Below are positions 1-64,000 of a stretch of DNA of 64,000 nt, one piece after another. This stretch comes from an uncultured Thermodesulfobacteriota bacterium (GTDB taxonomy: Bacteria > Desulfobacterota > JBBIRW01). Where the stretch lies: NCBI GenBank assembly GCA_964505185.1, contig CAZDGM010000004.1, forward strand, positions 2,054 through 66,053, given 5' to 3'. A program made the translations under genes and the position numbers. Below the pieces are notes generated by a model, which searched no databases, was not told the origin of the DNA, and was given only the letters and a program-made list of their open reading frames with translations. How positions within the stretch are numbered: the first letter of the stretch is position 1; each line of letters starts with the position of its first letter.

Positions 1-141
1 CGTCTTTATTTTACCTCCCAGGATGCGGCTGATGTTCTTGGAATAAAACCTACCTCTGCATTGGTTCTCTGTGCAAGATATGTTGAAAGGGGACTATTTA
101 TCAGGCTTAAGAAAGACCTTTATGTCCTAAAGGAAAGGTAA
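1..141 (+). CDS. 3' end of a CDS that starts upstream of the window; the C-terminus is a winged-HTH resembling AbiEi-antitoxin-type domains
   Basis: Frame 1 is open from base 1 to TAA at 139-141. Translation is RLYFTSQDAADVLGIKPTSALVLCARYVERGLFIRLKKDLYVLKER. The pattern f-t..daa..lgi...a...l.r.v.rG.l.rl.kg.Y.l is typical of AbiEi-type wHTH domains. Confidence 0.35.
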   Translation, partial: RLYFTSQDAADVLGIKPTSALVLCARYVERGLFIRLKKDLYVLKER

Positions 142-307
142 CCACACAGGTTCAAAGGGGTAAAATGAAAGTGTTTTTAAGGAAATATGCAATAAGAACT
201 GAAGAGTATACAAAAGAAAGAAAGTTTGAAGAGGCTGTGAATAAGCCTATCTTCTGGCTCTTTATTATTGATCCAAAAGTTGCTAAAAGATATATTTGTT
301 AGCCTGT

Positions 308-380
308 GGGGCTGTAGCTCAGTTGGGAGAGCGCAAGGCTGGCAGTCTTGAGGTCAGGGGTTCGATCCCCCTCAGCTCCA
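308..380 (+). tRNA. tRNA-Ala (anticodon GGC)
   Basis: GGGGCTGTAGCTCAGTTGGGAGAGCGCAAGGCTGGCAGTCTTGAGGTCAGGGGTTCGATCCCCCTCAGCTCCA folds as a cloverleaf: acceptor stem 7 bp with a G3:U70 pair (the Ala identity element), D-arm GCTCAGTTGGGAGAGC, anticodon loop CTGGCAG (anticodon GGC), T-arm GGGGTTCGATCCCC. There is no encoded CCA. Confidence 0.9.
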
Positions 381-446
381 TCAGATATATTTTACCCTCC
401 CCGATAAATTAGCGACGTCCCCACATATATTTTAGAAAAAAACATC

Positions 447-1226
447 CTACCCAGAACGCCCTATCTTCTTGCGAATCTTCTTATTTACCCTCTCGATCGC
501 CTTCCACACCTCCCTTACTTCTTCTGCCATCTGCCACTCATCAGGGTGTGTTGAGTGCTCCTCCGCCTCCTCATTTAGCCTGTAAAACCATACAATACAT
601 CCCCGATACTGCTCATTATCACCATTCCACCTCAAAACAGCACCTGGAAATATGCCTGCAATCTTCCATCCACCCTTTATGCACCACTTCTGGGTAATAG
701 CATGCCAGGTTTCACAGAAGGTGGTGAAATACTCAGCACCGGATTGATTTGCAATCTGTCTGACAACCCTTCGCAAGGGTATTGTAATGCGCTGCCTTCT
801 GTATTCGGGAAGGGTTGCTATTAAGGAATACTCAACCTCAAGATTTGCCTCCCTCTTTGTAAGCACAGCTGCAGAAACAACCTTTTCTGTGGAAAGTTCC
901 ACAAGAACTGGCATGCAGATCGGCTTGTGAGTGGAGTCATATTCCCAGGTTTCTTCAAGCGCAACAAATTTTTCATACATTTCTGGATCGAAAAGAAATT
1001 CATGCAGTGATCCGTAAAGTTCTGGATAGCCCTTTCTCCACAGTTCCGCTGACGAGGGCAAAAGCCTCCTGCTCAAGACCTTTACCTGAAATCCATTAAA
1101 AGGTTCACCCTCAACCCTGGGCCATACAATCCTTTTCTCCCTGATTACGGGACGTGTTTTAGCAGCCATCTTCCTGTAAGGGATGCATCCTTCCATTGAA
1201 ATCGGGGCCATTGAACAAGCCTCCAT
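447..1226 (-). CDS. hypothetical protein (259 aa)
   Basis: Long minus-strand ORF immediately downstream of the tRNA. I recognise no motif, and the start codon is uncertain (several in-frame Met). Confidence 0.5.
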   Translation of the reverse strand: MEACSMAPISMEGCIPYRKMAAKTRPVIREKRIVWPRVEGEPFNGFQVKVLSRRLLPSSAELWRKGYPELYGSLHEFLFDPEMYEKFVALEETWEYDSTHKPICMPVLVELSTEKVVSAAVLTKREANLEVEYSLIATLPEYRRQRITIPLRRVVRQIANQSGAEYFTTFCETWHAITQKWCIKGGWKIAGIFPGAVLRWNGDNEQYRGCIVWFYRLNEEAEEHSTHPDEWQMAEEVREVWKAIERVNKKIRKKIGRSG

Positions 1227-1249
1227 TAAAAATGCACATTATCCCCTTT

Positions 1250-1621
1250 TTATAAAAGCTGCTTTTTCAGCCATTCGTCAAATTCAGGAAAGAGATTTTT
1301 GAACTGAACCTCAAACCAGTGCCTCTTTTTTATACTCCATTTTTGCCAGTTTTCCTTCAAAAACTTAACTATCGGCTCAATGACATCAGTTAGCTCATCT
1401 TCCTCATTCTTAAATAATGGACCATTTCCTGTAAGAAGCCATTCCTCCCTGACATTTAGCTTCTCACATACCCTCCTCAAAAAACTTAAGGATGGCTCCC
1501 TTCCGTTTAAATAATAGTAGAGGGTGGAGGGTGGTATGTCAAGCAACGCTGCAAACTCCTTAAGGGATCTCTCCCCTTTCAGGATAATTAGTCTTTCCTT
1601 GAGGGTGGATGGCATGTTCAA
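1250..1621 (-). CDS. phage CI-repressor-like HTH DNA-binding protein
   Basis: N-terminus LKERLIILKGERSLKEFAALLDIPPSTLYYYLNGREPSLSFLRRVCEKLNVREEWLLTGNGP matches the bacteriophage CI repressor N-terminal HTH fold, including the characteristic W-L-L-tG-G ending. Confidence 0.55.
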   Translation of the reverse strand: MNMPSTLKERLIILKGERSLKEFAALLDIPPSTLYYYLNGREPSLSFLRRVCEKLNVREEWLLTGNGPLFKNEEDELTDVIEPIVKFLKENWQKWSIKKRHWFEVQFKNLFPEFDEWLKKQLL

Positions 1622-1671
1622 AGTATATCATAGGAATGTAAGGTCAACTAAGATCAGTCGCTGATAAAGAT

Positions 1672-3306
1672 ATGACCATGCAACCCATGGTACTTGATTC
1701 CATATTCATCCTTGCGATAATATTTCACAATAATGAAAAAAATCCTCTATTCCATGCCTTCAGTGTTTCTCCTTATCAATGCGATAAGCCTTCTCCTCCT
1801 TTTCATAAATATGAGAAAATTTACGGCGAAATGAACTATTTTTTAATAGTAAACAAAAGCCTTATGATAAGGGGTGAGCTTTACAGTAGTGTAAATTCAC
1901 TCATGAGGAGTCTCAAAAGAAGGGATATTAAAAGGCCAGAGATCCTCAGCAAAATAGCTGAGATAAGCAACATCCTTTCTCGCTGTTATGAATGCCATCA
2001 CAGGGAGGAAATCCTTTCGACAATCTCGTCTGTAAAGGGGTCGGTGGAGAAGATTCTTAAAATGGATGGACTCTCCGAACTTCCCGAAATCGCAGCATCC
2101 CTTCATGCCTTTTCATCCTACGCATTCTCAAAGGCGCAACTACTTTCCTATGGCACCTATTCAAGAATCGTTTCAACAATCGAGCTAATAAAGTATAATG
2201 TATTAATAATTATTGGATCAAGCATTCTCCTTATAGGTCTTTTCACATCATATTCCATTAAAAAGATAAATAGCCTCGAGAAGGACATAAAGCAAAAGGA
2301 AAAACTGATAACAGACTGGGCAGATAACTGGCAGAATACTTTTGACACTATGGAGGATATGATAGTAATAACAGATTTAACCTGCAAACCAGTCCAGTTC
2401 AATTCATCTGCCTCACGCTTTTTTGGTGAGTCCATTTTAAGAGAGGATTTCTGCTCGCTCATTGGGATTGAAAAATGCGCGGAAAGCTCACAGATGCTCA
2501 AATTAAAAGGTAGATACCTTAATCTCAAAATCTTCAGATTCCGGGATAAAGAGAACAGATGCATACTGGTGTTCAGGGACTTAACCAAAGAAAAAGAGCT
2601 GGAAGATAGGCTCAGGATCTCAGAAAAACTCTCAGCAATAGGCACGATGGCCGGTGCCATTGCCCATGAGATAAATAATCCACTGACTGCAGTTGTTGGA
2701 TATATAGCACTCCTTCTTAACATGGAGAATGATGAATTAAAAAAGGAGCATCTCAGAGAAGCCATGGATAGTGCAAAGAGGATAGAAAAGATCGTAAAGG
2801 ATATCCTTGCCTTTGCAAGAACATCCGAGATAAAGCAAGAAACTGTTAATTTTGAGAATCTTATTGATAATATCCTTAAAAGCCCTTCCCTTAAGTGTTC
2901 AAAGAGGGTGAGGATCATAAAGAAACTGGGTGGTGTGGGAAATATAACCCTTGACATGAGACTTATTGAATCCGTCGTTACAAACATCATTAATAATGCT
3001 ATTGAGGCAATAGAAGGCTCAAACAAAGGGGATACAATCGAGATAAGGACCTGGAGGGAGAATACTTTTATAAATATCTCCATATCTGACAATGGTCCGG
3101 GAATACCCTCAGATATCCTTCCCAGGATATTTGATCCATTCTTCACAACAAAGGAGGTAGGTAAGGGAACAGGTCTGGGATTAAGTATTGCGCATAATAT
3201 GGTCCGCGCTCATGATGGTGAGATTACTGTGAAATCAAAGGAGGGAGAAGGGACCACATTTATAATCAGCATCAAGGAGAGGAGGAAGGATGTAGAACAT
3301 CCTTGA
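1672..3306 (+). CDS. sensor histidine kinase, orphan (TM anchor, PAS-like region, HisKA, HATPase_c)
   Basis: H-box [11 protein letters not shown]; N box NNAIEA; D/G boxes [26 protein letters not shown]; one predicted TM helix near residues 175-195. The true start may be downstream of 1672. Confidence 0.85.
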
Positions 3307-3385
3307 ATATTTCAACTACAGAGTGTAGAATGTAAAAACATCATCGTGAAGGGAACGCAATCTTTACAAAAAGGAGCTTATATCA

Positions 3386-3556
3386 ATGACAAGATGTGAT
3401 GAGTGCGGAAAGGACATACCAGATAGCCATGATGCCATATGGATCGATGACTGCAGAGGAGAAACATGGTTTGTAATCTGTAAGGAATGCTACCAGAGGA
3501 TTAACGAATGGCTGAATTGGATATGGAGGTCAGGAAAGCGATTAGAGCCCCTTTAA
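3386..3556 (+). CDS. small zinc-ribbon protein (56 aa), not in the ORF track
   Basis: ATG at 3386 is preceded by AAGGAG at 3371-3376. Translation is MTRCDECGKDIPDSHDAIWIDDCRGETWFVICKECYQRINEWLNWIWRSGKRLEPL*, with CxxC...CxxC spacing. Confidence 0.45.
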   Translation: MTRCDECGKDIPDSHDAIWIDDCRGETWFVICKECYQRINEWLNWIWRSGKRLEPL

Positions 3557-3693
3557 GGTCTCCACGTCGCTGAAGTCTGTAAATTCGCTGAATAAAAACC
3601 ATAAGCTGCAGCTATAATGGGCGGGAAAGCATAAAATAGTGATCTATCTATTAAACAATCAAAAGGAGTAAACAGGCAGGAGTTCCAAAGGAG

Positions 3694-3978
3694 ATGGGAA
3701 GTAGAAATATGTCATCTCCCACGAAAAGGATCACATACACAGAGGTATCCAAAAATCTTCTCAAACACCTTGCAAAAGGTGAAGAGGTGGTATACAGGAA
3801 TCTCACATTGAGAAAAGAGGGCGATAAGCTCAGGGTAAAGGGGAAGCTGGAAAGTGGAGAGTATCTCGAATATGTTTATAAGCTCGAGAAAGGTGACATG
3901 TGGGGACTTTCGAGACCACAGATAAAAAGGATCCTCTCATTTGAGGAATCACCCCTGTTCAAAACAATTATAAGATAA
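3694..3978 (+). CDS. hypothetical protein (94 aa)
   Basis: ORF with an upstream AAAGGAG-like RBS and no recognisable motif. Confidence 0.4.
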   Translation: MGSRNMSSPTKRITYTEVSKNLLKHLAKGEEVVYRNLTLRKEGDKLRVKGKLESGEYLEYVYKLEKGDMWGLSRPQIKRILSFEESPLFKTIIR

Positions 3979-4023
3979 AAGACAAAGGCATATAATTCAC
4001 GGGAAGAAGATTTTTAAAATAAA

Positions 4024-4497
4024 TCAACCAGGCCTGGAAATATCAGCAAAATGTGGATTAACAATCTTTATATATTCATCGGTCTTCATTTTTACTGCCT
4101 GGAAATGGCTTCCACCCCGAAAGTATATCTCATACTGAGTGCGAAGGGAGCTATCCATCAGAACATCAATCCCGTATAGATTGCCAAATGGTGGCATGGC
4201 ACCGGGTTCACAATCAGGGAAAAGTATCCTGAATTCATCTTCTGTTGCAATTCGAACGTTTCCATAAATCGCCTTCACCTTTTCCAGATCAACCTTACAG
4301 GGTGCAGGAACAACAGCCATAAGGAATCTGCCTTCCCTTTCAAGACTTTTCAGCATAACAACCTTTGCCAGATACCTTCCCTTAACATGTAAAAATGCAG
4401 CAAGTTCCTGGGCTGTATACAGTGGAGGATGATTAATAACACTGAACTCAACATTGCTTTCTTCGAAATACTTTTTCAACCTCGAAATGATGCTCAT
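4024..4497 (-). CDS. YbaK/ProX-type aminoacyl-tRNA deacylase domain protein
   Basis: HPP..T.EL...L......AKVVMLK...G...MAVVP....VDLEKV......V..A.....R....CEPGAMPPFG matches the YbaK/ProX trans-editing domain pattern. Confidence 0.7.
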   Translation of the reverse strand: MSIISRLKKYFEESNVEFSVINHPPLYTAQELAAFLHVKGRYLAKVVMLKSLEREGRFLMAVVPAPCKVDLEKVKAIYGNVRIATEDEFRILFPDCEPGAMPPFGNLYGIDVLMDSSLRTQYEIYFRGGSHFQAVKMKTDEYIKIVNPHFADISRPG

Positions 4498-4506
4498 TGA
4501 TGACCC

Positions 4507-4944
4507 CTATCTTCTGTATCTCCTGTAAGGCATCTTTTCAAGTGCAGCATCAAATTTCTCCCTCTGTTTCTCATCGAGAACCTTCTTGTACTCGATTGTC
4601 ATCTTAACCCTCATTTTCAAAAGCTCGGCATTTATACCTGCTATCTCATCAGCAAGCCTGTTTAACTCCGCTTCATCGGGTGATGCACCCTTGAGTTTTT
4701 CCATCAGTTCTCTGTGTTTCCCCCTCTTCTTTTCCATAATCTGCTTCATCTGCTCCATATACTGCTTTTCAATTGCCTCTATCTTCCCCCTCTGCTCGGA
4801 GGTTAAATTCAGCTCCTGTTTCACCTTCTTCCAGAAGGAGGCAATATCATCCCTCCTGTAGGCCTTCTTCCCGAAGGCGAATAGATCTCCACTCAGGAGA
4901 GAAATGGTCAACAGTAAAACGGAAAGGATCGTAAGTCTTTTCAT
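4507..4944 (-). CDS. periplasmic LTXXQ-motif protein (Spy/CpxP-like chaperone family)
   Basis: Signal peptide MKRLTILSVLLLTISLLSGDLFAF; LTSEQRGKIEAI motif; helical Lys/Glu-rich remainder. Confidence 0.6.
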   Translation of the reverse strand: MKRLTILSVLLLTISLLSGDLFAFGKKAYRRDDIASFWKKVKQELNLTSEQRGKIEAIEKQYMEQMKQIMEKKRGKHRELMEKLKGASPDEAELNRLADEIAGINAELLKMRVKMTIEYKKVLDEKQREKFDAALEKMPYRRYRR

Positions 4945-5038
4945 GCCTGCACCCCCTGTTTTATCTTTACTTTATTTCAAGAGGCATTTTAGACTAAAAT
5001 ATCATAACACAGCCTAAAAAAGAATAGAAAACTTACTG

Positions 5039-6187
5039 ATGAGGAATATGTTTTCAAAAAGGGCAGAGCAAATAACACCATTTATCGTTATGGAAATCCT
5101 TGAAAAGGCACAGGCCCTTGAGCGGATGGGTATTGATGTTGTCCATATGGAAATAGGCGAGCCGGATTTTCCGACTCCCGAGGTAGTTGTTAAGGCAGGT
5201 GTTGATTCACTCCTTTCCGGAAACACAAAATACACCCACAGCCTCGGGCTTTTTGAGCTGAGGCAGGAGATAGCCGGATATTACATGAGGAGATACGGTG
5301 TAAAGGTAGAACTGGACCATATACTCATCAGCTCCGGCACCTCACCCGCTATGGCAATGATATTTTCCGCAATAATCGATCCAGGAGATGAGATTATCAT
5401 ACCCGATCCATACTACCCCTGTTATCCAAATTTTGTTAGATTCTTTGGTGGAAAACCCATATTTGTCCAGCTTGATGAGGAGGATGGATTCAACATTGAC
5501 GTTAATAAGATAAAAAAGAAGATCACGAAAAGGACAAAGGCTTTAATAATAAACTCGCCTTCAAATCCTACAGGAAATGTCATTCCACCATCCATCCTAA
5601 AGGATATTGCATCACTGGAGATCCCTGTTATCTCTGACGAAATCTATCATGGCCTAAGCTATGAGAAACAGGAAAACACAATACTTGAATTCAGGGAAGA
5701 TGCAATAGTGATAAACGGTTTCTCCAAATCATATGCAATGACGGGATGGAGGCTTGGATTTGTTATTGCCCCCCGCGATTTCATAAGGGTGCTACAGAAG
5801 GTGCAACAGAATTTCCTCATATCACCAAACCCCTTTGTTCAGAAGGCGGGAATATCGGCTATCAGGGATGCAGAGTCCCAAAGGTCGATGATGAGGGAGT
5901 CTTTCAGAAAGAGGAGAGACCTGATTGTTGATGGTCTGAGGAAAATCGGATTTAAAATACCAACACTGCCTGGTGGAGCCTTCTATGTATTTGCAAGAAG
6001 TGATGCCTTTGCTCCTGATTCATATGAACTGTGCATAAATATACTGAATAATGCACATGTTGCTGTATCTCCTGGAAGGGATTTCAGTCAGAGAGGAAAG
6101 ATCTTCCTCAGGTTCTCCTATGCAACCTCAGAGGAAAGGATAATGGAAGGTTTAAAGAGACTTGAAAGATTTTTAAAGAGAGTTTAA
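5039..6187 (+). CDS. pyridoxal-phosphate-dependent aminotransferase, class I/II (aspartate aminotransferase-like)
   Basis: NGFSKSYAMTGWRLGF with the PLP-lysine; LINSPSNPTG; overall fold-type I architecture. Confidence 0.9.
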   Translation: MRNMFSKRAEQITPFIVMEILEKAQALERMGIDVVHMEIGEPDFPTPEVVVKAGVDSLLSGNTKYTHSLGLFELRQEIAGYYMRRYGVKVELDHILISSGTSPAMAMIFSAIIDPGDEIIIPDPYYPCYPNFVRFFGGKPIFVQLDEEDGFNIDVNKIKKKITKRTKALIINSPSNPTGNVIPPSILKDIASLEIPVISDEIYHGLSYEKQENTILEFREDAIVINGFSKSYAMTGWRLGFVIAPRDFIRVLQKVQQNFLISPNPFVQKAGISAIRDAESQRSMMRESFRKRRDLIVDGLRKIGFKIPTLPGGAFYVFARSDAFAPDSYELCINILNNAHVAVSPGRDFSQRGKIFLRFSYATSEERIMEGLKRLERFLKRV

Positions 6188-6203
6188 AAATAAGGAAACC
6201 AAT

Positions 6204-7139
6204 ATGCAGCATGCACATGAACCAAAAAATGCATTCCATCTGCGCACATCCTCAGATGATAAATACACATACCGTCCTCGTGAAAGAAAACGCCTTTTTC
6301 TTTCCATGATTATCACAGCAGTCATGATGGTTGTTGAATTTATTGGAGGTATAATTATAGGGAGCCTTGCCCTTGTCAGCGATGCAGGACATATGTTTAC
6401 ACATTTTCTTGCACTTTCAGTCTCCCTCGGGGCAATCCTCCTTGCTGGAAGAAGGAGCAGCAGCAAGCACAGCTATGGATTTTACAGGATTGAGGTTCTC
6501 GCAGCACTCTTTAACGGTTCAACCCTCCTCATCATAACCTTCTATATTTTTTATGAGGGGATCATAAGGATTATAAATCCAAGACCCATCCATGAATTCT
6601 CTATGATTGTAATAGCATTCCTTGGTCTTGTTGTAAATATCATCTCTGCCCTTTTGCTTAAAGGTGTAAGCACTGAAGATCTCAATGTGAGGAGTGCCTT
6701 TCTTCACATGGTCGCCGATACTGCCTCATCAGTTGCCATACTTGCTGGTGCAATAGCAATACATTACACAAAATTCCTTGTTATAGATCCGATTCTGAGT
6801 ATAATCATTGCGTTCGCTATTCTTGTGTGGGGATATGATCTCGTAAGGAATTCAGTGAACATACTGCTTGAAAGAGCCCCGGAACACATCAACATCGAAG
6901 AGCTTTCAATGGATATAAGGAGAAGTAATCCAGATATCAAACATATTCATGATATACATGTCTGGACAATCACATCAGGTATGTATGCGATGACTGCACA
7001 CATCATTATTGACGATAGATTGATTTCCGAAACAGATGCAATATCACAGAAGATAAGAGATCTGCTTAATACAAAATATGATATAAACCATGCAACCCTT
7101 CAGTTTGAAACAGACTCAAGATCATGTTTATCATGTTAA
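6204..7139 (+). CDS. cation diffusion facilitator family transporter (CzcD/ZitB-like)
   Basis: Six TM segments; SDAGHMFTHF and HMVADTASSVAIL metal-site motifs; C-terminal cytoplasmic domain. Confidence 0.9.
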   Translation: MQHAHEPKNAFHLRTSSDDKYTYRPRERKRLFLSMIITAVMMVVEFIGGIIIGSLALVSDAGHMFTHFLALSVSLGAILLAGRRSSSKHSYGFYRIEVLAALFNGSTLLIITFYIFYEGIIRIINPRPIHEFSMIVIAFLGLVVNIISALLLKGVSTEDLNVRSAFLHMVADTASSVAILAGAIAIHYTKFLVIDPILSIIIAFAILVWGYDLVRNSVNILLERAPEHINIEELSMDIRRSNPDIKHIHDIHVWTITSGMYAMTAHIIIDDRLISETDAISQKIRDLLNTKYDINHATLQFETDSRSCLSC

Positions 7140-8209
7140 ATCAAAGGAATTTCAGCTCCATTCCACAATCTGTAATCTGAACCGAATCTGGCAGAAAATC
7201 TGCCAGCAATAATAAACCCACAAAGTATACACTTATTTCCTGAAAGATTGTATCTTTTAATGGAAAACCAATCCCTTTCTATCAGTATTGAATTACACAA
7301 TGGACAGATAGTCTTTGTTTCATCATCGATATTTCCCATATAAACATAAAGAAGCCCCTTTTCCTTTCCTATTTTCTGTGCCCTCTTTAATGTTGAAAGC
7401 GGTGTTACATTCCCGCCTGATAGCCTAAACTGAGGGAAAAATCTTGTGACATGCCACGGTGTGTCCACTCCAAGCTCTTTTGAAATCCATGAAGCAATTT
7501 TACTTAACTCATCTTCTGAATCATTAAATCCCGGTATAATATTTGTTACACATTCAACATGCATTCCCCATTTAAATTTTGCAAGCTTTGTAGCCTGGAG
7601 TATGGATGCAAAGTCCCTTATCCCTCCAATTCTGTTATATGTCTCTTCGGAAAATCCCTTTATATCAACCCTGAAGCAGTCTATATATGGTCCTATCATA
7701 TCAAGGGCCTCTGGAGTTATATAGCCATTTGTCACAAGATGTGTAAGAAGACGCTGGCTCCTTGCTTCCCTTGCTGAATCAATAATGAACTCAAGCCATA
7801 CGGAAGGCTCATTGTATGTCCATGATATGCCAAGACAATGAAATCTTTTTGCATACCGGACAACTTCGGAAGGACTCATTAAAACACCTCCACTATCCGC
7901 ATGAGACATCGACCAGTTCTGGCATCCAGGGCATTTAAAATTGCATCCAAATGTCCCCATTGAGATCCATATGCTTCCCGGATAGAAGTGGAAAAGCGGC
8001 TTCTTCTCAATTGGTGATACCGCCATGGAGAGCATCCTTCCATAATTTATGGCATAAAGTGTTCCATCGACGTTCCTTCTACCCCTGCAGAATCCCTTTC
8101 CTCCTGAAGGAATGACACATCTCCTTGGACAGACACCACACTGGCAGCTACCATCTTCCCTTTTAGTGTATATAAGGCATTCGGGCGGGTAATCAGGATG
8201 GGTCCTCAA
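7136..8209 (-). CDS. AmmeMemoRadiSam-system-type radical SAM enzyme (PFL-activating-enzyme-like)
   Basis: N-terminal Cys cluster CQCGVCPRRCVIPSGGKGFCRGRR followed by IEKKPLFHFYPGS and the radical-SAM motif GCNFKCPGCQNW. This is the TIGR04337-like signature. Confidence 0.8.
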   Translation of the reverse strand: MRTHPDYPPECLIYTKREDGSCQCGVCPRRCVIPSGGKGFCRGRRNVDGTLYAINYGRMLSMAVSPIEKKPLFHFYPGSIWISMGTFGCNFKCPGCQNWSMSHADSGGVLMSPSEVVRYAKRFHCLGISWTYNEPSVWLEFIIDSAREARSQRLLTHLVTNGYITPEALDMIGPYIDCFRVDIKGFSEETYNRIGGIRDFASILQATKLAKFKWGMHVECVTNIIPGFNDSEDELSKIASWISKELGVDTPWHVTRFFPQFRLSGGNVTPLSTLKRAQKIGKEKGLLYVYMGNIDDETKTICPLCNSILIERDWFSIKRYNLSGNKCILCGFIIAGRFSARFGSDYRLWNGAEIPLI

Positions 8210-8744
8210 AAATCTCCCTCAAAATTGCTTCATATCCTGATGGAACCCTTTCCATATAGAAGTATATCTTCTTCATGTAGTAGATAGCCTCTGAATATTT
8301 CTCAAATCCTTCGGAAAGCTCCCTGAATATGAGGGACCGATCCTTCAACATCATCCTATCTATCTCGTATACATCCATATAGGAGCTCTTTCCAGAGGAT
8401 TTATAGAAATCCAGGAGGGATTTCCTTTGAACATACTCCCTGAATATACCGGTCATAAAGAGTGTATAGTCACCTATATGTTTTTTAATCCTTCTTTCAA
8501 ACTCCCTCCTGTTCCGCACCTCTTCACCCTCCATGAGTAAAAGTAGCATCTCTGTAACTGTCTCGATCCTCTCTTTGTTCAGATTCCTTATCCTGTACAG
8601 GTTATCAACCCTTGCAAAATCCGCAAGCATATCCGAGATATAATCGATAATTAATTCATCCCCGAGATTCAATGATTTAAATGCCCTGAGTGTATAGGTT
8701 TTGAAAAAGGGTTTGAGGTGATAACGGGATCGTTCCGCACTCAT
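8193..8744 (-). CDS. hypothetical protein (183 aa), translationally coupled to the radical-SAM gene downstream
   Basis: ORF overlaps the start of the 7136..8209 gene by 17 nt. It is not AMMECR1-like: no RGCIG motif. Confidence 0.45.
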   Translation of the reverse strand: MSAERSRYHLKPFFKTYTLRAFKSLNLGDELIIDYISDMLADFARVDNLYRIRNLNKERIETVTEMLLLLMEGEEVRNRREFERRIKKHIGDYTLFMTGIFREYVQRKSLLDFYKSSGKSSYMDVYEIDRMMLKDRSLIFRELSEGFEKYSEAIYYMKKIYFYMERVPSGYEAILREIFEDPS

Positions 8745-8828
8745 ATAACCCTACTTCTTGATGGAGATCGAAAATAGATTCCTCTTATAATTTACATCCG
8801 CTGAAAAAACATGACAAGGGGATGGAAA

Positions 8829-9734
8829 TTACAGAATCCGTGAGAGTTCCCCGACAAGAATCCCTTCCTTTTCCAGCTCCTCAGCACCCTCCAGCGTAAG
8901 TGCCCTTTTTACAATTTCAACCCCTTCTTTCTTATCTTCAGGAAGCATAAGGTTTATCCTCAGGTAGCAGGATGCATGACTCATAAGGAATGAATCAATG
9001 GTAAGCTCTTCAAGGAATATCAGCGTCTCCTCCATTATCTCCCTCCTCGATGCGGGGATGAACATCCCCCTTTCTGCCATCTCAGAAAGGGGTGCTCCAG
9101 GTGGGAACATCAAGTTGTGAAGTCTAACTTCATCAGGATTTATGCGATTAAGAAGATGTGCAGTGTTCATTGCATGATTCCTTGAGTGCTCCTTTCCACC
9201 GAGACCCATTATAACGGAATGTGAAATCCTGAACCCTGCATCTTTCAGTTTCATGCTTGCCCTGTATATATCCTCTGAATTTACCCCCTTCCTCATAAAG
9301 GCAAGCACTTCATCATCTCCACTTTCAAGTCCCATATAGATCTTCCCGAGACCTGCCCTCTTTAGCAACTCAAGTTCCTCGGGTTTCTTTAGCATTACAA
9401 ACCTTGCCCCACCATAGCAGCTAATCTCTTTTGCATGGGGGTATTCATTCTTTATAATTTCCAGAACATCCAAGAGATATCGTGTCTTCAGCGCAATTAC
9501 ATTTCCTGCGGCAAGGAACACCCTTTTTGCAACCGCAGGTTTTGCTGACCTCACATAATCCCTTATCTGTTGAAGGGGTATTATCGAGAATGATTCAAAC
9601 TTATAATCCCCGCAGAAAAGGCATCTATTATAGGGGCATCCCCATGCAACAGGGATAACAAAGGAATCCCTCTCAATGGGTGGTCGGCACAATGAGTGAA
9701 ATTCCTCCCCTCTATCACCTTTCCCTGTATACAT
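8829..9734 (-). CDS. radical SAM domain protein with non-canonical Cx4Cx2C cluster motif
   Basis: VAWGCPYNRCLFCGDY has Cys spacing C-x4-C-x2-C. YMGLESGDDEVL is a HemN/Elp3-like SAM-binding stretch, and the TIM-barrel length is appropriate. Confidence 0.65.
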   Translation of the reverse strand: MYTGKGDRGEEFHSLCRPPIERDSFVIPVAWGCPYNRCLFCGDYKFESFSIIPLQQIRDYVRSAKPAVAKRVFLAAGNVIALKTRYLLDVLEIIKNEYPHAKEISCYGGARFVMLKKPEELELLKRAGLGKIYMGLESGDDEVLAFMRKGVNSEDIYRASMKLKDAGFRISHSVIMGLGGKEHSRNHAMNTAHLLNRINPDEVRLHNLMFPPGAPLSEMAERGMFIPASRREIMEETLIFLEELTIDSFLMSHASCYLRINLMLPEDKKEGVEIVKRALTLEGAEELEKEGILVGELSRIL

Positions 9735-10113
9735 GGAATATTCCGCTCCCCTTTGCAGTTATTTCCCTGTTTCCGTTATATATGGTAACTTCTGCAAACA
9801 CAACCCCCCTCTTCCTCTCAATAACCCTTGCTTCTGCAAGGGCTTCACCTTCTTTCAGTGGAGCCACATACTGCATATTGAGATTTACTGTAGCAATTCT
9901 TCTTTCATAGCCCAGGGTGCTTAAAACAGCTGCTGCCATCGATATATCAGCAAGGGATGCAATAACCCCTCCGTGAAGCCCTCCATATATGTGAAGAAGT
10001 TCACTCTTGATGGGAAGAACGTATCTTGCATACCCATCCTTGATTTCAAGAGCCTTCACACCAATATATTTTGAGAATGGCGATATGGGAATTTCCCTTT
10101 TCTCTTCCTTCAT
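9715..10113 (-). CDS. PaaI-family hotdog-fold thioesterase
   Basis: YGGLHGGVIASLADISMAAAV motif; about 130 aa. Confidence 0.8.
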   Translation of the reverse strand: MKEEKREIPISPFSKYIGVKALEIKDGYARYVLPIKSELLHIYGGLHGGVIASLADISMAAAVLSTLGYERRIATVNLNMQYVAPLKEGEALAEARVIERKRGVVFAEVTIYNGNREITAKGSGIFHVYRER

Positions 10114-11978
10114 TTCATATATATCTTAACCCTGTATCTGTCCCTAAGGCTTCTTACATACATCTTAAGAAAATCCTCACCCTTTATCTTTTTTAATTCC
10201 TCGATTAATTGATCCCTCTTCATTCCTCCTTCATCAGGTGATATCCTCTTCGAAAGCTTCACTATATAGAGTTTTCCATCCTTCTCTATGACCTTTGAAA
10301 GAATGGGGTTTTTCTCCCCAAGGGAAGCTATCTCTGAAGCCCATTGGCCGGACATAAAGGGCGCCATATTTAATTCTGATCTCCTCATGGGTTTTGTTTT
10401 ACCAGATCTGATCCATCCCTCCCTTGGATACTCCTTGAACGATCCTGATTTCAACGCCTGTGAAAGGATATCCTCTGCGATACCCCTTGCCTTTTTCATT
10501 GCCATTTCCCTTAGCAGCCTTTCCTTTACCCTGTTTTTTAGCTCGGAGAGCTCAGGAATCCTTGAATCCTCTCTTCTTACTACCTCAGCAACAATAGCTC
10601 TATCTTTTTCCACAATCTTTAATATCTCCCCCTCCTTTGAAATCAGTGCCTTTTTTATCAAACCTTCAGGGAGTGAATCTCTGTTCATCTCATTTATCAT
10701 TCCGGTTTCAAAAAGCCTTAATCCCTTTGAGGAGGCGTATTTATTAAGACCACCTGCCTTTGCTGCATCCCACACCGCCTTCTCCGCAATTTCGGAAAGA
10801 AAACCTGTTGCCTTCTCCTTCTTCAGGATCTCCATTATCTGCCTTTTTACCTGGATGAGGGGTTTCAGCTTCCCTTCATAAATCTTCTCCACCTTTATGA
10901 TATGGATACCATTCTTTGTTATTATAGGTTTGCTGAATTCTCCCTCCCTCATAGAAAATGCAACATTCGCGATATTGGGATCAAGCTCTGATTCACTGAA
11001 TAACAACACCTGGCCTGAACTAATTCCCTTCTGGTTAATAGAAAATTTCCTTGCAACGGTCGTGAAATCCCCTCCCTTACTCAACTCCTCATACGCCTCC
11101 CTGGCTCCCTTCCCTGCTTTCTCCACGGATTCGGGATCCCCGGATCTCAATGGAAAGTATATCTCCCTCAACCTTATACGACGCGCCTCCCGGAACAGAT
11201 GGGGATTATCCCTGTAGAAACCCTCGATCTCCTCATTGGAAATATTGATATCCTTCTCAACATCGCCGATACGGTATGTGATGAATCTCAATTTAACAGA
11301 TGGTGGGATTCGAAAATCCTCCCTGTGTTCCTCAAAGAAGGATCTGATATCCTCCTCCCTTATATCCCCATTGATCTTTATATATTCAGGGTTTATCTCG
11401 AGATAATCAAAAATAAGTCTCTCCTCCTTTATTCTGAAGTACTCATCGAGCTCAGCATCAGAAATTTTGATGGAAGACAGAAGGATCCCTGTCAACTTTC
11501 TGATAAGTATCTGCTCCCTTAGGGCATCCTCAAATTCACTTGCGGTTAATCCCGCTCTCGAAAGATATCCCCTGTAAAGACCGGGATTGAACTGGCCATT
11601 TTCCTGGAATAGCGGGAATTCCGCTATTGCATCCCTTAACTCCTGATTGCTTACCTTAAGACCAAGATTTTTTGCCTCCACAAGAAGAAGTGTTCTTTCT
11701 ATTAGTCCATCGAGAACCATCCTTTTTATGTCCAGTTTTTCAAGCATCTCCTCTGTAACTTGATTGCCGAATAATGCCCTGTATCTTTCCACCATCTCCC
11801 TGTAGGCACGGATAAATTCCCTCCCCCTGATGCTCAAGCCATCAACCTTTGCCACCACCTCACCTGCGCTGCTCCCTCTTCCTGTAAATCCGAAATAAAG
11901 AACGAAGGCAAGAATTACAATACCAAGGATTACCTTAATGATTATAGAGCTTGCATGCTTTCTCATGAAGTCAAGCAT
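10110..11978 (-). CDS. ppiD: periplasmic chaperone / peptidyl-prolyl isomerase, PpiD/SurA-like
   Basis: N-terminal membrane anchor, SurA-N-like domain, central parvulin-type PPIase region; 622 aa. Confidence 0.75.
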   Translation of the reverse strand: MLDFMRKHASSIIIKVILGIVILAFVLYFGFTGRGSSAGEVVAKVDGLSIRGREFIRAYREMVERYRALFGNQVTEEMLEKLDIKRMVLDGLIERTLLLVEAKNLGLKVSNQELRDAIAEFPLFQENGQFNPGLYRGYLSRAGLTASEFEDALREQILIRKLTGILLSSIKISDAELDEYFRIKEERLIFDYLEINPEYIKINGDIREEDIRSFFEEHREDFRIPPSVKLRFITYRIGDVEKDINISNEEIEGFYRDNPHLFREARRIRLREIYFPLRSGDPESVEKAGKGAREAYEELSKGGDFTTVARKFSINQKGISSGQVLLFSESELDPNIANVAFSMREGEFSKPIITKNGIHIIKVEKIYEGKLKPLIQVKRQIMEILKKEKATGFLSEIAEKAVWDAAKAGGLNKYASSKGLRLFETGMINEMNRDSLPEGLIKKALISKEGEILKIVEKDRAIVAEVVRREDSRIPELSELKNRVKERLLREMAMKKARGIAEDILSQALKSGSFKEYPREGWIRSGKTKPMRRSELNMAPFMSGQWASEIASLGEKNPILSKVIEKDGKLYIVKLSKRISPDEGGMKRDQLIEELKKIKGEDFLKMYVRSLRDRYRVKIYMK

Positions 11979-12059
11979 CTGTTTTTCCTTTCTTTTATAA
12001 GGACAATGCCCGAATTAAGTTGAATTTTAGCATCCTTATCGTATATATTTTAAAAATGA

Positions 12060-13121
<1,062 letters not shown>

Positions 13122-13133
13122 TGACTTATCCAT

Positions 13134-13982
13134 ATGATTAACTTCATCAAAAGAAAGATCTCCTATGTAATTTCCATCGGTTTATTGCTGCTCAGCATAT
13201 ATCTTCTTTTCATATCATTCCATCCAGCTTCTATACTTACAGGTCCTGAGCGGTGGATGGTTGAATTCCTTTCATATACATCACATGGAGTTAACTATAT
13301 CATTTTGAAATCAAAATCCATCTGGAAGAATTATATATTTCTCATCAATACGAAAAAGGAGCTGAACATGCTTAAGAAGGATGTGGAACTTTTAAGGGAG
13401 GAGAATCATCGTCTCACTGAAGCATTGAAAGCCTACCAGAGATCTGAGGAGCTTTTGCGTTTCAGCAGAAAAAATAACTTACCATCAGCTATAGGCAGTG
13501 TGATCGCTTATGATCCATCCCCATGGTTCAGAACAGTAACGATAGATTTAGGTAAAAAACATGGTATCGAAAGGAATATGCCGGTTATAACCCATCATGG
13601 CGTTGTGGGAAGGGTAATTAATGTTTACCCCAATTTCTCAAAGATAATGCTAATTACAGATGTAAACAGTTCAATTGATGTGCTTGATCAAAGATCAAGG
13701 GTAAGGGGTATACTTTCCGGAAGGTCCGATGAGGTGTGCGAGTTGAGATATATAAAGAAAACCGATGATGTGAAGGAGGGAGACCCCATCATCACATCAG
13801 GATGGGGAGGTTATTTTCCAAAGGGGTTGCTTGTAGGATGGGTAACAAGGGTTGAAAAAACAGGAGGGATCTTCCAGAAAATAGAGGTTTCACCTTCTGT
13901 TCAATTAAAAAGCCTCGAAGAGGTATTGGTGATAAAAACGCAGCCTGAGTTATTAAAAGACAAAAACTATATTGAGGAATGA
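13134..13982 (+). CDS. mreC: rod shape-determining protein MreC
   Basis: N-terminal TM segment, coiled coil, and a C-terminal beta domain (VITSGWGGYFPKGLLVGWV), in operon position after mreB. Confidence 0.85.
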   Translation: MINFIKRKISYVISIGLLLLSIYLLFISFHPASILTGPERWMVEFLSYTSHGVNYIILKSKSIWKNYIFLINTKKELNMLKKDVELLREENHRLTEALKAYQRSEELLRFSRKNNLPSAIGSVIAYDPSPWFRTVTIDLGKKHGIERNMPVITHHGVVGRVINVYPNFSKIMLITDVNSSIDVLDQRSRVRGILSGRSDEVCELRYIKKTDDVKEGDPIITSGWGGYFPKGLLVGWVTRVEKTGGIFQKIEVSPSVQLKSLEEVLVIKTQPELLKDKNYIEE

Positions 13983-14476
13983 AGAAAATTTCGCTCAATG
14001 TATTGGTTACACTTTTTGTGATTCTCATACAGAGTACTATTGTTTCGCGCATTGATATCTCAAATCTTAAACCCGATATAACGGTTATCCTTATTGTATT
14101 TCTCGGCTTCAATGTTGGTTTTAACCAGGGTATGATCCTCTCCTTCCTCTCGGGTTATCTGATGGATCTTCTTTCCGGTAGTCCATCAGGTTTCTTTTCC
14201 CTGATCAAAACCGCTGGATTCCTGCAAAGCTATCTCATCCGCAGAAAGGTGGTAACGGGTGGGAGCCTTCTCTTCTTCCTCGTTGTGGGATTGATAAGTC
14301 TCCTTGAAGGGATAGAGTCTATTATTCTTATCATGCTTCTTGGAATCGATCGGTCCATTGTTTACCAGATATGGGAAAATCTCATATCCTATGCATCACT
14401 GAATGTTATCTCTGCTGTATTTCTTCAGACAATCATTCAAAGATTTAAGAAGCCTTCCCTTCAGGAAGGGGTATAG
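13979..14476 (+). CDS. mreD: rod shape-determining protein MreD
   Basis: Polytopic small membrane protein, overlapping the mreC stop, in the conserved mreBCD position. Confidence 0.7.
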   Translation: MKKISLNVLVTLFVILIQSTIVSRIDISNLKPDITVILIVFLGFNVGFNQGMILSFLSGYLMDLLSGSPSGFFSLIKTAGFLQSYLIRRKVVTGGSLLFFLVVGLISLLEGIESIILIMLLGIDRSIVYQIWENLISYASLNVISAVFLQTIIQRFKKPSLQEGV

Positions 14477-16330
14477 ATGGTCTCAGGTACAGAAATATAT
14501 TCCGATTATAAGGAGGATCCCGACGAGTTTTTAACAAGAACGAGGATAACTGTTTCCCTCGTTCTCATCATATTTTTGATCCTGATTGGCAGATTATTTT
14601 ATCTCCAGATCCTTAAGGGTGAATATTATAGACACCTTTCGGAAAATAACCGTATAAGGGTTTACAGGATTCAAGCCCCAAGGGGACTGATCAAGGACAG
14701 GGAGGGAAGGATAATCGCATCAAACAGACCATCCTTTGATCTCGTTTTCATGCCCTCTGAGATAAGGAATCCACGCGCCGCTGCAAAGATTCTCTCACCC
14801 ATTATAAATATGAAGGAGGAGGAGATAGAGTCAATAATTGAGGAAGCAAAAGAGGAGGCACCTTTCCGTATCACAAGGCTTAAGAGGGATATCACGATGA
14901 ACGAGGTCTCATTTGTTGAATCAAACAGGCTTGATCTTCCCGGATTCTTCATAGTTTCACAAACAGTAAGAAACTACCCATATCTTACAGTTCTATCCCA
15001 TCTTATTGGATACATTGCAGAAATCACGAAGAAGGAGCTTCAATCAGAAGAATACACAGGATACAGAATGGGGGATTTTATCGGGAAATACGGTATAGAA
15101 AGGATATGGGAGAAAACATTAAGAGGGATAGATGGAGGAAGGCAGGTTGAGGTGGATGCCTTTGGAAGAGAAATAAGTCCAATAAAGGAGGTTGAACCCA
15201 TACCGGGTCATGATATAAAAACGACCATAGATCTGGATTTGCAGATAATTGCAGAGGAGGCGATGCAAGGGAAAAATGGGGCAGTTATTGCCATGGATCC
15301 CAGGAATGGTGAAATCATTGTTATGCTCAGTTACCCCGCTTTTGATCCCAATGAATTTATCGCTGGCATAAGCAGGGAGAAATGGCTGAATATTACTGAA
15401 AACCCCGACAAACCTCTCATGAACAGATGCCTTCAGGGCATATACCCCCCTGGATCAACATTCAAGCTGGTAACAGCAATTGCTGGACTTGAGGAGGGTG
15501 CGATAACGCCTGATACAGTCCTTTATTGCCCTGGGTATTACCCCTTTGGAAATAGAAATTTTAAATGCTGGAAGGAGAAGGGTCATGGAAGTGTTAATCT
15601 TCATCGCGCAATTGTGGAATCATGCGATGTTTACTTCTATCAGGTAGGACTCAGGGTTGGTGTGGATACCCTTTCCCATTATGCGAGGATTCTGGGTCTC
15701 GGTGTGCAAACCGGAATAGGGCTTCTTAATGAAAAGGAGGGGATTATCCCATCCTCATCATGGAAGAGGCTTGTTCTCGGAGAAGATTGGTTTGAGGGAG
15801 AAACACTTTCTGTGGCGATAGGGCAGGGCTACATAAGTATAACCCCGATTCAGCTTCTCACCCTTGTTTCCGCTATAGCCAACGGTGGAAAGGTATACAT
15901 TCCAATCGTTGTGAGTGAAATAATCAGCAGGGAGGGTTTTCTATTGCAGAAATACCTACCGACCATTGCAAGGGAACTCGATATAAATCCATCAACACTT
16001 GAGATCATAAGGGATGCTATGTATGGTGTGGTAAATGAGCCCCACGGAACAGGATGGTCAGCAAGGCTTTCTGATGTTGAGGTAGGAGGGAAAACAGGAA
16101 CAGCACAGGTAATTGGCTATGATTCAAGGAGAAATGGTGGAACAAAATTAAACGATCATGCCTGGTTCATATCTTTTGCTCCTGTAAAGGATCCTGAAAT
16201 AGCTATTGTGGTTCTTGTTGAGCATGGAGGTCATGGTGCAACAGCAGCAGCACCAATTGCTCGAAAAATATTAAGTGCATATTTTGAAAAGAAAAAGAGG
16301 GTTCAGAATGATAAATCAAAAGGGTCTTAG
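14477..16330 (+). CDS. mrdA: penicillin-binding protein 2 (peptidoglycan D,D-transpeptidase MrdA)
   Basis: PBP dimerisation domain plus transpeptidase motifs STFK (GSTFKLVTA), SCD (ESCDVYF) and KTGT (GGKTGTAQV). Confidence 0.9.
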   Translation: MVSGTEIYSDYKEDPDEFLTRTRITVSLVLIIFLILIGRLFYLQILKGEYYRHLSENNRIRVYRIQAPRGLIKDREGRIIASNRPSFDLVFMPSEIRNPRAAAKILSPIINMKEEEIESIIEEAKEEAPFRITRLKRDITMNEVSFVESNRLDLPGFFIVSQTVRNYPYLTVLSHLIGYIAEITKKELQSEEYTGYRMGDFIGKYGIERIWEKTLRGIDGGRQVEVDAFGREISPIKEVEPIPGHDIKTTIDLDLQIIAEEAMQGKNGAVIAMDPRNGEIIVMLSYPAFDPNEFIAGISREKWLNITENPDKPLMNRCLQGIYPPGSTFKLVTAIAGLEEGAITPDTVLYCPGYYPFGNRNFKCWKEKGHGSVNLHRAIVESCDVYFYQVGLRVGVDTLSHYARILGLGVQTGIGLLNEKEGIIPSSSWKRLVLGEDWFEGETLSVAIGQGYISITPIQLLTLVSAIANGGKVYIPIVVSEIISREGFLLQKYLPTIARELDINPSTLEIIRDAMYGVVNEPHGTGWSARLSDVEVGGKTGTAQVIGYDSRRNGGTKLNDHAWFISFAPVKDPEIAIVVLVEHGGHGATAAAPIARKILSAYFEKKKRVQNDKSKGS

Positions 16331-17408
16331 GAACTTTGACTTTTTCCTTTTCTTTCTCACCCTGATACTCCTTTTGACAGGACTTATAAACCTCTACAGT
16401 GCCACATTCAATCAATCATCTGGAGGAGCATCCCTTATATTTTACAGACAGATCTACTGGACTTCATTAGGGATTCTAACCCTTCTGATCTTTGCATTTT
16501 TCGATTACCATTCGTTTGAAAACTATTCATATCAGATCTATGTACTTTCCATTGCCCTCCTTCTGCTTGTTCTCATAGGAGGTAAAACAGTGGGTGGTGC
16601 GAGGAGATGGATCGGATTTGGCTCATTTACCATACAGCCATCTGAATTTGCCAAGCTGGGTTTGATCTTTGCCCTCTGCCGCTACTTCTCGCATAATCCA
16701 AGCCCGGATGGTTACGGCCTTTCCCAGATAATAATACCTATTGTCATATCATCAATACCCGCCATTCTCATACTCTTTGAACCAGATCTCGGAACATCTG
16801 CCTTGCTGATGATAATGGCCTTCTCACTATTTATTTATGCGGGTCTGCGTTTATATCCACTTCTATTTATGGTAATAACCGGGATTCTATCTACCCCCTT
16901 GCTCTGGGAATTTCTGAAGGATTACCAGAAGAAAAGGATCATCTACTTTCTTAACCCTGAATTGGACCCACTTGGTTCGGGATACCATCTGCTTCAATCC
17001 AAGATTGCCATAGGTTCGGGAAAACTTATCGGTAAGGGATTTCTGGAAGGAAAACAGGGGCAGCTTCACTTTCTACCCGAGGGGCATACGGACTTTATAT
17101 TTTCTGTTTTTGCAGAGGAATGGGGATTTATAGGTGCTGTTGTGCTTCTTATTGCAATGGCTATGATAATTATTAAGGGGTTCCTTATTGCGGGAAATGC
17201 AAGGGATAGGTTCGGAACCCATGTGGCAGCATCAATTTCCTTCTATCTTCTGTGGCATACGGCTATAAATGTTGCTATGGTAACAGGCCTGATCCCTGTG
17301 GTGGGAATCCCCATGCCATTTATGAGCTACGGTGGCTCTTTCCTCCTTACAACAATGACATCCATCGGGATACTGATCAATATCAGCATGAAAAGAAATA
17401 TCTTCTGA
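16308..17408 (+). CDS. rodA: rod shape-determining protein RodA (SEDS family peptidoglycan glycosyltransferase)
   Basis: FtsW/RodA/SpoVE family, 10 TM segments, C-terminal PFMSYGGSS motif. AGAGGG RBS precedes the ATG at 16308; the ORF-track start at 16275 is less likely. Confidence 0.9.
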   Translation: MINQKGLRNFDFFLFFLTLILLLTGLINLYSATFNQSSGGASLIFYRQIYWTSLGILTLLIFAFFDYHSFENYSYQIYVLSIALLLLVLIGGKTVGGARRWIGFGSFTIQPSEFAKLGLIFALCRYFSHNPSPDGYGLSQIIIPIVISSIPAILILFEPDLGTSALLMIMAFSLFIYAGLRLYPLLFMVITGILSTPLLWEFLKDYQKKRIIYFLNPELDPLGSGYHLLQSKIAIGSGKLIGKGFLEGKQGQLHFLPEGHTDFIFSVFAEEWGFIGAVVLLIAMAMIIIKGFLIAGNARDRFGTHVAASISFYLLWHTAINVAMVTGLIPVVGIPMPFMSYGGSFLLTTMTSIGILINISMKRNIF

Positions 17409-17410
17409 TA

Positions 17411-17893
17411 TCACTCATTCACCCTCCGGGACTTGGATAAACCCTCGGAGAGATTGATCTTTGTGTCCTCCTTCTTGGTAGACAGCACAACAGAGGTAAG
17501 GGTCCTTGTAACACCATCAATTGATCTTATTGCCCTTATAAGTTGCTCAAGGGTGGATGTATCCTTCGTCTTCACCTTCAGGAAAAGTGTATGTTCACCT
17601 GTTACATGATGGCATTCAAGGATATCATCAAACTTCTCTATTGAGGTTTCGAAATTCTCAATATACTGCGGATGTATAATTGAAACCCCAATAAATGCAG
17701 TTATATCCCTGCCTACCTTTTTTGCATCAAGGATAGCTGTGAACTTCTTTATGATCCCTTTTTCCTCTAATTTTTTTACCCTTTCAAGAACCGATGGCGG
17801 GGAAAGTTTGACCTTTGATGCAATATCAGAGAGGGGCTTCCTGCCATTTTCCTGAAGCATCTCAAGGATTTTAATATCTATTTCATCAAGCAT
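17411..17893 (-). CDS. Lrp/AsnC family transcriptional regulator
   Basis: MLDEIDIKILEMLQENGRKPLSDIASKVKLSPPSVLERVKKLEEKGII HTH followed by a RAM domain. GGAGGG RBS precedes the Met at 17893; the ORF-track start at 18007 is probably too long. Confidence 0.8.
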   Translation of the reverse strand: MLDEIDIKILEMLQENGRKPLSDIASKVKLSPPSVLERVKKLEEKGIIKKFTAILDAKKVGRDITAFIGVSIIHPQYIENFETSIEKFDDILECHHVTGEHTLFLKVKTKDTSTLEQLIRAIRSIDGVTRTLTSVVLSTKKEDTKINLSEGLSKSRRVNE

Positions 17894-18037
17894 ATACCCT
17901 CCGCCTAATTTTATTAGGATCCTGTGATCCCCTTTTTGCTTATAAGGGGTTTCCACCCCTATGTCAAGATAAATCTTAAGGGACTGGAAGAGCATTGTTC
18001 TTGACACATTGAAAAAAGGGAATATATTTGTATATCA

Positions 18038-18628
18038 ATGGATCAAGAGGCAATCGAGCGAAGGATCGTAAAAAGTTTCTATGAGGGTGCAGAGCTAAAG
18101 AAGAGATTTGTAAATAGCAATGCATCCCTTATATTTGAAATATCATCACTCATTGCAAATGCGATAAAAAATGGGAATAAGATCATGCTTTTTGGTAACG
18201 GAGGGAGTGCCTCTGATGCCCAGCATATAGCTTCGGAATTTGTTAACCGATTCCTTATTGACAGGCCACCACTTCCTGCTATGGCCCTCACAACCGATAC
18301 ATCCATTCTAACAAGCATAGGTAATGACTACAGATTTGAAGAAATCTTCTCTCGCCAGATCCGCGCGGTTGGGAAGGAAGGGGACGTTGCTATTGCCATA
18401 TCAACAAGTGGTAATTCGAAGAATGTCATTGAGGCAGTGAAGATGGCAAAGTCAATGAAAATAAAAACTGTTGCGCTTACAGGAAAGAATGGTGGTCTTC
18501 TTGCAAAAATTGCGGACTACTGCCTTCTTGTGGACTCATTTGAAACCCCGAGAATTCAGGAAATACACATCACTATTGGACATGTAATCTGCGATATAGT
18601 TGAAAGCATCCTTTTTACAAATTTATGA
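18038..18628 (+). CDS. gmhA: D-sedoheptulose-7-phosphate isomerase (SIS domain)
   Basis: MLFGNGGSASDAQHIASEF and ISTSGNS SIS-domain motifs; 196 aa. Confidence 0.85.
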   Translation: MDQEAIERRIVKSFYEGAELKKRFVNSNASLIFEISSLIANAIKNGNKIMLFGNGGSASDAQHIASEFVNRFLIDRPPLPAMALTTDTSILTSIGNDYRFEEIFSRQIRAVGKEGDVAIAISTSGNSKNVIEAVKMAKSMKIKTVALTGKNGGLLAKIADYCLLVDSFETPRIQEIHITIGHVICDIVESILFTNL

Positions 18629-19293
18629 AAAAGGGGAAGGAAGAAAAGATTATTTCAATATATAAAGGAATGCTGCATCATTTCGGACCCCCGGGATGGT
18701 GGCCTGCAGAAACATCCTTTGAGGTAATAATAGGTGCAATCCTGACACAGAATACCAACTGGTCAAATGTGGAGAAAGCAATCAAGAACCTGAAGGAAAA
18801 CAACTGCCTTAATCCGCATACACTCTTAATGATGGATGAGCGATTGCTCTCCCAAATCATAAAACCATCTGGTTTTTATAAGATCAAGGCCTCAAGGATA
18901 AAGGAGTTCATCAACTACCTCTTCAAAAGACATGATGGTGATATAAGCGGTATGTTTACAATGGACCCATATTCTTTAAGAAAGGAGCTACTATCTATAA
19001 GGGGGATAGGCCCTGAAACAGCAGACAGTATACTTCTCTATGCAGGAGGCATGCCCTTCTTTGTTGTTGATTCATATACAAAAAGAATACTATCAAGGCA
19101 TGGCGCTGTGGAAATGAATGCTTCATATGACAGGATACAGTCATTTTTCCATGAAAATCTGCCTCGTGATTCCAAACTTTTTAATGAATTTCACGCACTC
19201 TTTGTTGCCACGGGAAAGTATTACTGCAGGAAGAATCCCAACTGTGATCCATGCCCACTCAATAAAAGAACACTGTGGGGATGGAGGATATGA
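18625..19293 (+). CDS. HhH-GPD family base-excision DNA glycosylase (endonuclease III-like, with a [4Fe-4S] loop)
   Basis: HhH-GPD core (LLSIRGIGPETADSILLYA) and C-terminal CRKNPNCDPCPL cluster loop. Confidence 0.75.
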   Translation: MKKGKEEKIISIYKGMLHHFGPPGWWPAETSFEVIIGAILTQNTNWSNVEKAIKNLKENNCLNPHTLLMMDERLLSQIIKPSGFYKIKASRIKEFINYLFKRHDGDISGMFTMDPYSLRKELLSIRGIGPETADSILLYAGGMPFFVVDSYTKRILSRHGAVEMNASYDRIQSFFHENLPRDSKLFNEFHALFVATGKYYCRKNPNCDPCPLNKRTLWGWRI

Positions 19294-19334
19294 TCTTCAA
19301 AAGGTATAATTGAAGGAAGAGGGAGGTAACATAT

Positions 19335-20144
19335 ATGTTGATGAAGGAAAGGTTTATAACCCTTCTTACAGATTTTGGAACAAAGGATCCATATACTGCA
19401 TCACTTAAAGGTGCAATCCTCACAATCAATCCAAAAGTGGATATAATCGATATAACCCATGACATCCCTCCTCAGGACATCTTTGAGGCAGCCTTCATAT
19501 TGAAGTGCACATACAAATTCTTTCCAAGGGATACAATACACATTGCAGTTGTCGATCCTGGGGTTGGTGGAAGCAGAAGACCCATCCTTGTTAAAACAAG
19601 GGATTATATGTTTGTTGGTCCGGACAACGGCATCTTCAGTTTTATACTGGAGGAAGAAGAGGAGAAATATATATATCATCTGAATAACAGAAAATATCAT
19701 CTTCCTGTGATAAGCGACACATTCCATGGAAGAGATATTTTTGCACCTGTTGCAGCCCATCTTTCACTTGGAGTTAATCCAGAAAAAGTTGGCGAGCTCA
19801 TAGAAACAGCGTTCGTTCTTGATATACCAAAACCTGAAATAAAAAAGGGAAAAATATGTGGAACGATCATACATGTTGACCGTTTTGGAAATCTCATAAC
19901 AAACATTTCGTCGCATCTATTCAATAATTTTGTTGGCAACAATCCGTTTGAAATAGAACTGGCACAAAGAACTATAAAGAAGATAAATAGGGCTTATTCG
20001 GAATCCAATCCTGGTGAACTGCTTGCAATATTTGGAAGCGCAGGTTTCCTTGAGATCTCTATAAATCTTGGAAACTGCTCCAGGGAGCTTTCGCTCGGCA
20101 AAGGTGATAGAATATCAGTAAGGGTTCACAGACTCGTCGGTTGA
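19335..20144 (+). CDS. SAM hydroxide adenosyltransferase family protein (DUF62; fluorinase/chlorinase-like fold)
   Basis: N-terminal LLTDFGTKDPYTASLKGAIL...IIDITHDIPPQDI and VVDPGVGG motifs characteristic of the SalL/FlA-like SAM-cleaving family. Confidence 0.8.
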   Translation: MLMKERFITLLTDFGTKDPYTASLKGAILTINPKVDIIDITHDIPPQDIFEAAFILKCTYKFFPRDTIHIAVVDPGVGGSRRPILVKTRDYMFVGPDNGIFSFILEEEEEKYIYHLNNRKYHLPVISDTFHGRDIFAPVAAHLSLGVNPEKVGELIETAFVLDIPKPEIKKGKICGTIIHVDRFGNLITNISSHLFNNFVGNNPFEIELAQRTIKKINRAYSESNPGELLAIFGSAGFLEISINLGNCSRELSLGKGDRISVRVHRLVG

Positions 20145-22132
20145 TCATGAAAAGATATACTATAAAGCCCGCCATTGAGAAAAAATCCTTCAGAATAGAT
20201 TATGAAAAGGAGCTAAACCCCCAACAGCTTGAAGTTGTAATGGCCCCCTCGGGTCCCATTCTCGTAATAGCGGGGGCGGGAAGCGGAAAGACAAGGGTTG
20301 TCACCTTCAGGGTTGCGAGGTTAATTGAATCAGGTGTTGACCCTTCAAGAATACTCCTCCTCACATTTACAAATAAGGCTGCAAAAGAAATGCTTCACCG
20401 TGTTGAACATCTCCTCAGTATAGACACAAAGAGCATATGGGGAGGAACTTTTCATCACACAGCAAATTTAATATTACGAAGGCATTCAGAAATTCTTGGG
20501 TTCAAATCAAACTTCACAATACTGGACTCTGAAGATTCAAAGGAACTACTTGAAACATGTATAGCGGAGCTTGGCATTGAGACAAAGAAGAAGAGATTCC
20601 CAAAAGGTGAAGTCCTCAGGGACATTTCGGGATTAAGCATAAACAGGGAAAAGAGCATCGAGGAGATACTTGATGAGAGATACCCTTATTTCCTTGACCT
20701 CATTGAAGAGATACAGGCTGTACTTACATTTTACAAAAAGAAAAAGTTTCAGATGAATGCCATGGATTTTGATGATCTGTTACTTTACTGGAGGCATCTG
20801 CTTGAAAATCACCATGATATACTTAATTATTATTCAAACAGATTCCTGCATATCCTTGTTGACGAGTATCAGGATACAAACAAATTGCAAGCAGATATTG
20901 TTGATCTTCTCGCTTCCTCCCATAGAAATCTTATGGTTGTTGGAGACGATTCGCAGTCTATTTATTCATTCAGGGGTGCACATTTTTCAAATATAATTGA
21001 TTTCCCTTCAAGATACCCTGACTGCAAGATTTTCAAACTTGAAATAAATTACAGGAGCACACCCCAGATACTCTCCCTTGCAAACTCATCCATCTCAAAC
21101 AACAAAAGGCAATTTCAGAAGAGGCTCGTTTCAGTCAGGAAAGACGGACCCCTTCCTGCCCTTGTTTCCCTGAGGGATCCATCACTTCAAGCAGAGTTCG
21201 TTGCCCAGAGAATACTTGAATTGAAAGAAAATGGTACACCACTCAATGAGATCGCTGTCCTTTACAGGGCACATTACCAATCTATGGAATTGCAGATGGA
21301 GCTTACCAGGAGGGGTATTCCGTATGAGGTGAGATCAGGGATCAGGTTTTTCGAACAGGCCCACATCAAGGACATAGTCTCTTTTCTCCGCTTTATTCTC
21401 AATCCGCATGATGAACTTTCTTTTAAAAGGATCCTGAAGATCTATCCTGGTATAGGCCCTTCAACTGCGGAGAGGCTCTGGAATCTCTGTGTCTCTTCCA
21501 ACAATCCCATTGAGGTGCTGAAAAGTAATGATGCAAAAAAAATAATTCCAAGGATGGGAATCGATGGATACAGAGAGTTTCTTGAAACTATCGATAAATT
21601 AACAAAGTGTGATATAAATTCTGAGCCTTCTCCTCTGATCGAGATTATACTCGAAGGTGGATATACTGATTACCTGATCAGCCGTTATCCAAATGCTGAG
21701 TCCCGCCTCGAGGATATCCAGCAGCTTTCAGTTTTTGCAAAGAAATTCAAAAATCTTGAATCGTTCCTTAGCGAGCTTTCACTAATGAGTGCTGTTGCCG
21801 CTGAGGATATAGCGGAATCCGAGGCAGAGGATGAAAGGGTAGTGCTTAGCTCCATCCATCAGGCAAAAGGGCTGGAATGGAGGGTTATCTTTATCATATA
21901 TCTTGCTGAGGGAAGGATGCCATCTGCAAAAGGACTTCGTGATCCCGAGGGTGAAGAGGAAGAAAGGAGACTCTTCTATGTTGGAACAACAAGGGCAAAG
22001 GATGAGCTCTACCTCTGTTATCCACTGATGGGAAATAGCTGGGAAAGGGGTGGTCTTCTCCTGAAGCCATCGAGATTTATCCAGGAGCTCCCTGAGAATG
22101 TCTACGAAGAGTGGATTGTGGAGGAAAAATGA
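20141..22132 (+). CDS. ATP-dependent DNA helicase, UvrD/PcrA/Rep family
   Basis: Walker A GAGSGKTRV; motifs DEYQDTN, VGDDSQSIYSFRGA, and C-terminal YVGTTRAK. Confidence 0.9.
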   Translation: MIMKRYTIKPAIEKKSFRIDYEKELNPQQLEVVMAPSGPILVIAGAGSGKTRVVTFRVARLIESGVDPSRILLLTFTNKAAKEMLHRVEHLLSIDTKSIWGGTFHHTANLILRRHSEILGFKSNFTILDSEDSKELLETCIAELGIETKKKRFPKGEVLRDISGLSINREKSIEEILDERYPYFLDLIEEIQAVLTFYKKKKFQMNAMDFDDLLLYWRHLLENHHDILNYYSNRFLHILVDEYQDTNKLQADIVDLLASSHRNLMVVGDDSQSIYSFRGAHFSNIIDFPSRYPDCKIFKLEINYRSTPQILSLANSSISNNKRQFQKRLVSVRKDGPLPALVSLRDPSLQAEFVAQRILELKENGTPLNEIAVLYRAHYQSMELQMELTRRGIPYEVRSGIRFFEQAHIKDIVSFLRFILNPHDELSFKRILKIYPGIGPSTAERLWNLCVSSNNPIEVLKSNDAKKIIPRMGIDGYREFLETIDKLTKCDINSEPSPLIEIILEGGYTDYLISRYPNAESRLEDIQQLSVFAKKFKNLESFLSELSLMSAVAAEDIAESEAEDERVVLSSIHQAKGLEWRVIFIIYLAEGRMPSAKGLRDPEGEEEERRLFYVGTTRAKDELYLCYPLMGNSWERGGLLLKPSRFIQELPENVYEEWIVEEK

Positions 22133-23331
22133 TTTCTTTCGAACCCCTTGCAGAAAGGGTGATAAAAAGGATTGATGAAATAAGGAATACCATCATAGAA
22201 CTCAGTCATCATATACATTCAAACCCAGAAATTGCATGGGAAGAGGTCAAATCATCAAAAAGGATTTTAGAAATCTTAAAGAGTTTTTCCTTTGAGATAG
22301 ATCATGTACCTCCCTCCACTCCAACAGCTGTTGTAGCGAGAAAAACAAAAACTCCATCACCATCAATTGCCTTTATCGCTGAATACGATGCCCTTCCAAA
22401 AATTGGACATGGATGCGGACATAACATTATTGCGGCAAGCAGTGTGGGCGCTGCTATAGGTATTTCGGATATAATCGATGAAATAAACGGATCCATCTAT
22501 ATTATCGGCACACCGGCAGAGGAAGGCGGTGGAGGAAAAATCCACCTCCTCAAGGAAGGCATCTTTGATGGGATCGATGTTGCAATGATGGTTCATGCTT
22601 CAAACAGGACGCAGATTGTTAAAAGAACACTTGCTGTAAAGGAGGTTACCTTCAAATTTTACGGGAGATCGTCACATGCATCAGCAACACCCTTTTTAGG
22701 TATCAATGCACTGGATGCTGTTATCCAGACCTTCAATGCTGTTAATGGCCTAAGGCAGCAACTCCGCCCTGACGCAAGGGTTCATGGCATAATACTGGAT
22801 GGAGGCGTAAGACCCAATATCATCCCTGATTTTGCATCATGCCAGTTTCTTGTAAGGGCTATTGACCTCGATTATTTATATGAAATTCTTGAGAAGGTGA
22901 AGAACTGTGCGCATGGAGCAGCACTTTCAACAGGGGCAAGGCTTGAGGTGGATGTTTCAGAAAGGGTTTATGAGCCATTCCTTCCAAATTATGAACTATC
23001 GGGTTTATTCAGGAAGCATCTCGAATCATTAGGTGTTGTTCCGGATGAGGAAGACGAAATGAAAAATCTCGGATCATCCGATATCGGAAATATAAGCAGG
23101 CGCCTTCCAACCCTGCATGCCTACATAGCTATTTGTGACAGAAACATCCCTCTTCACTCTTCTACCTTTGCAGATATGAGCAAATCCCCAAGGGCTGATG
23201 AAGTATGTTTAATTGCAGCAAAGGCGCTTGCACTAACAGCACTTGAAATCATTATATCGCCGGATATTTTAAATAGGATCAAGGAAGAATTTAGAAGATC
23301 CTCCTCCCAGGGACAATCTTACCAAGGATAA
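22129..23331 (+). CDS. M20-family amidohydrolase / metallopeptidase (AbgB/HipO-like)
   Basis: HGCGHN metal-binding motif, GTPAEEGGGGK, dimerisation-domain insert. ATGA overlaps the helicase stop, and GGAGGA RBS precedes 22129. Confidence 0.8.
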   Translation: MISFEPLAERVIKRIDEIRNTIIELSHHIHSNPEIAWEEVKSSKRILEILKSFSFEIDHVPPSTPTAVVARKTKTPSPSIAFIAEYDALPKIGHGCGHNIIAASSVGAAIGISDIIDEINGSIYIIGTPAEEGGGGKIHLLKEGIFDGIDVAMMVHASNRTQIVKRTLAVKEVTFKFYGRSSHASATPFLGINALDAVIQTFNAVNGLRQQLRPDARVHGIILDGGVRPNIIPDFASCQFLVRAIDLDYLYEILEKVKNCAHGAALSTGARLEVDVSERVYEPFLPNYELSGLFRKHLESLGVVPDEEDEMKNLGSSDIGNISRRLPTLHAYIAICDRNIPLHSSTFADMSKSPRADEVCLIAAKALALTALEIIISPDILNRIKEEFRRSSSQGQSYQG

Positions 23332-24457
23332 CAGGACCTTTCGCACCTGTTACTGATGGGATATTTGCGGGGATATTAAGGAAACACTGTCTTGCCAGGA
23401 GCGCAAATGTGACAGCCTCAACAGCATCAGCGCTAATTCCATAATCATCAAATACCCTTACAGGGATTGGATTCAGCGCATCACTTAATGCCTTCATTAT
23501 GGAAGGATTCCTTGCTCCTCCACCACAAACAACTATTTCATCAATTTTATCCAGAGGAAGGTATTTTCTATAATGATACTCAACAGATCTCACTGTAAAT
23601 GCAACAAGGGTTGCAAGCAGGTCGCTGAGATCGATCATCCTCCTTTCACTCCAAGTTAGAATGTTATCAAGAAAAAAGCCACCAAACTCTTCCCTGCTTG
23701 TTGATTTTGGAGGTCTTTTTCTCAAAAAAGGATGATTCATAAGGATAAAAAGGAGTTCATCATTAACTTTTCCCTTAGCAGCAATCCTCCCGTCCCTGTC
23801 CATCCTCTTCCTTCCGCCGGAAAGCCGATATATAACAGAGTCAAGAAGTGCATTACCAGGTCCTGTATCAAAAGCAATAACATCATAAAGTGATGAATTG
23901 GCGGGAATAAAAGTTACATTTCCAATACCACCAAAATTCTGAACCGCAATATTTTTTACCGAATTTTTAAAGAACTCATAGTGAAAATATGGTGAAAGGG
24001 GAGCACCCTGCCCGCCTGCTGCCATATCAGCAACCCGAAAATCACCAATAGTTGTAATGCCCGTCCTTTCAGCAATAATTGAAAGCTCACCGGCCTGAAA
24101 TGTTGCCCTGGTATTTTTAAAAATCCCCCTACCCTTTGATGGATAATGACATAGCGTCTGTCCATGGGATCCTATGAGTGCTACATCTCTGATATCTATT
24201 CCACTATCCCTTATAATTCTTAATGCGGCTGAGGCAAACAGATCACCAATGAGAAAATGTAAACAGAAAAGCTCCTCCAATTTCACATCCTCACCGGAGG
24301 ACACACCCATTATCATCCTCCTTACCTTTTCAGGATACCTGTAGGTTTTGAATGATATAAGGTTGAACTTGAGACCATTTTCACCCTCCTCTATATCAAC
24401 AAGTGCAGCATCAATTCCATCCGCCGACGTTCCTGAAATAAGACCTATTATCAACAA
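23291..24457 (-). CDS. anmK: anhydro-N-acetylmuramic acid kinase
   Basis: N-terminus MLIIGLISGTSADGIDAALV is the AnmK signature; ASKHA fold, 388 aa. Confidence 0.9.
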   Translation of the reverse strand: MLIIGLISGTSADGIDAALVDIEEGENGLKFNLISFKTYRYPEKVRRMIMGVSSGEDVKLEELFCLHFLIGDLFASAALRIIRDSGIDIRDVALIGSHGQTLCHYPSKGRGIFKNTRATFQAGELSIIAERTGITTIGDFRVADMAAGGQGAPLSPYFHYEFFKNSVKNIAVQNFGGIGNVTFIPANSSLYDVIAFDTGPGNALLDSVIYRLSGGRKRMDRDGRIAAKGKVNDELLFILMNHPFLRKRPPKSTSREEFGGFFLDNILTWSERRMIDLSDLLATLVAFTVRSVEYHYRKYLPLDKIDEIVVCGGGARNPSIMKALSDALNPIPVRVFDDYGISADAVEAVTFALLARQCFLNIPANIPSVTGAKGPVILGKIVPGRRIF

Positions 24458-25476
24458 CCCTCTTTCCCCCTTTTTAATAGAATTATTTTTTCCATGTAAA
24501 CAACTGCATCTTCAATAGATGTCCTATCACGAAGATATGATGACGGAAGCATTATACTTCTTGATATATGTGTATCTCTTCCTATGTGGCAGTTATTACC
24601 TATAACAACAAATGGACCTAATGTTACATTCTCTCCGATACTCACATTCTCACCTATAACAACAGGTGGAATTATCTTTACCCCTTTTCCATATCCTGTA
24701 TTCTCTCCAATCCAAACGCCCTCTTCCACCTCCAACCCCTTTCTCAGATCAATAAAAAGGCAATTTTTCAGCATCTCCATTGATGCCCTGTGATACTCAT
24801 GAATATTCCCGATCTCAAACCATAAAGTCTCGTGAAGGTATCCGTAAACCCCCTCCCCTGAAAGTATGATCGGGATTAGGGTATCTCTCACAATACAGGA
24901 TGGTTTTCCATCCTCAATGAAATCAAATATCCTTGATGATAAAACCTGAAGGCCGGCATACATATAATTAGCATCAGGGGATGATGCAGCCAGTTGCCTT
25001 ATTCTTAACTCACCATCTATGACAACTCCACTGTATCCTTTTTCCCTTTTCCTTATAAGCAGGGTTGCAATCCCTCCTTTTGACATATGGTAACTTGCTA
25101 TATGATCATAATTAACATCCATAACCGTATCGCCATTAAGCAGAAACAGCATTGGTGTTTTTATATAAAATGATGCCTTTTTCAATCCCCCACCGGTTCC
25201 AAGCAATTCATTCTCAAAGGAAAAATTTATCTTTATTCCATATCTATCACCAATTGTGATTACCTCCCTAAATTTCTCTCTTAAATGATGAACATTCATA
25301 ACAATTTCTCTGATTCCACTTTTTGAGAGGAGATAGAGATGATATTCAATAAGTGGCACATTCAGGAGAGGAATCAGCACCTTTGGATACCTTTCCGTAA
25401 GGGGTCTCATCCTCATCCCGTAGCCTGCTGCCAGTATCATGAAAGAGAAATCTTTTATCTTATCGGACTTTATCAT
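24451..25476 (-). CDS. sugar-1-phosphate nucleotidyltransferase with C-terminal left-handed beta-helix (MurU-like)
   Basis: MILAAGYGMRMRPLT nucleotide-binding motif; hexapeptide repeats at the C-terminus; overlaps the upstream kinase gene stop. Start may be the Met at 25440. Confidence 0.75.
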   Translation of the reverse strand: MIKSDKIKDFSFMILAAGYGMRMRPLTERYPKVLIPLLNVPLIEYHLYLLSKSGIREIVMNVHHLREKFREVITIGDRYGIKINFSFENELLGTGGGLKKASFYIKTPMLFLLNGDTVMDVNYDHIASYHMSKGGIATLLIRKREKGYSGVVIDGELRIRQLAASSPDANYMYAGLQVLSSRIFDFIEDGKPSCIVRDTLIPIILSGEGVYGYLHETLWFEIGNIHEYHRASMEMLKNCLFIDLRKGLEVEEGVWIGENTGYGKGVKIIPPVVIGENVSIGENVTLGPFVVIGNNCHIGRDTHISRSIMLPSSYLRDRTSIEDAVVYMEKIILLKRGKEGC

Positions 25477-26489
25477 TCAAGATAATCAAACAGAACTTTT
25501 TTTAAATTTCTCAGCCAGGGGAACTTTTCCAGATTCTCACGGACATAGGAGAGGGTTGCCGGTATATAAGAAAGGTAATCATCTTTTCCCCTGACAACCT
25601 TCTGATATGCAAATGTACCCACTGCCTTGAGATTTCTCTGTATGCTCATAAGATCAAAAATCTCCATGAACCTTTCACGGTTATCTATCCTGCAGCCATG
25701 TTCTATAAGGTTATCCATATAGTACGAAAGTATCCTATTCCTTATCTCATCAGAAATGATTGTGTATGAGTCCCTGAGGAGCGATGCAATGTCATACTGT
25801 AGAGGACCCATCCTTGCATCCTGGAAATCGATAATTCTTATTTCATCAGTGTGAATCATTATATTTCTGCTGTGATAGTCCCTGTGTGTAAAGAAACGAG
25901 GCTCATGTGAAAGTATATCGCAAATAAAGTAAAACTCCTTTCTCAAGATATTAAGATCACAATCTGTTATTTTCCTTCCGAGAAGACCCTCTATCATATG
26001 TTTTAGAAAAAAATCGATTTCAAACATAAATTTCTCTGTATCAAAACATACGTGGCTGGCAATACATTCATCATTTAATCTTTCCGTTCCCACAGTCTGT
26101 ATAAGAACAAGCTCATCGATTGCCTTTCTGTAAATACGAATGAATTCCTCTTCTGATTTTCCAGCAAGATACTCCTGCATGGTGATGTCCCCAACATCCT
26201 CAAGTATTATTATCCCTTCCTCAAGATTAAAAAAGAAGATCCGGGGAATCCTGCAACCTATTCCGTTAAGATGCCTGTAAATATTCAGAAATGGATATTG
26301 AAAGGGATCACTGACTTTTATGGACTCGTTCAGATCCATAAGCACAACCGACTGGATCTGAGAGTCATGAAGAGTAATCCTGTAATAAGATCTAACGGAC
26401 GCATCTCCCCTCAGTTTTTCAATGGTTATACCTGAAAAGGTAAAACCTGCTTCCCTCCTTAGAATCTCAGGGATTCTACTTGTATTCAT
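25473..26489 (-). CDS. aminoglycoside-phosphotransferase-fold sugar kinase (AmgK-like anomeric MurNAc/GlcNAc kinase)
   Basis: LRGDASVRSYYRI N-terminus, HRDYHSRNIMI catalytic loop, IDFQDAR motif. Confidence 0.75.
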   Translation of the reverse strand: MNTSRIPEILRREAGFTFSGITIEKLRGDASVRSYYRITLHDSQIQSVVLMDLNESIKVSDPFQYPFLNIYRHLNGIGCRIPRIFFFNLEEGIIILEDVGDITMQEYLAGKSEEEFIRIYRKAIDELVLIQTVGTERLNDECIASHVCFDTEKFMFEIDFFLKHMIEGLLGRKITDCDLNILRKEFYFICDILSHEPRFFTHRDYHSRNIMIHTDEIRIIDFQDARMGPLQYDIASLLRDSYTIISDEIRNRILSYYMDNLIEHGCRIDNRERFMEIFDLMSIQRNLKAVGTFAYQKVVRGKDDYLSYIPATLSYVRENLEKFPWLRNLKKVLFDYLE

Positions 26490-27312
26490 TGATGATCCTC
26501 ATAAATTCCCCGTGAATCCTGTTAACCTCGCGGAGAAGTAACTCATTTTTGGTTTCTTCCTGATCCCTCAATTCATATACAAATGGCCCCCTGTATCCTT
26601 TTCTCGAAAGAATCTCCAGCATCTCACCCCACGGTATCGTTCCATGAAAGGGAAGAAGATGTTCATCACTGAAGCCCTTATTATCATGTACATGTATTGT
26701 CATAAGATAGTCGATCATGGCCTCAAGATTTTGTGAGAAATTACCCGAAATATGAGCATGTCCTGTATCAAAACATATTCCAATCTTCAAGGGTGAATAT
26801 CTCTCTATGAAGGTGAGGATGGAGCTTATCGATGCCGAAGAAGAAACACCATTTTCAAGTGCAATATTCAGGTCCATTCCATTGCAATGATCTAAGATCT
26901 CCTCGAGTGAATAGAAAAGATTCTCCATCTCCTCCTCATTTATATCTCCTGAAAGACCTGTGTGGGTAATAACAGTGTTACAATCAAAGAACTCCATCGC
27001 ATCGACAACCCTCTTGAAAAGATCCAGCGTCCTCCTCCTTAATGATACATCCTTACTTGCCAGACTGAGCCATCTTCCCTTCATTGCATCGGATATATCC
27101 TCATAAAGTGGCCCGTGAAAGGATATAACCTTTATTCCATGAGACGAGATGACATCCGCTATTTGCTTCAGATAATCCCTGTTATCGAATTCAAAATGAG
27201 GCTTCATTGCCCAGATTTCAAGGAACTGAAAGTTATTCCTGCTTATAATATCTATTGTTTCTCTTGACAGAGGATTGTAAAGGAAAAGATGGGTGGAAAT
27301 TGCCTTTATCAT
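26476..27312 (-). CDS. sugar phosphate isomerase/epimerase (xylose isomerase-like TIM barrel)
   Basis: TIM-barrel AP-endonuclease-2 / xylose-isomerase-like pattern (HTG...GICFDTGHAHI). Confidence 0.7.
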   Translation of the reverse strand: MIKAISTHLFLYNPLSRETIDIISRNNFQFLEIWAMKPHFEFDNRDYLKQIADVISSHGIKVISFHGPLYEDISDAMKGRWLSLASKDVSLRRRTLDLFKRVVDAMEFFDCNTVITHTGLSGDINEEEMENLFYSLEEILDHCNGMDLNIALENGVSSSASISSILTFIERYSPLKIGICFDTGHAHISGNFSQNLEAMIDYLMTIHVHDNKGFSDEHLLPFHGTIPWGEMLEILSRKGYRGPFVYELRDQEETKNELLLREVNRIHGEFMRIINEYK

Positions 27313-27384
27313 AATTAATAAATAATAACATCATGGTACACCACGGTCAATTTCCTAAAGCCATAATCCCTCTTCCTCCTTTTA

Positions 27385-29493
27385 TTGAAAGATGATCAAC
27401 TATGTGATAATTTTCCTTTTAAAATGTTGAGGATCATCATCCAGATATTACTGGCACTATCCTTATTAACCCAAAAAGCATACCCTCTAAACATTCCGGT
27501 CGATATGGAGATAAAAAAGTTCCTGTCTGATGTCTCCTCATCAAAGATTGAGAATATAGATACCGCTATATTAAAGCTGGACTCCTTGAGGGGAAGATTA
27601 ACGGAGATAGAGGATTACCTGCTCTATTTCATTATAAAGCTTTACCTGAAAAAGGGGGATATACAGGGGGCATACAGATATCTCGATCAATTTAATAAGA
27701 CCCATCAAAAATCCATCCTGAAGGGAAAGGTGAACCTCGCCCTTGCAAAAAGCCTCTATGAAAATGGAAAGTCTGAGGATGCATACAGATTCATAAAAAT
27801 TGCAATGGAATCCTGGCTCGGAAGATCAAAGCCGGAGGCTCTGCTTATCGAAGGTTTCATACTTGAATCAATGGGAAATATAAAGGAGGCGCTTAAATCA
27901 TACTACAGGCTTCGTGAAGCCTTCCCCCTCTCTCCGGAGGACAGAATAGCGAGGCAGAGGACGGGGCTTATCAGGAGAACAACAAATATAACACTATATC
28001 CCTCACTGGAGGAATATCTCTTTGCTGAAGGATCACTTCTAATAAAGGAAAGGCAATATGACGAGGCGGCTAAAAATCTTGATAGACTCATAGAGGAATT
28101 TCCTGAAAGTAGTCTTGTAAGGGAGGGTAAATTCAAAAGGGCAGAGCTGTTTATGTTAATGGGGGAGCCCAAAAAGGCCCTTGATAAATTTATCAGGATA
28201 AAAAATGCATATCCGGGAGAGAGGATAGCTGCAGAGAGTCTTATCAAGGCGATAGGTATTCTGTGGAAGGAGGATTCTATAAGCGATGTAAGATCTCTTG
28301 CACTTGAGCTTTACAATAATTATCCCTATGTTCCATGGTCAGACAGGGCAGTCTATATCTTGGGCAGATTATTTGAGGAGGAGGGAAAATGGGATGAAGC
28401 AGTATCCCTCTATAAAAAGGCATTGGAACAGTTCAAAAAGAGCCCACTTCGAGAGAATTTTATGAAAAGAATGGCCTGGTGCTACTACTTAAAAGGGGAT
28501 TTTTCCCACTCCTCGGAAATCTTCAACCAATTATCCAATAAATTTTCATCCCTTAAAGAATATGGGCTTTACTGGAAGGCAAAATCATTTGAAAGGATGG
28601 GTAAAAAGGAGGAGGCATGGGAAATCTTTAATTCATTAGCTAATCTTCCCTATACCTCTTATTACGGGGTCCTTTCACTAAAAAAGATAGGAAAATTATC
28701 TCCATGCAATGAAGGACGGGTCAGAGAAACCCAGGATAATAAAGGTGATGGCGCTTTCAATAATGTAGGGCTATTACGAGCAATGATACTGTCCGAGTTG
28801 TCTCTTCTTTCAGAAGCCCAAGAGGAGCTCGATCTGCTGAGTAAGGCTGATCTCGATCTGTCAGAAAAGTTCCAGCTCTCCCGCCTTTATAAAAAGGCTG
28901 GTTCGCCTTATAAATCCATAAAGATTGCATCCTCCATTGAAAGGGAGTTAAAAAGCCGTAATGAGTTAGCTTCCCCACTTCTTGAACTTGATATCCTGCT
29001 CTTTCCCCTCGAATACAAAGATGAGATACTCAAATATTCCTTGGAAAACGGGTTTGATCCTCTCCTGATAGCCTCGATAATTAGACAGGAGAGCGCCTTT
29101 GACCCAGCAGCCATCTCAAGATCAAATGCGATGGGACTTATGCAGATCATTCCACAAACGGGGGCAATGATTGCAAAGAAAACAGGAATTTCGTCATTTA
29201 CTCCTGATATGCTCTATCAACCATCCATAAATATAGAACTGGGCATATCCTATCTGAAGATGCTTAACAAAAAATTTAAAGGCAATACCATAAAAACCCT
29301 TGCCGCTTATAATGCAGGAGAAACACTCGTGGAAAAATGGTGGAAAAGGATTTCACATATGGAAGATGATGAAATTGTTGAGAATATACCCTACAATGAA
29401 ACAGAGAACTACATAAAGAATATAATAAGGAACCACTACCATTACATAAGGATATACTGCGGATCATCCCTGATGCCCAATCTATCCCCGTGA
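27385..29493 (+). CDS. soluble lytic murein transglycosylase (Slt70-like: superhelical TPR-like N-region plus C-terminal SLT domain)
   Basis: C-terminal IRQESAFDPAAISRSNAMGLMQIIPQTG and AYNAG motifs. The Met at 27424 (MLRIIIQILLALSLL, signal peptide) may be the real start. Confidence 0.85.
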   Translation: MKDDQLCDNFPFKMLRIIIQILLALSLLTQKAYPLNIPVDMEIKKFLSDVSSSKIENIDTAILKLDSLRGRLTEIEDYLLYFIIKLYLKKGDIQGAYRYLDQFNKTHQKSILKGKVNLALAKSLYENGKSEDAYRFIKIAMESWLGRSKPEALLIEGFILESMGNIKEALKSYYRLREAFPLSPEDRIARQRTGLIRRTTNITLYPSLEEYLFAEGSLLIKERQYDEAAKNLDRLIEEFPESSLVREGKFKRAELFMLMGEPKKALDKFIRIKNAYPGERIAAESLIKAIGILWKEDSISDVRSLALELYNNYPYVPWSDRAVYILGRLFEEEGKWDEAVSLYKKALEQFKKSPLRENFMKRMAWCYYLKGDFSHSSEIFNQLSNKFSSLKEYGLYWKAKSFERMGKKEEAWEIFNSLANLPYTSYYGVLSLKKIGKLSPCNEGRVRETQDNKGDGAFNNVGLLRAMILSELSLLSEAQEELDLLSKADLDLSEKFQLSRLYKKAGSPYKSIKIASSIERELKSRNELASPLLELDILLFPLEYKDEILKYSLENGFDPLLIASIIRQESAFDPAAISRSNAMGLMQIIPQTGAMIAKKTGISSFTPDMLYQPSINIELGISYLKMLNKKFKGNTIKTLAAYNAGETLVEKWWKRISHMEDDEIVENIPYNETENYIKNIIRNHYHYIRIYCGSSLMPNLSP

Positions 29494-29541
29494 TAAACCT
29501 GCCATTTCTAAAAATAGGGTTTTGATGTAAAATTTAAACCA

Positions 29542-31131
29542 ATGCAAATCTTAAGGTTAAAGAGCCTGCAGATAAAGTTAATCCTGCTTATTATCCCTAT
29601 ACTTATAGCCATATTTATCATCTCCACCTTTCTCAGCGCGAGGATGCTTAAAAGGTCTACAGAGGAGGATATGAAAAAAAGGTCTGTATCTATCGCCGAG
29701 GATCTGGCTTCTGACCTCCTTGAGCTTGAAACGATCAATGAAAAAAATATAAATGCCTTTTTAATGGAATCGATGAAATCCCACAGAGAAGTCCTTCAGA
29801 TAGATCTCTTCAGAATAAAAAATGGGAAGGTATCAATTATAGCATCAACATCAGCAAAGAAAGAGGCGGTTCATTTTGATCCAAGAAGGATAATAAATTC
29901 CTTTTCAAGAGGTGAAATTGTAACAAAGCTTGAATCGAAGGAAGAAAGGAGACTCTGGACTGTTTACTATCCACTGAAGGAATTATCATTATGTTTGAGG
30001 ATAAGGATTTCACTCCATGAGGCTGATGTGATAATAGAGAGACAGAAAAAACAGGCCATGATTATCTCCTCTATTTCTATCCTGCTCATAGCCTCTGTTA
30101 TTATACTTTTTGTTAGAAATACAATAAACAAACCAATAAGTAAGCTTATCAATGCGATGAAACTTGCTGAAGAAGGAAAACTTGATACAGAGGTAAGTGT
30201 TGGAAGTGGAGATGAAATAGAAATCCTTACAAGGAATTTCAATAATATGATGAGAAAAATAAAGGAGAGCAGGGATGAAAACGTCCTTCTACTCGAAAAG
30301 ATAAATAAATTCAATCTTGAACTTCAAGAAAAAATAAAGGAAGCAACAAGGGAACTCGAGAATAGAAACCTTGAATTGCAGAGGGTAAATGAAATCCTCT
30401 TCCAAACGCAGATACAGCTCGGCCATATGGAAAAACTGGCTGCGGTTGGCCAACTTGCAGCCATCATTGCACATGAAATAGGAACCCCCCTTAATTCAAT
30501 ATCGGGCTATATTCAGTTACTCCTGAGGGAAGATGCAGATAAGGAACTGATAAAGAGGAGACTTGAAATAATGGATTCACAGGTCAATCGTGTAACGGAA
30601 ATTCTTAAAAATCTGCTTATAGCTACAAGACCGCCAGCTCCCTCAATTGAAAAGGTTAATATAAAGAAGGTACTCGATGAAATCCTGAGCTTCGCAACAC
30701 TCGGTCTCAGCGCCAAGGGGATTGTAACTGAAGTGGATATAGAGGAACTTCCAGAAATTGAGGCTGATCCGAACCAGCTTCAGCAGGCATTTCTTAATAT
30801 AATAATGAACGCTATAGATGCCATGCCTGATGGGGGAAAACTGAGCATTAAAGCAGCAATGGATGGCAATGCCATAACCATATCCTTTACTGATACGGGC
30901 ACAGGTATTCCTCCCGAGCATCTGAAAAAGATCTTTGACCCCTTCTTCACAACAAAGGAAAGGGGGAAGGGTGCAGGTCTGGGACTCACCGTCTGCAAGG
31001 AAATCGTTAAGAAACACAATGGTGAGATAAGGGTTGACAGTAAGCCCGGTGAGGGAAGTCGTTTTACCCTCTATTTTCCATTAAAAGAGGAAAGCAACAA
31101 TGATGAAGGGAAAAAGGATACTAATTCTTGA
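29542..31131 (+). CDS. sensor histidine kinase (TM, HAMP, HisKA, HATPase_c)
   Basis: HAMP after the second TM segment; H-box AHEIGTPLNSI; N/G boxes [30 protein letters not shown]. Confidence 0.85.
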   Translation: MQILRLKSLQIKLILLIIPILIAIFIISTFLSARMLKRSTEEDMKKRSVSIAEDLASDLLELETINEKNINAFLMESMKSHREVLQIDLFRIKNGKVSIIASTSAKKEAVHFDPRRIINSFSRGEIVTKLESKEERRLWTVYYPLKELSLCLRIRISLHEADVIIERQKKQAMIISSISILLIASVIILFVRNTINKPISKLINAMKLAEEGKLDTEVSVGSGDEIEILTRNFNNMMRKIKESRDENVLLLEKINKFNLELQEKIKEATRELENRNLELQRVNEILFQTQIQLGHMEKLAAVGQLAAIIAHEIGTPLNSISGYIQLLLREDADKELIKRRLEIMDSQVNRVTEILKNLLIATRPPAPSIEKVNIKKVLDEILSFATLGLSAKGIVTEVDIEELPEIEADPNQLQQAFLNIIMNAIDAMPDGGKLSIKAAMDGNAITISFTDTGTGIPPEHLKKIFDPFFTTKERGKGAGLGLTVCKEIVKKHNGEIRVDSKPGEGSRFTLYFPLKEESNNDEGKKDTNS

Positions 31132-32470
31132 TGATGATCCTGTAACCTGCAATTTTCTAAAAGAGCTCCTCAGTAAGGAAGGATACGAGGTATTTACAAC
31201 AACAAAAGGCCATGAGGCACTTAAACTCGGAAGAGAAATAGATTTCAATCTTGTTATATCCGACATAAGGCTTGATGAGAGTGATGGATTTGAGATTCTC
31301 AAAACCTTTAGAAGGATTAAGCCTGGATTACCAATAATCCTTATTACAGCATTTGGATCTGTTGAGGGTGCCCTTGAAGCAATAAAGGAGGGTGCATTTG
31401 ATTATATAAGTAAGCCTTTCAGAATTGATGACCTTCTTCAAAAGATATCCCAGGCTATTGAAAGAAGCATAAGTGAAGATGAAATGCAAATAAAAACCCA
31501 AACTGCAAGGAGACAATACGATTTTTCAAATATAGTAGGGATAAATACAAAAATGCTTGATATTTTTAAGACCGTTGCAAGAATTGCCAGTTCAAAGAGC
31601 ACCGTTCTGATCCAGGGTGAAAGCGGAACGGGTAAGGAGGTTGTTGCACGTGCAATACATTTAAACAGTCCAAGGGCCTCGAAACCATTCATAGTTATAA
31701 ACTGTAGCTCCATTCCTGAAACACTCCTGGAAAGCGAACTTTTTGGATATGTTAAAGGAGCATTTACTGGGGCAACGATAAACAAGAAAGGGTTGCTGGA
31801 AGAGGCGCATCATGGAACATGCTTCATTGATGAAATCGGAGATCTTCCACAATCCATTCAGATAAAGCTCCTCCGTTTCCTTCAGGATCACAGGATAAGA
31901 AGGATTGGAAGCAATGAGGAAATAGAGGTTGACGTAAGAATTGTTGCTGCAACAAACAAGAATCTTGAAGAATTGGTAAAAAAAGGGGTTTTCAGAGAAG
32001 ACCTTTATTACAGATTAAATGTCGTAAATATATACATACCACCCCTCAGGGAAAGAAAGGATGATATACCTGCTCTCGTCGATCATTTTATAAGAAAATA
32101 TGGTATTGAGAACAATAAGAATGTATATGGAATTTCTGATGAAGCAATTGAAATACTTCTTTCATACGAATGGCCGGGCAATGTCAGGGAACTTGAAAAT
32201 GTTATTCAGAGGGCAGTAACACTTTCTCATGGACCGATAATAAGACCGGAAGATCTTCCAGATCATATATACAGGAAGGAACCATCCTATCTTCCTTCGG
32301 ATGAACTTCTCTCCCTCAGGGAGGTGCAGAAAAGATATATTATAAAAATCCTTGAGAAAACAGGCGGAAACAAAAGCAAAGCAGCGGAAATTCTTGGAAT
32401 AAACAGAAAAACGTTGTATAGAATTGCGAGGAGATATGGAATTGATATCGACAGAGACGGCAAAAACTGA
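31100..32470 (+). CDS. sigma-54-dependent response regulator (NtrC family: REC, AAA+ and Fis-type HTH)
   Basis: REC Asp pocket (ILDDD...SDIRL); Walker A GESGTGKE; GAFTGA sigma-54 contact motif; C-terminal HTH (KSKAAEILGINRKTLYR). Overlaps the kinase stop. Confidence 0.9.
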   Translation: MMKGKRILILDDDPVTCNFLKELLSKEGYEVFTTTKGHEALKLGREIDFNLVISDIRLDESDGFEILKTFRRIKPGLPIILITAFGSVEGALEAIKEGAFDYISKPFRIDDLLQKISQAIERSISEDEMQIKTQTARRQYDFSNIVGINTKMLDIFKTVARIASSKSTVLIQGESGTGKEVVARAIHLNSPRASKPFIVINCSSIPETLLESELFGYVKGAFTGATINKKGLLEEAHHGTCFIDEIGDLPQSIQIKLLRFLQDHRIRRIGSNEEIEVDVRIVAATNKNLEELVKKGVFREDLYYRLNVVNIYIPPLRERKDDIPALVDHFIRKYGIENNKNVYGISDEAIEILLSYEWPGNVRELENVIQRAVTLSHGPIIRPEDLPDHIYRKEPSYLPSDELLSLREVQKRYIIKILEKTGGNKSKAAEILGINRKTLYRIARRYGIDIDRDGKN

Positions 32471-34112
32471 GAAATTTCTGTTTCTATCTATTCTCATCTT
32501 TTCCTTCTTTTTATTCATTTATGGAAATGGATTAATCAGTCTCTTTGATGTAGATGAGGTTAGTTTCGCCCAAGCTGCCCGTGAAATGATGGAGAGGGGA
32601 GACTACATTGTCCCAACCTTCAATAACCAATATAGATTTGATAAACCTGTATTTTTTTACTGGTTACTTATTGCATCCTATAAAATCTTTGGAATAAATG
32701 AATTCTCAGCAAGATTCCCCTCTGTGATCTCTGCACTATTTCTTCTTTCAATCCAATACCTCTTCCTTAAAAGATTTGCAAATCCAGAAATATCAATCAT
32801 CAGTATTGTTATGCTTATTACAAATCTTGAATTCTTTATCGTTGCAAAGGCAGCTATCACCGATATGCTTCTCTGCCTCTTTACATATATTATTCTTTAC
32901 TCCTTCTTTACTGCACTTCATATGGAAGGCAAATGGAGAAACATTTTTATATATTTAGCATCCATATCCGCCTCACTTGCCGTCCTCACGAAAGGCCCTG
33001 TCGGAATAGTCCTTCCTTCGATCGTGATATCCTTTTATCTCATTATTAATGGCGAACTCAAGAGATTTCTTAAAACATTTCCGATTTTTACAGCAATGCT
33101 TATTTTTCTTATTATTGTTATTCCATGGTATATAGCCATACATCTGAAAACCGGAGGAAAATTTACCGAGGTATTCTTTCTAAAACACAATATACAAAGA
33201 TATACAAAACCCATATCAGGTCATGCTGGACCTTTCTACTATTACTTGTTTGTTATAATACTGGGTTTCTTTCCATGGTCAATAATACTATTTCCATCCA
33301 TTATCAGCTCCCTGAATAGTTTATGGAGTAAAAATAATACAAGCTTAAGCTTTAACCTTCATCTCTTTATGCTAATTATAACAGCAACATACATTATATT
33401 CTTTTCATTCGCAAAAACAAAACTTCCCCACTATATCCTTCCCATCTTTCCAGCAATGGCAACAATCTGCTCAGAATGGATTGGACTGAAAAAGAAAAAA
33501 CCAAAAGCAACTTCTATATCACTTTATATAATGGCGATTACCCTCGGAGTCATCTTCTATTCAATATTTATAATCAATAGAAATCCAGCAATAATTGGCG
33601 AACATCTGGCAAATATTATTTCGGAGTACAGGATTCAGAAGGCTTACATATTTCTCATCTTCTCTATTCTGTTCTTCTTATCGTTTATAACTGCTGGTTA
33701 TCTCTTTTCAAAAAATAAAAAAATAACAGCTTTTATCATTCTCTCAACGACGATGATAATCTTCCAGGTAAGCTCCATAAAGGTTCTTGCTCCGCAGATA
33801 GAAAATCTCATCCAGGGTGATAAATTAAGGATTGCAAAGGCATGCCGCTTAATTTTAAAGCCCAAAGATCAGCTCTATATATACAGGGACAATCTTCCAA
33901 GCATACTCTATTATTCAGGTCATCCCTATATATGGGTTACTTCATCAGGCTTTGATATTATAAAAGAGAAGGTATCATCAGGTGAGCCATTTTTTCTGAT
34001 CACATCAAAAAAGAATATGAAAAATTTAATGGAAAAAGGATTTCATCTTCGCATATTGAAAATTGAAGGTAAATATGTAATCCTTTCCAATGGTTATCAT
34101 GGGAATGAATAA
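32424..34112 (+). CDS. GT39/GT83-like polyprenol-phosphate-sugar-dependent glycosyltransferase (ArnT / PMT family)
   Basis: N-terminus DVDEVSFAQAAREMMERGDYIVPTFNNQYRFDKPVFFYWLL is the ArnT/PMT signature; about 12 TM segments. Overlaps the response-regulator stop. Confidence 0.8.
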   Translation: MRGDMELISTETAKTEKFLFLSILIFSFFLFIYGNGLISLFDVDEVSFAQAAREMMERGDYIVPTFNNQYRFDKPVFFYWLLIASYKIFGINEFSARFPSVISALFLLSIQYLFLKRFANPEISIISIVMLITNLEFFIVAKAAITDMLLCLFTYIILYSFFTALHMEGKWRNIFIYLASISASLAVLTKGPVGIVLPSIVISFYLIINGELKRFLKTFPIFTAMLIFLIIVIPWYIAIHLKTGGKFTEVFFLKHNIQRYTKPISGHAGPFYYYLFVIILGFFPWSIILFPSIISSLNSLWSKNNTSLSFNLHLFMLIITATYIIFFSFAKTKLPHYILPIFPAMATICSEWIGLKKKKPKATSISLYIMAITLGVIFYSIFIINRNPAIIGEHLANIISEYRIQKAYIFLIFSILFFLSFITAGYLFSKNKKITAFIILSTTMIIFQVSSIKVLAPQIENLIQGDKLRIAKACRLILKPKDQLYIYRDNLPSILYYSGHPYIWVTSSGFDIIKEKVSSGEPFFLITSKKNMKNLMEKGFHLRILKIEGKYVILSNGYHGNE

Positions 34113-34133
34113 AAACAGAGAGAATGATTTCAG

Positions 34134-35129
34134 ATGATTTCCATAGTTATTCCATGTTTTAATGAAGAGAAGAGCCTGGTACCCCTTGTTGAGAAAATCA
34201 GAGATGTAATGAATAGGGTAACTGAAAGCTATGAAATCATCATCGTTGATGATGGTAGCACTGATGGAAGCGCAGAAAGGATAAAAAATCTTTCTTCACG
34301 CTTTCCATCCGTCAAAGGAATAAGACTCAGGAGGAACTTTGGACAAACAGCTGCCCTTGCATGCGGCTTTCAGTATGCAAAAGGTGAGATAATAGTAACG
34401 ATGGATGCGGATTTACAAAATGATCCTGAAGACATTCCGATTCTGCTTGAAAAAATAAATCAGGGCTATGATGTTGTGAGTGGATGGAGAATCAACAGGA
34501 AGGACGATTTCCTTACAAGAATTCTTCCATCAAAGATCGCAAACTACCTAATAGGAAAAATCACCGCTATAAAACTCCATGATTATGGATGCTCACTCAA
34601 GGCATACAGATCGGAAGTTATTAAAAATATGGAGCTTTACGGAGAACTGCACAGATTCATACCAGCGCTTGCAAAGATACAGGGCGCAGAAATAACAGAG
34701 GTGCCCGTTCAACATCATCCGCGTCTTCACGGAAAAAGTAAATATACGCTTTCAAGAACATTTCGCGTTCTGCTTGACCTTATTCTCGTAAAGTTCCTCC
34801 TGAGTTATTCCACGAGACCCATCCACTTTTTTGGAACAGCTGGTCTTTTATTCTCATCTATCGGTTTTTTTATCTGCCTTTATCTTGGTGCACTGAAAAT
34901 CCTCTATGCATATAGCATAGGCGGGAGACCACTGCTCCTCCTCGGAATCCTATTAATAACCACAGGCATACAGTTGCTCACAATCGGAATCCTCTCTGAG
35001 ATCCAGATAAGAACCTATTTTGAATCACAGAAAAAGCCCATTTATGTAATAAAGGAATTCATCAACATAAAAGAGACGAATCATTCAGGTAAGGTTTTCA
35101 ACAAAACTTCTGTTTCTCTCAAGGATTGA
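34134..35129 (+). CDS. GT2 polyprenol-phosphate sugar transferase (ArnC/GtrB/DPM1-like) with two C-terminal TM helices
   Basis: ISIVIPCFNEE, VDDGSTDGS, TMDADLQND (DxD) motifs; two C-terminal TM segments. Confidence 0.85.
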   Translation: MISIVIPCFNEEKSLVPLVEKIRDVMNRVTESYEIIIVDDGSTDGSAERIKNLSSRFPSVKGIRLRRNFGQTAALACGFQYAKGEIIVTMDADLQNDPEDIPILLEKINQGYDVVSGWRINRKDDFLTRILPSKIANYLIGKITAIKLHDYGCSLKAYRSEVIKNMELYGELHRFIPALAKIQGAEITEVPVQHHPRLHGKSKYTLSRTFRVLLDLILVKFLLSYSTRPIHFFGTAGLLFSSIGFFICLYLGALKILYAYSIGGRPLLLLGILLITTGIQLLTIGILSEIQIRTYFESQKKPIYVIKEFINIKETNHSGKVFNKTSVSLKD

Positions 35130-36134
35130 ATAGAAAAGTCTCTTCTGAAAACGCTGTATAGGAGGGAGTGATCTCCTTACTGTTTCAATTCTCCTGTGGC
35201 TTGCCTCAAGTTCAATCCTGTCAATCCTTCCTTCCTTTATTGCTTTTTCAATCCCCTCTATTGCTATAAGGTGTTTTTTGTAATCATGACATATAAGCAC
35301 AAGATCACATCCTGCCTTAAGCGCAAGCACAGCTGCCTCCTCTATTGAATAATTTGAAACTATCGCACCCATTTCCATATCATCAGTTATCACAAGGCCC
35401 CTGAACCCCAATTCCTCCCTGAGAAGATTTCTTATAATAATTCTTGAGAGTGTAGCTGGAAAAACATCGTCAATTGAAGTATAAAGGATATGTGCTGTCA
35501 TTATGAGATTTACACCTTCCCTTATAGCCTCAATAAATGGGATAAGTTCCAGGTTTTTTAATCTTTCGATACTGTGATTTATAACAGGCATCTCATGATG
35601 GGAATCAGTTAATGTATCACCGTGTCCGGGAAAATGTTTACCCGTAGAAAGCAAACCAGCGCTTCTCAGCCCCCTTATAACCGCCCTTCCCAGTCTTGCA
35701 ACCTTATGGGGCTCCTTCCCCATTGATCTATCACCAATTGCAAGATTCATCGGGTTTGTATTTACATCAAGAACAGGGGAGAAAACTGCATTGATTCCAA
35801 CATGGCTCAGTTCCTCACCAATGGCTTTCCCGAATGAATATGCAAGAAGTTCTGAGTCCCTTAATCCAAGATCCCTCATGGATGGAAATGGCGTAAAGGG
35901 TTCTTTTAATCTAAGGACCCTTCCGCCTTCTTGATCGACAAATATGAAAAGGGGGGTCTTTGATAGAGACTGGATTTCATGACACAGATTGTGAATTTGC
36001 TCCGGGCTTTCATAATTTCTTGTAAAAAGAACAACACCTGCTATGCCCTTCCTTATCAGATCCTTTAATTCAACAGAAACACTCTTTCCCTTGAATCCTG
36101 CAACAATGAATGCTCCACCCTGAAAACTGGACAT
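35085..36134 (-). CDS. nagZ: beta-N-acetylhexosaminidase NagZ (GH3)
   Basis: GH3 N-domain motifs KHFPGHGDT and VITDDMEMGA. Start placed at the Met preceded by GAGGAT; the longer ORF start at 36188 has no RBS and lies inside the lpdA 3' end. Confidence 0.8.
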   Translation of the reverse strand: MSSFQGGAFIVAGFKGKSVSVELKDLIRKGIAGVVLFTRNYESPEQIHNLCHEIQSLSKTPLFIFVDQEGGRVLRLKEPFTPFPSMRDLGLRDSELLAYSFGKAIGEELSHVGINAVFSPVLDVNTNPMNLAIGDRSMGKEPHKVARLGRAVIRGLRSAGLLSTGKHFPGHGDTLTDSHHEMPVINHSIERLKNLELIPFIEAIREGVNLIMTAHILYTSIDDVFPATLSRIIIRNLLREELGFRGLVITDDMEMGAIVSNYSIEEAAVLALKAGCDLVLICHDYKKHLIAIEGIEKAIKEGRIDRIELEASHRRIETVRRSLPPIQRFQKRLFYSILERNRSFVENLT

Positions 36135-36144
36135 CTTCAGATCC

Positions 36145-37554
36145 TCATGATGTTTTTCCTCTCGGTGGAAGGTGAACGGAATTTCCATAGAAATCGTGGG
36201 CTGCTTCCATCAATGCCTCGGAAAAGCATGGATGTGCATGGATTGTCTCAGCAATATCCCTGATATGAAGTCCAGCCCGCATAGCAACAGCAACCTCATG
36301 CACTAAATCAACAGCATGTGGTCCAATTATATGTGCACCGATAATCCTTCCACTTACACCATCTCCTATAATCTTTACCTCACCCGCGATCTCTCCGGAT
36401 GCATGTGATTTACCCAGGGCACGGAATGGAAACCTTCCAATTTGAACATTATATCCTGCTTCTCTTGCCTGTTTCTCCGTAAGTCCAATCCTTCCTATAT
36501 CTGGAGATGTAAATATACCCACGGGAACAACAGAGTAGTCCATCCTTGTTCTTCCACCTGTTGCATTCACTGCAGCCACAATCCCCTCTGTTGAGGCAAC
36601 ATGAGCAAGCATTAAACCCCCTACTACATCACCAGCAGCATATATCCCTTTAACATCTGTTTCCATACACTCATTGACCCGCACAAACCCCTTTCCATCC
36701 ATATCAACACCGATCTCCTCAAGACCAAGCATGCTGGAATTTGGAGCCCTTCCAACGGAGACAATAATAATATCTGCCTCTACTGCCTTTCCATCGGAAA
36801 GATAAGCCCTGATACCTTCTTCACCTTTTTCCACCGACTCAACCTTTGATTTAAGATGGAGATCGATCTTTCTTTTTCTCATTTCCCTTTCAAGTATCCT
36901 TGAGATATCCTCATCTTCAAAGGGAAGCACCCTTTCCATGATCTCAACCGCAGTGACCCTGCATCCAAGCATATTGAAGATCATTGCATATTCGCATCCA
37001 ATAACACCTGCACCCACTATAAGGACTCTCTCCGGTAGATATTCAAGACTTACAGCCTGATCCCCGGAAATAATCTTCTTTCCATCTATTTCCAATCCTG
37101 GAAGATTAACAGGGCTTGAGCCTGTGCAGATTATAATACTTCTGCAGGTGACCTCCATTTCTTCACCATCAACATTTACAAGAACCCTTCCCTTTCCCAG
37201 AACCTTCCCTTCTCCCCTGATAAGGTTAATTCCATTCTGTTTAAAAAGCCTCTCTATCCCATTTGAAAGTATACTTACAATTCGTTCCTTTCTTGAAATC
37301 GCATCCTTCATAGAGAAATAAACATTTCCCTCTATCTTTATTCCAAACTCATTTGCCTTTCTTATTGATTCAAAAGCCGCAGCTGATGCTACAAGTGATT
37401 TTGTAGGTATACAACCTCTGTTAAGACACACACCTCCGGTTCTCTCCTTCTCGATCACAAAAACTGAGGCGCCCCGCTGTGCTGCCTTTATAGCCGCCAC
37501 ATATCCAGCAGGGCCAGCACCGATTATTGCAATGTCACATCTTACCATTTTCAT
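36145..37554 (-). CDS. lpdA: dihydrolipoyl dehydrogenase
   Basis: FAD motif IGAGPAGY; redox disulfide GGVCLNRGCIPTK; NAD motif VGAGVIGCE; C-terminal dimer-interface His-Pro (HAHPCFSE). Confidence 0.85.
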   Translation of the reverse strand: MKMVRCDIAIIGAGPAGYVAAIKAAQRGASVFVIEKERTGGVCLNRGCIPTKSLVASAAAFESIRKANEFGIKIEGNVYFSMKDAISRKERIVSILSNGIERLFKQNGINLIRGEGKVLGKGRVLVNVDGEEMEVTCRSIIICTGSSPVNLPGLEIDGKKIISGDQAVSLEYLPERVLIVGAGVIGCEYAMIFNMLGCRVTAVEIMERVLPFEDEDISRILEREMRKRKIDLHLKSKVESVEKGEEGIRAYLSDGKAVEADIIIVSVGRAPNSSMLGLEEIGVDMDGKGFVRVNECMETDVKGIYAAGDVVGGLMLAHVASTEGIVAAVNATGGRTRMDYSVVPVGIFTSPDIGRIGLTEKQAREAGYNVQIGRFPFRALGKSHASGEIAGEVKIIGDGVSGRIIGAHIIGPHAVDLVHEVAVAMRAGLHIRDIAETIHAHPCFSEALMEAAHDFYGNSVHLPPRGKTS

Positions 37555-37560
37555 CCTCCA

Positions 37561-37881
37561 TCATCTCTTTGTTTCATCGCAAACCCATTTTATATATCCT
37601 TCAAACCCTCCTGTAACAGGAAGTGATATTATTTCCGGAACACTATAGCTGTGGATACTCCTCACCCTTTCAACAAGCTCTGATAACCTCTCAGGAACTG
37701 TTTTTACGAGGAGCAGCACCTCATTTTCCTCCGAGACCTTTCCCTCCCACCAGAAGAAAGATTTAACGCCTGGAACAATATTAACGCATGCCGCAAGCCT
37801 TTCCTCAATAAGTGTTTTTCCTAATGTCTCAGCTTCCTTGTATGATGCTGATGTAATCAATATTACGCATATAGAACCCAT
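37561..37881 (-). CDS. cutA: divalent-cation tolerance protein CutA
   Basis: LAACVNI...SFFWWEGKV CutA1 signature; 106 aa. Confidence 0.85.
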   Translation of the reverse strand: MGSICVILITSASYKEAETLGKTLIEERLAACVNIVPGVKSFFWWEGKVSEENEVLLLVKTVPERLSELVERVRSIHSYSVPEIISLPVTGGFEGYIKWVCDETKR

Positions 37882-37907
37882 ACTTCCTCCATCATCTTAA
37901 TATTTCT

Positions 37908-38921
37908 TCAGGAAAAAAGTTTTGCTATCTCATCCCGCTCAAAGCGGGGGAGATCAAACCATTTATCACCCCTCTTTATCTTCAATCCCATCTCACGTGA
38001 TACAACTTCTCCTATTATAGATGCCTTTATACCCGAGGCAATCAGTGCATTTAATATGTTTTCTGCATCAGGAGATGGTGAAGAAATCAGCAGTGACCCG
38101 GAAGAAATAGCACCAAGAGGATCAAGAGGGTAATATTCCCTTATCTTCTCAAATTCCGCTATCACAGGTATTGAATCCTCGTAGACTCTTACACCAACAG
38201 AGGATGCAGCTGAAAGCTCATAGAGGGCCAGGGCGAGACCGCCCTCGGTTGGATCATGCATTGCATGAACCCTTCCTGAATTCATTGATATCTCCGCTTC
38301 CTTTATAACACTGATACCCGGCTCATATATAAAATTCTTGCATCGCTCAACAAAATCACTTCCAGTTCTTTTCAAAAGTTCATCGTGTTTTTCCCTCGCA
38401 ATTATTGATGTTGCCTCAAGAGGAACACCCTTTGTCAATATAAGTAAATCACCCTCCTTCGCCCCACCTGTTGAAACAAGTTTTTCCTTCTCCACTTCAC
38501 CGGCCATAAGACCAATAACAATTGGTCTGTCGATTCCATAAGTTATCTCTGTATGACCACCACATAGTGAAACATTTATTGAAGAACAAGCTTGATTTAT
38601 CTGATTGAATAGCCTTTCAACATCCTCAGCGAAGAAACCCTCCGGGATTAGAAGTGTCACAAGAAGCCATTTCGGCTTTCCTCCGCTTGCAGCTATGTCA
38701 TTGGCATTTATGTGTACAGCATAGTATCCAATATCCTCCGCAACGAAAGTAATGGGGTCTGTTTTTAAAAGAAGATACCTGTCACCAAAATCTATTGCAG
38801 TTGCATCCTCACCGATACGTGGACCGAGAACAATCCTTCTGTCAGTGATGTTAATTCTGGAGATAAGTCTTTCAAGCAGCTCTAAGGGAATCTTTCCGAT
38901 CGGAAGAGGCTGACCCTTCAT
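37908..38921 (-). CDS. AIR-synthase-related (PurM-like) protein
   Basis: PurM N- and C-domain pattern (GEDATAIDFG...DIAASGGKP). Lacks the HypE PRIC C-terminus and the SelD Cys/Sec N-terminus. Confidence 0.65.
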   Translation of the reverse strand: MKGQPLPIGKIPLELLERLISRINITDRRIVLGPRIGEDATAIDFGDRYLLLKTDPITFVAEDIGYYAVHINANDIAASGGKPKWLLVTLLIPEGFFAEDVERLFNQINQACSSINVSLCGGHTEITYGIDRPIVIGLMAGEVEKEKLVSTGGAKEGDLLILTKGVPLEATSIIAREKHDELLKRTGSDFVERCKNFIYEPGISVIKEAEISMNSGRVHAMHDPTEGGLALALYELSAASSVGVRVYEDSIPVIAEFEKIREYYPLDPLGAISSGSLLISSPSPDAENILNALIASGIKASIIGEVVSREMGLKIKRGDKWFDLPRFERDEIAKLFS

Positions 38922-38922
38922 C

Positions 38923-40356
38923 CTATCTTACACCTTTATCCTTAAGGATCTTCTCTGCAAATTCAACCGCCTGATTCCTCGTTTTTATCAACCCCAGTAA
39001 CCTCTTCTCCTCAACCAGATCCAGTATCTTACCTATTATTGGACCCGGCGGGATCCTGAACATCTCCATTATATCCCTTCCCGTGATAAGTCTTTCCCTC
39101 TTCTTTGATGGAATGTAGGTGTTGAAATAGTAGTAAGTAAACTGATTCACAAAATCATAAAGATTATTAAATTCCTTCATATTTCTTTTGGATGCCATTT
39201 TATCTGCAAGGAACAGAAGTATTGATGATATGAATTCCTCTGTTCTTCTGAAAAATCTTGCCATTATCCTTTCACTTTCATGCTTTCCGTAAAAGAGCCG
39301 TGTAAGATATATATAAGTCTCCATTGTATTCTTGATGAAAACAATCTCCCTTGTTGAGAGTCTCCAGTTTCTTGCTATAGACTTTGAAATTTCAATGCTC
39401 TCCTTTTCGTGTCCATAGAAATGCATTTTGCCATCAATGCCTTTTGTTGCTGTTCTCGTTTTTCCTGAATCGTGAAGTAACGAAAGAAATTTTAAAAGCG
39501 ATCTCCTGCTTCTCCCTTTAACAAGCTCTTCATTCATATAGGTGGATATGTGTTCACGATTATTTATAAACTCATCCAGTATCTCAGTTGATCCACCCTC
39601 AATGCCATTACATATAAGTTCAAGCTTTTCAAGGCATAGAAGTGTATGGGTCCAAACATCCTCCATATGGTAAGTATCCTGTTCAATCCTTTTCATCTCC
39701 TTTACAACTGGAATCATGAACGAAAGGAGTCCACTTTCCTCCATCTTTGCTATCAGATATGCACAATTTCTCATACCGAGTATTTTGAAGAACTCATCCC
39801 TTATCCTTTCGGGTGAAACATCCATTATCTTGCTTCTTTTTTCAGAAATTGCCTCAAGTGTTTCAGAATCAATTGTAAATCCAAGTGTTCCTGCAAGCCT
39901 GAATGCACGGACAAACCTTAAAGGATCAGCAACAAGAGCATCTACTGACGTCATCCTGATGATTCCCTTGTTGATATCATCGATCCCTCCCAATGGATCA
40001 ACAATAGTCATCCTCTTTAGATCGTAGGCTATTGCATCAATGGTAAAGTCCCTTAAAGAAAGGTCGTTTTCTATTGAACGTATCAGTGGTGAAAAATCAA
40101 AATTCCTCCCCCCTTTTTCCACAAATCTAACAACCCCCTGTTCCCTGTCGAGGAAAAAAGGGGAGCCTTCAATTATTCCGCAGAGCCTTCTTGCAACCGA
40201 GATGGGCTCGCCTTCCATAACAAAATCTAAATCTTCAGGAATTCTGCCAAGCAGGATATCCCTTACCGCACCCCCAACGAGATAGATATTTCCATTTACT
40301 ATTTGTGACAATCTTTTAAATATTTCACAATCAAAGCCTGCCTTTTCCATGATCAT
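38923..40356 (-). CDS. cca: CCA tRNA nucleotidyltransferase (PolyA_pol head plus HD domain)
   Basis: [20 protein letters not shown] Pol-beta-type head; RFAGTLG; HD domain (HDSGK). Confidence 0.8.
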
Positions 40357-41648
40357 CCCTTTTTAATTAACCTCTTTCCGTAAACTTCCTTCCCCCTGTA
40401 TATACCTTCCTTTCCCAGCTCCTCCTCTATCCTTATGAGCTGATTATATTTTGAGACCCTATCGGTTCTGCTTGTGGAGCCTGCCTTTATCTGTCCTGCA
40501 TTTACGGCAACTGAGATATCAGAAATGAATGTATCCTCGGTTTCCCCTGATCTGTGGGATACAATAACAGTATAACCTGCTGACCTTGCAATCTCGATAA
40601 CATCCAGTGTTTCAGATATTGTGCCTATCTGATTCACCTTGATAAGAACTGAATTCGCAACACCTTCCTCTATCCCCCTTGATAAAAGGATTGGATTGGT
40701 AACAAATACATCATCGCCGACTATCTGAACGGTATCGGACATACTCTTTGTTAAGTTTTTCCAGCCCTCCCAATCATCCTCACTCATCCCATCTTCTATA
40801 CTGATTATAGGATACTGGTTTACCCATTTTGCATATAATCCTATAATTTCATCACTTCCATAATCCTTACCTGTTGACTTTTTGAATATATATCTCCCTT
40901 TTTCGTAAAGATTGGATGCCGCAACATCGATGGCAAGCCCTATATCTGCACCAGGCTCATATCCTGCATCCTTTATTGCCTGACATATAAGATCAAAGGC
41001 CTCTTCGTGGGCCTTCAACGACGGTGCAAAACCTCCTTCATCACCTACAGAGGTGGAGTATCCTCCTTTCTTTAAAATACTCTTTAGTTTATGGAATACT
41101 TCAGATCCCATTCTAAGTGCATCAGAAAAGCTTTTTGCCCCGTAGGGAACTATCATGAACTCCTGAACATCAAGATTGTTATCCGCATGAAGTCCACCAT
41201 TGATTATATTCATCATAGGAACTGGTAACACCCTGCCTGAAACACCTCCAATATACCTGTAAAGGGGAACCTTCAGATAGTTTGCAGCAGCTCTTGCCAC
41301 AGCCACGGAAACACCCATAATTGCATTAGCTCCGATTCTTCTTTTATTTTCTGTTCCATCAGTCTCGATCATGATTCTATCAATCTCCTTCTGTTTGAAA
41401 ACGTTAATCCCTTTTATTGCAGGTGCAATCAGTTCTTTTATATTCTGTATGGCCTTAAGAACACCCCTTCCTGAATACCTGTTCCTATCGCCATCCCTTA
41501 ATTCAAGCGCCTCCCTCTGTCCTGTTGATGCACCCGATGGAACTGAAGCCCTTCCCACTGTTCCATCCCTCAGGATAACATCAACCTCTACAGTAGGATT
41601 TCCCCTGGAGTCAAGAATCTCCCTTGCATTAATTGTAAGGATCTCCAC
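40353..41648 (-). CDS. eno: enolase (phosphopyruvate hydratase)
   Basis: Full-length enolase with conserved SHRSGETED and KVNQIGT motifs. Confidence 0.95.
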
Positions 41649-41727
41649 CTCGCACCTCCCGCCAGTTAAAACTGAAAAACCCCGCTGCCATTAGAACAGC
41701 GGGGTCTCTTTAGTCCGGACCATCATT

Positions 41728-41952
41728 CTATATAGCGATAACTTCTTTTACTTCGGGAACCTCCTCCTTCAGATACTGCTCAACACCCATTCTCAATGTT
41801 ATCTGGGAGGCAGGACAACCGGCACATGCACCTGTCAATTTAACTTTAACAACACCCTCAGTTACATCAACGAGCTCAATATCACCACCATCAGCCTGCA
41901 GTGATGGTCTTATCCTTTCAATAGCCTTTTCTATCCTTTCCCTCATTAGCAA
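41728..41952 (-). CDS. NifU-like Fe-S cluster scaffold domain protein (Nfu-type)
   Basis: LTGACAGCPASQITL CxxC motif of the NifU C-terminal domain; 74 aa. Confidence 0.8.
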   Translation of the reverse strand: MLMRERIEKAIERIRPSLQADGGDIELVDVTEGVVKVKLTGACAGCPASQITLRMGVEQYLKEEVPEVKEVIAI

Positions 41953-42003
41953 TCCCCCTTTTTAATTATTTTATCATATCCATTTTTTCCCGTCTAAAAG
42001 ATT

Positions 42004-42684
42004 CTATCTATCCTCAATTATACGTTTAATTCCCTCAGCAGAGATTATTCCTATGAAACCCCTTCCGCAGACAAGAACTCCCTTCTTTTCCATTTTTTTT
42101 ATTATCCTTATTGCCGTCTCCAGTGTAACTGCTGACATATCCGCGATATCTCTTCTTGTAAAATTTAGCACACACCTTCCCCCTTTTCTTTCATGTATCC
42201 TTTCCATAAGCTTAAGAATAATTCTTGCAATCCTTTTTTCTGCACTCTCTGTCGATACTGTGGCAATAAGTTCGTGGGCACTCCTTAGCCTTTCCCATAT
42301 GACTTTCATAATATGGGAATATATGTGCGGGTTTTTCCCGATGAATTGGCTGAAACTACTTCTGCCTATTTTCAGGATAACACAGTCACTCAATGCCTGA
42401 GCTGATGCAGGGTAGGGTTCACCTCTCATTGCAGCAACAACCCCAAATATATCCCCTGGAAACAGTATTTCAAGGATTGTGTCCTTCCCCTCCTCTGAAG
42501 TCCTCAATATTCTTACTAATCCCTTTAATACAAAGTATACATAATGGGATGGATCACCTTCCATGAATATGAATTCACCTTTTGTTATCTTCATTTCAAT
42601 CGAACCAGCAAGGAGATTGTCAAGTGCCTCCTCAGTAATACCTGGAAAAATCTTTATATGATGGAGAAACTCCTTTGATTTCAT
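42004..42684 (-). CDS. Crp/Fnr family transcriptional regulator
   Basis: cNMP-binding beta-roll (GDIFG..A) and C-terminal HTH (RRDIADMSAVTLETAIRIIKKM). Confidence 0.85.
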   Translation of the reverse strand: MKSKEFLHHIKIFPGITEEALDNLLAGSIEMKITKGEFIFMEGDPSHYVYFVLKGLVRILRTSEEGKDTILEILFPGDIFGVVAAMRGEPYPASAQALSDCVILKIGRSSFSQFIGKNPHIYSHIMKVIWERLRSAHELIATVSTESAEKRIARIILKLMERIHERKGGRCVLNFTRRDIADMSAVTLETAIRIIKKMEKKGVLVCGRGFIGIISAEGIKRIIEDR

Positions 42685-42720
42685 TTTTCAGATTATTATA
42701 TCATGCTGATCAGATGAATA

Positions 42721-42767
42721 AAAACACAAGAACCGGCCCCTCAAGGGTAGCCGGCTCTTGTGTTTTT
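42721..42767. terminator. bidirectional intrinsic terminator hairpin
   Basis: AAAA-CACAAGAACCGGC-CCCTCAAGGGTA-GCCGGCTCTTGTG-TTTTT: 13-bp stem with one mismatch, flanked by an A-tract and a T-tract, so it works in both directions. Sits between the crp/fnr start and the micro-ORF/patatin genes. Confidence 0.6.
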
Positions 42768-42801
42768 CCAGTGCGCCCCGATACAGCTCTGAAGCCCCTA
42801 T

Positions 42802-42882
42802 TTACTTTTTCCCCTTCTTCGCAGATTTCTTTGCCGAACCGCCTTTCTTAGCACCGCAACCAGATCCTTTCTTTGTTGCCAT
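42802..42882 (-). CDS. candidate 26-aa lysine-rich micro-protein (MATKKGSGCGAKKGGSAKKSAKKGKK)
   Basis: ATG at 42882 is preceded by GGAGGTGA 5 nt upstream, and the TAA is followed within about 35 nt by the terminator hairpin. It is not in the ORF track because of its length. Confidence 0.35.
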   Translation of the reverse strand: MATKKGSGCGAKKGGSAKKSAKKGKK

Positions 42883-42998
42883 TCATCTCACCTCCTTTCT
42901 CTGTGGAATTTCTTTTTTAATTCTCTCCTCATTTACCTATATCATAATAAAAATGCCTTTGTAAATATTTTTTTGATATTTTCTCGATTTTTTTATCT

Positions 42999-44111
42999 TC
43001 AGAATCCATGCTTTTCCTTCCCAAGATTTTCCAGTGAAACAGAGATCCCGTATTTTTCGAATACGACCTTCAGCTGATCAAAATTTTTTCTGAAAAAATT
43101 CTCTGCGGAATCATAACCATATCTCAGTATCCTATCCTTTCCCCTGATACTCATAATATTGTAGCTAAACATAACAAGATCTTTCGGATCAGGCTCAATA
43201 ACAACGAAATCCTTATCAGGGTATTTCTCCTTCATTCTTTTCAGATGGATGTAAGTTTTCGCATCGCTGCTGATTCTTAAAGCCTGCTCCGCAATGTAGC
43301 TCAATCCCTTCTCACTTATACTACTACATTTTCCATAAAATGTTGGGATACATGGCTCCCTTTCTTCATTTTTTATGTGAACAAGTGGATTTGCAACAAT
43401 AATAAGCTCCGCATTTTTATCTATTGCTATATCAAGATATGCCTCCCTCCCCAATCCACCATCGACAAAATATATATCCTTTATTTTAACCGGCTCAAAG
43501 AAAATAGGAATTGCACATGATGCTATGATAGCCTTTGATATCTGAACATCAGAAAAATCTCCATCACCGAACACATAATACCATCCGGTATCAATATCAA
43601 CAGCAGGGATATAAAGTTCCTTCCCCACTGATCTGAAATCATCACTTAACCCAAAATGCGAGAAAACCCTCTTCATATATTTTTCAAGTCTGTCCAAATT
43701 ATAAATTCCCTGGGGGAGGTTCTCTTCGATTGCATGGAGTGCATCAAGAAAGGAAAAGGATTCCCTGTTTTTCCTGTAATAATCGACTATATCAAAAATT
43801 CTCTGGAGAATCTTTCTGATAAACTCAAGCTGCCCTTTTATATTTAATCTGTAAAGGTCACTTCTCCTGAAATTCAATGGGTGGTTGGTGTCAAAAAGAA
43901 GTGCTTTAAAGATTGATGAGGGTTTTATTTTTTGACTGACCAGTGATGCCAGAACAGACCCTGAACTCACCCCTATGAATATATCAAATTCATTTACAGA
44001 AAAACCTTCTTTTAAAAAATCATCAAGTGCTGTAAGACAACCAACTTCATAAAGAACCCCTATGATCCCTCCTCCAGCCAGAGCAAGGGCAGTCTTTCCC
44101 TCTCTTTTCAT
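42999..44111 (-). CDS. patatin-like phospholipase
   Basis: Oxyanion GGGIIG, nucleophile GVSSGS (GxSxG), catalytic DGG. Confidence 0.85.
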   Translation of the reverse strand: MKREGKTALALAGGGIIGVLYEVGCLTALDDFLKEGFSVNEFDIFIGVSSGSVLASLVSQKIKPSSIFKALLFDTNHPLNFRRSDLYRLNIKGQLEFIRKILQRIFDIVDYYRKNRESFSFLDALHAIEENLPQGIYNLDRLEKYMKRVFSHFGLSDDFRSVGKELYIPAVDIDTGWYYVFGDGDFSDVQISKAIIASCAIPIFFEPVKIKDIYFVDGGLGREAYLDIAIDKNAELIIVANPLVHIKNEEREPCIPTFYGKCSSISEKGLSYIAEQALRISSDAKTYIHLKRMKEKYPDKDFVVIEPDPKDLVMFSYNIMSIRGKDRILRYGYDSAENFFRKNFDQLKVVFEKYGISVSLENLGKEKHGF

Positions 44112-44211
44112 ATCTTAATTCTGAACTTTTGTTTATCAGAAACTAAGTTGTCTCTCGACTTTAATTCGAAGCCACGCTCCGGCAATAGGCCCGAGCATGC
44201 CTTCAACTTTT

Positions 44212-44484
44212 TTATTTTACTGCGTCCTTCAATGCCTTCCCGGGCTTAAACTTAGGAACCCTTGTTGCAGGTATCTTGATTTCCTTTCCCGTTTGAGGAT
44301 TCCTTCCCACCCTTGCCTTTCTCTTAGCAACAGAAAAAGTCCCAAAACCTGTAAGTGCAACCTTCCCTCCCTTCTTAAGGGTATTCGTCACTGCTTTAAT
44401 AAAGGATCCAAGCGCTTTCTCTGCTGACACCTTGCTGATTCCTGATTCCTCGGCAATCTTTGCTACAAGTTCTGCCTTTGTCAT
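44212..44484 (-). CDS. hup: HU family nucleoid-associated DNA-binding protein
   Basis: [12 protein letters not shown]...[28 protein letters not shown] is the classic HU arm motif. Confidence 0.9.
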
Positions 44485-44524
44485 GACTATACCTCCCTTA
44501 TTTTTTTTATTAAAACAGCTATCA

Positions 44525-46396
44525 TCAAGTTGCCTGTCTCCCTATACTTACAACGGTATTTCCACCTCGACTTTTTGCGATATAAAGTGCATGATCTGCT
44601 TCTCTAACAAGGTCTACTGAACTCTGCACATTGTCATGAGGATAAACAGAAATACCTATGCTTGAAGTAATAGAAACACCTTTCCTTCCTATAAGAAATG
44701 TATCATTCTGCAACCTACTCTTTATCCTCTCAGCAACAATTTCAGCCTCCTTTAAGTCAGTATGTGGCAGCAAAATAATAAACTCATCACCTCCATATCG
44801 AGCAAGGATATCAACCTCTCTTAACTGATTTTTAATAATCATGGATATCTCTTTAAGAACAGCATCCCCTGCTTGATGACCGAAGATATCATTAACCCTT
44901 TTGAAGTCATCAAGGTCAACCATGATACAGGACAGTGAATGTTTGTAACGCATTGCCCTTTTGAATTCATCATTTAGCTTTTCGTAAAAATATCTATGAT
45001 TGTAGAACCCGGTCAGACTATCAATAATTGTAAGTTCTCTCAATCTCTCATTAGCTCTACGGAGAAGCTCTGTCGTCCTCTTTAGACCCTCTGCAAGAGA
45101 CTTTTCCTTTGATATATCACGAAATGATAACATTGCCAGTTTCTTTTTTCCAGGAATGAGGCTTGCATTAATATAAACCCACTTTGACTCCTTTCTCCTT
45201 GTTTGAATTATAGCCTCAGTACTCCTCGTCCCCTTTTCCAGAGAGAAAAGCTCCATTAAATCGTTTATCCTTTCCCTTGAATCCTCTGAAATGAATTCAA
45301 GAAAACTTACTCCCCTTAACTCCTTTATACTGTATCCAACAAGGTTCTTAAATTTTTTATTTATATGGACAATAGACCCATTTTCATTAACTGTTATGAG
45401 GGGGTCTGATGCATGGTCAAATAAGAACCGTGATTCTTTACTCATCTGGAGTCTCTTTTCCAGATATCTCTTCTCCCTGCTTTCCTTCAAGAATGCATCC
45501 TTGAGTATCTGGTGCTCAACAGCTTTTTTCAATGCACCTGCACAGATGCTTGCAACCGCCTGGCAGAATCTTACCTCCCTTTCGATAAACCTCTTTTTCT
45601 TCTTATAAGCTTTAAGTATGAGTGTCCCGATAACTTCCATTCCAAAAATTATTGGAACAACAAGGATTGATTTTATCTTCAGCATCAATAGTTGTTTTCT
45701 AACCTTTTCAAGTAAAGGATCTCGTAATACATTCTCAATTATAACTACTTCACCTGTAATTAGTGCTTTCTTTATCTCCGGATATTTATCTATTGAGATT
45801 TCGAGCCCCTTGATATCAGGATTATCATGGGATGCCATGACATATGCTTTATTTTTCGAAAGATCAACACTTATTATTGAACATCTCGAAACTTCTATAT
45901 TATCCGCAATTTTCTTAGCACTCATGTAAAGAATCTCTATTGGATCAAGTGAGGATGAAACAATCCTTGCAATCTCAAGAAGTGCATGAATATCCCCACT
46001 TTCCCTACTGGCATCCTCGATCATCTCTATCTGTTTCAAAGCCTTTCTGAATTTCCAATTAATGTATCTCTTTCCCCACTCAATGCATATACAATCATCA
46101 ACATGATATTTCTCAAAATCTATATTGGAAAGCTCCTTTGTACGGCTAAAAACACATAAAATCGGGATATTCCCTGTTGAGTCATTACTCTTTATGGATT
46201 TAGTAAAACTCCACCCCTCACGCAACAGTAATCTACCCTCTACAACGATAATGTCAGGACGGTCATCCATTGTGAAGTAGTAGAGTGAAGGAAAGCCGTT
46301 AATAAAAGAGAAGCTAAAGAATTTCCCTTCGATGGTCTCTGAAAATTCGTCCTTCAATTTATCATCGGAGAAGTAACAGTAAACTCTTCTCTTCAT
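44525..46396 (-). CDS. diguanylate cyclase (GGDEF) with GAF and PAS sensor domains and a degenerate REC-like N-terminus
   Basis: RYGGDEF active site; PAS ([22 protein letters not shown]); GAF-like central region. Confidence 0.85.
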
Positions 46397-46463
46397 AAAA
46401 ACCTTATTTTCTTTCTATTTTATAAGGCATCAGTGTATTTTATACAAGCTTTTTCTTTGCAAT

Positions 46464-47168
46464 TCAAGGCAAAATGTGGCTTCTTCTGCGCCTTACGAAG
46501 AGAAAAACGAGGATAACACCGGAAATAAACCCACCAATATGTGCCCACCATGCAACACCACCATGAATGCCATGGGCTATAGATGCAGTGCCTGATAGAA
46601 ATTGCATAAAGAACCAGATTCCGAGAAAGAAGAGGGCTGGGACTTCAACAATCTGCAAGAAAAAGAAAACAGGGATAATTGTTAGAACCCTTGCCCATGG
46701 ATAGAGAATAAAATATGCACCAAGCACACCAGCGATCGCACCACTGGCACCCACAATCGGAACTCTTGAGAAAGGATTCATCATTGCCTGAACAAGATTT
46801 GCAATTACCCCGCAAGAGAGGTAAAATATGAGAAACTTCAGATGACCCATCCTGTCCTCAACATTATCACCAAATATCCAGAGATAGAGCATATTCCCAC
46901 CGATATGAAACCAGCCACCATGAAGAAACATAGCAGTAAAAAGAGAAAAGATTCTTGAAAATATTCCGATGTCGATATGTCCTCCAAAGAAAAGAACATA
47001 GGGGATAAGACCATATCTGAAGATAAATTCATCAAGTCTTCTTCCCATCCCGAGTTCCATTATGAATACAACAATATTTACCAGTATCAGCGAAACATTT
47101 ATTATGGGATATGTCCTTGATGGGATTGTATCCTTAAGAGGGATCATCTGCTCTCTCGGTATTTTCAA
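46464..47168 (-). CDS. rhomboid family intramembrane serine protease
   Basis: GASGAIAGVLGAY catalytic Ser, a conserved His in the downstream TM segment, six TM segments. Confidence 0.85.
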   Translation of the reverse strand: MKIPREQMIPLKDTIPSRTYPIINVSLILVNIVVFIMELGMGRRLDEFIFRYGLIPYVLFFGGHIDIGIFSRIFSLFTAMFLHGGWFHIGGNMLYLWIFGDNVEDRMGHLKFLIFYLSCGVIANLVQAMMNPFSRVPIVGASGAIAGVLGAYFILYPWARVLTIIPVFFFLQIVEVPALFFLGIWFFMQFLSGTASIAHGIHGGVAWWAHIGGFISGVILVFLFVRRRRSHILP

Positions 47169-47612
47169 TTAATCATATAAATTATAATAGAGCCTGTTCA
47201 ATTAAAATTCCTTTAAGATGGTATTATTTCTGGGCCTTTCCAATCAATCTATTTTTTAAAGCCACTCAAAATTCCCTTAAAAGATATCCTCCCGACTCAC
47301 TGAACTACATAGAGACCTATTTTATTGATAGGATCAGAGGGGATGGAGCAAGGATTAATCTCGCAGGAGTACTTCTTCTCCTTTCAAAAGCGACCTTATG
47401 GATTGACATCTTTCTTACTCAAGATATCTGGCTCGGTCTTATACAGTTTAATGGATATATAAATGAACGGAATCTGGCCTGATATTCATGATCTATAAAG
47501 AAGGGGCAGGGTATCTGCGGGGCAATAAGTCTTTATATTAAGGGGCTTCAGAGGCTAACCCCACCCCTTCAGTGCCGCCTTAAAATAATATCAGGTTGCC
47601 CTCTCCATGTCA

Positions 47613-48713
47613 TCAGAAATCTTGAGGGGCAACCAATCTCTTTATAACCCTTCCTGAAAGTAAAATCAAGAAAAGAAAGGAACCCGAAAAAAGAACAGGA
47701 ACCCCAGGGTCCCACCTATACGATAACGTTACACCCTCAATTACCCTTAATGGGGTAATGGAGACCTCTCCAAGGGTGACCCTCTCGCCGAGATGAAGCA
47801 TAACAGGACCTTCATCTTCTGTCCTGTTGATGCCAGCCCTGAATAAAATCATATAAGGTTTAATTTCCTCCACTGATCCGTCCCTCTTAAAAAGCCTTCC
47901 AGTTCTTAAGGGAGAAACCTTGAAGGTTTCATTTTTAAGATTAAAGGGTTCTTCAGGTAAGACCGTAAATTCACCACCTCCCTTATCCTCCCTAATTGAA
48001 ATCCTCTGCTCAATTCCCATGAGATAGAATACGAATCCACCTAACCTCAATGGATCATTCACCTCGAGTTCCTTTTCTCTGATCTTAACCCCATCCCTGT
48101 ATAATATTACCCTTGCCTTCCAATCCCTTGGTTGAAGATTATCATCCCTAAGCTCAAATCTTGGTCCTCTTCCCCCGATACCGAAGGCTGTCTTCCATCT
48201 TTCAATCTTATCCTTTGGATACTTAAGATGGGGCTTTTGATAATATTCCGTTTTCAGAGAGAGAAGCTCTATTTCGATCCTTCCATGACTGCCTCCCACC
48301 CCCTCTACCACCTTCCTTTCGCCTTCAAAAACCGTTATTTCACCTTCAAATGAATAAAGATATGTAAGCCAGAATCCAGCAAAGCACAATATAAGACAGA
48401 TGTGGAAACCCAGTGAGAAGAGTGAATCATATCCAATTCCCTGTTTATAAATACGATTAGCTGCACTGACTGTGCAGCATATAAGGTTTAAAAAGAAAAG
48501 GAGGCTTAAAAAAAGGAAGAGTGGGGAAGAGAAGATATTTAATATATTAAAAGTTCTCACAAACCCTAGATACCGCCCCCCTGCCCTGATGTATTCCTCC
48601 AGATCACCCCCCTGCGGAAAGATCGTTCCAAGAAGAAAGAAAATGCACAAAATGCCAAGAAGCAGTATTGAAGTCTTTATGGATGTAAATGCTTTTAAAA
48701 TCCAGCGAACCAT
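47613..48713 (-). CDS. resB: cytochrome c biogenesis protein ResB/Ccs1 (system II)
   Basis: N-terminus TSILLLGILCIFFLLGTIFPQGG, a large periplasmic domain and a C-terminal TM segment; adjacent to ccsA. Confidence 0.75.
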   Translation of the reverse strand: MVRWILKAFTSIKTSILLLGILCIFFLLGTIFPQGGDLEEYIRAGGRYLGFVRTFNILNIFSSPLFLFLSLLFFLNLICCTVSAANRIYKQGIGYDSLFSLGFHICLILCFAGFWLTYLYSFEGEITVFEGERKVVEGVGGSHGRIEIELLSLKTEYYQKPHLKYPKDKIERWKTAFGIGGRGPRFELRDDNLQPRDWKARVILYRDGVKIREKELEVNDPLRLGGFVFYLMGIEQRISIREDKGGGEFTVLPEEPFNLKNETFKVSPLRTGRLFKRDGSVEEIKPYMILFRAGINRTEDEGPVMLHLGERVTLGEVSITPLRVIEGVTLSYRWDPGVPVLFSGSFLFLILLSGRVIKRLVAPQDF

Positions 48714-48722
48714 CTTTTTATC

Positions 48723-49598
48723 TCAAACTGAATATACATGGAGGCTTGGTATACCAAGAAGCTTTGCAAGCCAGTTTACACCGAGAAATGTCATTATCAT
48801 ACATATAAATCCCAATATATTGAAGAGTGACGATTGCCACCCCCTCCATTCGCGCACAACCATAGAGTGAAGATACAGTGTATATACACACCATGTTATA
48901 AGTGACCATGTTTCCTTTGGATCCCAGCCCCAGAATCTTCCCCATGCCTGATACGCCCATGCAGCACCTGAGATAATCCCGAAACTGAGCAGGGGAAAAC
49001 CGATAAGGGCAAGCTTGTAGGCGACCTCCCTCATCTGGCTTACTGTTACAGGATTCCCTGATGACCCTCTTCTTCTTTCCAGCAGACCCGCATAGATACT
49101 GCTTATTTCAAAGGAGGCACTTACAACAAAAACTGCATAGGATAGGAATGAAAGGGCAACATGCCATATAAAAAACTGACTCTGAAGTGCGGGAGGTAAG
49201 GGATCAATGGATGGAGTCCTTGAGCTTATTGCATAAAATGTTGAACCGAATGAAATTGCAGACACAATAAGCGTTGGAAGTAAAACCTTAGCCTTTATAT
49301 AATAAACAAAAACAAGCGTAACAGCACCAATCCATGAAAACCATGAAAGACTTTCAAACAGTGACTGGAATGGTGCCCTTCCTCCCTCATATATCCTGAG
49401 AATAACAACAGCCGTGTGGAGAAGAACATTTAGAGTGAGAATCCTTATGCACATCCGACCGATGATTCCCTTTCCTGTTGTCCAGTATAAAAGGGAAAGG
49501 ATCGTGCACAATCCATAAATAATGGATACAGTTGCAAAAAGTTTTAATTCCAGGGCAAGCAGATATGCATCCTTTTCAAAAAGGATCCCGATGTGCAT
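48723..49598 (-). CDS. ccsA: cytochrome c-type biogenesis protein CcsA/ResC (haem exporter, WWD family)
   Basis: Trp-rich WWD motif AWAYQAWGRFWGWDPKETWSLITW; polytopic. Confidence 0.85.
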   Translation of the reverse strand: MHIGILFEKDAYLLALELKLFATVSIIYGLCTILSLLYWTTGKGIIGRMCIRILTLNVLLHTAVVILRIYEGGRAPFQSLFESLSWFSWIGAVTLVFVYYIKAKVLLPTLIVSAISFGSTFYAISSRTPSIDPLPPALQSQFFIWHVALSFLSYAVFVVSASFEISSIYAGLLERRRGSSGNPVTVSQMREVAYKLALIGFPLLSFGIISGAAWAYQAWGRFWGWDPKETWSLITWCVYTLYLHSMVVREWRGWQSSLFNILGFICMIMTFLGVNWLAKLLGIPSLHVYSV

Positions 49599-49635
49599 CT
49601 CCTCATCCCCTTTTATTAAATATCCTTAAAAATCA

Positions 49636-50799
49636 TCAATCAAGCCTCTTCTGGAATCTCACTATGCTTAAGAATATTATTACTGTGCCTAAAAGGATGA
49701 GGGCAATCGTATAAACCCATAAATGATAGAGTCCAACACCCTTCAGTATAATCCCCCTCAATATGATGAGAAAATATGTAATGGGAAGCAGATAGCCAGC
49801 CATCTGAGCAAGCCAGGGCATCGCCTCCCTCGGAAAAATAAATCCCGAAAGGAGTATACTTGGAAGGAAGATAAAAAATGAAAGCTGGAATGCCTGGGCT
49901 TGGGTCTTTGATATCATGGAAAGCCATAATCCCAATCCAAGACTTGAAAGCATGAAGAAGAATGTGAGTACATATAGAAGAAGGATTGACCCCGCAACTG
50001 AAACATCAAATATCCATGAACCAAGCAGAAGTATTATCGTAAACTGCATATAGCCGATAAATATGTATGGAAGCATCTTTCCCAGCATAAGCTCAATCTT
50101 TGTAATTGGCGTGACAATCAGCTGCTCAAGTGTTCCCTGCTCCCTCTCCTTTACTATTGCAACTGCAGTATATGTTATTGTCGTCATCATAAGGATGATC
50201 CCGCAGATTCCCGGGATCATAAAATTTGCACTCAGCTGATCAGGATTATACCATGCCCTGATTTCCACATTAACAGGAAGAAGCCTCTTTGATTCTTCCT
50301 CTGAAGGGAGTGTGCTTTTTATCCCATTTCCCCCCTCCCTTATCCTCATAATAAGAAGATCTATGGACCAGAGCTGACCTATGGCATGTGCAGCACTGAG
50401 TGCTGACGAAGAGGTCATCGGATCCGATGCATCTATGATAACCTGAACCTGTGTGCTCCTTCCCGCCTTTATATTTTTCTCAAAATCAACAGGGATAATA
50501 ATACCGACCTTTGCGCTACCACTGTCTATGAGATCCGATAGCGCCTTGAAATGGGGAGGATAAAATCTTATATCAAAATACTGTGTATTTCTAAAACTAT
50601 CAATAAGCCTTCTTGATTGTTCTGATTGACTGTAATCTATAACAGCAGTGGGAAGGTGTTTTGCCTCAGTATTGATGGCGTAGCCATAAAGGAGAAGTTG
50701 AAAGGTAGGAATTATAACCATCATAGCAAGTGTTATCCTGTCCCTTTTTACATGAATTAACTCCTTCCATACTATTGAAAATAGCCTTGTTGTTGACAT
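49636..50799 (-). CDS. ABC-2 type transporter permease
   Basis: N-terminal TM segment, a large extracytoplasmic loop, and a C-terminal 5-TM ABC-2 domain. Confidence 0.8.
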   Translation of the reverse strand: MSTTRLFSIVWKELIHVKRDRITLAMMVIIPTFQLLLYGYAINTEAKHLPTAVIDYSQSEQSRRLIDSFRNTQYFDIRFYPPHFKALSDLIDSGSAKVGIIIPVDFEKNIKAGRSTQVQVIIDASDPMTSSSALSAAHAIGQLWSIDLLIMRIREGGNGIKSTLPSEEESKRLLPVNVEIRAWYNPDQLSANFMIPGICGIILMMTTITYTAVAIVKEREQGTLEQLIVTPITKIELMLGKMLPYIFIGYMQFTIILLLGSWIFDVSVAGSILLLYVLTFFFMLSSLGLGLWLSMISKTQAQAFQLSFFIFLPSILLSGFIFPREAMPWLAQMAGYLLPITYFLIILRGIILKGVGLYHLWVYTIALILLGTVIIFLSIVRFQKRLD

Positions 50800-50802
50800 T
50801 CC

Positions 50803-51528
50803 CTACTCCTTTGAATGTAAAAGCGATATGAATATATCCTCAACTGTTATATCCCTGGACATCTTTAATTCCTCGGGCGATCCACAAACATGAATCATCC
50901 CATCATACATTATGCCAATCCTGTGACATTGCTCAGCCTCATCCATATGGTGGGTCGTAAGGAAAACTGTGGTTCCTTTATCAGATAAATCGTAAATGAT
51001 ATCCCATATCCTCCTTCTCTCCTCAGGATCCATGCCCGCTGTTGGTTCATCAAGAAAAACGAGCTCCGGTTTATGGATTATTGCACAGGCAAGGCCAAGG
51101 GATTGTCTTACACCCGAAGGCAATGTTGATGCCTTACTCTTCCTGTATCCTTTAATATCCAGGAGTTCCAAAAGATACTCAACCCTATCCATGAAACCTT
51201 CATAGCTCGAATAATACATACCCCAATAAAAATATAGATTCTCCTCAACATCCATATCCCTGTAAAATCCAAATCTCTGTGACATATACCCGCTTCTTTT
51301 CCTTATCTCTTCTGCCTCTCTTTCTATATCAAATCCTAATACAAGACCCTCCCCCGAGGTTGGTCTTAGCAGACCGCATAGCATCCTTACGGTTGTTGAT
51401 TTTCCCGCACCATTGGGACCAAGGAGGCCGAATATCTCTGCTCTTTTCACCTCGAGATCTATACCTTTTACAGCATAAAAATTTCCGAATTTCTTTGTGA
51501 TACCCTTTAGAGAGATTGCAAGATCCAT
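50803..51528 (-). CDS. ABC transporter ATP-binding protein
   Basis: Walker A GPNGAGKST, signature LPSGVRQSL, Walker B VFLDEPTAGMD. Confidence 0.9.
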   Translation of the reverse strand: MDLAISLKGITKKFGNFYAVKGIDLEVKRAEIFGLLGPNGAGKSTTVRMLCGLLRPTSGEGLVLGFDIEREAEEIRKRSGYMSQRFGFYRDMDVEENLYFYWGMYYSSYEGFMDRVEYLLELLDIKGYRKSKASTLPSGVRQSLGLACAIIHKPELVFLDEPTAGMDPEERRRIWDIIYDLSDKGTTVFLTTHHMDEAEQCHRIGIMYDGMIHVCGSPEELKMSRDITVEDIFISLLHSKE

Positions 51529-51534
51529 AATCCT

Positions 51535-52467
51535 TTATCTCTCGGATAAAGACTCTTCCTTTTTGAAGAAATTGAAAAGATCGCCAACAGAAAATTCACT
51601 ACTGGTTATTAGAAAATCATCATAACCTTCTCCTCTCACATATTCAGCTATCCTCTGACCATCATCTTTAGTTTCCACCCAGATATATATCCTATCACCG
51701 GAAAGCCTCACGCCTTTTACAAAATCAAGCGATTGAAGCTTTTGCCCGATCCTCCACGGTCTGCTGCATCTCATCGCAAAAAGTTTACCCGGCATCCTTG
51801 ATTTAAGATCAGAAAGAGATCCTGAAGCGATCAGCCTACCTCTGTGGAGAAAACCGATCCTGCTGAATCTCTCAGCCTCCTCCATATAGGATGTTGAGAT
51901 AATAAATGTTATCCCCTCCCTGTGTAGTTCGTTCAAAAAACCCCATATATCCATCCGGGAAACAGGATCAAGACCTGTTGTCGGCTCATCCAGTAGAAGC
52001 AACCTGGGTTTATGAATAACAGCGCAGGCAAGGGCAAGTTTCTGTCTCATTCCTCCTGAAAGGGAGCCTGAGTGATGGTGGCGAAAGGATTTAAGTTTTG
52101 TTATCTCAAGGAGAAAAGATATCCACTCCTCGTCTCCCTTTTCAGGAACGCCGTAGATAGATAAAAAGAATCTCAATAATTCACTAACTGTGAGATAATC
52201 ATACAGTGTTACACCCTGGGGAAGATAGCCTATATAGCGCTTTACTGACTCCCCATCCTCTATAATATTTTTCCCAAAAATTTTTACGGTTCCTTTTGTT
52301 GGTGATATTATACCCGCAATAATCCTTAAAAGCGTTGACTTCCCTGCCCCATCAGGACCTATTAAACCAAAAACCTCATCCTTCCTTATGTCTAAATTTA
52401 TTCCACACAGTGCTTCATACTCTCCAAAGCTCTTTGTTAGATTCGTAATTTCAACGATATTTAACAT
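51535..52467 (-). CDS. ABC transporter ATP-binding protein (second NBD, with a C-terminal extension)
   Basis: Walker A GPDGAGKST, signature LSGGMRQKL, Walker B LLLDEPTTGLD. Confidence 0.9.
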   Translation of the reverse strand: MLNIVEITNLTKSFGEYEALCGINLDIRKDEVFGLIGPDGAGKSTLLRIIAGIISPTKGTVKIFGKNIIEDGESVKRYIGYLPQGVTLYDYLTVSELLRFFLSIYGVPEKGDEEWISFLLEITKLKSFRHHHSGSLSGGMRQKLALACAVIHKPRLLLLDEPTTGLDPVSRMDIWGFLNELHREGITFIISTSYMEEAERFSRIGFLHRGRLIASGSLSDLKSRMPGKLFAMRCSRPWRIGQKLQSLDFVKGVRLSGDRIYIWVETKDDGQRIAEYVRGEGYDDFLITSSEFSVGDLFNFFKKEESLSER

Positions 52468-52484
52468 ATCCTGATATGAGATCT

Positions 52485-53474
52485 TTAGGGTTTGTATATG
52501 ATCACATCAGCAGGCATGCCTGGCTTAAGGAGCATCTCCTTATTTTCCACCAGGATCTTTACCGAAAAAACAAGATGAACCCTTTCCTTCCGTGTTTGAA
52601 TAAACTTGGGGGTAAATTCAGCCTTACTTCCAATTTCACCAACAACCCCATGAAAGATCCTTCCAGGGAATGAATCAACCGTGATGTCAACCTTAGCCCC
52701 GATCATCACCCTTCCAATCTCATCCTCAGGGATAAACACCCTTACCCATGCATTTTCAATATCACCAATTGTAGCTACTGGATAAAGGGGTGAGACCACC
52801 TCCCCTTCATCCATATTTTTAAGAAGAACAACACCCGATACAGGGCTTTTAAGTACCGCCTCATCGAGCTGCTTCTTCGCATATTTCAACGCTGCCTCAG
52901 CCTCTCTTACCCTTTCCCTTGCCTCTTCTATCTGGTATTTCCTTGAGCCCTCTTCAAGCAGTTTTAACTTCTCCTTTGCTTCCCTGACACGGGACTCAGC
53001 CTGATCAAGAAGTGTCTTTGCCTCATCCCTCTTCCTCTCAGGAATAACACCCTCCTCAAAAAGTGCCTTTGCCCTTTCAAATTCGTTCCTTGCAAACACA
53101 AAATCAGATTCTGCCCTCCGCAACTCTGCCTTTGCCATTTCGATTTCCTGGATCCTAAAGCCTTCAAGAAGATCCTTAAGGTATGCTTTTGCCCTCCTCA
53201 GGGCCGCCTCTGCCTCCTCCACCCTTGCCTTCAGCTCCTCATCATCAAGGGTGGCGAGGATCTGCCCTTTTTTAACCCTATCACCTTCCCTGAAGTTTAT
53301 CTTCTTTATCCTCCCCGAAATCTTAAATGCAACTTCAACCTGCTCTACCTCCACAGTCCCTGTTGCCCTTAATGTGCTACTGTTCTCTTTAACCCATGCT
53401 CTGTATGTCCTTATACCCAGGAGGAAAAAAACAGCAATGATCACAATGCCCGCATATATCCACTTTCGTCTCAA
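52485..53474 (-). CDS. HlyD-family membrane fusion / periplasmic adaptor protein
   Basis: N-terminal TM anchor, a long coiled coil, and beta-barrel/lipoyl domains. Confidence 0.85.
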   Translation of the reverse strand: MRRKWIYAGIVIIAVFFLLGIRTYRAWVKENSSTLRATGTVEVEQVEVAFKISGRIKKINFREGDRVKKGQILATLDDEELKARVEEAEAALRRAKAYLKDLLEGFRIQEIEMAKAELRRAESDFVFARNEFERAKALFEEGVIPERKRDEAKTLLDQAESRVREAKEKLKLLEEGSRKYQIEEARERVREAEAALKYAKKQLDEAVLKSPVSGVVLLKNMDEGEVVSPLYPVATIGDIENAWVRVFIPEDEIGRVMIGAKVDITVDSFPGRIFHGVVGEIGSKAEFTPKFIQTRKERVHLVFSVKILVENKEMLLKPGMPADVIIYKP

Positions 53475-53485
53475 AACCCCTCCCT

Positions 53486-54631
53486 TTAAACCTTAAATCT
53501 GAGAAGTGCACCTATTTGAATGGGTTTATCGTTGTAATAAAAATCATAATGGATCTCTCTTAGTTCACTCCCTGTGCTTATAGATAGATTTACTGCATCA
53601 TCGACAATATTCTCCCTCTCCTCCATCTCCTTTCTGCAGTAGGGGCATGCCTCTTGCCTCCACCAGATATAACCGCACTCCTTGCATATGGCACCCTTTT
53701 CCCTGTAGCCTTCACGCACGATGAGCATGCGAACAGCCCCCCTCTGTATAGCGAAGAGTGTATTATCAAGTCCAAAACAACCAAGTCCCTTTGATGAAAC
53801 CTCTTTAAAAATTTCATCCATAAGCTTTTTCTCTTCCGCCTTTCTTATCTCCTCCTCAACCGATCTTATGACCTCCTGCACCTGAGATACTGGTGTGTCG
53901 ATAACCATATCCAGTCTCGCTGCAATCCTACTCTTCAGGTTATTTGGAAGATGGAGCTCAAATTTGCTGATGAGTTTCTGATTCCCCCCAATGATCATAT
54001 ATTCAATATCCCGAATTTTGAAGAATTCAGAGACTGCATCACTAACCCTTTTAAGGTATCTCTGCAGGTGATCCTCTATATGCCTCTCAATCCGTCTTTC
54101 CGCAAGTCCATACCACCCCGCCATCTTTACCTTCGATGGAACATCGCTTAGCATGTGCGATTCTTCACTTAAAATACCCATGTAGTAGTGGAATATACGG
54201 GATGCATCCCTGTCAAGGATTACCATTCCAAATCTATGATACCCATCCATCAGAAACAGAAGTGGTTTAATAAAAGGCCTCGAATCAACAACCATCATAT
54301 TTCTTACAGGCACTGGAAGGTTAAATAATTCCCAGAGTCCAGCATTGCGAGATGAGAAAAAAACGAGACCTTTTGTTCCTTTTCTCTCAAATTTCTGTAT
54401 TACAAAATTAAGGGTATCCTGGAGCTCTTTTTCAATCATTAATCTCTTTTCCCTCTCAACCTCAAGCCTTTCCATCTCCTCCTTCTTTTCCTTTATCAAT
54501 CCTTTAAGCACAATTTCATACTCCTTTTTTGGATACAACTTCCCATCGACATTCAGATAAAGACTCACCACAGGGGAATCCTTTGTATCCATTGAGATAA
54601 GCTCTCTTACCTTCTGTAAAACATTAACCAT
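53486..54631 (-). CDS. bacterial eRF1/Pelota-like (baeRF-type) protein with a C-terminal Zn-ribbon insert
   Basis: N-terminus PVVSLYLNVDG is the signature start of bacterial aeRF1-like families. The central region has MIIGGNQK. A CKECGYIWWRQEACPYCRK Zn ribbon is inserted in the C-domain. It ends 11 nt before the HlyD start. Confidence 0.5.
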   Translation of the reverse strand: MVNVLQKVRELISMDTKDSPVVSLYLNVDGKLYPKKEYEIVLKGLIKEKKEEMERLEVEREKRLMIEKELQDTLNFVIQKFERKGTKGLVFFSSRNAGLWELFNLPVPVRNMMVVDSRPFIKPLLFLMDGYHRFGMVILDRDASRIFHYYMGILSEESHMLSDVPSKVKMAGWYGLAERRIERHIEDHLQRYLKRVSDAVSEFFKIRDIEYMIIGGNQKLISKFELHLPNNLKSRIAARLDMVIDTPVSQVQEVIRSVEEEIRKAEEKKLMDEIFKEVSSKGLGCFGLDNTLFAIQRGAVRMLIVREGYREKGAICKECGYIWWRQEACPYCRKEMEERENIVDDAVNLSISTGSELREIHYDFYYNDKPIQIGALLRFKV

Positions 54632-54640
54632 AAAAACCTC

Positions 54641-55369
54641 CTATTTAGCTTTACCGTGATATATTGAAAACATCTCTTTCATGCGGATGGCATCTTCAAA
54701 CATCGAGATATTATTAAACATGAAATATCCTTCCTTAAAATCCTCTGTCATCTCAATGAGCTCCCTCAGATCACTATCAGTGTATTTATATCTGTATCCA
54801 TCCCTTCCATGCAATCGCAGATAGAATATTGAGAAACCTCGAGGCATCGTTCTGAAAGGATCCATGCATGGGACTAAATCAAGTTCTCTGCATATACGGT
54901 AGATCTGCTCATTTTCCCAGCATCCCCTCGGTTCCCATACGCATATTATCCCCTTCCTCTCGATCTTTTTGAAAAATCCTTTTAAATTTCTTATGCTCTC
55001 ATCTGATGGTATAAATGAGGAAGGGGTTTGAAAAACAACAATCCGTGATAAAAGGACTTCAGCAATTTTTCTTACAGCCTCCCACGCTTCAAAAACCTCA
55101 TCAGTATTCTGAAAATTTCCATATCTCCCCTTCTTACCCTCATCAATCCTCCTCTTTAATCTCCTGTATGTTGGGCTTGTAGGGGAATGGGTAATGAGCT
55201 GCCAGGCCTTTATAGTAAATTCAAAACCCTCAGGAACATCTTTTCTCCATTTCTCAATAGTTGAAAGCCGAGGTGGATCATAGAAGATCTGCTGAACTTC
55301 AACAACATCAAAATACCTCATATACCTTTCCCTTGATACGGAAAAGCCACAACATCCAACCTTTATCAT
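54641..55369 (-). CDS. DUF72 (UPF0759) TIM-barrel family protein
   Basis: N-terminus IKVGCCGFSV...YFDVVEVQQIFYDPP matches the DUF72 ...vGtsGW...fY.p signature. Confidence 0.75.
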   Translation of the reverse strand: MIKVGCCGFSVSRERYMRYFDVVEVQQIFYDPPRLSTIEKWRKDVPEGFEFTIKAWQLITHSPTSPTYRRLKRRIDEGKKGRYGNFQNTDEVFEAWEAVRKIAEVLLSRIVVFQTPSSFIPSDESIRNLKGFFKKIERKGIICVWEPRGCWENEQIYRICRELDLVPCMDPFRTMPRGFSIFYLRLHGRDGYRYKYTDSDLRELIEMTEDFKEGYFMFNNISMFEDAIRMKEMFSIYHGKAK

Positions 55370-55815
55370 AAATCTTTATTCGTGGAAATGTCTTTTATAA
55401 TTGCAGATGCCTTAAGAACGATATCCCTTTCACTATTATAATTCATAACCTTGACAGCCTCCTCAATCGGAAACCACCTTACCTCCTCAACCTCAAAGTC
55501 GTGATCTTCAACACTTCCAGAAAGATATTCAAGGAGATAGAAATGGACAGTTTTATTGATTTTGCTTTTGCTCTGCCTGTCATAAAACCAGTAGTTTATC
55601 TCCCCTATCTTATCCACAATCCTTCCATCAAGTCCTGTTTCCTCCTTTACCTCCCTTATGGCTGTCTTTTCAAAATCCTCTGATTCCTCAACGATCCCCT
55701 TTGGTAAGCACCAGATCCTTCCATCACCCCTACGGATAAGGGCAATAAATACCCTCTCTCCTTCTCTCCTGTATATGACACCTCCGGATGAGACCTGCTT
55801 TATAATTCTCCCCAT
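55366..55815 (-). CDS. Nudix hydrolase
   Basis: Nudix box GIVEESEDFEKTAIREVKEETGL; ATGA overlap with the DUF72 gene. Confidence 0.85.
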   Translation of the reverse strand: MGRIIKQVSSGGVIYRREGERVFIALIRRGDGRIWCLPKGIVEESEDFEKTAIREVKEETGLDGRIVDKIGEINYWFYDRQSKSKINKTVHFYLLEYLSGSVEDHDFEVEEVRWFPIEEAVKVMNYNSERDIVLKASAIIKDISTNKDL

Positions 55816-56885
55816 AGCGAACTCCTGCCAAGCTCTTTTCCAGAACTACATATCTTTAATGAACCCAGTTGAAGAAATTTTACCCTTGCTGGAACCTTAA
55901 GTGGTGTAAGAATATGAAATACACCTCTTCTTATATCAAATTTTATCAATATTCCAAGGGCAATTGTATTTAAATGCCTGTCACTCAGACCTACAAGGAG
56001 ATTTTCGAAATCCTCAATATCGTAAATCTCCAATTCATTAACAGAAAAGACATCCTTTATTCTAAAAAGATTTTCCCTGCTATAACCTCCCCTCGTGATT
56101 ATGGACATCCTGTTTATCTTTCTTTCCGCATAGAGCGCAGATGTTTCGAGTTCCCTCGAAAGGAAGGAAATGTCACTGCTTGTAACCCTCTTCCCAATCC
56201 CAATTGTTGCACCTATTATGGATATACCCTCGATGGGAAACTCCAATTCTGATGCCATGGAAAAATATTCTCCAAACATCCTCTCCCTGTATGCCTTTCT
56301 TATCTCCCTTTCCCTCTGTTTCACTGCTCCAACTGGCTTTAATTCATAGATCTTTAAATGATCCATCTTCCTGAAAGGATCCAAAATAGGCTCAAGCTCT
56401 CCATCATCAATCACAACAATGTTTTCTGGTTTAATTATATCTATTTTGTAAAGCTTAAGCGTCCTTGCTGCCCTTCCATGGATAAGACCTGATGTGTCAA
56501 CAATAGTGTATTCACTGCCAAGATAAGCTGACCTCTCCATAAGTGCCTTCACACCAGCAATAATAGGAACAAAGAATCCAACAGGTGAGGTGGAACCTAT
56601 GAATCTTGTTCCCACACATCTGATTTCGCATATACCTTCCTGCTTCTTCCTTGCAAGTCCTAATGCTATTGTTGTGGGAAGACCGATTGACTGTTGACCG
56701 ACATCTGTATCGAGCAAACTTACACGCTCACCTCGCATTGTAAGTTCATCAACGATAAACCTCGAGAGTGTGCTCTTTCCTGAATCGGTTTTGCCGAGAA
56801 TTACCGTTGGGCCCCTTCTCTTTCTTATTTCAGAAACAAGATCAACCCATTCGGGCGGGATCAGGATTTTATCTCTCCTTTCCAT
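55800..56885 (-). CDS. Clp1/Grc3-family polynucleotide 5'-hydroxyl kinase
   Basis: P-loop ILGKTDSGKSTL and the family-specific clasp motif LLDTDVGQQSIG (D-x-D-x-GQ). Three-domain length of 361 aa, as in archaeal Clp1. Confidence 0.8.
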   Translation of the reverse strand: MERRDKILIPPEWVDLVSEIRKRRGPTVILGKTDSGKSTLSRFIVDELTMRGERVSLLDTDVGQQSIGLPTTIALGLARKKQEGICEIRCVGTRFIGSTSPVGFFVPIIAGVKALMERSAYLGSEYTIVDTSGLIHGRAARTLKLYKIDIIKPENIVVIDDGELEPILDPFRKMDHLKIYELKPVGAVKQREREIRKAYRERMFGEYFSMASELEFPIEGISIIGATIGIGKRVTSSDISFLSRELETSALYAERKINRMSIITRGGYSRENLFRIKDVFSVNELEIYDIEDFENLLVGLSDRHLNTIALGILIKFDIRRGVFHILTPLKVPARVKFLQLGSLKICSSGKELGRSSLWGEL

Positions 56886-56903
56886 TTTAACTCACCTGAA
56901 ATT

Positions 56904-58001
56904 TCAATAGGCATCGGAAAGCAGGTGGACATTTCCGATTCTGACCCTTTTTAATCCCTCTTCATGGGCAACTTCCCTACATTTTTCCGCATGGGATCTT
57001 GATGTCCTCGGCAGATCTGTAAGATAAAACTGGGGATAGAATCCAAGAAGGGAAAAGGGGATTTCAGGGTCAAGGGAAGAGATAAAGCGTGCTATCAATC
57101 TTACCTCCTTTTCATCCACATATCCCGGAACAAGCAGTGTGCTTGCAATAAGCAGAGGAGGCTCCCGTCTCCTTTTAATAAATGATGCTGCGAAACGGAA
57201 ATTCTCCAGGGTCTGATCATTATATGTATTGCACAGTGCAAGATGGAGATTTTTATCCCATGCCTTTAAGTCAAACTTCACACAACCTCCGCTATCAAGT
57301 GCAATATTCATAATCTCTTCGAGAAAATCCCTCCTCATGGAACCATTCGTCTCCCAGCAGATCCTCAATATCCTGCCCCTCTTTCTCTTCAATGCAATCC
57401 TTGATGCTTTTATAGAATGGATAATCTGTGATGAAGGATCCCCACCAAAATAGCACACGCAGCTTGTTCTCTCATCGATAGCATCAATCAGCTCCTCGGC
57501 AGATATACCTCTTCCTTTTATGTCCATCCTTCTGAAATGCCAGTTCTGACAGAAAAGGCAGTTGAATGTGCATGCGTGATAGAAAACAGCGAGATTTTTA
57601 TAACCTATCTCAGGCCCTTTTTTGTAACAGAACTCGGGATAACCCGAGCCTGTTCCCCCTGGACATACCCAGTCAGCAACACAGTTTGTCGGGAGCGGAT
57701 CATAATAGTAGCTAAGATAGCCTTCTCCTCCTCCCCTGAGATAACCATCTTCAAACCTCCTTATGCCGCAAAAACCTCTTTCACCTTCTGGGATAATACA
57801 TCTGTTGCCGCAGAAATCACATTCCTTACCACCACCCTTTGGGATCTCCTCCCTTAAACGAAATCTCCTTCTGCTTTCTCTATGCAGTTCGAAAATATCT
57901 TCTTTAATATCGAAAGAACCTTCCCTTATGCAATCCGCACAATATCCAAGAATCGATGAAATGGTCAATGAACGATTATTACAACTTTTACACCTGCCCA
58001 C
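56904..58001 (-). CDS. PFL-activating-enzyme-like radical SAM protein with N-terminal Zn ribbon (paralogue of the AmmeMemoRadiSam-type enzyme at 7136..8209)
   Basis: CKSCNN...CADC ribbon; CDFCGNRCIIPEGERGFCGIRR (same Cys cluster as CQCGVCPRRCVIPSGGKGFCRGRR at 7136..8209); radical-SAM motif ACTFNCLFCQNW. Confidence 0.75.
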   Translation of the reverse strand: MGRCKSCNNRSLTISSILGYCADCIREGSFDIKEDIFELHRESRRRFRLREEIPKGGGKECDFCGNRCIIPEGERGFCGIRRFEDGYLRGGGEGYLSYYYDPLPTNCVADWVCPGGTGSGYPEFCYKKGPEIGYKNLAVFYHACTFNCLFCQNWHFRRMDIKGRGISAEELIDAIDERTSCVCYFGGDPSSQIIHSIKASRIALKRKRGRILRICWETNGSMRRDFLEEIMNIALDSGGCVKFDLKAWDKNLHLALCNTYNDQTLENFRFAASFIKRRREPPLLIASTLLVPGYVDEKEVRLIARFISSLDPEIPFSLLGFYPQFYLTDLPRTSRSHAEKCREVAHEEGLKRVRIGNVHLLSDAY

Positions 58002-58009
58002 TTATCTCC

Positions 58010-59278
58010 CTAAAAAAGCCTCATCTGTCTGTCATCACTTATCGGGATATCTTTCCCATGCTCGCCCTCATCATCCCATGCAATGGATACCTTACCGTAA
58101 ATACCATCATACCCCGGAATTATCTTTACAAAACCCTGCCTCACCTTCATAACGCCGGAATATATTTTTTGTGGAAGGAGCTTTGAAAGCTCTTCAGGGG
58201 TAAGGTTCAGCAGTATATTAAATTCCGATCCGCATTGGGAGACTATTTTTCTGTACTCCTTCTCAACCCTTTCTGTTCCCACACCAACCCCCAATGCATC
58301 TGCAATGATCTCCTCAAGCGGAATCAGATGTTTTGCAGGAATTGCACCTTCTGGAACATACCCCTCAGGTCTGTCAGCAAGCTCCTCAACCCTGTGCATA
58401 ACACCTATGGTTAATGGAGATTTACATACAGGACACCTGTTATTATACTTTTTACTCTCAACAGGGGAGAAGGAAACTCCACAATTCCTATGACCATCGA
58501 AATGGTATTTACCTTCCTGAGGAAAGAACTCGATTGTAAAGAGAAACCTATCCCTTGATTTTGTTTTTAAGGATTCAACAATATCCCTGTATGTAAGAGG
58601 GCAATTGAAAACATTTGCCTCCCTTCCAATTCTCGATGGTGAATGGGCATCTGAATTAGAGATCAGGGTAATATTATCAAGTGCTGATAGACGCCAGTTC
58701 ATCTGTGGATCTGAGGAAAGACCTGTTTCAATGACCCTTATCAGATCTGCCTGATCCTCAAATGCCTCCTCTATGGAATCAAAACCGGAGAATGAACCGA
58801 AGAGGGAAAACCAGGGTGTCCAGACATGTGCAGGGATGATCATTGCATCAGGAGAAATATCGCAAACCATCTTTACCAGATCCTTTACAGGAAATCCGAA
58901 CACCGGTCTTCCATCCGATCCGATCTTACCCAGTCGTGAAAGCAATGAATTAAGTTTTCCAGCAGCTTCAAAGGATGGAAGGAAGATGATGCAGTGAATC
59001 TTTCTGAGCTTTCCACCACTTGAAAAAATGTTGCTAACTTCTCCTGTCAGCATGAATTTTACCGATTGATCACCCTTCTTTAATGAGAATAGCCCATTTC
59101 CCTCAGGCTTGAGCTTTCCCATCAATTCTGCGAAGTATGTTGGATGGGTAAAATCACCTGTTCCAAGAAGGTTTATCCCCTTCAGTTTTGCCCATTTTGC
59201 CATATTCTCTACATCCATATCCCTGCTCGTTGCCCTGCTATACTTCGAATGAACATGAAAATCTGCAATAATCCTCAT
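58010..59278 (-). CDS. endonuclease Q-like protein (PHP-fold nuclease, TIGR00375-type) with C-terminal Zn finger
   Basis: N-terminal IADFHVHSKYSRA...LLGTGDFTHP; internal GLSSD, SNSDAHSP, GKYHFDGHRNC; Zn finger CPVCKSPLT. These are the motifs I associate with archaeal EndoQ. Confidence 0.7.
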   Translation of the reverse strand: MRIIADFHVHSKYSRATSRDMDVENMAKWAKLKGINLLGTGDFTHPTYFAELMGKLKPEGNGLFSLKKGDQSVKFMLTGEVSNIFSSGGKLRKIHCIIFLPSFEAAGKLNSLLSRLGKIGSDGRPVFGFPVKDLVKMVCDISPDAMIIPAHVWTPWFSLFGSFSGFDSIEEAFEDQADLIRVIETGLSSDPQMNWRLSALDNITLISNSDAHSPSRIGREANVFNCPLTYRDIVESLKTKSRDRFLFTIEFFPQEGKYHFDGHRNCGVSFSPVESKKYNNRCPVCKSPLTIGVMHRVEELADRPEGYVPEGAIPAKHLIPLEEIIADALGVGVGTERVEKEYRKIVSQCGSEFNILLNLTPEELSKLLPQKIYSGVMKVRQGFVKIIPGYDGIYGKVSIAWDDEGEHGKDIPISDDRQMRLF

Positions 59279-59317
59279 GAAAACCTCCCTTTGAATATTG
59301 CACCTTCCGCTTTCTGG

Positions 59318-59572
59318 CTATTCAATAACCCTGTAGACGAGATCAGAAGGTCTTACCCTCTCACTGACCTTTATTCCCACAAGATCCCCCTCTGATGCCG
59401 TTTCAACATTCTGGTGTTCAATCTGCATGGACTCAACCTTCTGCACAAAGTCAGTGGTGCTCCCCTGAAAATGAAGGGAGTCCCCAACCTTTATAGAACC
59501 CTTTGTGATCTTTATTGCTGCAACCCCTATCTTTGCAAAATATTTAACAACCTCTCCAACCTTTTCTTCCAT
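59318..59572 (-). CDS. small EF-Tu domain-2-like beta-barrel protein (translation elongation factor-like protein family)
   Basis: 84 aa with a KVGD..H..G....F.Q.V.S.Q......E.A..GD.VGIKV pattern like EF-Tu domain II. Confidence 0.5.
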   Translation of the reverse strand: MEEKVGEVVKYFAKIGVAAIKITKGSIKVGDSLHFQGSTTDFVQKVESMQIEHQNVETASEGDLVGIKVSERVRPSDLVYRVIE

Positions 59573-59593
59573 AAAAACCTCCTGATTCAGGTT

Positions 59594-61315
59594 TTAACCT
59601 CTCCCCTTAGAGGTCATCTTAATAAGTTCATTAAGGGGAAGGGTATTCAATACATCATCCTTTGTCAGCCAGCCTCTCCTCGCTACAGCGATACCAAATT
59701 CCATCAGTTCAAGGTGATTCATGATATGTGCATCCGTATTTATGCAAAGCTTTACACCCAACTCCTTTGCCCTCCTTGAGAGGATATCATTTAAATCCAT
59801 CCTCTGGGGGTAAGCATTTATCTCAAGGGAAATATTCCTCCTCTTCGCCTCTTTCATAATAAGGTCAAAGTCCAGCTCATAAGCCTCCCTTTCTCCAATA
59901 AGCCTTCCTGTGGGATGGGCTATGATATTCACATAGTGGTTAGACATGGCATTCAGGATCCTCTTTGTAAGAACCTCTTTTCCTGCCTTGAACCCATAAT
60001 GGATCGATGCAATAACTATATCAAGCTTCTTTAAAACCTCATCAGGTAGATCAAGTGATCCATCTCCAAGGATGTCAACCTCAATCCCCTTAAGTATCCT
60101 TATCTTTGATTTCCTGTTGAGCCTTTCAATCTCCTCTATCTGCTCCATAACTTCCTCTGGTCCCATCCCCCTTGCAATCCCAAGTGATTTTGTGTGATCT
60201 GCAATCGCTATATATTCGTAACCCTTTTTTTCTGCATATCTGGCAATCTCCTCTATTTCATGAGCACCATCACTCCACTTAGAGTGTATGTGGAGATCCC
60301 CTTTTATATCAGAGAGTTCAATAAGCTGGGGAAGTCTTCCTTCGGCTGCTGCCTCAATCTCGCCCTGATCTTCCCTTAATTCAGGTGGAATCCATTTGAG
60401 TCCGAGTGCTCTGTAAACCTCCTCCTCCTCCTTCCCCGCAATCTTTTTGCCTGTTTTTTCATCGAAAACGCCATATTCACTTATCTTCAGGCCCAGCCTA
60501 TCTGCTATCTGTCTTAGATGTATATTATGATTTTTTGATCCCGTGAAATATTGAAGCGCTGCACCGAAACTTTCAGGCTCAACAACCCTCAGATCAACCT
60601 GAAGTCCATCATGGGTAAGCACGCTGGACTTTGTTGAACCCTTTGCAAGCACATCAGAAACATAAGGAAGAGAAACAAAGTAATCCATGATCTTTTTGGG
60701 ATCATGGGAAATTATGAGTATGTCTACATCCTTTATGGTTTCCTTCATCCTCCTTAGACTTCCCGCTATATTCAACCTCTTTACCTCTTTGAGCGAAAGT
60801 AGTGCCTTTTCAAATTCCCTGGCAATGGGAAGAACCCTTCCGAGGAGCATCCTTTCCCTTCCCTTTTTATAAAGCTCTATACCCTTTCTGATATTCTCCT
60901 CGGTTTTTTCCCTTATCCCTGGAAGTTTACACAGTTTGTGACTTTTTGCAGCCTCTTCCAGTTCTTCTATCGTTTTTATTCCCAGGGATTCATATATGAG
61001 CTTTGCAGTCTTTGGTCCAAGACTCGGTATGGAGAGCATCTGCACAAGTCCTCTGGGGATCTCCTTTTTCAGCCTCTCATAATCCTCAAATGTCCCTCTT
61101 TCTATGATCTCAACAATCTTCTGTGCGAGGTCTTTGCCTATGCCAGGGATCTTTGTAAGCTCGCCCCTTTTTGAAATATCCTCTATATTCTCCGTTAGAT
61201 TCTCTATATTCTGGGCTGCTTTCCTGTAAGCCCTGATCCTGAAAGGGTTCTCATCTTTGATTTCGAGGAGATCAGCAACGTCGTTGAATATCCTTGCAAT
61301 CTCCATGTTTTTCAT
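59594..61315 (-). CDS. polX: family X DNA polymerase (PolX) with C-terminal PHP 3'-5' exonuclease/phosphoesterase domain
   Basis: 8-kDa domain (FRIRAYRKAAQNI); HhH motifs (IPGIGKDLAQKI, LPGIREKT); Pol-beta nucleotidyltransferase (GSLRRMKETIKDVDILI); PHP domain (DLHIHSKWSDGAHEIEEIARYAEKKGYEYIAIADH). Confidence 0.9.
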   Translation of the reverse strand: MKNMEIARIFNDVADLLEIKDENPFRIRAYRKAAQNIENLTENIEDISKRGELTKIPGIGKDLAQKIVEIIERGTFEDYERLKKEIPRGLVQMLSIPSLGPKTAKLIYESLGIKTIEELEEAAKSHKLCKLPGIREKTEENIRKGIELYKKGRERMLLGRVLPIAREFEKALLSLKEVKRLNIAGSLRRMKETIKDVDILIISHDPKKIMDYFVSLPYVSDVLAKGSTKSSVLTHDGLQVDLRVVEPESFGAALQYFTGSKNHNIHLRQIADRLGLKISEYGVFDEKTGKKIAGKEEEEVYRALGLKWIPPELREDQGEIEAAAEGRLPQLIELSDIKGDLHIHSKWSDGAHEIEEIARYAEKKGYEYIAIADHTKSLGIARGMGPEEVMEQIEEIERLNRKSKIRILKGIEVDILGDGSLDLPDEVLKKLDIVIASIHYGFKAGKEVLTKRILNAMSNHYVNIIAHPTGRLIGEREAYELDFDLIMKEAKRRNISLEINAYPQRMDLNDILSRRAKELGVKLCINTDAHIMNHLELMEFGIAVARRGWLTKDDVLNTLPLNELIKMTSKGRG

Positions 61316-61368
61316 GGTCTCACCATGAATAGATTATACTATGGCTTTTCCCCTCCATAAAGTTTCCC

Positions 61369-62589
61369 CTAACATACGGGAAACCTCCCATTTAAAAGCA
61401 TCTCGCAGAAGGATCCTATACGGGAGAGCTCCTCATCGATTATATCCTCACAGCTTCTGGATATCTTTTTAAAACTCGCCCGATCCTTCTTCAATATCTG
61501 TGCCGATGCGATCTTTGGTCGATCAATGGGAGAGCCGATCTGACTGCATAACCACACATATACCTCCCTTATTCCATCCACCTCTTCATATATCCTGTTT
61601 GCAATCTGGTGGGCAAGAATATTGTATATCTTTCCCACATGACTTACAGGATTTTTCCCGGCAGCTGCCTCTGCTCCTGTTGGCCTGTTCAGTGCAATTA
61701 TCCCGTTTACCCTGTTTCCTCTTCCAACCTGACCTGAATCTGCATCTTCAGCTGAGGTCCCAAGGACACTCAGATATACACCCTCAACCCCCCTCCTTTT
61801 CCTGTCAAGGGTATTGAAGTATAGATTGGTATTCCTGAAGTAGCCTTTATTTAAAAGGGTAAAGTTTTTTATCTCCCTCATTACAACCCTTTTCCTCTCG
61901 AAATAATATGCCTCATTCTCGATAAATCTATCTATAAAAGGCATAGCAATGGTAAGGTGAATATCCCTCCCCTCCCTGAATCCCATAACCTTCACATCCT
62001 CACCTGTTTCAGGAAACCTGTTTTTGAACTCTGAAGAATTAAGGAATCTTTCAATCTCCAGAACAAGCTTCTCCGTCGGTGTAAGCGGTGCATAACCAAC
62101 AGCAGCTGATGTATCATTGGATCCATACAATCCCTTCCTATCCTTTTTGAATAAAGATGTAAGTTCCGCTGATCCCGGTTTCAACTCAACCTGATAACGG
62201 ACATGCTCTTCAGGATCAACAAACCTTAAATTCTTTCTTATCCAGTCCTTTGCAGTTTCAATTGTGATCTCCTCCACCGCTATCACTTTTCCATCCACCC
62301 TGATCGTTGCTCTATCACCTATTATAATCTTCATAGGCTCTATAACCCTTCCACCACCAAATCTTCTCTCCACACCACCTGCAACAAGAAGCCCCTTGTC
62401 TATGTTAAAATGGCACATACCCCCTGTGAGTCGTAAATACTCGCGTGAAAGTGCCCTTGAGACCTCCTCCATTATGGAATCACATATGAAATCAGGATGA
62501 CCAAGGCCCTTGCGCTCAACTATCTCAACCTTCTGTTCTTCAATCGGGATTGACTTCAGTTCTTCCACAATTATCTTCCTTACACCCAT
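61369..62589 (-). CDS. archaeal-type S-adenosylmethionine synthetase (MAT, PF01941-type)
   Basis: ERKGLGHPDFICDSI, NDTSAAVGYAPLTPTEKLVLEIERFLNS, GEDVKVMG, VYLSVLGTSAEDADSGQVGRGNRVNG, GKNPVSHVGKIYNILAHQIA are near-identical to M. jannaschii MAT motifs. Start placed at MGVRKIIVEE, preceded by GGAGAGGGGAAGG; the ORF-track start at 62604 sits inside that RBS. Confidence 0.9.
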   Translation of the reverse strand: MGVRKIIVEELKSIPIEEQKVEIVERKGLGHPDFICDSIMEEVSRALSREYLRLTGGMCHFNIDKGLLVAGGVERRFGGGRVIEPMKIIIGDRATIRVDGKVIAVEEITIETAKDWIRKNLRFVDPEEHVRYQVELKPGSAELTSLFKKDRKGLYGSNDTSAAVGYAPLTPTEKLVLEIERFLNSSEFKNRFPETGEDVKVMGFREGRDIHLTIAMPFIDRFIENEAYYFERKRVVMREIKNFTLLNKGYFRNTNLYFNTLDRKRRGVEGVYLSVLGTSAEDADSGQVGRGNRVNGIIALNRPTGAEAAAGKNPVSHVGKIYNILAHQIANRIYEEVDGIREVYVWLCSQIGSPIDRPKIASAQILKKDRASFKKISRSCEDIIDEELSRIGSFCEMLLNGRFPVC

Positions 62590-62746
62590 CCTTCCCCTCT
62601 CCATTTTCTTTTTTTCTCTTCTGGATTGCCTGCTGGGCTATACAGTCCCCATCCGTTGGATCACAACCCTTCTTTCTCAATTCACACCATCCATCCATGC
62701 TATACTTGCAATACATCTATTCCTTTTTACCACAAAAAGGGTTCAA

Positions 62747-64000
62747 CTATAAACCCCTTATTTTCTTTTTCAATTCCCTCAGCAAGTCGATATCCCATCC
62801 AGATTTTCTGCAGCATAAGATGGAATTGTTATGAAAAAGGGGCTCCTCCTCAATGGGAAATGGTGATGCAGCAACAGCCTCTTTCCACATCTCCGTTCCC
62901 GGAATGGGTGAGTATTCAGCAAGCATCGGTTTTGCACCGCAGGTATGAACGAATACGGCTGTATCGAGAACCTCACGGGAGTGCTGTCCTGGAAGACCGC
63001 ACATTATATAAACCCCTATATCATCCCTCCTGTATCCAGCTTTTCTAAGGGATTTTACGCAATCAATGAACTCACTCTCCGTTACCTTCGCTCCTTTTCT
63101 CTCATGCCACTCATCATCTCTTACCTCAAATCCAAGTCTTATGGTTTTGAATCCTGAAAGATAAAGTAACCGAGCAATCTCCTCATCTATAAATCTTATA
63201 TGAAGCCCGTTGGGACAGTGAAACCTGAGTTGAAGATTCCTTTTGATTATCTCTTTGAGTAAGGGAACAACATATTCATATGCATTAACAAGGAGTGCAT
63301 CATCGTAGAACACAAAATCAAGGCAGCCAAACCTGTTATGCCAGTAAAGGACCTCCTTTAAAACATTCTCAGGGGATCTTCTTTTAAATGAAGGGAAGAG
63401 CATATTGGAGGCGCAGTAAGAACATTGGAATGGACAGCCTCTTGAGGTTATGACAGTGATATAATTGATCCTCCTCAAGAGATCAAAGGCGGGGTATGGA
63501 AGGGTATCCGGTGAAAGCGCATCGGGAACAAAATCAGGTTCAATCTTGAATAACTCCTTAATTATCTGTAGAATTGCATTTTCCCCATAGCCCTTAACAA
63601 TATAATCAGCTCCGGAATATTTGAGCGCATGCTCATAGCAGAGTGTTGCATATATCCCACCCAGTACCACAGGTATCCCTGGAAAGTTTCTCTTAAGGAT
63701 TGATATAGCCTCAAAAACGCCCTGATACCAGTATGTCATCCCGGATGTGACAAGAATAAGGTCAGGTGAAGGGGACATATTTAACTCCTTGATAAATAGG
63801 TCCTCTGGAAGACCAAACCTCTTGTATCTCCTTGGTATTGATGAAAGCTTTTCGGGCTTCTTTACCTCTGTCCAGAAGAACTCCCCTCTGCCATCATACC
63901 TTCTCTTAATCGGTTTTCTCTTATAAAGGTCCAGGGAAGGGTGGTGTATATCCAGTGCATCTATAAAGGTGATTGTAAAGCCATTCTCTCTTAAAATGGA
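62747..64000 (-). CDS. B12-binding-domain radical SAM protein (N-terminus lies beyond the window end)
   Basis: Radical-SAM motif TSRGCPFQCSYCAS. The reading frame stays open from 63779 to 64000 with no stop (ENGFTITFIDALD... is B12-binding-domain-like), so the Met at 63778 is internal. Confidence 0.8.
   Translation of the reverse strand, partial: SILRENGFTITFIDALDIHHPSLDLYKRKPIKRRYDGRGEFFWTEVKKPEKLSSIPRRYKRFGLPEDLFIKELNMSPSPDLILVTSGMTYWYQGVFEAISILKRNFPGIPVVLGGIYATLCYEHALKYSGADYIVKGYGENAILQIIKELFKIEPDFVPDALSPDTLPYPAFDLLRRINYITVITSRGCPFQCSYCASNMLFPSFKRRSPENVLKEVLYWHNRFGCLDFVFYDDALLVNAYEYVVPLLKEIIKRNLQLRFHCPNGLHIRFIDEEIARLLYLSGFKTIRLGFEVRDDEWHERKGAKVTESEFIDCVKSLRKAGYRRDDIGVYIMCGLPGQHSREVLDTAVFVHTCGAKPMLAEYSPIPGTEMWKEAVAASPFPIEEEPLFHNNSILCCRKSGWDIDLLRELKKKIRGL

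Follow-up and report, generated by a model that had tools for sequence, protein, structure and literature searches.

The window analyzed here, a stretch of 64,000 nucleotides from the genome of an uncultured Thermodesulfobacteriota bacterium, contains on the minus strand (53486..54631, stop codon included) a complete gene for a protein of 381 amino acids that belongs to baeRF_family10 and that, with a probability we put at roughly 0.6, is a Balon-type ribosome hibernation factor, that is, a non-hydrolytic occupant of the ribosomal A site. It belongs, as an unremarkable member, to a bacterial family of eRF1-like proteins that is large, already catalogued and in part characterized. The gene adds a member from an uncultured lineage to the Balon/baeRF-1 family of ribosome hibernation factors; being one more member of that family, it is of value chiefly for correct annotation, and its relatives are labelled "peptide chain release factor" or "hypothetical" in the sources. 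The point of interest to specialists is that the family 10 clade that has kept the ancestral zinc ribbon carries an aromatic residue, not the reported glutamine, at the position of the GGQ motif.

A chance open reading frame is excluded by the match to the Pfam family PF18854 (baeRF_family10; 87.5 bits, cutoff 27.1, E = 1.4e-24, residues 119-253) along with the signature of purifying selection, with dN/dS values of 0.125 and 0.108 in comparisons with orthologues that are 93% and 76% identical, respectively. The ATG start codon is preceded at a distance of 5 nt by a ribosome-binding site, AGGAGG (54637..54642, minus strand), that is read directly from the sequence and overlaps the stop codon of the upstream DUF72 gene. 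The preliminary description of this locus had reported the frame together with a VVSLYLNVDG signature and a CxxC...CxxC ribbon near the C-terminus, and had assigned the product to the baeRF-type eRF1-like proteins with a zinc ribbon; the sequence itself and an alignment of 218 full-length relatives, drawn from two protein searches and used for all counts of family columns given below, confirm the former, and the PF18854 match, alignments with proteins of known structure and an AlphaFold2 model confirm the latter. The VVSLYLNVDG segment (residues 21-30) is homologous to the first strand of the N domain of the archaeal release factor aRF1 and is nearly invariant, with S23 kept in 200, Y25 in 204 and L26 in 197 of the 218 relatives.

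Several profile collections place the protein in the same neighborhood of sequence space. In addition to PF18854, which is present in 77 of 77 homologues, the protein matches the Pfam domain eRF1_3 (31.7 bits, cutoff 25.8); this family is a large one, for which 7,688 and 1,428 representative clusters match at E <= 1e-3 and E <= 1e-30, respectively. Among the NCBIfam models, the top matches are three families of ribosome hibernation factors, those of MSMEG_1130 (92.7 bits against an equivalog cutoff of 480), AOC03_06830 (69.4 against 330) and Rv2629 (39.2 against 320), along with aRF1/eRF1; all these scores are far below the equivalog cutoffs, and by this measure the protein is a relative of the hibernation-factor equivalogs, not an equivalog itself. 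The model of the classical aeRF1 release factors, TIGR03676, is likewise matched at 85.4 bits, against a cutoff of 234.7, by a protein that has neither GGQ nor NIKS; what it has in common with this class is the zinc ribbon and the overall fold. The best match among the sequences in the PDB is Msmeg1130, deposited as "Ribosome hibernation factor Balon", which is aligned over the full length with E = 2.3e-13 in a single-sequence search and 1.6e-28 with a 47-sequence profile; with the same profile, it is followed by the archaeal aRF1 4af1 (3.7e-19), the eRF1s, Rv2629 (3.3e-12) and the Balon of Psychrobacter urativorans (3.8e-9). Msmeg1130, in a sequence that we rebuilt from the printed alignment for the Pfam scan, itself belongs to PF18854 (124.7 bits), which puts the window protein in the same curated family as a protein that has been seen by cryo-EM in the A site.

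The protein has the full three-domain fold of eRF1, a fold that the preliminary description had held to be decisive for its assignment and that is apparent both from profile comparison and from the AlphaFold2 model, which was built from the family alignment (pLDDT 91.3, pTM 0.81). The N-terminal domain (residues 1 to about 130; 54242..54631, minus strand) is of the eRF1 N-domain type, bears the VVSLYLNVDG strand, and aligns with the N domains of aRF1 and Msmeg1130 and with the eRF1 N-domain structure 2mq9. The RNase-H-like middle domain (residues about 131-262; 53846..54241, minus strand) holds the PF18854 match, and the C-terminal domain (residues 263-381; 53489..53845, minus strand) is of the eRF1_3/Pelota type and ends with a conserved LLRF motif. 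The three domains also align with those of archaeal aRF1 (PDB 4af1) and eukaryotic eRF1, which share with the window protein the GGQ-loop length and the downstream Arg-rich helix; unlike the release factors, the window protein lacks NIKS and has AGW in place of GGQ. A bacterial host is expected to possess RF1 and RF2 of its own.

Members of this family have been characterized, and the statement in the preliminary description that none had been is out of date in the light of the work of Helena-Bueno et al. 2024 (PMC10901736) and of Burroughs and Aravind 2019 (PMC6514570). The latter authors defined the baeRF-1 clade and noted its link to HPF genes. Cryo-EM and biochemical work has since identified Balon and its mycobacterial homologues, Msmeg1130 among them, as hibernation factors that bind the A site with no need of mRNA, act together with EF-Tu(GDP) and inhibit translation; proteins of this type lack NIKS and GGQ and are found in about 20% of representative bacteria (PMC10901736). 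For the window protein, A-site binding, independence of mRNA and cooperation with EF-Tu(GDP) would follow by homology to Msmeg1130, Rv2629 and the P. urativorans Balon. An eRF1-shaped mimic of tRNA would, on this reading, occupy the A site of the 70S ribosome during growth arrest or stress, with the N domain at the decoding center and the loop of the middle domain at the peptidyl-transferase center. Such a protein would neither read stop codons nor release the peptide, and the ribosome would, as a result, be silenced and protected.

The comparison with the characterized proteins also reveals differences, some of which weigh against the Balon-type reading. The identity to the characterized Balons is 16-20%, the NCBIfam equivalog cutoffs are missed, and the loop seems to differ from the lasso loop of the P. 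urativorans Balon. Msmeg1130 (Mycolicibacterium smegmatis; PDB 8v9j, 8v9l), with 16-20% identity, comes from another phylum and another gene context, and has a Cys-less insert and AGQ where the window protein has a four-Cys ribbon and AGW. The Balon of P. urativorans (PDB 8rd8, 8rdv, 8rdw) and Rv2629 (PDB 8v9k) are more distant in sequence than Msmeg1130; the lasso loop described for the former was not recognized in the window protein, the loop of which is of eRF1 length with a clade-conserved GG[W/F/Y]. Two further elements of Balon, the HP motif of the N domain, which contacts A1492 and A1913 and for which the accessible text gives no residue numbers, and the bL27 trap of the middle domain, were not located in the window protein; the N domain is collinear with that of Msmeg1130, with no large indels, and the segment "FIKPL" aligns with "FIHPL" of Msmeg1130, which makes it a candidate for the HP motif. 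A search of the PDB with a profile of the N domain only yielded Msmeg1130 as the sole match.

The equivalent of the GGQ loop (residues 164-176, VPSKVKMAGWYGL; 54104..54142, minus strand) was delineated by HMMER alignments to eRF1 and aRF1, in which the eRF1 loop LPKKHGRGGQSALRFARLR is aligned to VPSKVKMAGWYGLAERRIER in the window protein, so that AGW takes the place of GGQ within a loop of eRF1 length. At the column of W173, the tip of the loop, W is found in 96 relatives, F in 24 and Y in 6 (126 of 218 in total), the position is deleted in 72, and Gln is essentially absent; the second Gly of the loop, G172, is usually retained. The low confidence of the model in this region (pLDDT 63-67) suggests that the loop is flexible. 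It is followed by an Arg/His-rich helix, ERRIERHIEDH, in which R180, R183 and H184 are kept among the relatives, consistent with the basic residues that have been tied to binding of large-subunit rRNA (PMC6514570). No NIKS or NIKL string occurs anywhere in the protein, and in the profile alignment and the model the NIKS of aRF1 falls in a non-conserved stretch between the helices at residues 35-56 and 60-80; the search for GGQ-like and NIKS-like loops that the preliminary description had suggested accordingly turned up neither motif. A non-hydrolytic A-site blocker is the most likely role for a protein that has no NIKS and has AGW for GGQ, in a family in which the tip of the loop is so often aromatic and essentially never Gln. 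Some homologues contain GGQ strings at other positions (such as "IIGGQ" in a strand after the helix); these lie outside the catalytic loop and were set aside. In two relatives (P0019 and P0021 in alignment A1, columns about 190-225), the loop contains an insertion of ~45 residues that duplicates the "YGLAERRIERR" loop-helix segment.

The retention of the eRF1 loop length, of a Gly-Gly-like pair and of the conserved Arg residues that come next would also be compatible with a protein that cleaves peptidyl-tRNA on stalled ribosomes and so serves as an alternative factor for release or rescue. We consider such an activity unlikely. The residue that would correspond to the catalytic Gln is an aromatic one or is deleted in most relatives, and the first Gly of the loop is Ala in the window protein. 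G183A, the corresponding substitution in eRF1, is in use as a mutation that abolishes catalysis. Family 10 was originally singled out for a conserved catalytic Gln, on account of which Burroughs and Aravind suggested a release or rescue role (PMC6514570), and Msmeg1130 indeed bears AGQ; the latter protein, however, is a non-releasing hibernation factor (PMC10901736). The window protein belongs to the very family defined computationally in the 2019 study, but its clade, the large one within PF18854 that has the zinc ribbon, lacks the conserved Gln described there. The Gln is a trait given in that description and is not among the criteria of the Pfam model.

Another unlikely alternative is a non-catalytic rescue factor similar to Pelota/Dom34 that would sense stalled ribosomes or those with an empty A site and promote subunit splitting and recycling, as opposed to long-term storage. 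Matches to Pelota are restricted to the middle and C-terminal domains, and the Sm-like β-barrel that is characteristic of the N domain of Pelota/Dom34 is absent from the window protein, the N domain of which is of the eRF1 type. The match to Balon is far stronger, and no gene similar to those of ABCE1 or Hbs1 is located nearby.

The zinc ribbon (residues 313-339; 53615..53695, minus strand) lies within the C-terminal domain and follows the pattern C316-x2-C319...C329-x2-C332. All four Cys residues are present in 197 of the 218 relatives, G313, C316 and C329 are invariant in alignment A1, and the ribbon is modelled with pLDDT of 85-91. Its position in the alignments is that of the ribbon of archaeal aRF1 (4af1), which is inserted at the same point, and that of an insert in Msmeg1130 that is of comparable length but has no Cys; in many baeRF-1 families, a degenerate two-strand insert has been described as replacing the zinc ribbon of classical aeRF-1 at this site (PMC6514570). 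The ribbon is the ancestral insert of aRF1, retained in this clade. In its C domain, Balon has a β-hairpin insertion that binds EF-Tu(GDP), and the ribbon, occupying the place of the insert of Msmeg1130, may face EF-Tu; similarly, the conserved aromatic residue at the tip of the loop may stack on a base of 23S rRNA. A search of the available literature found no experimental study of the zinc-ribbon, aromatic-loop clade. The conjunction of the ribbon with GG[W/F/Y] could even be taken to indicate a mechanistically distinct A-site factor, one that would be delivered through the ribbon in the manner of aRF1, would cap peptidyl-tRNA at the peptidyl-transferase center with its aromatic residue and, in the lineage of the window, might be coordinated with the upstream end-processing genes; we regard this scenario, too, as rather improbable.

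The genomic context of the gene was the source of a different proposal. The observations on which it was based hold, as verified from coordinates and Pfam matches: the gene starts 9 nt after the stop codon of the DUF72 gene (1.7e-32) and ends 11 nt before the TTG start of an HlyD gene (HlyD_D23, 1.3e-26) that has a GGGAGG of its own; the DUF72 gene overlaps the Nudix gene (NUDIX, 8.7e-24) by 4 nt, and the latter overlaps by 16 nt the gene for a Clp1-type P-loop kinase (CLP1_P, 2.9e-34; 55800-56885, minus strand), downstream of which come Nudix and then DUF72. On the other side of the baeRF gene, the HlyD-like adaptor is part of an exporter (49636-53474, minus strand) that also includes two ABC ATPases (ABC_tran) and one ABC-2 permease, and is directly followed by the cytochrome c biogenesis genes CcsA and ResB; the layout resembles that of the YbhGFSR type. 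Farther upstream, all on the minus strand, are genes for an AmmeMemoRadiSam-like radical SAM protein (56904-58001), an MJ0043/TIGR00375 PHP protein (58010-59278), a standalone β-barrel protein of 84 amino acids similar to EF-Tu domain 2 (59318-59572; PF03144, 33.1 bits), PolX with a PHP domain (59594-61315) and an S-adenosylmethionine synthetase of the archaeal type (61369-62604; PF01941, 556 bits), the latter in a MAG that is labelled deltaproteobacterial. The segment from 55800 to 61315 forms a string of nucleic-acid-end genes, several of them archaeal in flavor, that is kept only in relatives with 76-93% identity.

Tight packing of this kind is common throughout the window. Same-strand genes are separated by a median of 9 nt, with 20 nt or less in 31 of 49 cases, and the baeRF gene lies within a run of 27 co-directional minus-strand genes, most of which have housekeeping functions (enolase, an enzyme of the CCA-adding/poly(A) polymerase family, HU, the archaeal-type SAM synthetase and cytochrome c assembly genes, among others); within it, a run of 15 tightly spaced genes includes the SAM synthetase, PolX and cytochrome c assembly genes. 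The gaps of 9 and 11 nt on either side of the baeRF gene are in line with the median of the window and lie in a mostly housekeeping run; the close spacing is characteristic of this genome and does not mark a system. Over the interval of 47-63 kb, predicted sigma-70 promoters (39, compared with 33 +/- 5 in shuffled sequences) and intrinsic terminators (13, compared with 12 +/- 3) are at the background level, so that they are uninformative with regard to operon boundaries. In a PADLOC search, no defense-system model matched the baeRF protein, and the neighbors produced weak, generic matches only (Nudix to PDC-S07, 1.3e-8; Clp1 to mad8, 2e-6); a reading of the locus as a defense system was dropped on these grounds. 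No HPF/RaiA, Hsp20 or classic stress gene adjoins the baeRF gene in the window; such stress-operon neighbors are typical of Balon but do not define it (PMC10901736).

To assess the conservation of the gene neighborhood, the twelve neighbor proteins of the window were compared by tblastn with all loci of the family, namely 54 loci from a search in which each species was represented by one genome and the 18 closest sequences served as the query, and five metagenome loci. The nearest scanned locus, with 93% identity, is in a MAG labelled Deltaproteobacteria. Clp1, Nudix, DUF72, HlyD and ABC genes were found next to the baeRF gene at three loci only, L001, L002 and L006, which encode baeRF proteins with 76-93% identity to that of the window; none of the 53 other family 10 loci has these genes as consistent neighbors within 10 kb. 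Conversely, three loci with Clp1 homologues show unrelated contexts, with no Nudix, DUF72 or baeRF gene. In this lineage, the genes for Clp1, Nudix, DUF72 and the HlyD/ABC exporter happen to lie beside the baeRF gene on the chromosome and are not its partners, and the co-occurrence that the preliminary description had recommended tracing in homologues is not conserved across lineages. The link to RNA repair and export, from which the finding drew its appeal, fails under comparative genomics. A search for joint literature on DUF72, Clp1, Nudix, MJ0043 and YecE returned only papers on eukaryotic polyadenylation. The proposed stress or conflict system, in which the baeRF protein, the Clp1 kinase, Nudix, DUF72 and the HlyD/ABC exporter would jointly deal with damaged RNA or with the ribosomes that stall on such RNA, is very improbable, notwithstanding the co-directional packing with start/stop overlaps, its retention in the relatives with 76% and 93% identity, and the fact that RtcB and EmrB, a drug exporter, are listed as occasional neighbors of Balon genes (PMC10901736).

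The gene for the EF-Tu-domain-2-like protein, located 5 kb upstream, was weighed as a possible partner given that Balon works with EF-Tu, and was rejected: outside close relatives it is not found together with the baeRF gene, and the part of EF-Tu that Balon reportedly contacts is domain III. The Clp1 homologue of Brocadia is encoded next to RecJ, in a RecJ-Clp1 pair with a start/stop overlap (L060 5268-8077).

Other family 10 loci have neighbors of their own. In three of them (L003 6987-7979; L004 6657-7670; L008 about 8134-9144), the gene directly upstream of the baeRF gene encodes a chimeric protein of ~330 amino acids in which an S30AE/HPF N-terminus is fused to a C-terminus that resembles sigma-70 region 4 or PhyR-sigma; a zf-HC2 anti-sigma-like gene is located between the chimera and the baeRF gene in L004, with Hsp20 and GroES/EL close by. 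Chimeric hpf genes have been described as frequent neighbors of Balon in a 2025 preprint. In L018, L028 and L048, the baeRF gene is followed by a related sigma-like gene that has no S30AE domain. Finally, genes for a PF06695 small multidrug-export-family protein and an IF-2B/MtnA-like protein precede the baeRF gene in nine loci (L025, L030, L031, L034, L038, L039, L041, L043 and L044); these loci are mostly labelled Atribacterota/Atribacteria, and the arrangement most likely reflects synteny within one lineage. The PF06695 genes echo the drug-exporter neighbors reported for some Balon genes.

Follow-up and report, generated by a model that had tools for sequence, protein, structure and literature searches.

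Do the genes for a Clp1-type kinase, an EndoQ nuclease and a PolX polymerase that lie together in an uncultured sediment bacterium form a dedicated repair system? The initial annotation of the 64,000-nucleotide stretch analysed here (the window) had proposed a candidate new system of six tightly spaced minus-strand genes, of a kind not known from any described bacterial operon. Full-text searches of open-access papers in PubMed Central and of preprints on bioRxiv likewise found no such cluster described.

Gene content and spacing of the locus

In the order of transcription, the minus strand encodes PolX (59594-61315; 573 aa), of the canonical bacterial type with a polymerase core and a C-terminal PHP domain; EFTuD2 (59318-59572; 84 aa), a stand-alone EF-Tu domain-2-like beta-barrel; an EndoQ homologue (58010-59278; 422 aa), a PHP nuclease with a zinc finger and a QMRLF tail; a PFL-AE-like radical-SAM enzyme, called here rSAM (56904-58001; 365 aa), with a Cys-rich N-terminal extension; a Clp1/Grc3-family polynucleotide 5'-OH kinase (55800-56885; 361 aa) with a P-loop and a Clp1-type C-terminal domain; and a small MutT-like Nudix hydrolase (55366-55815; 149 aa). 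All six ORFs are real, and profile searches confirmed the families assigned to them, with catalytic motifs and folds intact. The span first given to the cluster, 55800-61315, covers PolX to Clp1 but omits nearly all of the Nudix gene. Similarly, gaps of -16 to +53 nt had been reported: the lower value is that of the Clp1/Nudix junction, but the upper one separates PolX from an S-adenosylmethionine (SAM) synthetase gene outside the six, which are themselves spaced by 21, 39, 8, 18 and -16 nt in transcription order. Read directly from the sequence, Clp1 and Nudix overlap by 16 nt, and Nudix and the following DUF72 gene by 4 nt (ATGA). This DUF72 gene (54641-55369, minus strand; PF01904, a predicted EndoIV/UVDE-like TIM barrel) was missing from the initial gene list, although it is the most frequent partner of Clp1. 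On comparative grounds, the set properly extends to it and comprises seven genes on one strand, PolX-EFTuD2-EndoQ-rSAM-Clp1-Nudix-DUF72 (54641-61315).

Tight co-directional spacing is not distinctive of the cluster. It is surrounded by an unbroken minus-strand run, at least 25 genes long, that reaches from 35085 to beyond 64000, has negative GC skew and is packed as tightly, so that spacing and co-direction mark no six-gene unit. Promoter-like and terminator-like sites were not above their frequency in shuffled sequence, and none was located in the intergenic gaps of the cluster. Histidine, polyamine, transporter and cytochrome-biogenesis genes flank the cluster, and GC content is uniform across the region (0.39-0.44). 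No integrase or tRNA gene was found near the cluster (the sole tRNA of the window is at 307-382), and neither Ku nor ligase is encoded in the window.

Two genes upstream of PolX deserve mention. The archaeal-type SAM synthetase (61369-62604, minus strand; PF01941, 556 bits; NF003363, 655 bits), 53 nt from PolX, could feed SAM to the radical-SAM enzymes. Its placement fits a polyamine/SAM block equally well; in the relative L007 it comes after speD-speE, and in the loci compared it was not seen to recur with EndoQ or Clp1. Its membership in the cluster is therefore doubtful. The next gene (62747-64000, minus strand) encodes a B12-binding radical-SAM enzyme (PF02310 and PF04055) whose ORF is still open at base 64000 and reaches 489 aa in L007. 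In L012 and L017, EndoQ is directly followed by a homologue of this enzyme (45-50% identity), and the gene is a possible outlying member.

Features of the encoded proteins

The EndoQ homologue matched TIGR00375 over the full model length (196 bits), and its residues 3-399 aligned with PfuEndoQ (5zb8; E=1.2e-53). It retains the DxHxHS, E, H, PAH..TPW and NSDAHSP motifs and the Cys cluster. Its clamp-motif-like QMRLF tail is typical: among 120 bacterial homologues, 113 carry Q[LMIV]x[LMIF]F at the C-terminus, in parallel to the PIP motif through which archaeal EndoQ interacts with PCNA. Judging from this motif, the tail probably tethers the enzyme to the beta sliding clamp. PolX scored 603.6 bits with the equivalog NF006375 (cut-off 426). 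It resembles the PolX of bacterial base-excision repair (Thermus thermophilus, Bacillus subtilis): it is collinear with ttPolX (3au2) over the full length (about 50% identity, E=7e-166), active-site residues are kept, and the polymerase Asp motifs (KDVDILI and QVDLRV) and every PHP metal ligand align with 3au2. EFTuD2 matched PF03144 (GTP_EFTU_D2; 33.1 bits, cut-off 30.3) and is weakly similar to Pbp11, the nearest characterised stand-alone EF-Tu-D2 barrel, which binds tRNA (PMC9540759). We consider EFTuD2 a candidate nucleic-acid-binding accessory of EndoQ.

Clp1 scored 119 bits with CLP1_P (cut-off 26.6) and lacks the N-terminal domain. The sole characterised bacterial Clp1, from Thermus scotoductus, is a polynucleotide kinase that prefers RNA (ssRNA) over DNA (PMC6777427). 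In the Nudix protein (PF00293, 84.5 bits), the box G-x5-E-x7-REVKEETG is legible in the translation; the best NCBIfam match, the MutT1 N-terminal domain, and several RppH-type matches are under cut-off. DUF72 matched PF01904 with 113.7 bits; its fold is predicted to be DNA-repair endonuclease-like (EndoIV/UVDE-like barrel), and DUF72 is enriched near PolB2 (PMC3828134, PMC11791011). The rSAM protein (Radical_SAM, 51.8 bits) has the AmmeMemoRadiSam rSAM and PFL-AE as best NCBIfam matches, both under cut-off and, for TIGR04337, far under. It further differs from these in about 135 additional N-terminal residues, among them eight invariant cysteines, an extension shared by a highly conserved family of about 368 aa; genes for AMMECR1, Memo or a glycyl-radical enzyme are absent from the cluster. 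No repair neighbour of this rSAM family was found in four of the five other phyla sampled.

Recurrence of the gene associations

The complete seven-gene arrangement was present only in the close relatives L007 (about 95% identity) and L001 (75-89%), where the unrelated transporter and cytochrome-biogenesis flanks are kept too, so that this conservation is plain collinearity. Recurrence of the Clp1-EndoQ-PolX synteny was thus limited to these relatives, and the three genes occurred together in no sampled lineage except the window's own. A second Thermodesulfobacteriota lineage, MOD2 (L010, a Thermodesulfobacteriota MAG, and L101, L125, L128, L159 and L161), carries five of the seven window families in a different order. 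Its fullest loci, L101 and L161, read EFTuD2-rSAM-DUF763-EndoQ-DUF72-Clp1-SPL-like rSAM-DUF488, tightly packed on a single strand; L010 has no match for EFTuD2, rSAM or DUF72, and L125 ends at a contig edge. Identity between MOD2 and window proteins is 62% for EndoQ, 58% for EFTuD2, 56% for rSAM, 55% for DUF72 and about 35% for Clp1. Because the two Clp1 proteins belong to separate clades, the association is either ancient or was assembled twice.

Among 79 EndoQ loci, each from a species genome outside the window lineage, a single one contained Clp1 and 78 did not. EFTuD2, which is present in MOD2, was found in 13 and was upstream in all 13. PolX accompanied EndoQ in nine loci, mostly from Patescibacteria, always downstream and within 10 kb. 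The other neighbours were Nudix (7 loci), rSAM-type (5), DUF763 (4) and DUF72 (3), and all of these partners share the strand of EndoQ. DUF72 is downstream of EndoQ in L021, L046 and L047. In Patescibacteria, the order is EFTuD2...EndoQ...(DUF72)...PolX-Nudix, with the Nudix gene after PolX in six or seven loci; the Patescibacteria loci share ancestry and may count as one event. EndoQ of Omnitrophota is located in a pyrimidine-biosynthesis operon. The module HMMs gave zero matches on 342 kb of control loci.

The commonest partner of Clp1 was DUF72, not PolX. Both genes adjoin or overlap in MOD2 (L098, L101, L125, L128, L159 and L161), L091 and L172, and of about 24 Clp1 lineages, 4 have them as neighbours, for which a rough Poisson estimate (assuming 3000 genes per genome and a 4-gene window, uncorrected for phylogeny) gives about 4e-8. 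In Brocadiales, DUF72-Clp1-NTPase_1-DUF488 (L172) and Clp1-rSAM-NTPase_1 (L168) occupy the identical genomic position, and in Brocadia Clp1 is overlapped by RecJ. The 4.5-kb contig L091 carries Ku, a minimal ATP-dependent DNA ligase, MerR, DUF72 and Clp1, and a ligase gene is immediately upstream of Clp1 in L137. EndoQ was present in 5 of 80 Clp1 loci and PolX in none; about 70 were devoid of any repair neighbour, 52 of them from one lineage. Functional linkage, as initially proposed, is thus supported by subsets that re-associate, reordered, in unrelated lineages, but most EndoQ and Clp1 loci are without these partners.

A probable variable repair neighbourhood and its alternatives

Archaeal EndoQ excision repair (Pyrococcus/Thermococcus, PCNA) and the window locus have in common the nuclease family with its PHP and zinc-finger motifs, a motif of the clamp-binding type at the very end of the protein and a DNA polymerase expected to act next. 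By contrast, the clamp motif is here the bacterial QxxLF, PolX stands alongside instead of PolB/PolD with FEN1, and the archaeal pathway as described has no counterpart of EFTuD2, DUF72, Clp1, rSAM or Nudix. Nor are EndoQ, Clp1, DUF72 and Nudix among the published PolX neighbours, which are class-specific without any universal partner: ZapA/MutS2 in Firmicutes, LigD in Alphaproteobacteria and a stand-alone PHP protein in Deinococci (PMC9226535). As in PNKP-type systems (T4 Pnkp, mammalian PNKP, bacterial Pnkp-Hen1), a 5'-OH kinase stands beside a candidate phosphoesterase for 3' ends, and the ligase of the kinase-phosphoesterase-ligase pattern is present in L091 and L137. However, the kinase belongs to the Clp1 and not the T4-Pnk type, a phosphatase of the DxDxT or calcineurin type is absent, and the phosphoesterase candidates, DUF72 (predicted) and the PolX PHP domain, are on separate proteins. 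DUF72-Clp1 comes after Ku and the ATP-dependent ligase in L091, a likeness to Ku-LigD non-homologous end joining, and the end-cleaning genes beside the ligase resemble the LigD phosphoesterase and polymerase domains; the window has neither Ku nor ligase, and the link consists of this 4.5-kb contig and one ligase-Clp1 contig.

That the genes are independent housekeeping genes, neighbours by chance in a long compact co-directional stretch and perhaps divided among two or three unrelated small operons (e.g. SAM/radical-SAM, PolX-EndoQ and Clp1-Nudix-DUF72 blocks), appears unlikely to us. It would account for the equally short gaps throughout the minus-strand run, the metabolic and transporter flanks, the restriction of the whole arrangement to relatives that keep these flanks, the scarcity of other members at EndoQ, Clp1 and rSAM loci elsewhere and the class-specific surroundings of PolX, but not readily for the five reordered families of MOD2, DUF72-Clp1 in four lineages and Clp1-rSAM in Brocadiales, the fixed polarity of EFTuD2-EndoQ across phyla, or the start/stop overlaps joining Clp1, Nudix and DUF72. 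Somewhat less probable still is an RNA-directed cluster for RNA end-healing, tRNA/rRNA repair or ribosome-associated quality control, in which Clp1 would be an RNA 5'-kinase, EFTuD2 would bind tRNA, Nudix would act as an RNA pyrophosphohydrolase and the downstream eRF1-like gene would make the link with translation. The substrate preference of T. scotoductus Clp1, tRNA binding by Pbp11 and the RppH-type matches of Nudix are compatible with such roles, as are an RtcA RNA 3'-phosphate cyclase gene divergent from EndoQ (four Patescibacteria loci) or from Clp1 (L173) and a baeRF family-10/ribosome-hibernation-factor-like gene 9 nt downstream of DUF72. Yet the baeRF gene was seen with the set in no lineage but that of the window, RtcB/RNA ligase is absent in and near the cluster, EndoQ and PolX are DNA enzymes whose active sites are conserved, and the other recurrent neighbours of Clp1 (Ku, ATP-dependent DNA ligase, RecJ, SPL-like radical-SAM and DUF72) point to DNA repair.

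A module for anti-phage defence, or one carried as cargo by a mobile element, is very unlikely. Nudix, PHP, P-loop kinase and radical-SAM domains are known in some defence systems, and PADLOC returned weak matches for Nudix (PDC-S07, 32 bits) and the P-loop protein (mad8, 25 bits), but these are generic domain-level matches and the other five of the seven proteins have no meaningful one; the uniform GC content, the housekeeping flanks, the lack of a nearby integrase or tRNA and the context syntenic in relatives also argue against it.

We therefore favour a DNA-repair neighbourhood, for which the enzymatic steps and all cooperation between the proteins are what we infer. EndoQ, probably held on the clamp by its QxxLF tail, would nick 5' of deaminated or abasic residues. 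This chemistry is taken from the literature on the family and not from the window protein; its product is a ligatable nick with 3'-OH and 5'-phosphate (PMC4357722). The EFTuD2 barrel may help EndoQ by binding nucleic acid. PolX would extend the 3'-OH, its PHP domain trimming blocked or mismatched 3' ends, and the Nudix protein would exclude damaged or non-canonical nucleotides from resynthesis. Since the EndoQ nick already bears 3'-OH and 5'-phosphate, a 5'-kinase is unneeded after EndoQ and Clp1, contrary to the initial proposal, cannot act directly downstream. More likely, DUF72 or the PHP domain of PolX is the partner with which Clp1 heals breaks of other origin. In this second arm, Clp1 would phosphorylate 5'-OH ends and DUF72 and/or the PHP domain would clean 3'-phosphate-type ends, making 3'-P/5'-OH breaks ligatable in the manner of a PNKP divided between two proteins. 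Hydrolysis at embedded ribonucleotides and nuclease attack are examples of how such breaks arise.

Taken together, the candidate new repair system keeps its families and a recurrence in shuffled form, but not its linear EndoQ to Clp1 logic or its fixed six-gene unit. We propose, with moderate confidence, that the locus is the form taken in one lineage by a DNA-repair neighbourhood of fluid composition, built around EndoQ and the DUF72-Clp1 pair. As subsets of it recur in other bacteria in differing orders, it is probably a variable DNA-repair toolkit rather than a fixed six-gene machine.

Arrangement and setting of the cluster

In transcription order, the cluster consists of seven minus-strand genes encoding PolX (59594-61315), EFTuD2 (an 84-aa stand-alone protein resembling EF-Tu domain 2, 59318-59572), an EndoQ homologue (58010-59278), a radical-SAM enzyme (rSAM, 56904-58001), a Clp1-like kinase (55800-56885), a Nudix hydrolase (55366-55815) and a DUF72 protein (54641-55369). 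From PolX to DUF72, the successive gaps are 21, 39, 8, 18, -16 and -4 nt, both overlaps being read from the sequence. Pfam and NCBIfam profiles upheld all six family names of the initial annotation, which did not list DUF72. Its boundaries needed correction: nearly the entire Nudix gene has coordinates lower than the start that had been set (55800), and the gap of +53 nt attributed to the six genes belongs to the upstream SAM-synthetase gene.

On its downstream side, the cluster is followed by a baeRF gene (eRF1-like), by genes of an HlyD/ABC exporter and by genes for cytochrome c biogenesis. The MAG that matches best carries the label 'Deltaproteobacteria bacterium SLF170214_bin_359'. In the close relative L007 (95% identical), the upstream order is hisA-hisF-hisIE-speD-speE-MBL-B12-rSAM-MAT. 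The SAM synthetase (61369-62604) is of the archaeal type (PF01941), though the genome is otherwise bacterial in character, and its gene in this relative (L007:2662-3973) is placed after speD, speE and the MBL-fold gene. The B12-binding rSAM gene (62747-64000) extends past the end of the window, its 343-aa ORF starting at an internal ATG (the L007 orthologue has 489 aa), and homologues with 45-50% identity are located directly downstream of EndoQ in two Deltaproteobacteria-type MAGs (L012:4594-5604 and L017:11618-12550). The eRF1-like gene (53486-54631), located 9 nt past DUF72, matches baeRF family 10; its nearest NCBIfam models are those of MSMEG_1130-type ribosome hibernation factors, below cut-off, and it accompanies the cluster in the window lineage only.

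Minus-strand genes, at least 25 of them, follow one another without break from 35085 to past 64000, the cluster among them, and their gaps are as short as those of the cluster. Because this whole run is packed alike, strand and spacing are uninformative for the cluster genes, and co-direction with tight spacing, a packing shared by more than 25 genes, was dropped as evidence for a unit. Scans for promoter-like and terminator-like sites returned counts equal to the shuffled expectation, with no site in the cluster gaps, and at this chance level they were not used to delimit transcription units. Near the cluster, neither Rfam nor tRNA scans gave a match. Co-transcription of the cluster would be in keeping with its short gaps, its start/stop overlaps and the absence of terminator-like sites between its genes, features that its unrelated neighbours share.

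Sequence features of the encoded proteins

The EndoQ homologue aligns along its full length with PfuEndoQ (5zb8, E=1.2e-53, residues 3-399) and keeps the DFHVHS, E80, H95, PAHVWTPW and NSDAHSP motifs as well as the zinc-finger Cys266/282/285 cluster. The TIGR00375 model is covered over positions 2-374 of 374, with a score of 196.5 bits that is below the curated cut-off of 326.6. Homologues about 64-65% identical carry the NCBI name 'endonuclease Q family protein'. Nicking 5' of dU, dI or AP sites is established for archaeal EndoQ and for that of Bacillus pumilus. EndoQ has so far been regarded as rare among bacteria; more than 8000 homologues were retrieved here, with relatives across many bacterial phyla. 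The archaeal PIP box is absent from the C-terminus of the window EndoQ, which ends with ...DDRQMRLF (58010-58027), and 113 of 120 bacterial homologues (P0048-P0167) end with Q[LMIV]x[LMIF]F. This tail resembles the bacterial β-clamp-binding pentapeptide and is probably a candidate clamp tether, which would mirror the PIP-PCNA contact of archaeal EndoQ. We found no mention of the QxxLF tail in the open-access PubMed Central and bioRxiv papers searched. The EndoQ tails of Patescibacteria are of the QxxLF type.

PolX is a canonical enzyme that scores 603.6 bits against the equivalog NF006375 (cut-off 426) and shares about 50% identity with PolX of Thermus thermophilus (3au2), with which it aligns at the DxD motif (KDVDILI), the third Asp (QVDLRV) and the PHP ligands HxH, H, E, H, H and DxH. 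The Nudix protein matches PF00293 with 84.5 bits, and its translation contains a complete Nudix box (GX5EX7REUXEEXGU), GIVEESEDFEKTAIREVKEETGL. All NCBIfam equivalogs are far below their cut-offs (the top one, the MutT1 N-terminal domain, 65 bits vs 475) and none of them assigns a substrate subfamily (MutT, RppH, ADP-ribose, others).

The Clp1-like protein matches PF16575 (CLP1_P) with 119 bits (cut-off 26.6) over residues 31-209, corresponding to model positions 1-187 of 188, and presents the Clp1-type fold with a P-loop domain followed by a C-terminal domain. The Walker A motif (GxxxxGK[ST]), the Walker B Asp (DxDxGQ) and the lid arginines are all present and line up with GPTDVGKST, ELDVGQ and the RSKDFRRECR lid of human Clp1. 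Among 20 homologues, no variation is seen at G31, D34, G36, K37, D61, G63, Q64, R196 or R200, and at least 90% of them keep S38 and D59. Within the clasp motif (TxGW), T131 and G133 are conserved and the Trp position is occupied by Leu (DTSGLIHG vs TCGWVKG in human). With only about 25 residues before the P-loop, the protein is devoid of the eukaryotic N-terminal β-sandwich domain, and this short form is the usual one for bacterial Clp1 (PMC6777427). The sole assayed bacterial Clp1, from Thermus, is an active kinase that prefers RNA, and the evolutionary study reporting it gave neither genomic context nor a physiological role for the bacterial enzymes (PMC6777427). The window Clp1 is a candidate ATP-dependent 5'-OH kinase that would act on RNA or DNA.

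DUF72 is predicted to adopt an EndoIV/UVDE-like DNA-repair barrel (PMC3828134, PMC11791011), and a 2025 paper still describes it as having no assigned function. A search against PDB sequences gave no match at E<=0.001, and this fold rests on the literature prediction.

The cluster rSAM contains the CX3CX2C motif of the radical-SAM cluster, along with a partial barrel like that of PFL-AE. Its scores are far from the cut-offs of TIGR04337 (77.5 bits vs 220) and PFLA (40.2 bits vs 231.75), and neither the cluster nor its flanks contain AMMECR1, Memo or glycyl-radical enzyme genes; the sub-cut-off score and the absence of AMMECR1/Memo partners rule out a true AmmeMemoRadiSam member. Two more minus-strand rSAM genes are located about 50 kb away (7136-8209 and 8829-9734). 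The former encodes a more canonical paralogue of the cluster rSAM, about 23% identical to it, and a similar paralogue directly adjoins an rSAM of the cluster type (368-aa family) in two other contigs (L167 and L171). In four of the five extra phyla sampled (Aminicenantes, Chloroflexi and two further contigs), the 368-aa rSAM family had no repair neighbours, and its link to the repair set is therefore weak outside three lineages. For the same reason, this family was dropped as an independent anchor.

Gene neighbourhoods in other lineages

In the close relatives L001 and L007 (75-95% identity), the whole arrangement is kept along with unrelated flanking genes. Since these unrelated flanks are also kept, the conservation reflects collinearity and is not a sign of selection. 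The synteny of Clp1, EndoQ and PolX, whose recurrence had been put forward as a check, was found in these relatives and in no sampled lineage except the window's own. Subsets are found in changed order in MOD2 (a second lineage with a reordered gene set), Brocadiales and Patescibacteria, the full set being confined to the close relatives.

Neighbours of EndoQ were counted in 80 GTDB species genomes, 79 of them outside the window's own species, using family HMMs built for this analysis and a distance of about 10 kb. These HMMs gave no match in 342 kb of control loci. EFTuD2 was detected at 13 of the 79 loci, always upstream of EndoQ, and PolX at 9/79, always downstream; Nudix (7/79), a related rSAM (5/79), DUF763 (4/79), DUF72 (3/79) and Clp1 (1/79) were less frequent, and every one of these neighbours lies on EndoQ's strand. 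Patescibacteria carry four to five of the window's seven families. The loci with PolX, Nudix or DUF72 come mostly from Patescibacteria, among which synteny extends more widely, and may go back to a small number of independent events.

Other genes were observed beside EndoQ. In about 14 Omnitrophota (L023-L025, L031, L037-L040, L043, L044, L050, L054, L067 and L082), EndoQ, mostly at about 10001-11250, is inserted in a pyrimidine-biosynthesis operon whose genes, pyrR-pyrB-pyrC-EndoQ-pyrK-pyrD-pyrF, share a strand and are a few nt apart; a uracil-in-DNA nuclease within the UMP pathway operon is an unexpected link. A SLOG cluster-4 gene (PF18306, about 180 aa) is directly upstream of EFTuD2 in Patescibacteria (L021, L027, L034, L041, L046, L047, L062 and L066) and a related one follows EndoQ in Omnitrophota, SLOG being on the same strand in 18/79 EndoQ loci overall. 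A DUF498/Mth938-like gene (PF04430) is found in unrelated contigs beside EndoQ (L021, L027, L032, L046, L059), Clp1 (L087, L088) and rSAM (L170). In WOR-3 and others, a HIT-family gene (165 aa) adjoins EndoQ, downstream of it in four loci (L071, L073, L083, L086) and just upstream in L069; HIT enzymes include aprataxin, which removes 5'-adenylate, another end-processing theme. In four loci of Patescibacteria (L021, L027, L034, L059), EndoQ has a gene for the RNA 3'-phosphate cyclase RtcA as its head-to-head neighbour, and in one contig (L173:4883-5926) an RtcA gene is divergent from Clp1.

The Clp1-anchored set comprised 80 metagenome contigs, and grouping the Clp1 loci at 70% identity left about 20 lineages. 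The fullest MOD2 loci (L101 and L161) read EFTuD2-rSAM-DUF763-EndoQ-DUF72-Clp1-SPL-like rSAM-DUF488, with all genes on the same strand and very little space between them. The other members, L125, L128, L159 and the Thermodesulfobacteriota MAG L010, are incomplete (no EFTuD2, rSAM or DUF72 match in L010), as are partial contigs such as L098. MOD2 holds five of the seven window families in a changed gene order, and its proteins are 55-62% identical to those of the window, except Clp1 (about 35%). At one chromosomal position, Brocadiales carry two or three of the seven families, as DUF72-Clp1-NTPase_1-DUF488 (L172) or Clp1-rSAM-NTPase_1 (L168). On a 4.5-kb metagenome contig (L091:190-4430), genes for Ku, a 275-aa minimal ATP-dependent DNA ligase, a MerR/TPR protein, DUF72 and Clp1 share one strand; a ligase fragment directly precedes Clp1 in L137; and in three Candidatus Brocadia assemblies (L002-L004:8268-11077), the stop of recJ (DHH/DHHA1/RecJ_OB) and the start of clp1 share one base.

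Of the roughly 24 lineages sampled, 4 have DUF72 adjoining Clp1, an adjacency with a crude Poisson probability of ~4e-8 (genomes of 3000 genes and a window of 4 genes assumed, phylogeny uncorrected), and wherever both occur they are joined by a start/stop overlap or a very short gap. In a rough neighbour-joining tree, the MOD2, L168, L090 and L091 kinases form one clade and the window kinase belongs to another; this non-sister position of the window and MOD2 kinases would fit ancient linkage as well as repeated assembly.

One lineage (at least 70% identity) accounts for two thirds of the metagenome hits to Clp1 (52 contigs, L095-L166); its Clp1 has about 300 aa and highly variable non-repair neighbours, such as aldehyde:ferredoxin oxidoreductase, ABC transporters and sigma-54 activators. 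For other Clp1 lineages, by reading the sequences, we assigned the gene directly upstream of clp1 to a histidine phosphatase (PGAM-like, overlapping clp1) in L093, L094, L120 and L131 and to an MBL-fold protein of about 309 aa in L092, L115, L119, L142 and L147, further kinase-plus-phosphoesterase pairings.

Proposed working of the cluster and its significance

The initial annotation had proposed a six-gene repair system in which the activities of EndoQ, PolX and Clp1 would cooperate. The EndoQ nick already carries 3'-OH and 5'-phosphate ends (PMC4357722); being ligatable, it leaves Clp1 without a job directly after EndoQ. The neighbourhoods replace a fixed six-gene system with a fluid network whose better-supported cores are EFTuD2-EndoQ and DUF72-Clp1. 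PNKP-type systems comprise a kinase and a demonstrated 3'-phosphatase module, usually with a ligase; the window encodes a kinase and candidate 3'-phosphoesterases, namely the PolX PHP domain and DUF72 (putative activity). No ligase gene is present in the 64-kb window, such genes being seen only in L091 and L137.

The cluster is most likely to be read as two cooperating DNA-repair arms, in which every enzymatic step is inferred. In the arm formed by EndoQ, EFTuD2, PolX and Nudix, EndoQ, probably tethered to the β clamp by its QxxLF tail, would nick deaminated or abasic residues, PolX would resynthesise DNA and trim 3' ends, and Nudix would clean the nucleotide pool; by analogy with Pbp11 and its tRNA-binding barrel, EFTuD2 may be a nucleic-acid-binding helper. 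In the other arm, Clp1 would phosphorylate 5'-OH ends and DUF72, possibly helped by the PolX PHP domain, would clean 3' ends, so that 3'-P/5'-OH breaks would be turned into ligatable ends in a PNKP-like manner. The Ku-ligase-DUF72-Clp1 contig fits this end-healing arm. The two-arm scheme gives the cluster rSAM no role. The case is weakened by the restriction of the Clp1, EndoQ and PolX triple to the window's own lineage, by the pyrimidine-operon setting of EndoQ in Omnitrophota, by the rSAM loci devoid of repair genes, by the ligatable EndoQ nick and by the RNA preference of the assayed bacterial Clp1.

On a broader scale, we tentatively suggest that EndoQ, EFTuD2, the 368-aa rSAM, DUF763, DUF72, Clp1, DUF488, the SPL-like rSAM, PolX and Nudix could belong to one widespread undescribed bacterial repair network supplying the missing downstream and parallel steps of EndoQ-initiated excision repair, with DUF72 and Clp1 as a two-protein DNA end-healing device, a counterpart of PNKP, also feeding Ku/ligase end joining. 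That the cluster genes are chance neighbours within a compact co-directional chromosome is unlikely: this reading agrees with the lack of cluster boundaries and with the many loci devoid of partners, but it does not fit the recurrence of the same families in shuffled order. An RNA-directed function, to which the substrate preference of Clp1, the Pbp11 likeness, RtcA and the downstream eRF1-like gene would point, appears quite improbable given that EndoQ, PolX, Ku, ligase, RecJ and the SPL-like enzyme are among the partners. A defence system is effectively excluded, and this reading was dropped, the PADLOC matches being only generic and weak.

A published survey of PolX neighbourhoods reported class-specific partners only and did not mention EndoQ, Clp1, DUF72 or Nudix (PMC9226535), and we found no link among the EndoQ, Clp1 and DUF72 neighbourhood families in the PubMed Central open-access papers and bioRxiv preprints searched. 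As read here, the cluster is a variant repair neighbourhood that consists of known families, and it does not form a new category. It makes three questions testable: which steps come after EndoQ has cut bacterial DNA, or run beside that cut, a pathway having been published for archaea only; what purpose the rare and patchily distributed bacterial Clp1 kinases serve; and which roles DUF72, DUF763 and DUF488 play, each receiving from the neighbourhood network a repair hypothesis and named partners. If the network reading is true, it would provide the first physiological roles for bacterial Clp1 and DUF72, and if DUF72-Clp1 is a DNA end-healing module tied to Ku and ligase, it would constitute a new accessory route in bacterial strand-break repair.

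Follow-up and report, generated by a model that had tools for sequence, protein, structure and literature searches.

A bacterial-type endonuclease Q homologue with a putative sliding-clamp-binding tail in a Syntrophobacterales-like bacterium

The stretch of DNA analysed here (the window; 64,000 nucleotides from an uncultured Thermodesulfobacteriota bacterium) contains, according to the listing of its open reading frames, an intact ORF of 422 codons with an ATG start on the reverse strand (Table 1). The predicted protein begins with MRIIADFH, which lines up with MRFIADFH in the consensus of its homologues. The motifs from which a first-pass annotation of the sequence had recognized an endonuclease Q (EndoQ) are all present in the translation: FHVHS within DFHVHSKYS (residues 6–14), GTGD (39–42), SNSDAHSP (207–214), GKYH (256–259), and CPVC (282–285). 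A chance ORF is out of the question, because homologues number in the thousands, the closest being 95–98% identical (E 1e-277 to 1e-280), and because EndoQ of Pyrococcus furiosus (PfuEndoQ) is matched with an E value of 1e-53.

The surrounding genes identify the host as a bacterium, represented by a Deltaproteobacteria/Syntrophobacterales-like MAG. They include PBP2/MrdA (above its curated cutoff), a lytic transglycosylase, PpiD, ArnT, GGDEF proteins, and two-component kinases, as well as ResB and cytochrome c assembly proteins. The initial reading of the ORF as an EndoQ homologue in a bacterial genome is thus upheld by this gene content and by the full-length match to PfuEndoQ.

Table 1. Features of the EndoQ locus, in window coordinates
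Feature	Position	Strand	Description
EndoQ coding sequence	58010..59278	-	422 aa + TAG stop at 58010-58012
Shine-Dalgarno-like GGGAGG	59284..59289	-	5 nt 5' of ATG, seen in sequence
PHP catalytic domain	58523..59278	-	residues 1-252, mapped onto PfuEndoQ
Zn-binding domain	58322..58522	-	residues 253-319; ligand positions at window 58424-58492
C-terminal helical domain	58070..58321	-	residues 320-403, aligned to PfuEndoQ 304-382
Disordered C-terminal tail	58013..58069	-	residues 404-422, pLDDT <50
QMRLF, putative beta sliding-clamp-binding motif	58013..58027	-	residues 418-422; consensus QL[S/D]LF
PolX (DNA polymerase/3'-5' exonuclease)	59594..61315	-	two genes upstream of EndoQ; NF006375 603.6 bits, cutoff 426
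Archaeal-type MAT	61369..62604		PF01941 556 bits; NF003363 654.7 bits (above cutoff)

The phmmer match to PfuEndoQ (5zb8, 7k30) extends over residues 3–399 of the window protein and 3–382 of the archaeal enzyme, at about 32% identity. An AF2 model of the window protein (pLDDT 88.4, pTM 0.88) aligns in Foldseek with the same two structures over 404–416 columns (TMq 0.82–0.86, TMt 0.87–0.91, E 3e-38), and the three-domain EndoQ architecture, consisting of PHP, Zn-binding, and C-terminal helical domains, can be followed from end to end. Helices are predicted at residues 321–380 with pLDDT values of 83–96. Profile searches with NCBIfam and Pfam revealed no domain beyond the EndoQ module, and Pfam PF27218 is precomputed on every EndoQ homologue.

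A search against TIGR00375, the profile that had been proposed as a check, returned it as the best match over the full length of the protein, albeit at 196.5 bits against a curated cutoff of 326.6. TIGR00375 is an NCBIfam hypothetical equivalog that represents the archaeal-type EndoQ subfamily; archaeal EndoQs score 377–434 bits, whereas the members of the bacterial-type clade that were tested score 147–210 bits, among them one that NCBI calls 'endonuclease Q family protein'. The score below the cutoff therefore places the window protein with a sister, bacterial-type subfamily rather than with TIGR00375 proper.

Alignment with PfuEndoQ, likewise suggested at the outset, shows counterparts for all PHP metal ligands and all Zn-finger positions. 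The metal ligands H8, H10, E80, H95, H151, and D210 correspond to Pfu H8, H10, E76, H84, H139, and D193, residues described as 'completely conserved among homologues' (PMC5961232). The essential non-ligand residues R124 and H212 correspond to Pfu R114 and H195, and the wedge residue W156 to Pfu W144. The lesion pocket is formed by H151, T154, E184, G186, L187, S188, N208, and D210 (Pfu H139, T142, E167, G169, L170, S171, N191, and D193; residue roles in PfuEndoQ from PMC5961232 and PMC8307549). The only change in the pocket, from Pfu L168 to T185, falls at a position that contacts the base via its main chain. Every residue whose mutation impairs PfuEndoQ is kept (the six metal ligands, R114, H195, W144, G169, and L170); the position of Pfu K320, a contributor to DNA binding, holds a glutamate in the window protein. 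Across 81 bacterial homologues, the metal-ligand, essential, and pocket residues are invariant, including T185, and the wedge position is occupied by Trp in 69, His in 11, and Tyr in one.

The Zn ligand positions H263, C266, C282, and C285 align with Pfu C249, C252, C268, and C271, so that the predicted site is of the His-Cys3 type, compared with Cys4 in PfuEndoQ, whose ligands have been called 'highly conserved' (PMC5961232). All four positions are Zn-competent, and judging from the residues present the site would be expected to bind zinc. The first ligand is His in 81 of 81 bacterial homologues and Cys in all Thermococci sequences examined. The invariant His-Cys3 site marks the bacterial-type EndoQ subfamily; His263 and the QMRLF tail are the two differences from the archaeal enzyme that define the subfamily to which the window protein belongs.

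A terminal Q-x-x-[LMIF]-[FLW] motif, expected by chance at about 1.3e-4 per position, ends 66 of 76 complete genome-derived homologues. It is also found in 110 of the 120 closest database homologues, and none of these has a complete PIP box (Qxx[LIMV]xx[FYW][FYWLI]) at its end. Thermococcales tails are PIP-like in 95 of 120 sequences and end in the clamp-type motif in none; the tail of the window protein lacks the archaeal PIP box. An earlier study recorded a C-terminal Q-x-x-L-F in bacterial homologues of EndoQ (PMC4858679, supplement), and TkoEndoQ needs its PIP box for PCNA binding and stimulation. By analogy, QMRLF may bind the beta sliding clamp.

Tails also differ among the proteins within or beside the bacterial-type subfamily: those from archaeal MAGs are PIP-like, and those of bacterial members are QxxLF.

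Based on these comparisons, the ORF very probably encodes a bacterial-type EndoQ, that is, a stand-alone endonuclease of the PHP fold, dependent on Zn, that nicks 5' of deaminated or missing bases and is probably delivered by the sliding clamp. Such an enzyme would flip the lesion (uracil, hypoxanthine, xanthine, or an AP site) into the small pocket beside the metal site and would cut the phosphodiester bond directly 5' of it, so that the nick has a 3'-OH and a 5'-phosphate end. From there, the strand may be extended by a polymerase, with displacement or removal of the lesion; PolX, whose gene lies two genes upstream, is a possible candidate for this gap filling. The beta sliding clamp would probably bring the enzyme to DNA via QMRLF on the disordered tail, a contact that in bacteria would correspond to the PCNA–PIP interaction shown for archaeal EndoQ. 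Enzymatic activity and substrate range are predicted from homology at the level of identity given above, and any cooperation with PolX is inferred. Family membership, fold, conservation of experimentally tested residues, tail motif, bacterial spread, and place in the bacterial radiation were computed directly. No assay of a member of the short-form, His-Cys3, QxxLF subfamily was found in the literature, which counts against this reading, as do the TIGR00375 score below the cutoff, the low identity to PfuEndoQ, the glutamate in place of Pfu K320, and the loose linkage to PolX and missing universal partner described below.

An alternative model would have EndoQ co-transcribed with, and dependent on, the partners in an operon for the response to nucleic-acid damage, which would comprise PolX, an EF-Tu-D2-like protein, EndoQ, a radical SAM protein, a Clp1-like kinase, a NUDIX protein, DUF72, and baeRF-1. 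The genes are co-directional and are separated by gaps of 8–39 nt or overlap, and terminator-like sites are not in excess; a promoter and terminator scan for the limits of an operon gave counts no higher than in shuffled sequence. Co-direction carries little weight, however, since all genes from 47.6 to 63.8 kb share one strand.

The neighbourhood was compared across loci in two ways: every window neighbour was searched by tblastn against 80 EndoQ loci, and 628 neighbouring ORFs were subjected to unbiased clustering. In 12 of the 80 loci, the EF-Tu-D2-like gene is no more than 8 kb away from EndoQ; the same holds for PolX in 6, and PolX is a direct neighbour only in locus L031. Despite rearrangement, EF-Tu-D2-like, radical SAM, DUF72, and Clp1-like genes are found near EndoQ in Syntrophobacterales (L002, L003, L004, and L006), which favours an operon. 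On the other side, the complete cluster occurs in a conspecific MAG alone, most of the 80 loci lack these neighbours, and several of the proposed members seem related to RNA or translation rather than to DNA repair. Neither analysis recovered a universal EndoQ partner gene. Synteny is purely lineage-specific, namely pyrR-pyrB-pyrC-pyrK in Omnitrophota-type loci, DUF763 in Syntrophobacterales, and the EF-Tu-D2-like protein in 9–12 loci; together with the weak linkage of PolX, this led us to set aside a conserved functional partner. On balance, dependence on such an operon is unlikely.

A related and decidedly unlikely proposal holds that, in this lineage, EndoQ could initiate alternative excision repair by a module that is encoded in an operon and coupled to the clamp. 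Tethered nicking 5' of the lesion would be followed by PolX, acting in strand-displacement or gap-filling synthesis and in 3'-end cleaning, with end healing or nucleotide sanitising by the Clp1-like polynucleotide kinase, the NUDIX hydrolase, and DUF72. If this were true, the persistence of EF-Tu-D2-like, radical SAM, DUF72, and Clp1-like genes in Syntrophobacterales would reflect function and not inherited order.

It is compatible with the assignment as a bacterial-type EndoQ that the enzyme might serve mainly to restrict phage DNA that contains uracil or is otherwise modified, and not to repair the chromosome. Such a main role is improbable. No PADLOC-DB 2.0 family matches EndoQ at E<=0.001, and membership in a defence system was set aside on this ground; the neighbours give just two weak matches to defence models. 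The neighbourhood is housekeeping-like and varies between lineages (Omnitrophota-type loci, for instance, have pyrimidine-biosynthesis genes), the putative clamp-binding tail hints at a connection with replication or repair, and the family is kept in small-genome CPR lineages.

The first-pass annotation had described EndoQ as known in only a few bacteria, in line with the wording of the literature from 2015 to 2024, in which reviews speak of 'some bacteria' as late as 2024. That description is too narrow. At E<=1e-30, the family comprises 1,034 clusters at 50% identity, with homologues from about 25 differently named bacterial lineages, including CPR/Patescibacteria, Omnitrophota, Zixibacteria, Armatimonadota, and Desulfobacterota; about 45 bacterial homologues from many phyla were already given in a 2016 supplement (Shiraishi et al., PMC4858679). 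Close relatives of the window protein, 60–66% identical, carry the NCBI name 'endonuclease Q family protein'. The gene is a member of a large, already catalogued bacterial EndoQ branch.

The same annotation had proposed archaeal-derived genes in this region, and archaeo-eukaryotic-type neighbours are indeed present: the archaeal-type MAT that it had pointed out, which the profile matches in Table 1 bear out, a Clp1 P-loop protein, and baeRF-1 family 10, each widespread in bacteria. The first EndoQs to be described were archaeal, and transfer from archaea to bacteria has been proposed in the literature. On the reading of the first-pass annotation, EndoQ and the archaeal-type MAT would belong to a block that was taken over from an archaeon in recent times, an origin to which the proteins of archaeal MAGs (47–49% identity) at the base of the bacterial-type clade in a distance tree could also be taken to point. 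The nearest relatives, however, are bacterial at every level, at 60–66% identity and up, as against 47–49% for the closest archaeal-labelled full-length proteins and 29–33% for Thermococcales. The distance tree contains archaeal sequences obtained with PfuEndoQ as query that are from Thermococcales alone, with methanogen (e.g., M. acetivorans) and Bacillus EndoQs missing; in this Thermococcales-weighted comparison, the gene falls deep within the bacterial radiation, as sister to Syntrophobacterales sequences, as expected from the host. The phylogenetic placement that had been suggested as a check is thus, in this tree, among bacteria. The tail carries the bacterial clamp motif in place of the PIP box, and the composition of the gene is typical of the window (GC z = 0.69, GC3 z = 0.04, codon-usage residual z = -0.69). 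Synteny of EndoQ with MAT is confined to 1 of 80 loci, that of the conspecific MAG, and the nearest named relatives of MAT are a mixture of bacteria and archaea.

There is no evidence for an archaeal island: relatives, tree position, tail motif, composition, and missing synteny led to the rejection of a recent one, and recent acquisition of the block is accordingly very improbable. Any inter-domain transfer is ancient. An ancient archaeal origin of the whole EndoQ family is possible, but nothing in it would be specific to this locus.

That the protein is instead a generic PHP phosphoesterase (histidinol-phosphatase-like, RNase AM-like, or similar) and not a lesion-specific DNA endonuclease is scarcely credible and was ruled out on profile, structure, and residue evidence: the PHP fold of the N-terminal domain, a weak CehA/McbA metallohydrolase match (19.5 bits), and distant structural matches to PHP phosphoesterases speak for it, but the best profile and PDB matches are to EndoQ, neither Pfam PHP (PF02811) nor any other Pfam family matches at E<=0.001 in a search in which the neighbouring PolX does match PF02811, no HisJ-type NCBIfam match was obtained, generic PHP proteins align through the N-terminal domain alone (TMq 0.29–0.35, the next-best PDB match reaching only 0.35, vs 0.82–0.86 for EndoQ), and the alignment takes in the whole of the Zn-binding and C-terminal helical domains that are specific to EndoQ, with pocket and wedge kept. 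The refuting condition named in the first-pass annotation, best profile hits to a generic PHP phosphoesterase with EndoQ residues and Zn finger unaligned, therefore does not apply.

As a bacterial-type EndoQ, the window protein is closest in kind to the short forms reported by Shiraishi et al. in 2016 (PMC4858679, Suppl. Fig. S1), such as those of Syntrophorhabdus aromaticivorans (WP_038003961, 423 aa, ending in QATLF) and Geobacter sulfurreducens (WP_041914077, 426 aa), with others from Thermodesulfovibrio, Aminicenantes, and Parcubacteria. This class is characterized by a length of 405–464 aa, the EndoQ module alone, and a terminal Q-x-x-L-F, all of which the window protein fits. By length, motif, and taxon, it is a further ortholog with no differences of substance.

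The archaeal enzymes of known structure, PfuEndoQ (PF1551) and TkoEndoQ (TK0887; PDB 5ZB8, 7K30–7K33), share with the window protein the three-domain fold (TM 0.82–0.91), the metal ligands, the essential Arg and His, the pocket, the Trp wedge, and a clamp-binding motif, putative in the window protein, at the end of a disordered tail. The lengths are also alike (422 aa, compared with 424 and 421 for Pfu and Tko), in keeping with the archaeal-like length noted earlier. The window protein differs in small insertions in the PHP domain (residues 84–90 and 163–165), in QMRLF as opposed to the PIP boxes QRSITEFL and QRTLLQYI, in the replacement of the first Zn-finger Cys by His, and in missing the TIGR00375 cutoff.

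Experimental precedent for bacterial EndoQ function comes from Bacillus pumilus as well as B. subtilis, whose enzymes are reported to make 5'-incisions at dU, dI, and AP sites (Shiraishi et al., 2017, Biosci Biotechnol Biochem 81:931; PMC5961232, PMC8307549). Bacillus is absent from the list of homologues with a clamp motif in PMC4858679, so these EndoQs may fall in the other of the two bacterial families distinguished by those authors ('family 2' and 'family 3').

A further group consists of EndoQ–UvrD helicase fusions of about 950–1,250 aa in Desulfovibrio, Desulfobacter, myxobacteria, Cloacimonadota, Calditrichia, and others. Their N-terminal EndoQ module is 46–56% identical to the window protein, and the loci-derived members checked share the His-Cys3 site and mostly end in QxxLF; the C-terminal UvrD/REP helicase (PF00580 + PF13361) has no equivalent in the window protein. 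These fusions explain the misleading label 'DNA helicase UvrD' on some short forms. Endonuclease V (Nfi) and ExoIII/Mth212-type uridine endonucleases are functional analogues that nick at deaminated bases without a glycosylase, in alternative excision or nucleotide incision repair, but their folds are unrelated; the cut made by EndoV falls at the second bond 3' of the lesion, that made by EndoQ directly 5' of it.

Little of this is new: the family, its spread across phyla, and its clamp tail have been in print since 2015–2017, with short and helicase-fused bacterial EndoQs bearing the clamp motif already given by Shiraishi et al. in 2016 (PMC4858679), and annotation pipelines name the close relatives. 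The locus is of use mainly as a correction, in that 'some bacteria' does not do justice to a family with over 1,000 clusters at 50% identity. For specialists in DNA repair, a clamp-binding motif that differs between domains of life inside one subfamily offers a natural example.

The first-pass annotation read the gene as an endonuclease Q (EndoQ) homologue in a bacterial genome, and both parts of this reading proved correct. The open reading frame is preceded by a GGGAGG ribosome-binding site 5 nt upstream of its ATG, and every motif cited for it (DFHVHS, GTGD, SNSDAHSP, GKYH, and CPVC) is found in the translation. TIGR00375 is the top NCBIfam model and matches end to end, and the sole significant matches in a PDB sequence search are structures of Pyrococcus furiosus EndoQ (PfuEndoQ; 5zb8 and 7k30–7k33; E about 1e-53), in an alignment spanning residues 3–399 of 422 in the window protein and 3–382 of the crystallized 400. 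An AlphaFold2 model built from a 24-sequence alignment (pLDDT 88.4, pTM 0.88) superimposes on PfuEndoQ with TM scores of 0.82–0.91 and an rmsd of 2.3–2.9 Å over about 405 columns. A generic PHP phosphoesterase, for which generic PHP matches should rank first and the EndoQ residues should fail to align, is essentially ruled out by the EndoQ-only matches in the PDB sequence search, by the alignment of those residues, and by the second-ranked structural match, a generic PHP protein that reaches a TMq of 0.35 over the N-terminal domain only. A Pfam search of EndoQ returned no PHP or histidinol-phosphatase model; PolX, encoded next door, does match PF02811. The gene encodes a true EndoQ, intact and of the bacterial short form.

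Gene content marks the window as clearly bacterial: among its genes are those for PBP2/MrdA (735 bits; cutoff 455), a lytic transglycosylase with YbgF/BamD-like TPR repeats, PpiD, ArnT, ResB, cytochrome c assembly proteins, several two-component kinases, and a GGDEF protein. A conspecific genome (locus L001, 'Deltaproteobacteria bacterium isolate SLF170214_bin_359', 247-kb contig) carries a 95% identical EndoQ copy in identical gene order, which assigns the window to that species or one very closely related to it.

In PfuEndoQ, metal is coordinated by H8, H10, E76, H84, H139, and D193; R114 and H195 are two further essential residues; the lesion pocket comprises H139, T142, E167, the L168 main chain, G169, L170, N191, and D193; Trp144 serves as a wedge; and C249, C252, C268, and C271 form a Cys4 zinc site (PMC5961232). 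S171 acts as a steric gate in the PfuEndoQ–DNA complexes (reviewed in PMC8307549). Alignment to PfuEndoQ shows that the window protein retains the metal ligands (H8, H10, E80, H95, H151, and D210), the essential pair (R124 and H212), the pocket (T154, E184, G186, L187, S188, and N208), and the wedge (W156). L168 is replaced by Thr185, K320 aligns with a glutamate, and the first zinc ligand is His263 rather than cysteine. Because the histidine and threonine are invariant in 81 bacterial homologues, whereas cysteine and leucine occupy these positions in every Thermococci sequence examined, the two substitutions are subfamily signatures rather than peculiarities of this gene. Histidine is a competent zinc ligand, and the His-Cys3 site is therefore expected to be functional.

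Residues 404–422 are predicted to be disordered in the AlphaFold2 model and end in QMRLF, which fits the bacterial β-clamp-binding consensus QL[S/D]LF. A terminal Q-x-x-[LMIF]-[FLW], with a chance expectation of about 1.3e-4 per position, occurs in 66 of 76 complete genome-derived homologues (strict QxxLF in 55) and in 110 of the 120 closest database homologues. A full PIP-box ending (Qxx[LIMV]xx[FYW][FYWLI]) is absent from these database homologues, although a looser PIP-type pattern matched 12 of them. Thermococcales EndoQs show the reverse: of 120, 95 carry a PIP-like tail and not one has the clamp-type ending. The parallel is not new: Thermococcus kodakarensis EndoQ needs its C-terminal PIP box both to bind PCNA (Kd 55 nM) and to have its cleavage stimulated, and the same study already stated that bacterial homologues carry β-clamp motifs, its Supplementary Figure S1 listing about 45, with short forms from Syntrophorhabdus, Geobacter, Thermodesulfovibrio, Aminicenantes, and Parcubacteria and long forms from Desulfovibrio, myxobacteria, and others (PMC4858679). 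The window protein is one further short form of this kind.

EndoQ had been described as known in only a few bacteria, wording that persists in papers from 2018–2024 (PMC5961232 among them) and that does not describe the sequence record. A word-indexed search returned at least 8,000 homologues at E<=1e-10, and an exhaustive HMMER search against 1.84 billion cluster representatives (50% identity) gave 1,034 clusters at E<=1e-30, a number that rises to 2,503 at E<=1e-10. Screening one genome per species yielded homologues of 46–64% identity in about 25 differently named bacterial lineages, including Zixibacteria, Nitrospirota, Omnitrophota, Armatimonadota, WOR-3, Aminicenantes, Cloacimonadota, Calditrichia, Aerophobetes, and many CPR/Patescibacteria groups. 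Those of the top 120 that carry names are Syntrophaceae, Desulfobacterota, 'Deltaproteobacteria', and Pseudomonadota MAGs, under the labels 'endonuclease Q family protein', 'TIGR00375 family', and the misleading 'DNA helicase UvrD'. The last arises because many homologues are UvrD/REP helicase fusions, which make up most distant representatives (about 1,000–1,200 aa). An unlinked PcrA/UvrD-like helicase in the window, which lacks a clamp-type C-terminus, is noteworthy only because of these fusions.

A few homologues also contain inteins. Insertions of about 300–900 aa break the query match in the database proteins P0361, P0362, P0364, P0370, and P0445; those in P0361 and P0370 can be assigned as inteins inside EndoQ because they contain LAGLIDADG domains and, in P0370, an intein-splicing domain (Pfam). 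The other three may be inteins, judging from the split matches.

EndoQ and the nearby archaeal-type MAT had together been taken to point to archaeal-derived genes in this region. That suggestion is not supported, and five lines of evidence weigh against an archaeal origin of EndoQ that is recent or local. The protein is 60–66% identical to many bacterial proteins, 47–49% to the nearest archaeal-labelled full-length proteins, and 29–33% to those of Thermococcales. In a neighbour-joining tree (rough, without support values, Thermococci root assumed) it lies deep within the bacterial radiation, where it and the L001 copy are sister to Syntrophobacterales, followed by Zixibacteria and Nitrospirota. 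Its tail is of the bacterial clamp type. Its composition is typical of the 53 window genes, with z scores of 0.69 for GC, 0.04 for GC3, and -0.69 for length-corrected codon-usage divergence; MAT is equally unremarkable. Finally, of 80 loci only the conspecific L001 has MAT close to EndoQ, and the nearest named relatives of MAT (60–64% identity) belong to Actinomycetota, Dictyoglomaceae, Nitrospinae, and Nitrospirae as well as Bathyarchaeia and Aenigmatarchaeota. An 87% identical MAT (P0243; 6-kb contig) is labelled 'Candidatus Aenigmatarchaeota archaeon', probably through a binning error, because copies 96–100% identical occur in bacterial MAGs.

An ancient archaea-to-bacteria transfer has been proposed (PMC5961232, PMC4858679). 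TIGR00375 separates two deep subfamilies, scoring archaeal EndoQs at 377–434 bits and the bacterial-type clade at 147–210 bits, and the earliest branches of the latter in the tree include archaeal-MAG proteins. These basal clusters, archaeal-MAG proteins or unlabelled look-alikes, are represented by P0449/P0511 (with RLG65888.1 '[archaeon]'; one copy on a 1.4-Mb contig), P0500 (RME79605.1 '[Methanobacteriota archaeon]'), P0406, and P0486, and are 47–49% identical to bacterial-type EndoQ and 30–35% to PfuEndoQ. The C-terminus of P0500, P0406, and P0486 is not a clamp-type motif but a shortened PIP-like Q-x-x-[LI]-x-[DE]-F; P0449 ends in QRLDEFFYRSQ, likewise not clamp-type, and keeps the Cys4 zinc site. 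Such proteins are compatible with an ancient transfer followed by a change of clamp motif, on a tree that gives no direction. This question bears on the base of the whole family, with its more than 1,000 clusters, rather than on the window locus. In a case similar to that of the P0243 label, a 3-kb contig labelled Methanosarcinales (L076) encodes an EndoQ that shows both signatures of the bacterial homologues, His-Cys3 and Thr.

Genes around EndoQ and one unlinked helicase gene in the window, and features at EndoQ loci of other genomes (L handles)
Sequence	Feature	Coordinates	Strand	Remarks
Window	PcrA/UvrD-like helicase	20141-22132	+	663 aa; TIGR01073, 527 bits, below cutoff 911
Window	baeRF-1 family 10 release-factor (eRF1) homologue	53486-54631	-	381 aa; PF18854, 87.5 bits
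Window	DUF72	54641-55369	-	
Window	NUDIX hydrolase	55366-55815	-	
Window	Clp1-type P-loop protein, putative polynucleotide kinase	55800-56885	-	PF16575, 119 bits
Window	Radical SAM enzyme, Cys-rich N-terminus	56904-58001	-	distant AmmeMemoRadiSam likeness, 77.5 bits vs cutoff 220
Window	EndoQ	58010-59278	-	ATG start, 422 aa; ORF listing
Window	EF-Tu domain-2-like stand-alone beta-barrel protein	59318-59572	-	84 aa; PF03144, 33 bits
Window	PolX	59594-61315	-	above equivalog cutoff
Window	Archaeal-type MAT	61369-62604	-	
L002	EF-Tu-D2-like homologue	5295-5552		
L035	EF-Tu-D2-like homologue	7278-7547		
L046, L011, L038, L067	EF-Tu-D2-like homologues			
L002, L004, L006	DUF763	6907-7998		PF05559, 457 bits

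EndoQ lies within a run of closely spaced genes in one direction, an arrangement that would suit an operon. PolX is an obvious candidate for synthesis after the EndoQ nick, although the linkage is weak: only 6 of 80 loci have it no more than 8 kb from EndoQ, and in L031 alone are the two genes directly adjacent. The EF-Tu-D2-like gene lies 39 nt upstream of EndoQ, and in 12 of 80 loci, among them Syntrophobacterales and several CPR lineages, a homologue is found no more than 8 kb from EndoQ, far more often than chance co-location would give. In Syntrophobacterales loci this gene stays around EndoQ together with the radical SAM, DUF72, and Clp1-like genes, in changed order. Unbiased clustering of neighbours over all loci found no universal partner, only lineage-specific synteny, and PADLOC gave no defence-system match for EndoQ. 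On account of the weak PolX linkage, the lineage-specific synteny, and the PADLOC result, EndoQ is taken to act on its own, and an operon is considered a reading of low probability.

Several neighbouring features merit mention in their own right. The baeRF-1 gene, directly downstream of the DUF72, NUDIX, and Clp1-like kinase genes, encodes domains 2 and 3 of the archaeo-eukaryotic release factor eRF1 and belongs to one of the few baeRF-1 families with the catalytic glutamine kept (Burroughs and Aravind 2019); next to EndoQ, these genes may form a module for quality control of RNA or ribosomes. DUF763, absent from the window, is immediately upstream of EndoQ in L002, L004, and L006, 2 nt from the start codon in the Syntrophobacterales relatives, and occurs also in L039, with a partial match in L003; downstream, L002 also carries genes for a DUF5131-like radical SAM protein and a DUF488 protein. 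Omnitrophota-type EndoQ (L010, L016, L019, L022, L024, L030, L037, L043, L054, L055, and related loci) sits within a pyrimidine-biosynthesis cluster, with PyrR-, aspartate carbamoyltransferase-, and dihydroorotase-like genes upstream and a PyrK-like gene downstream, as named by eye from cluster representatives.

Relatives of the enzyme catalyze Zn-dependent hydrolysis directly 5' of dU, dI, dX, and AP sites after base flipping, and Bacillus homologues are reported to be active (PMC5961232, PMC8307549); in archaeal EndoQs the C-terminal motif mediates stimulation by the sliding clamp (PMC4858679). By homology, the window EndoQ would perform the same chemistry on the same substrates, with zinc bound by H263, C266, C282, and C285. 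DnaN would recruit it via QMRLF, and a polymerase, possibly PolX, would carry out downstream synthesis. The window EndoQ is an unremarkable new addition to a known, widely distributed family.
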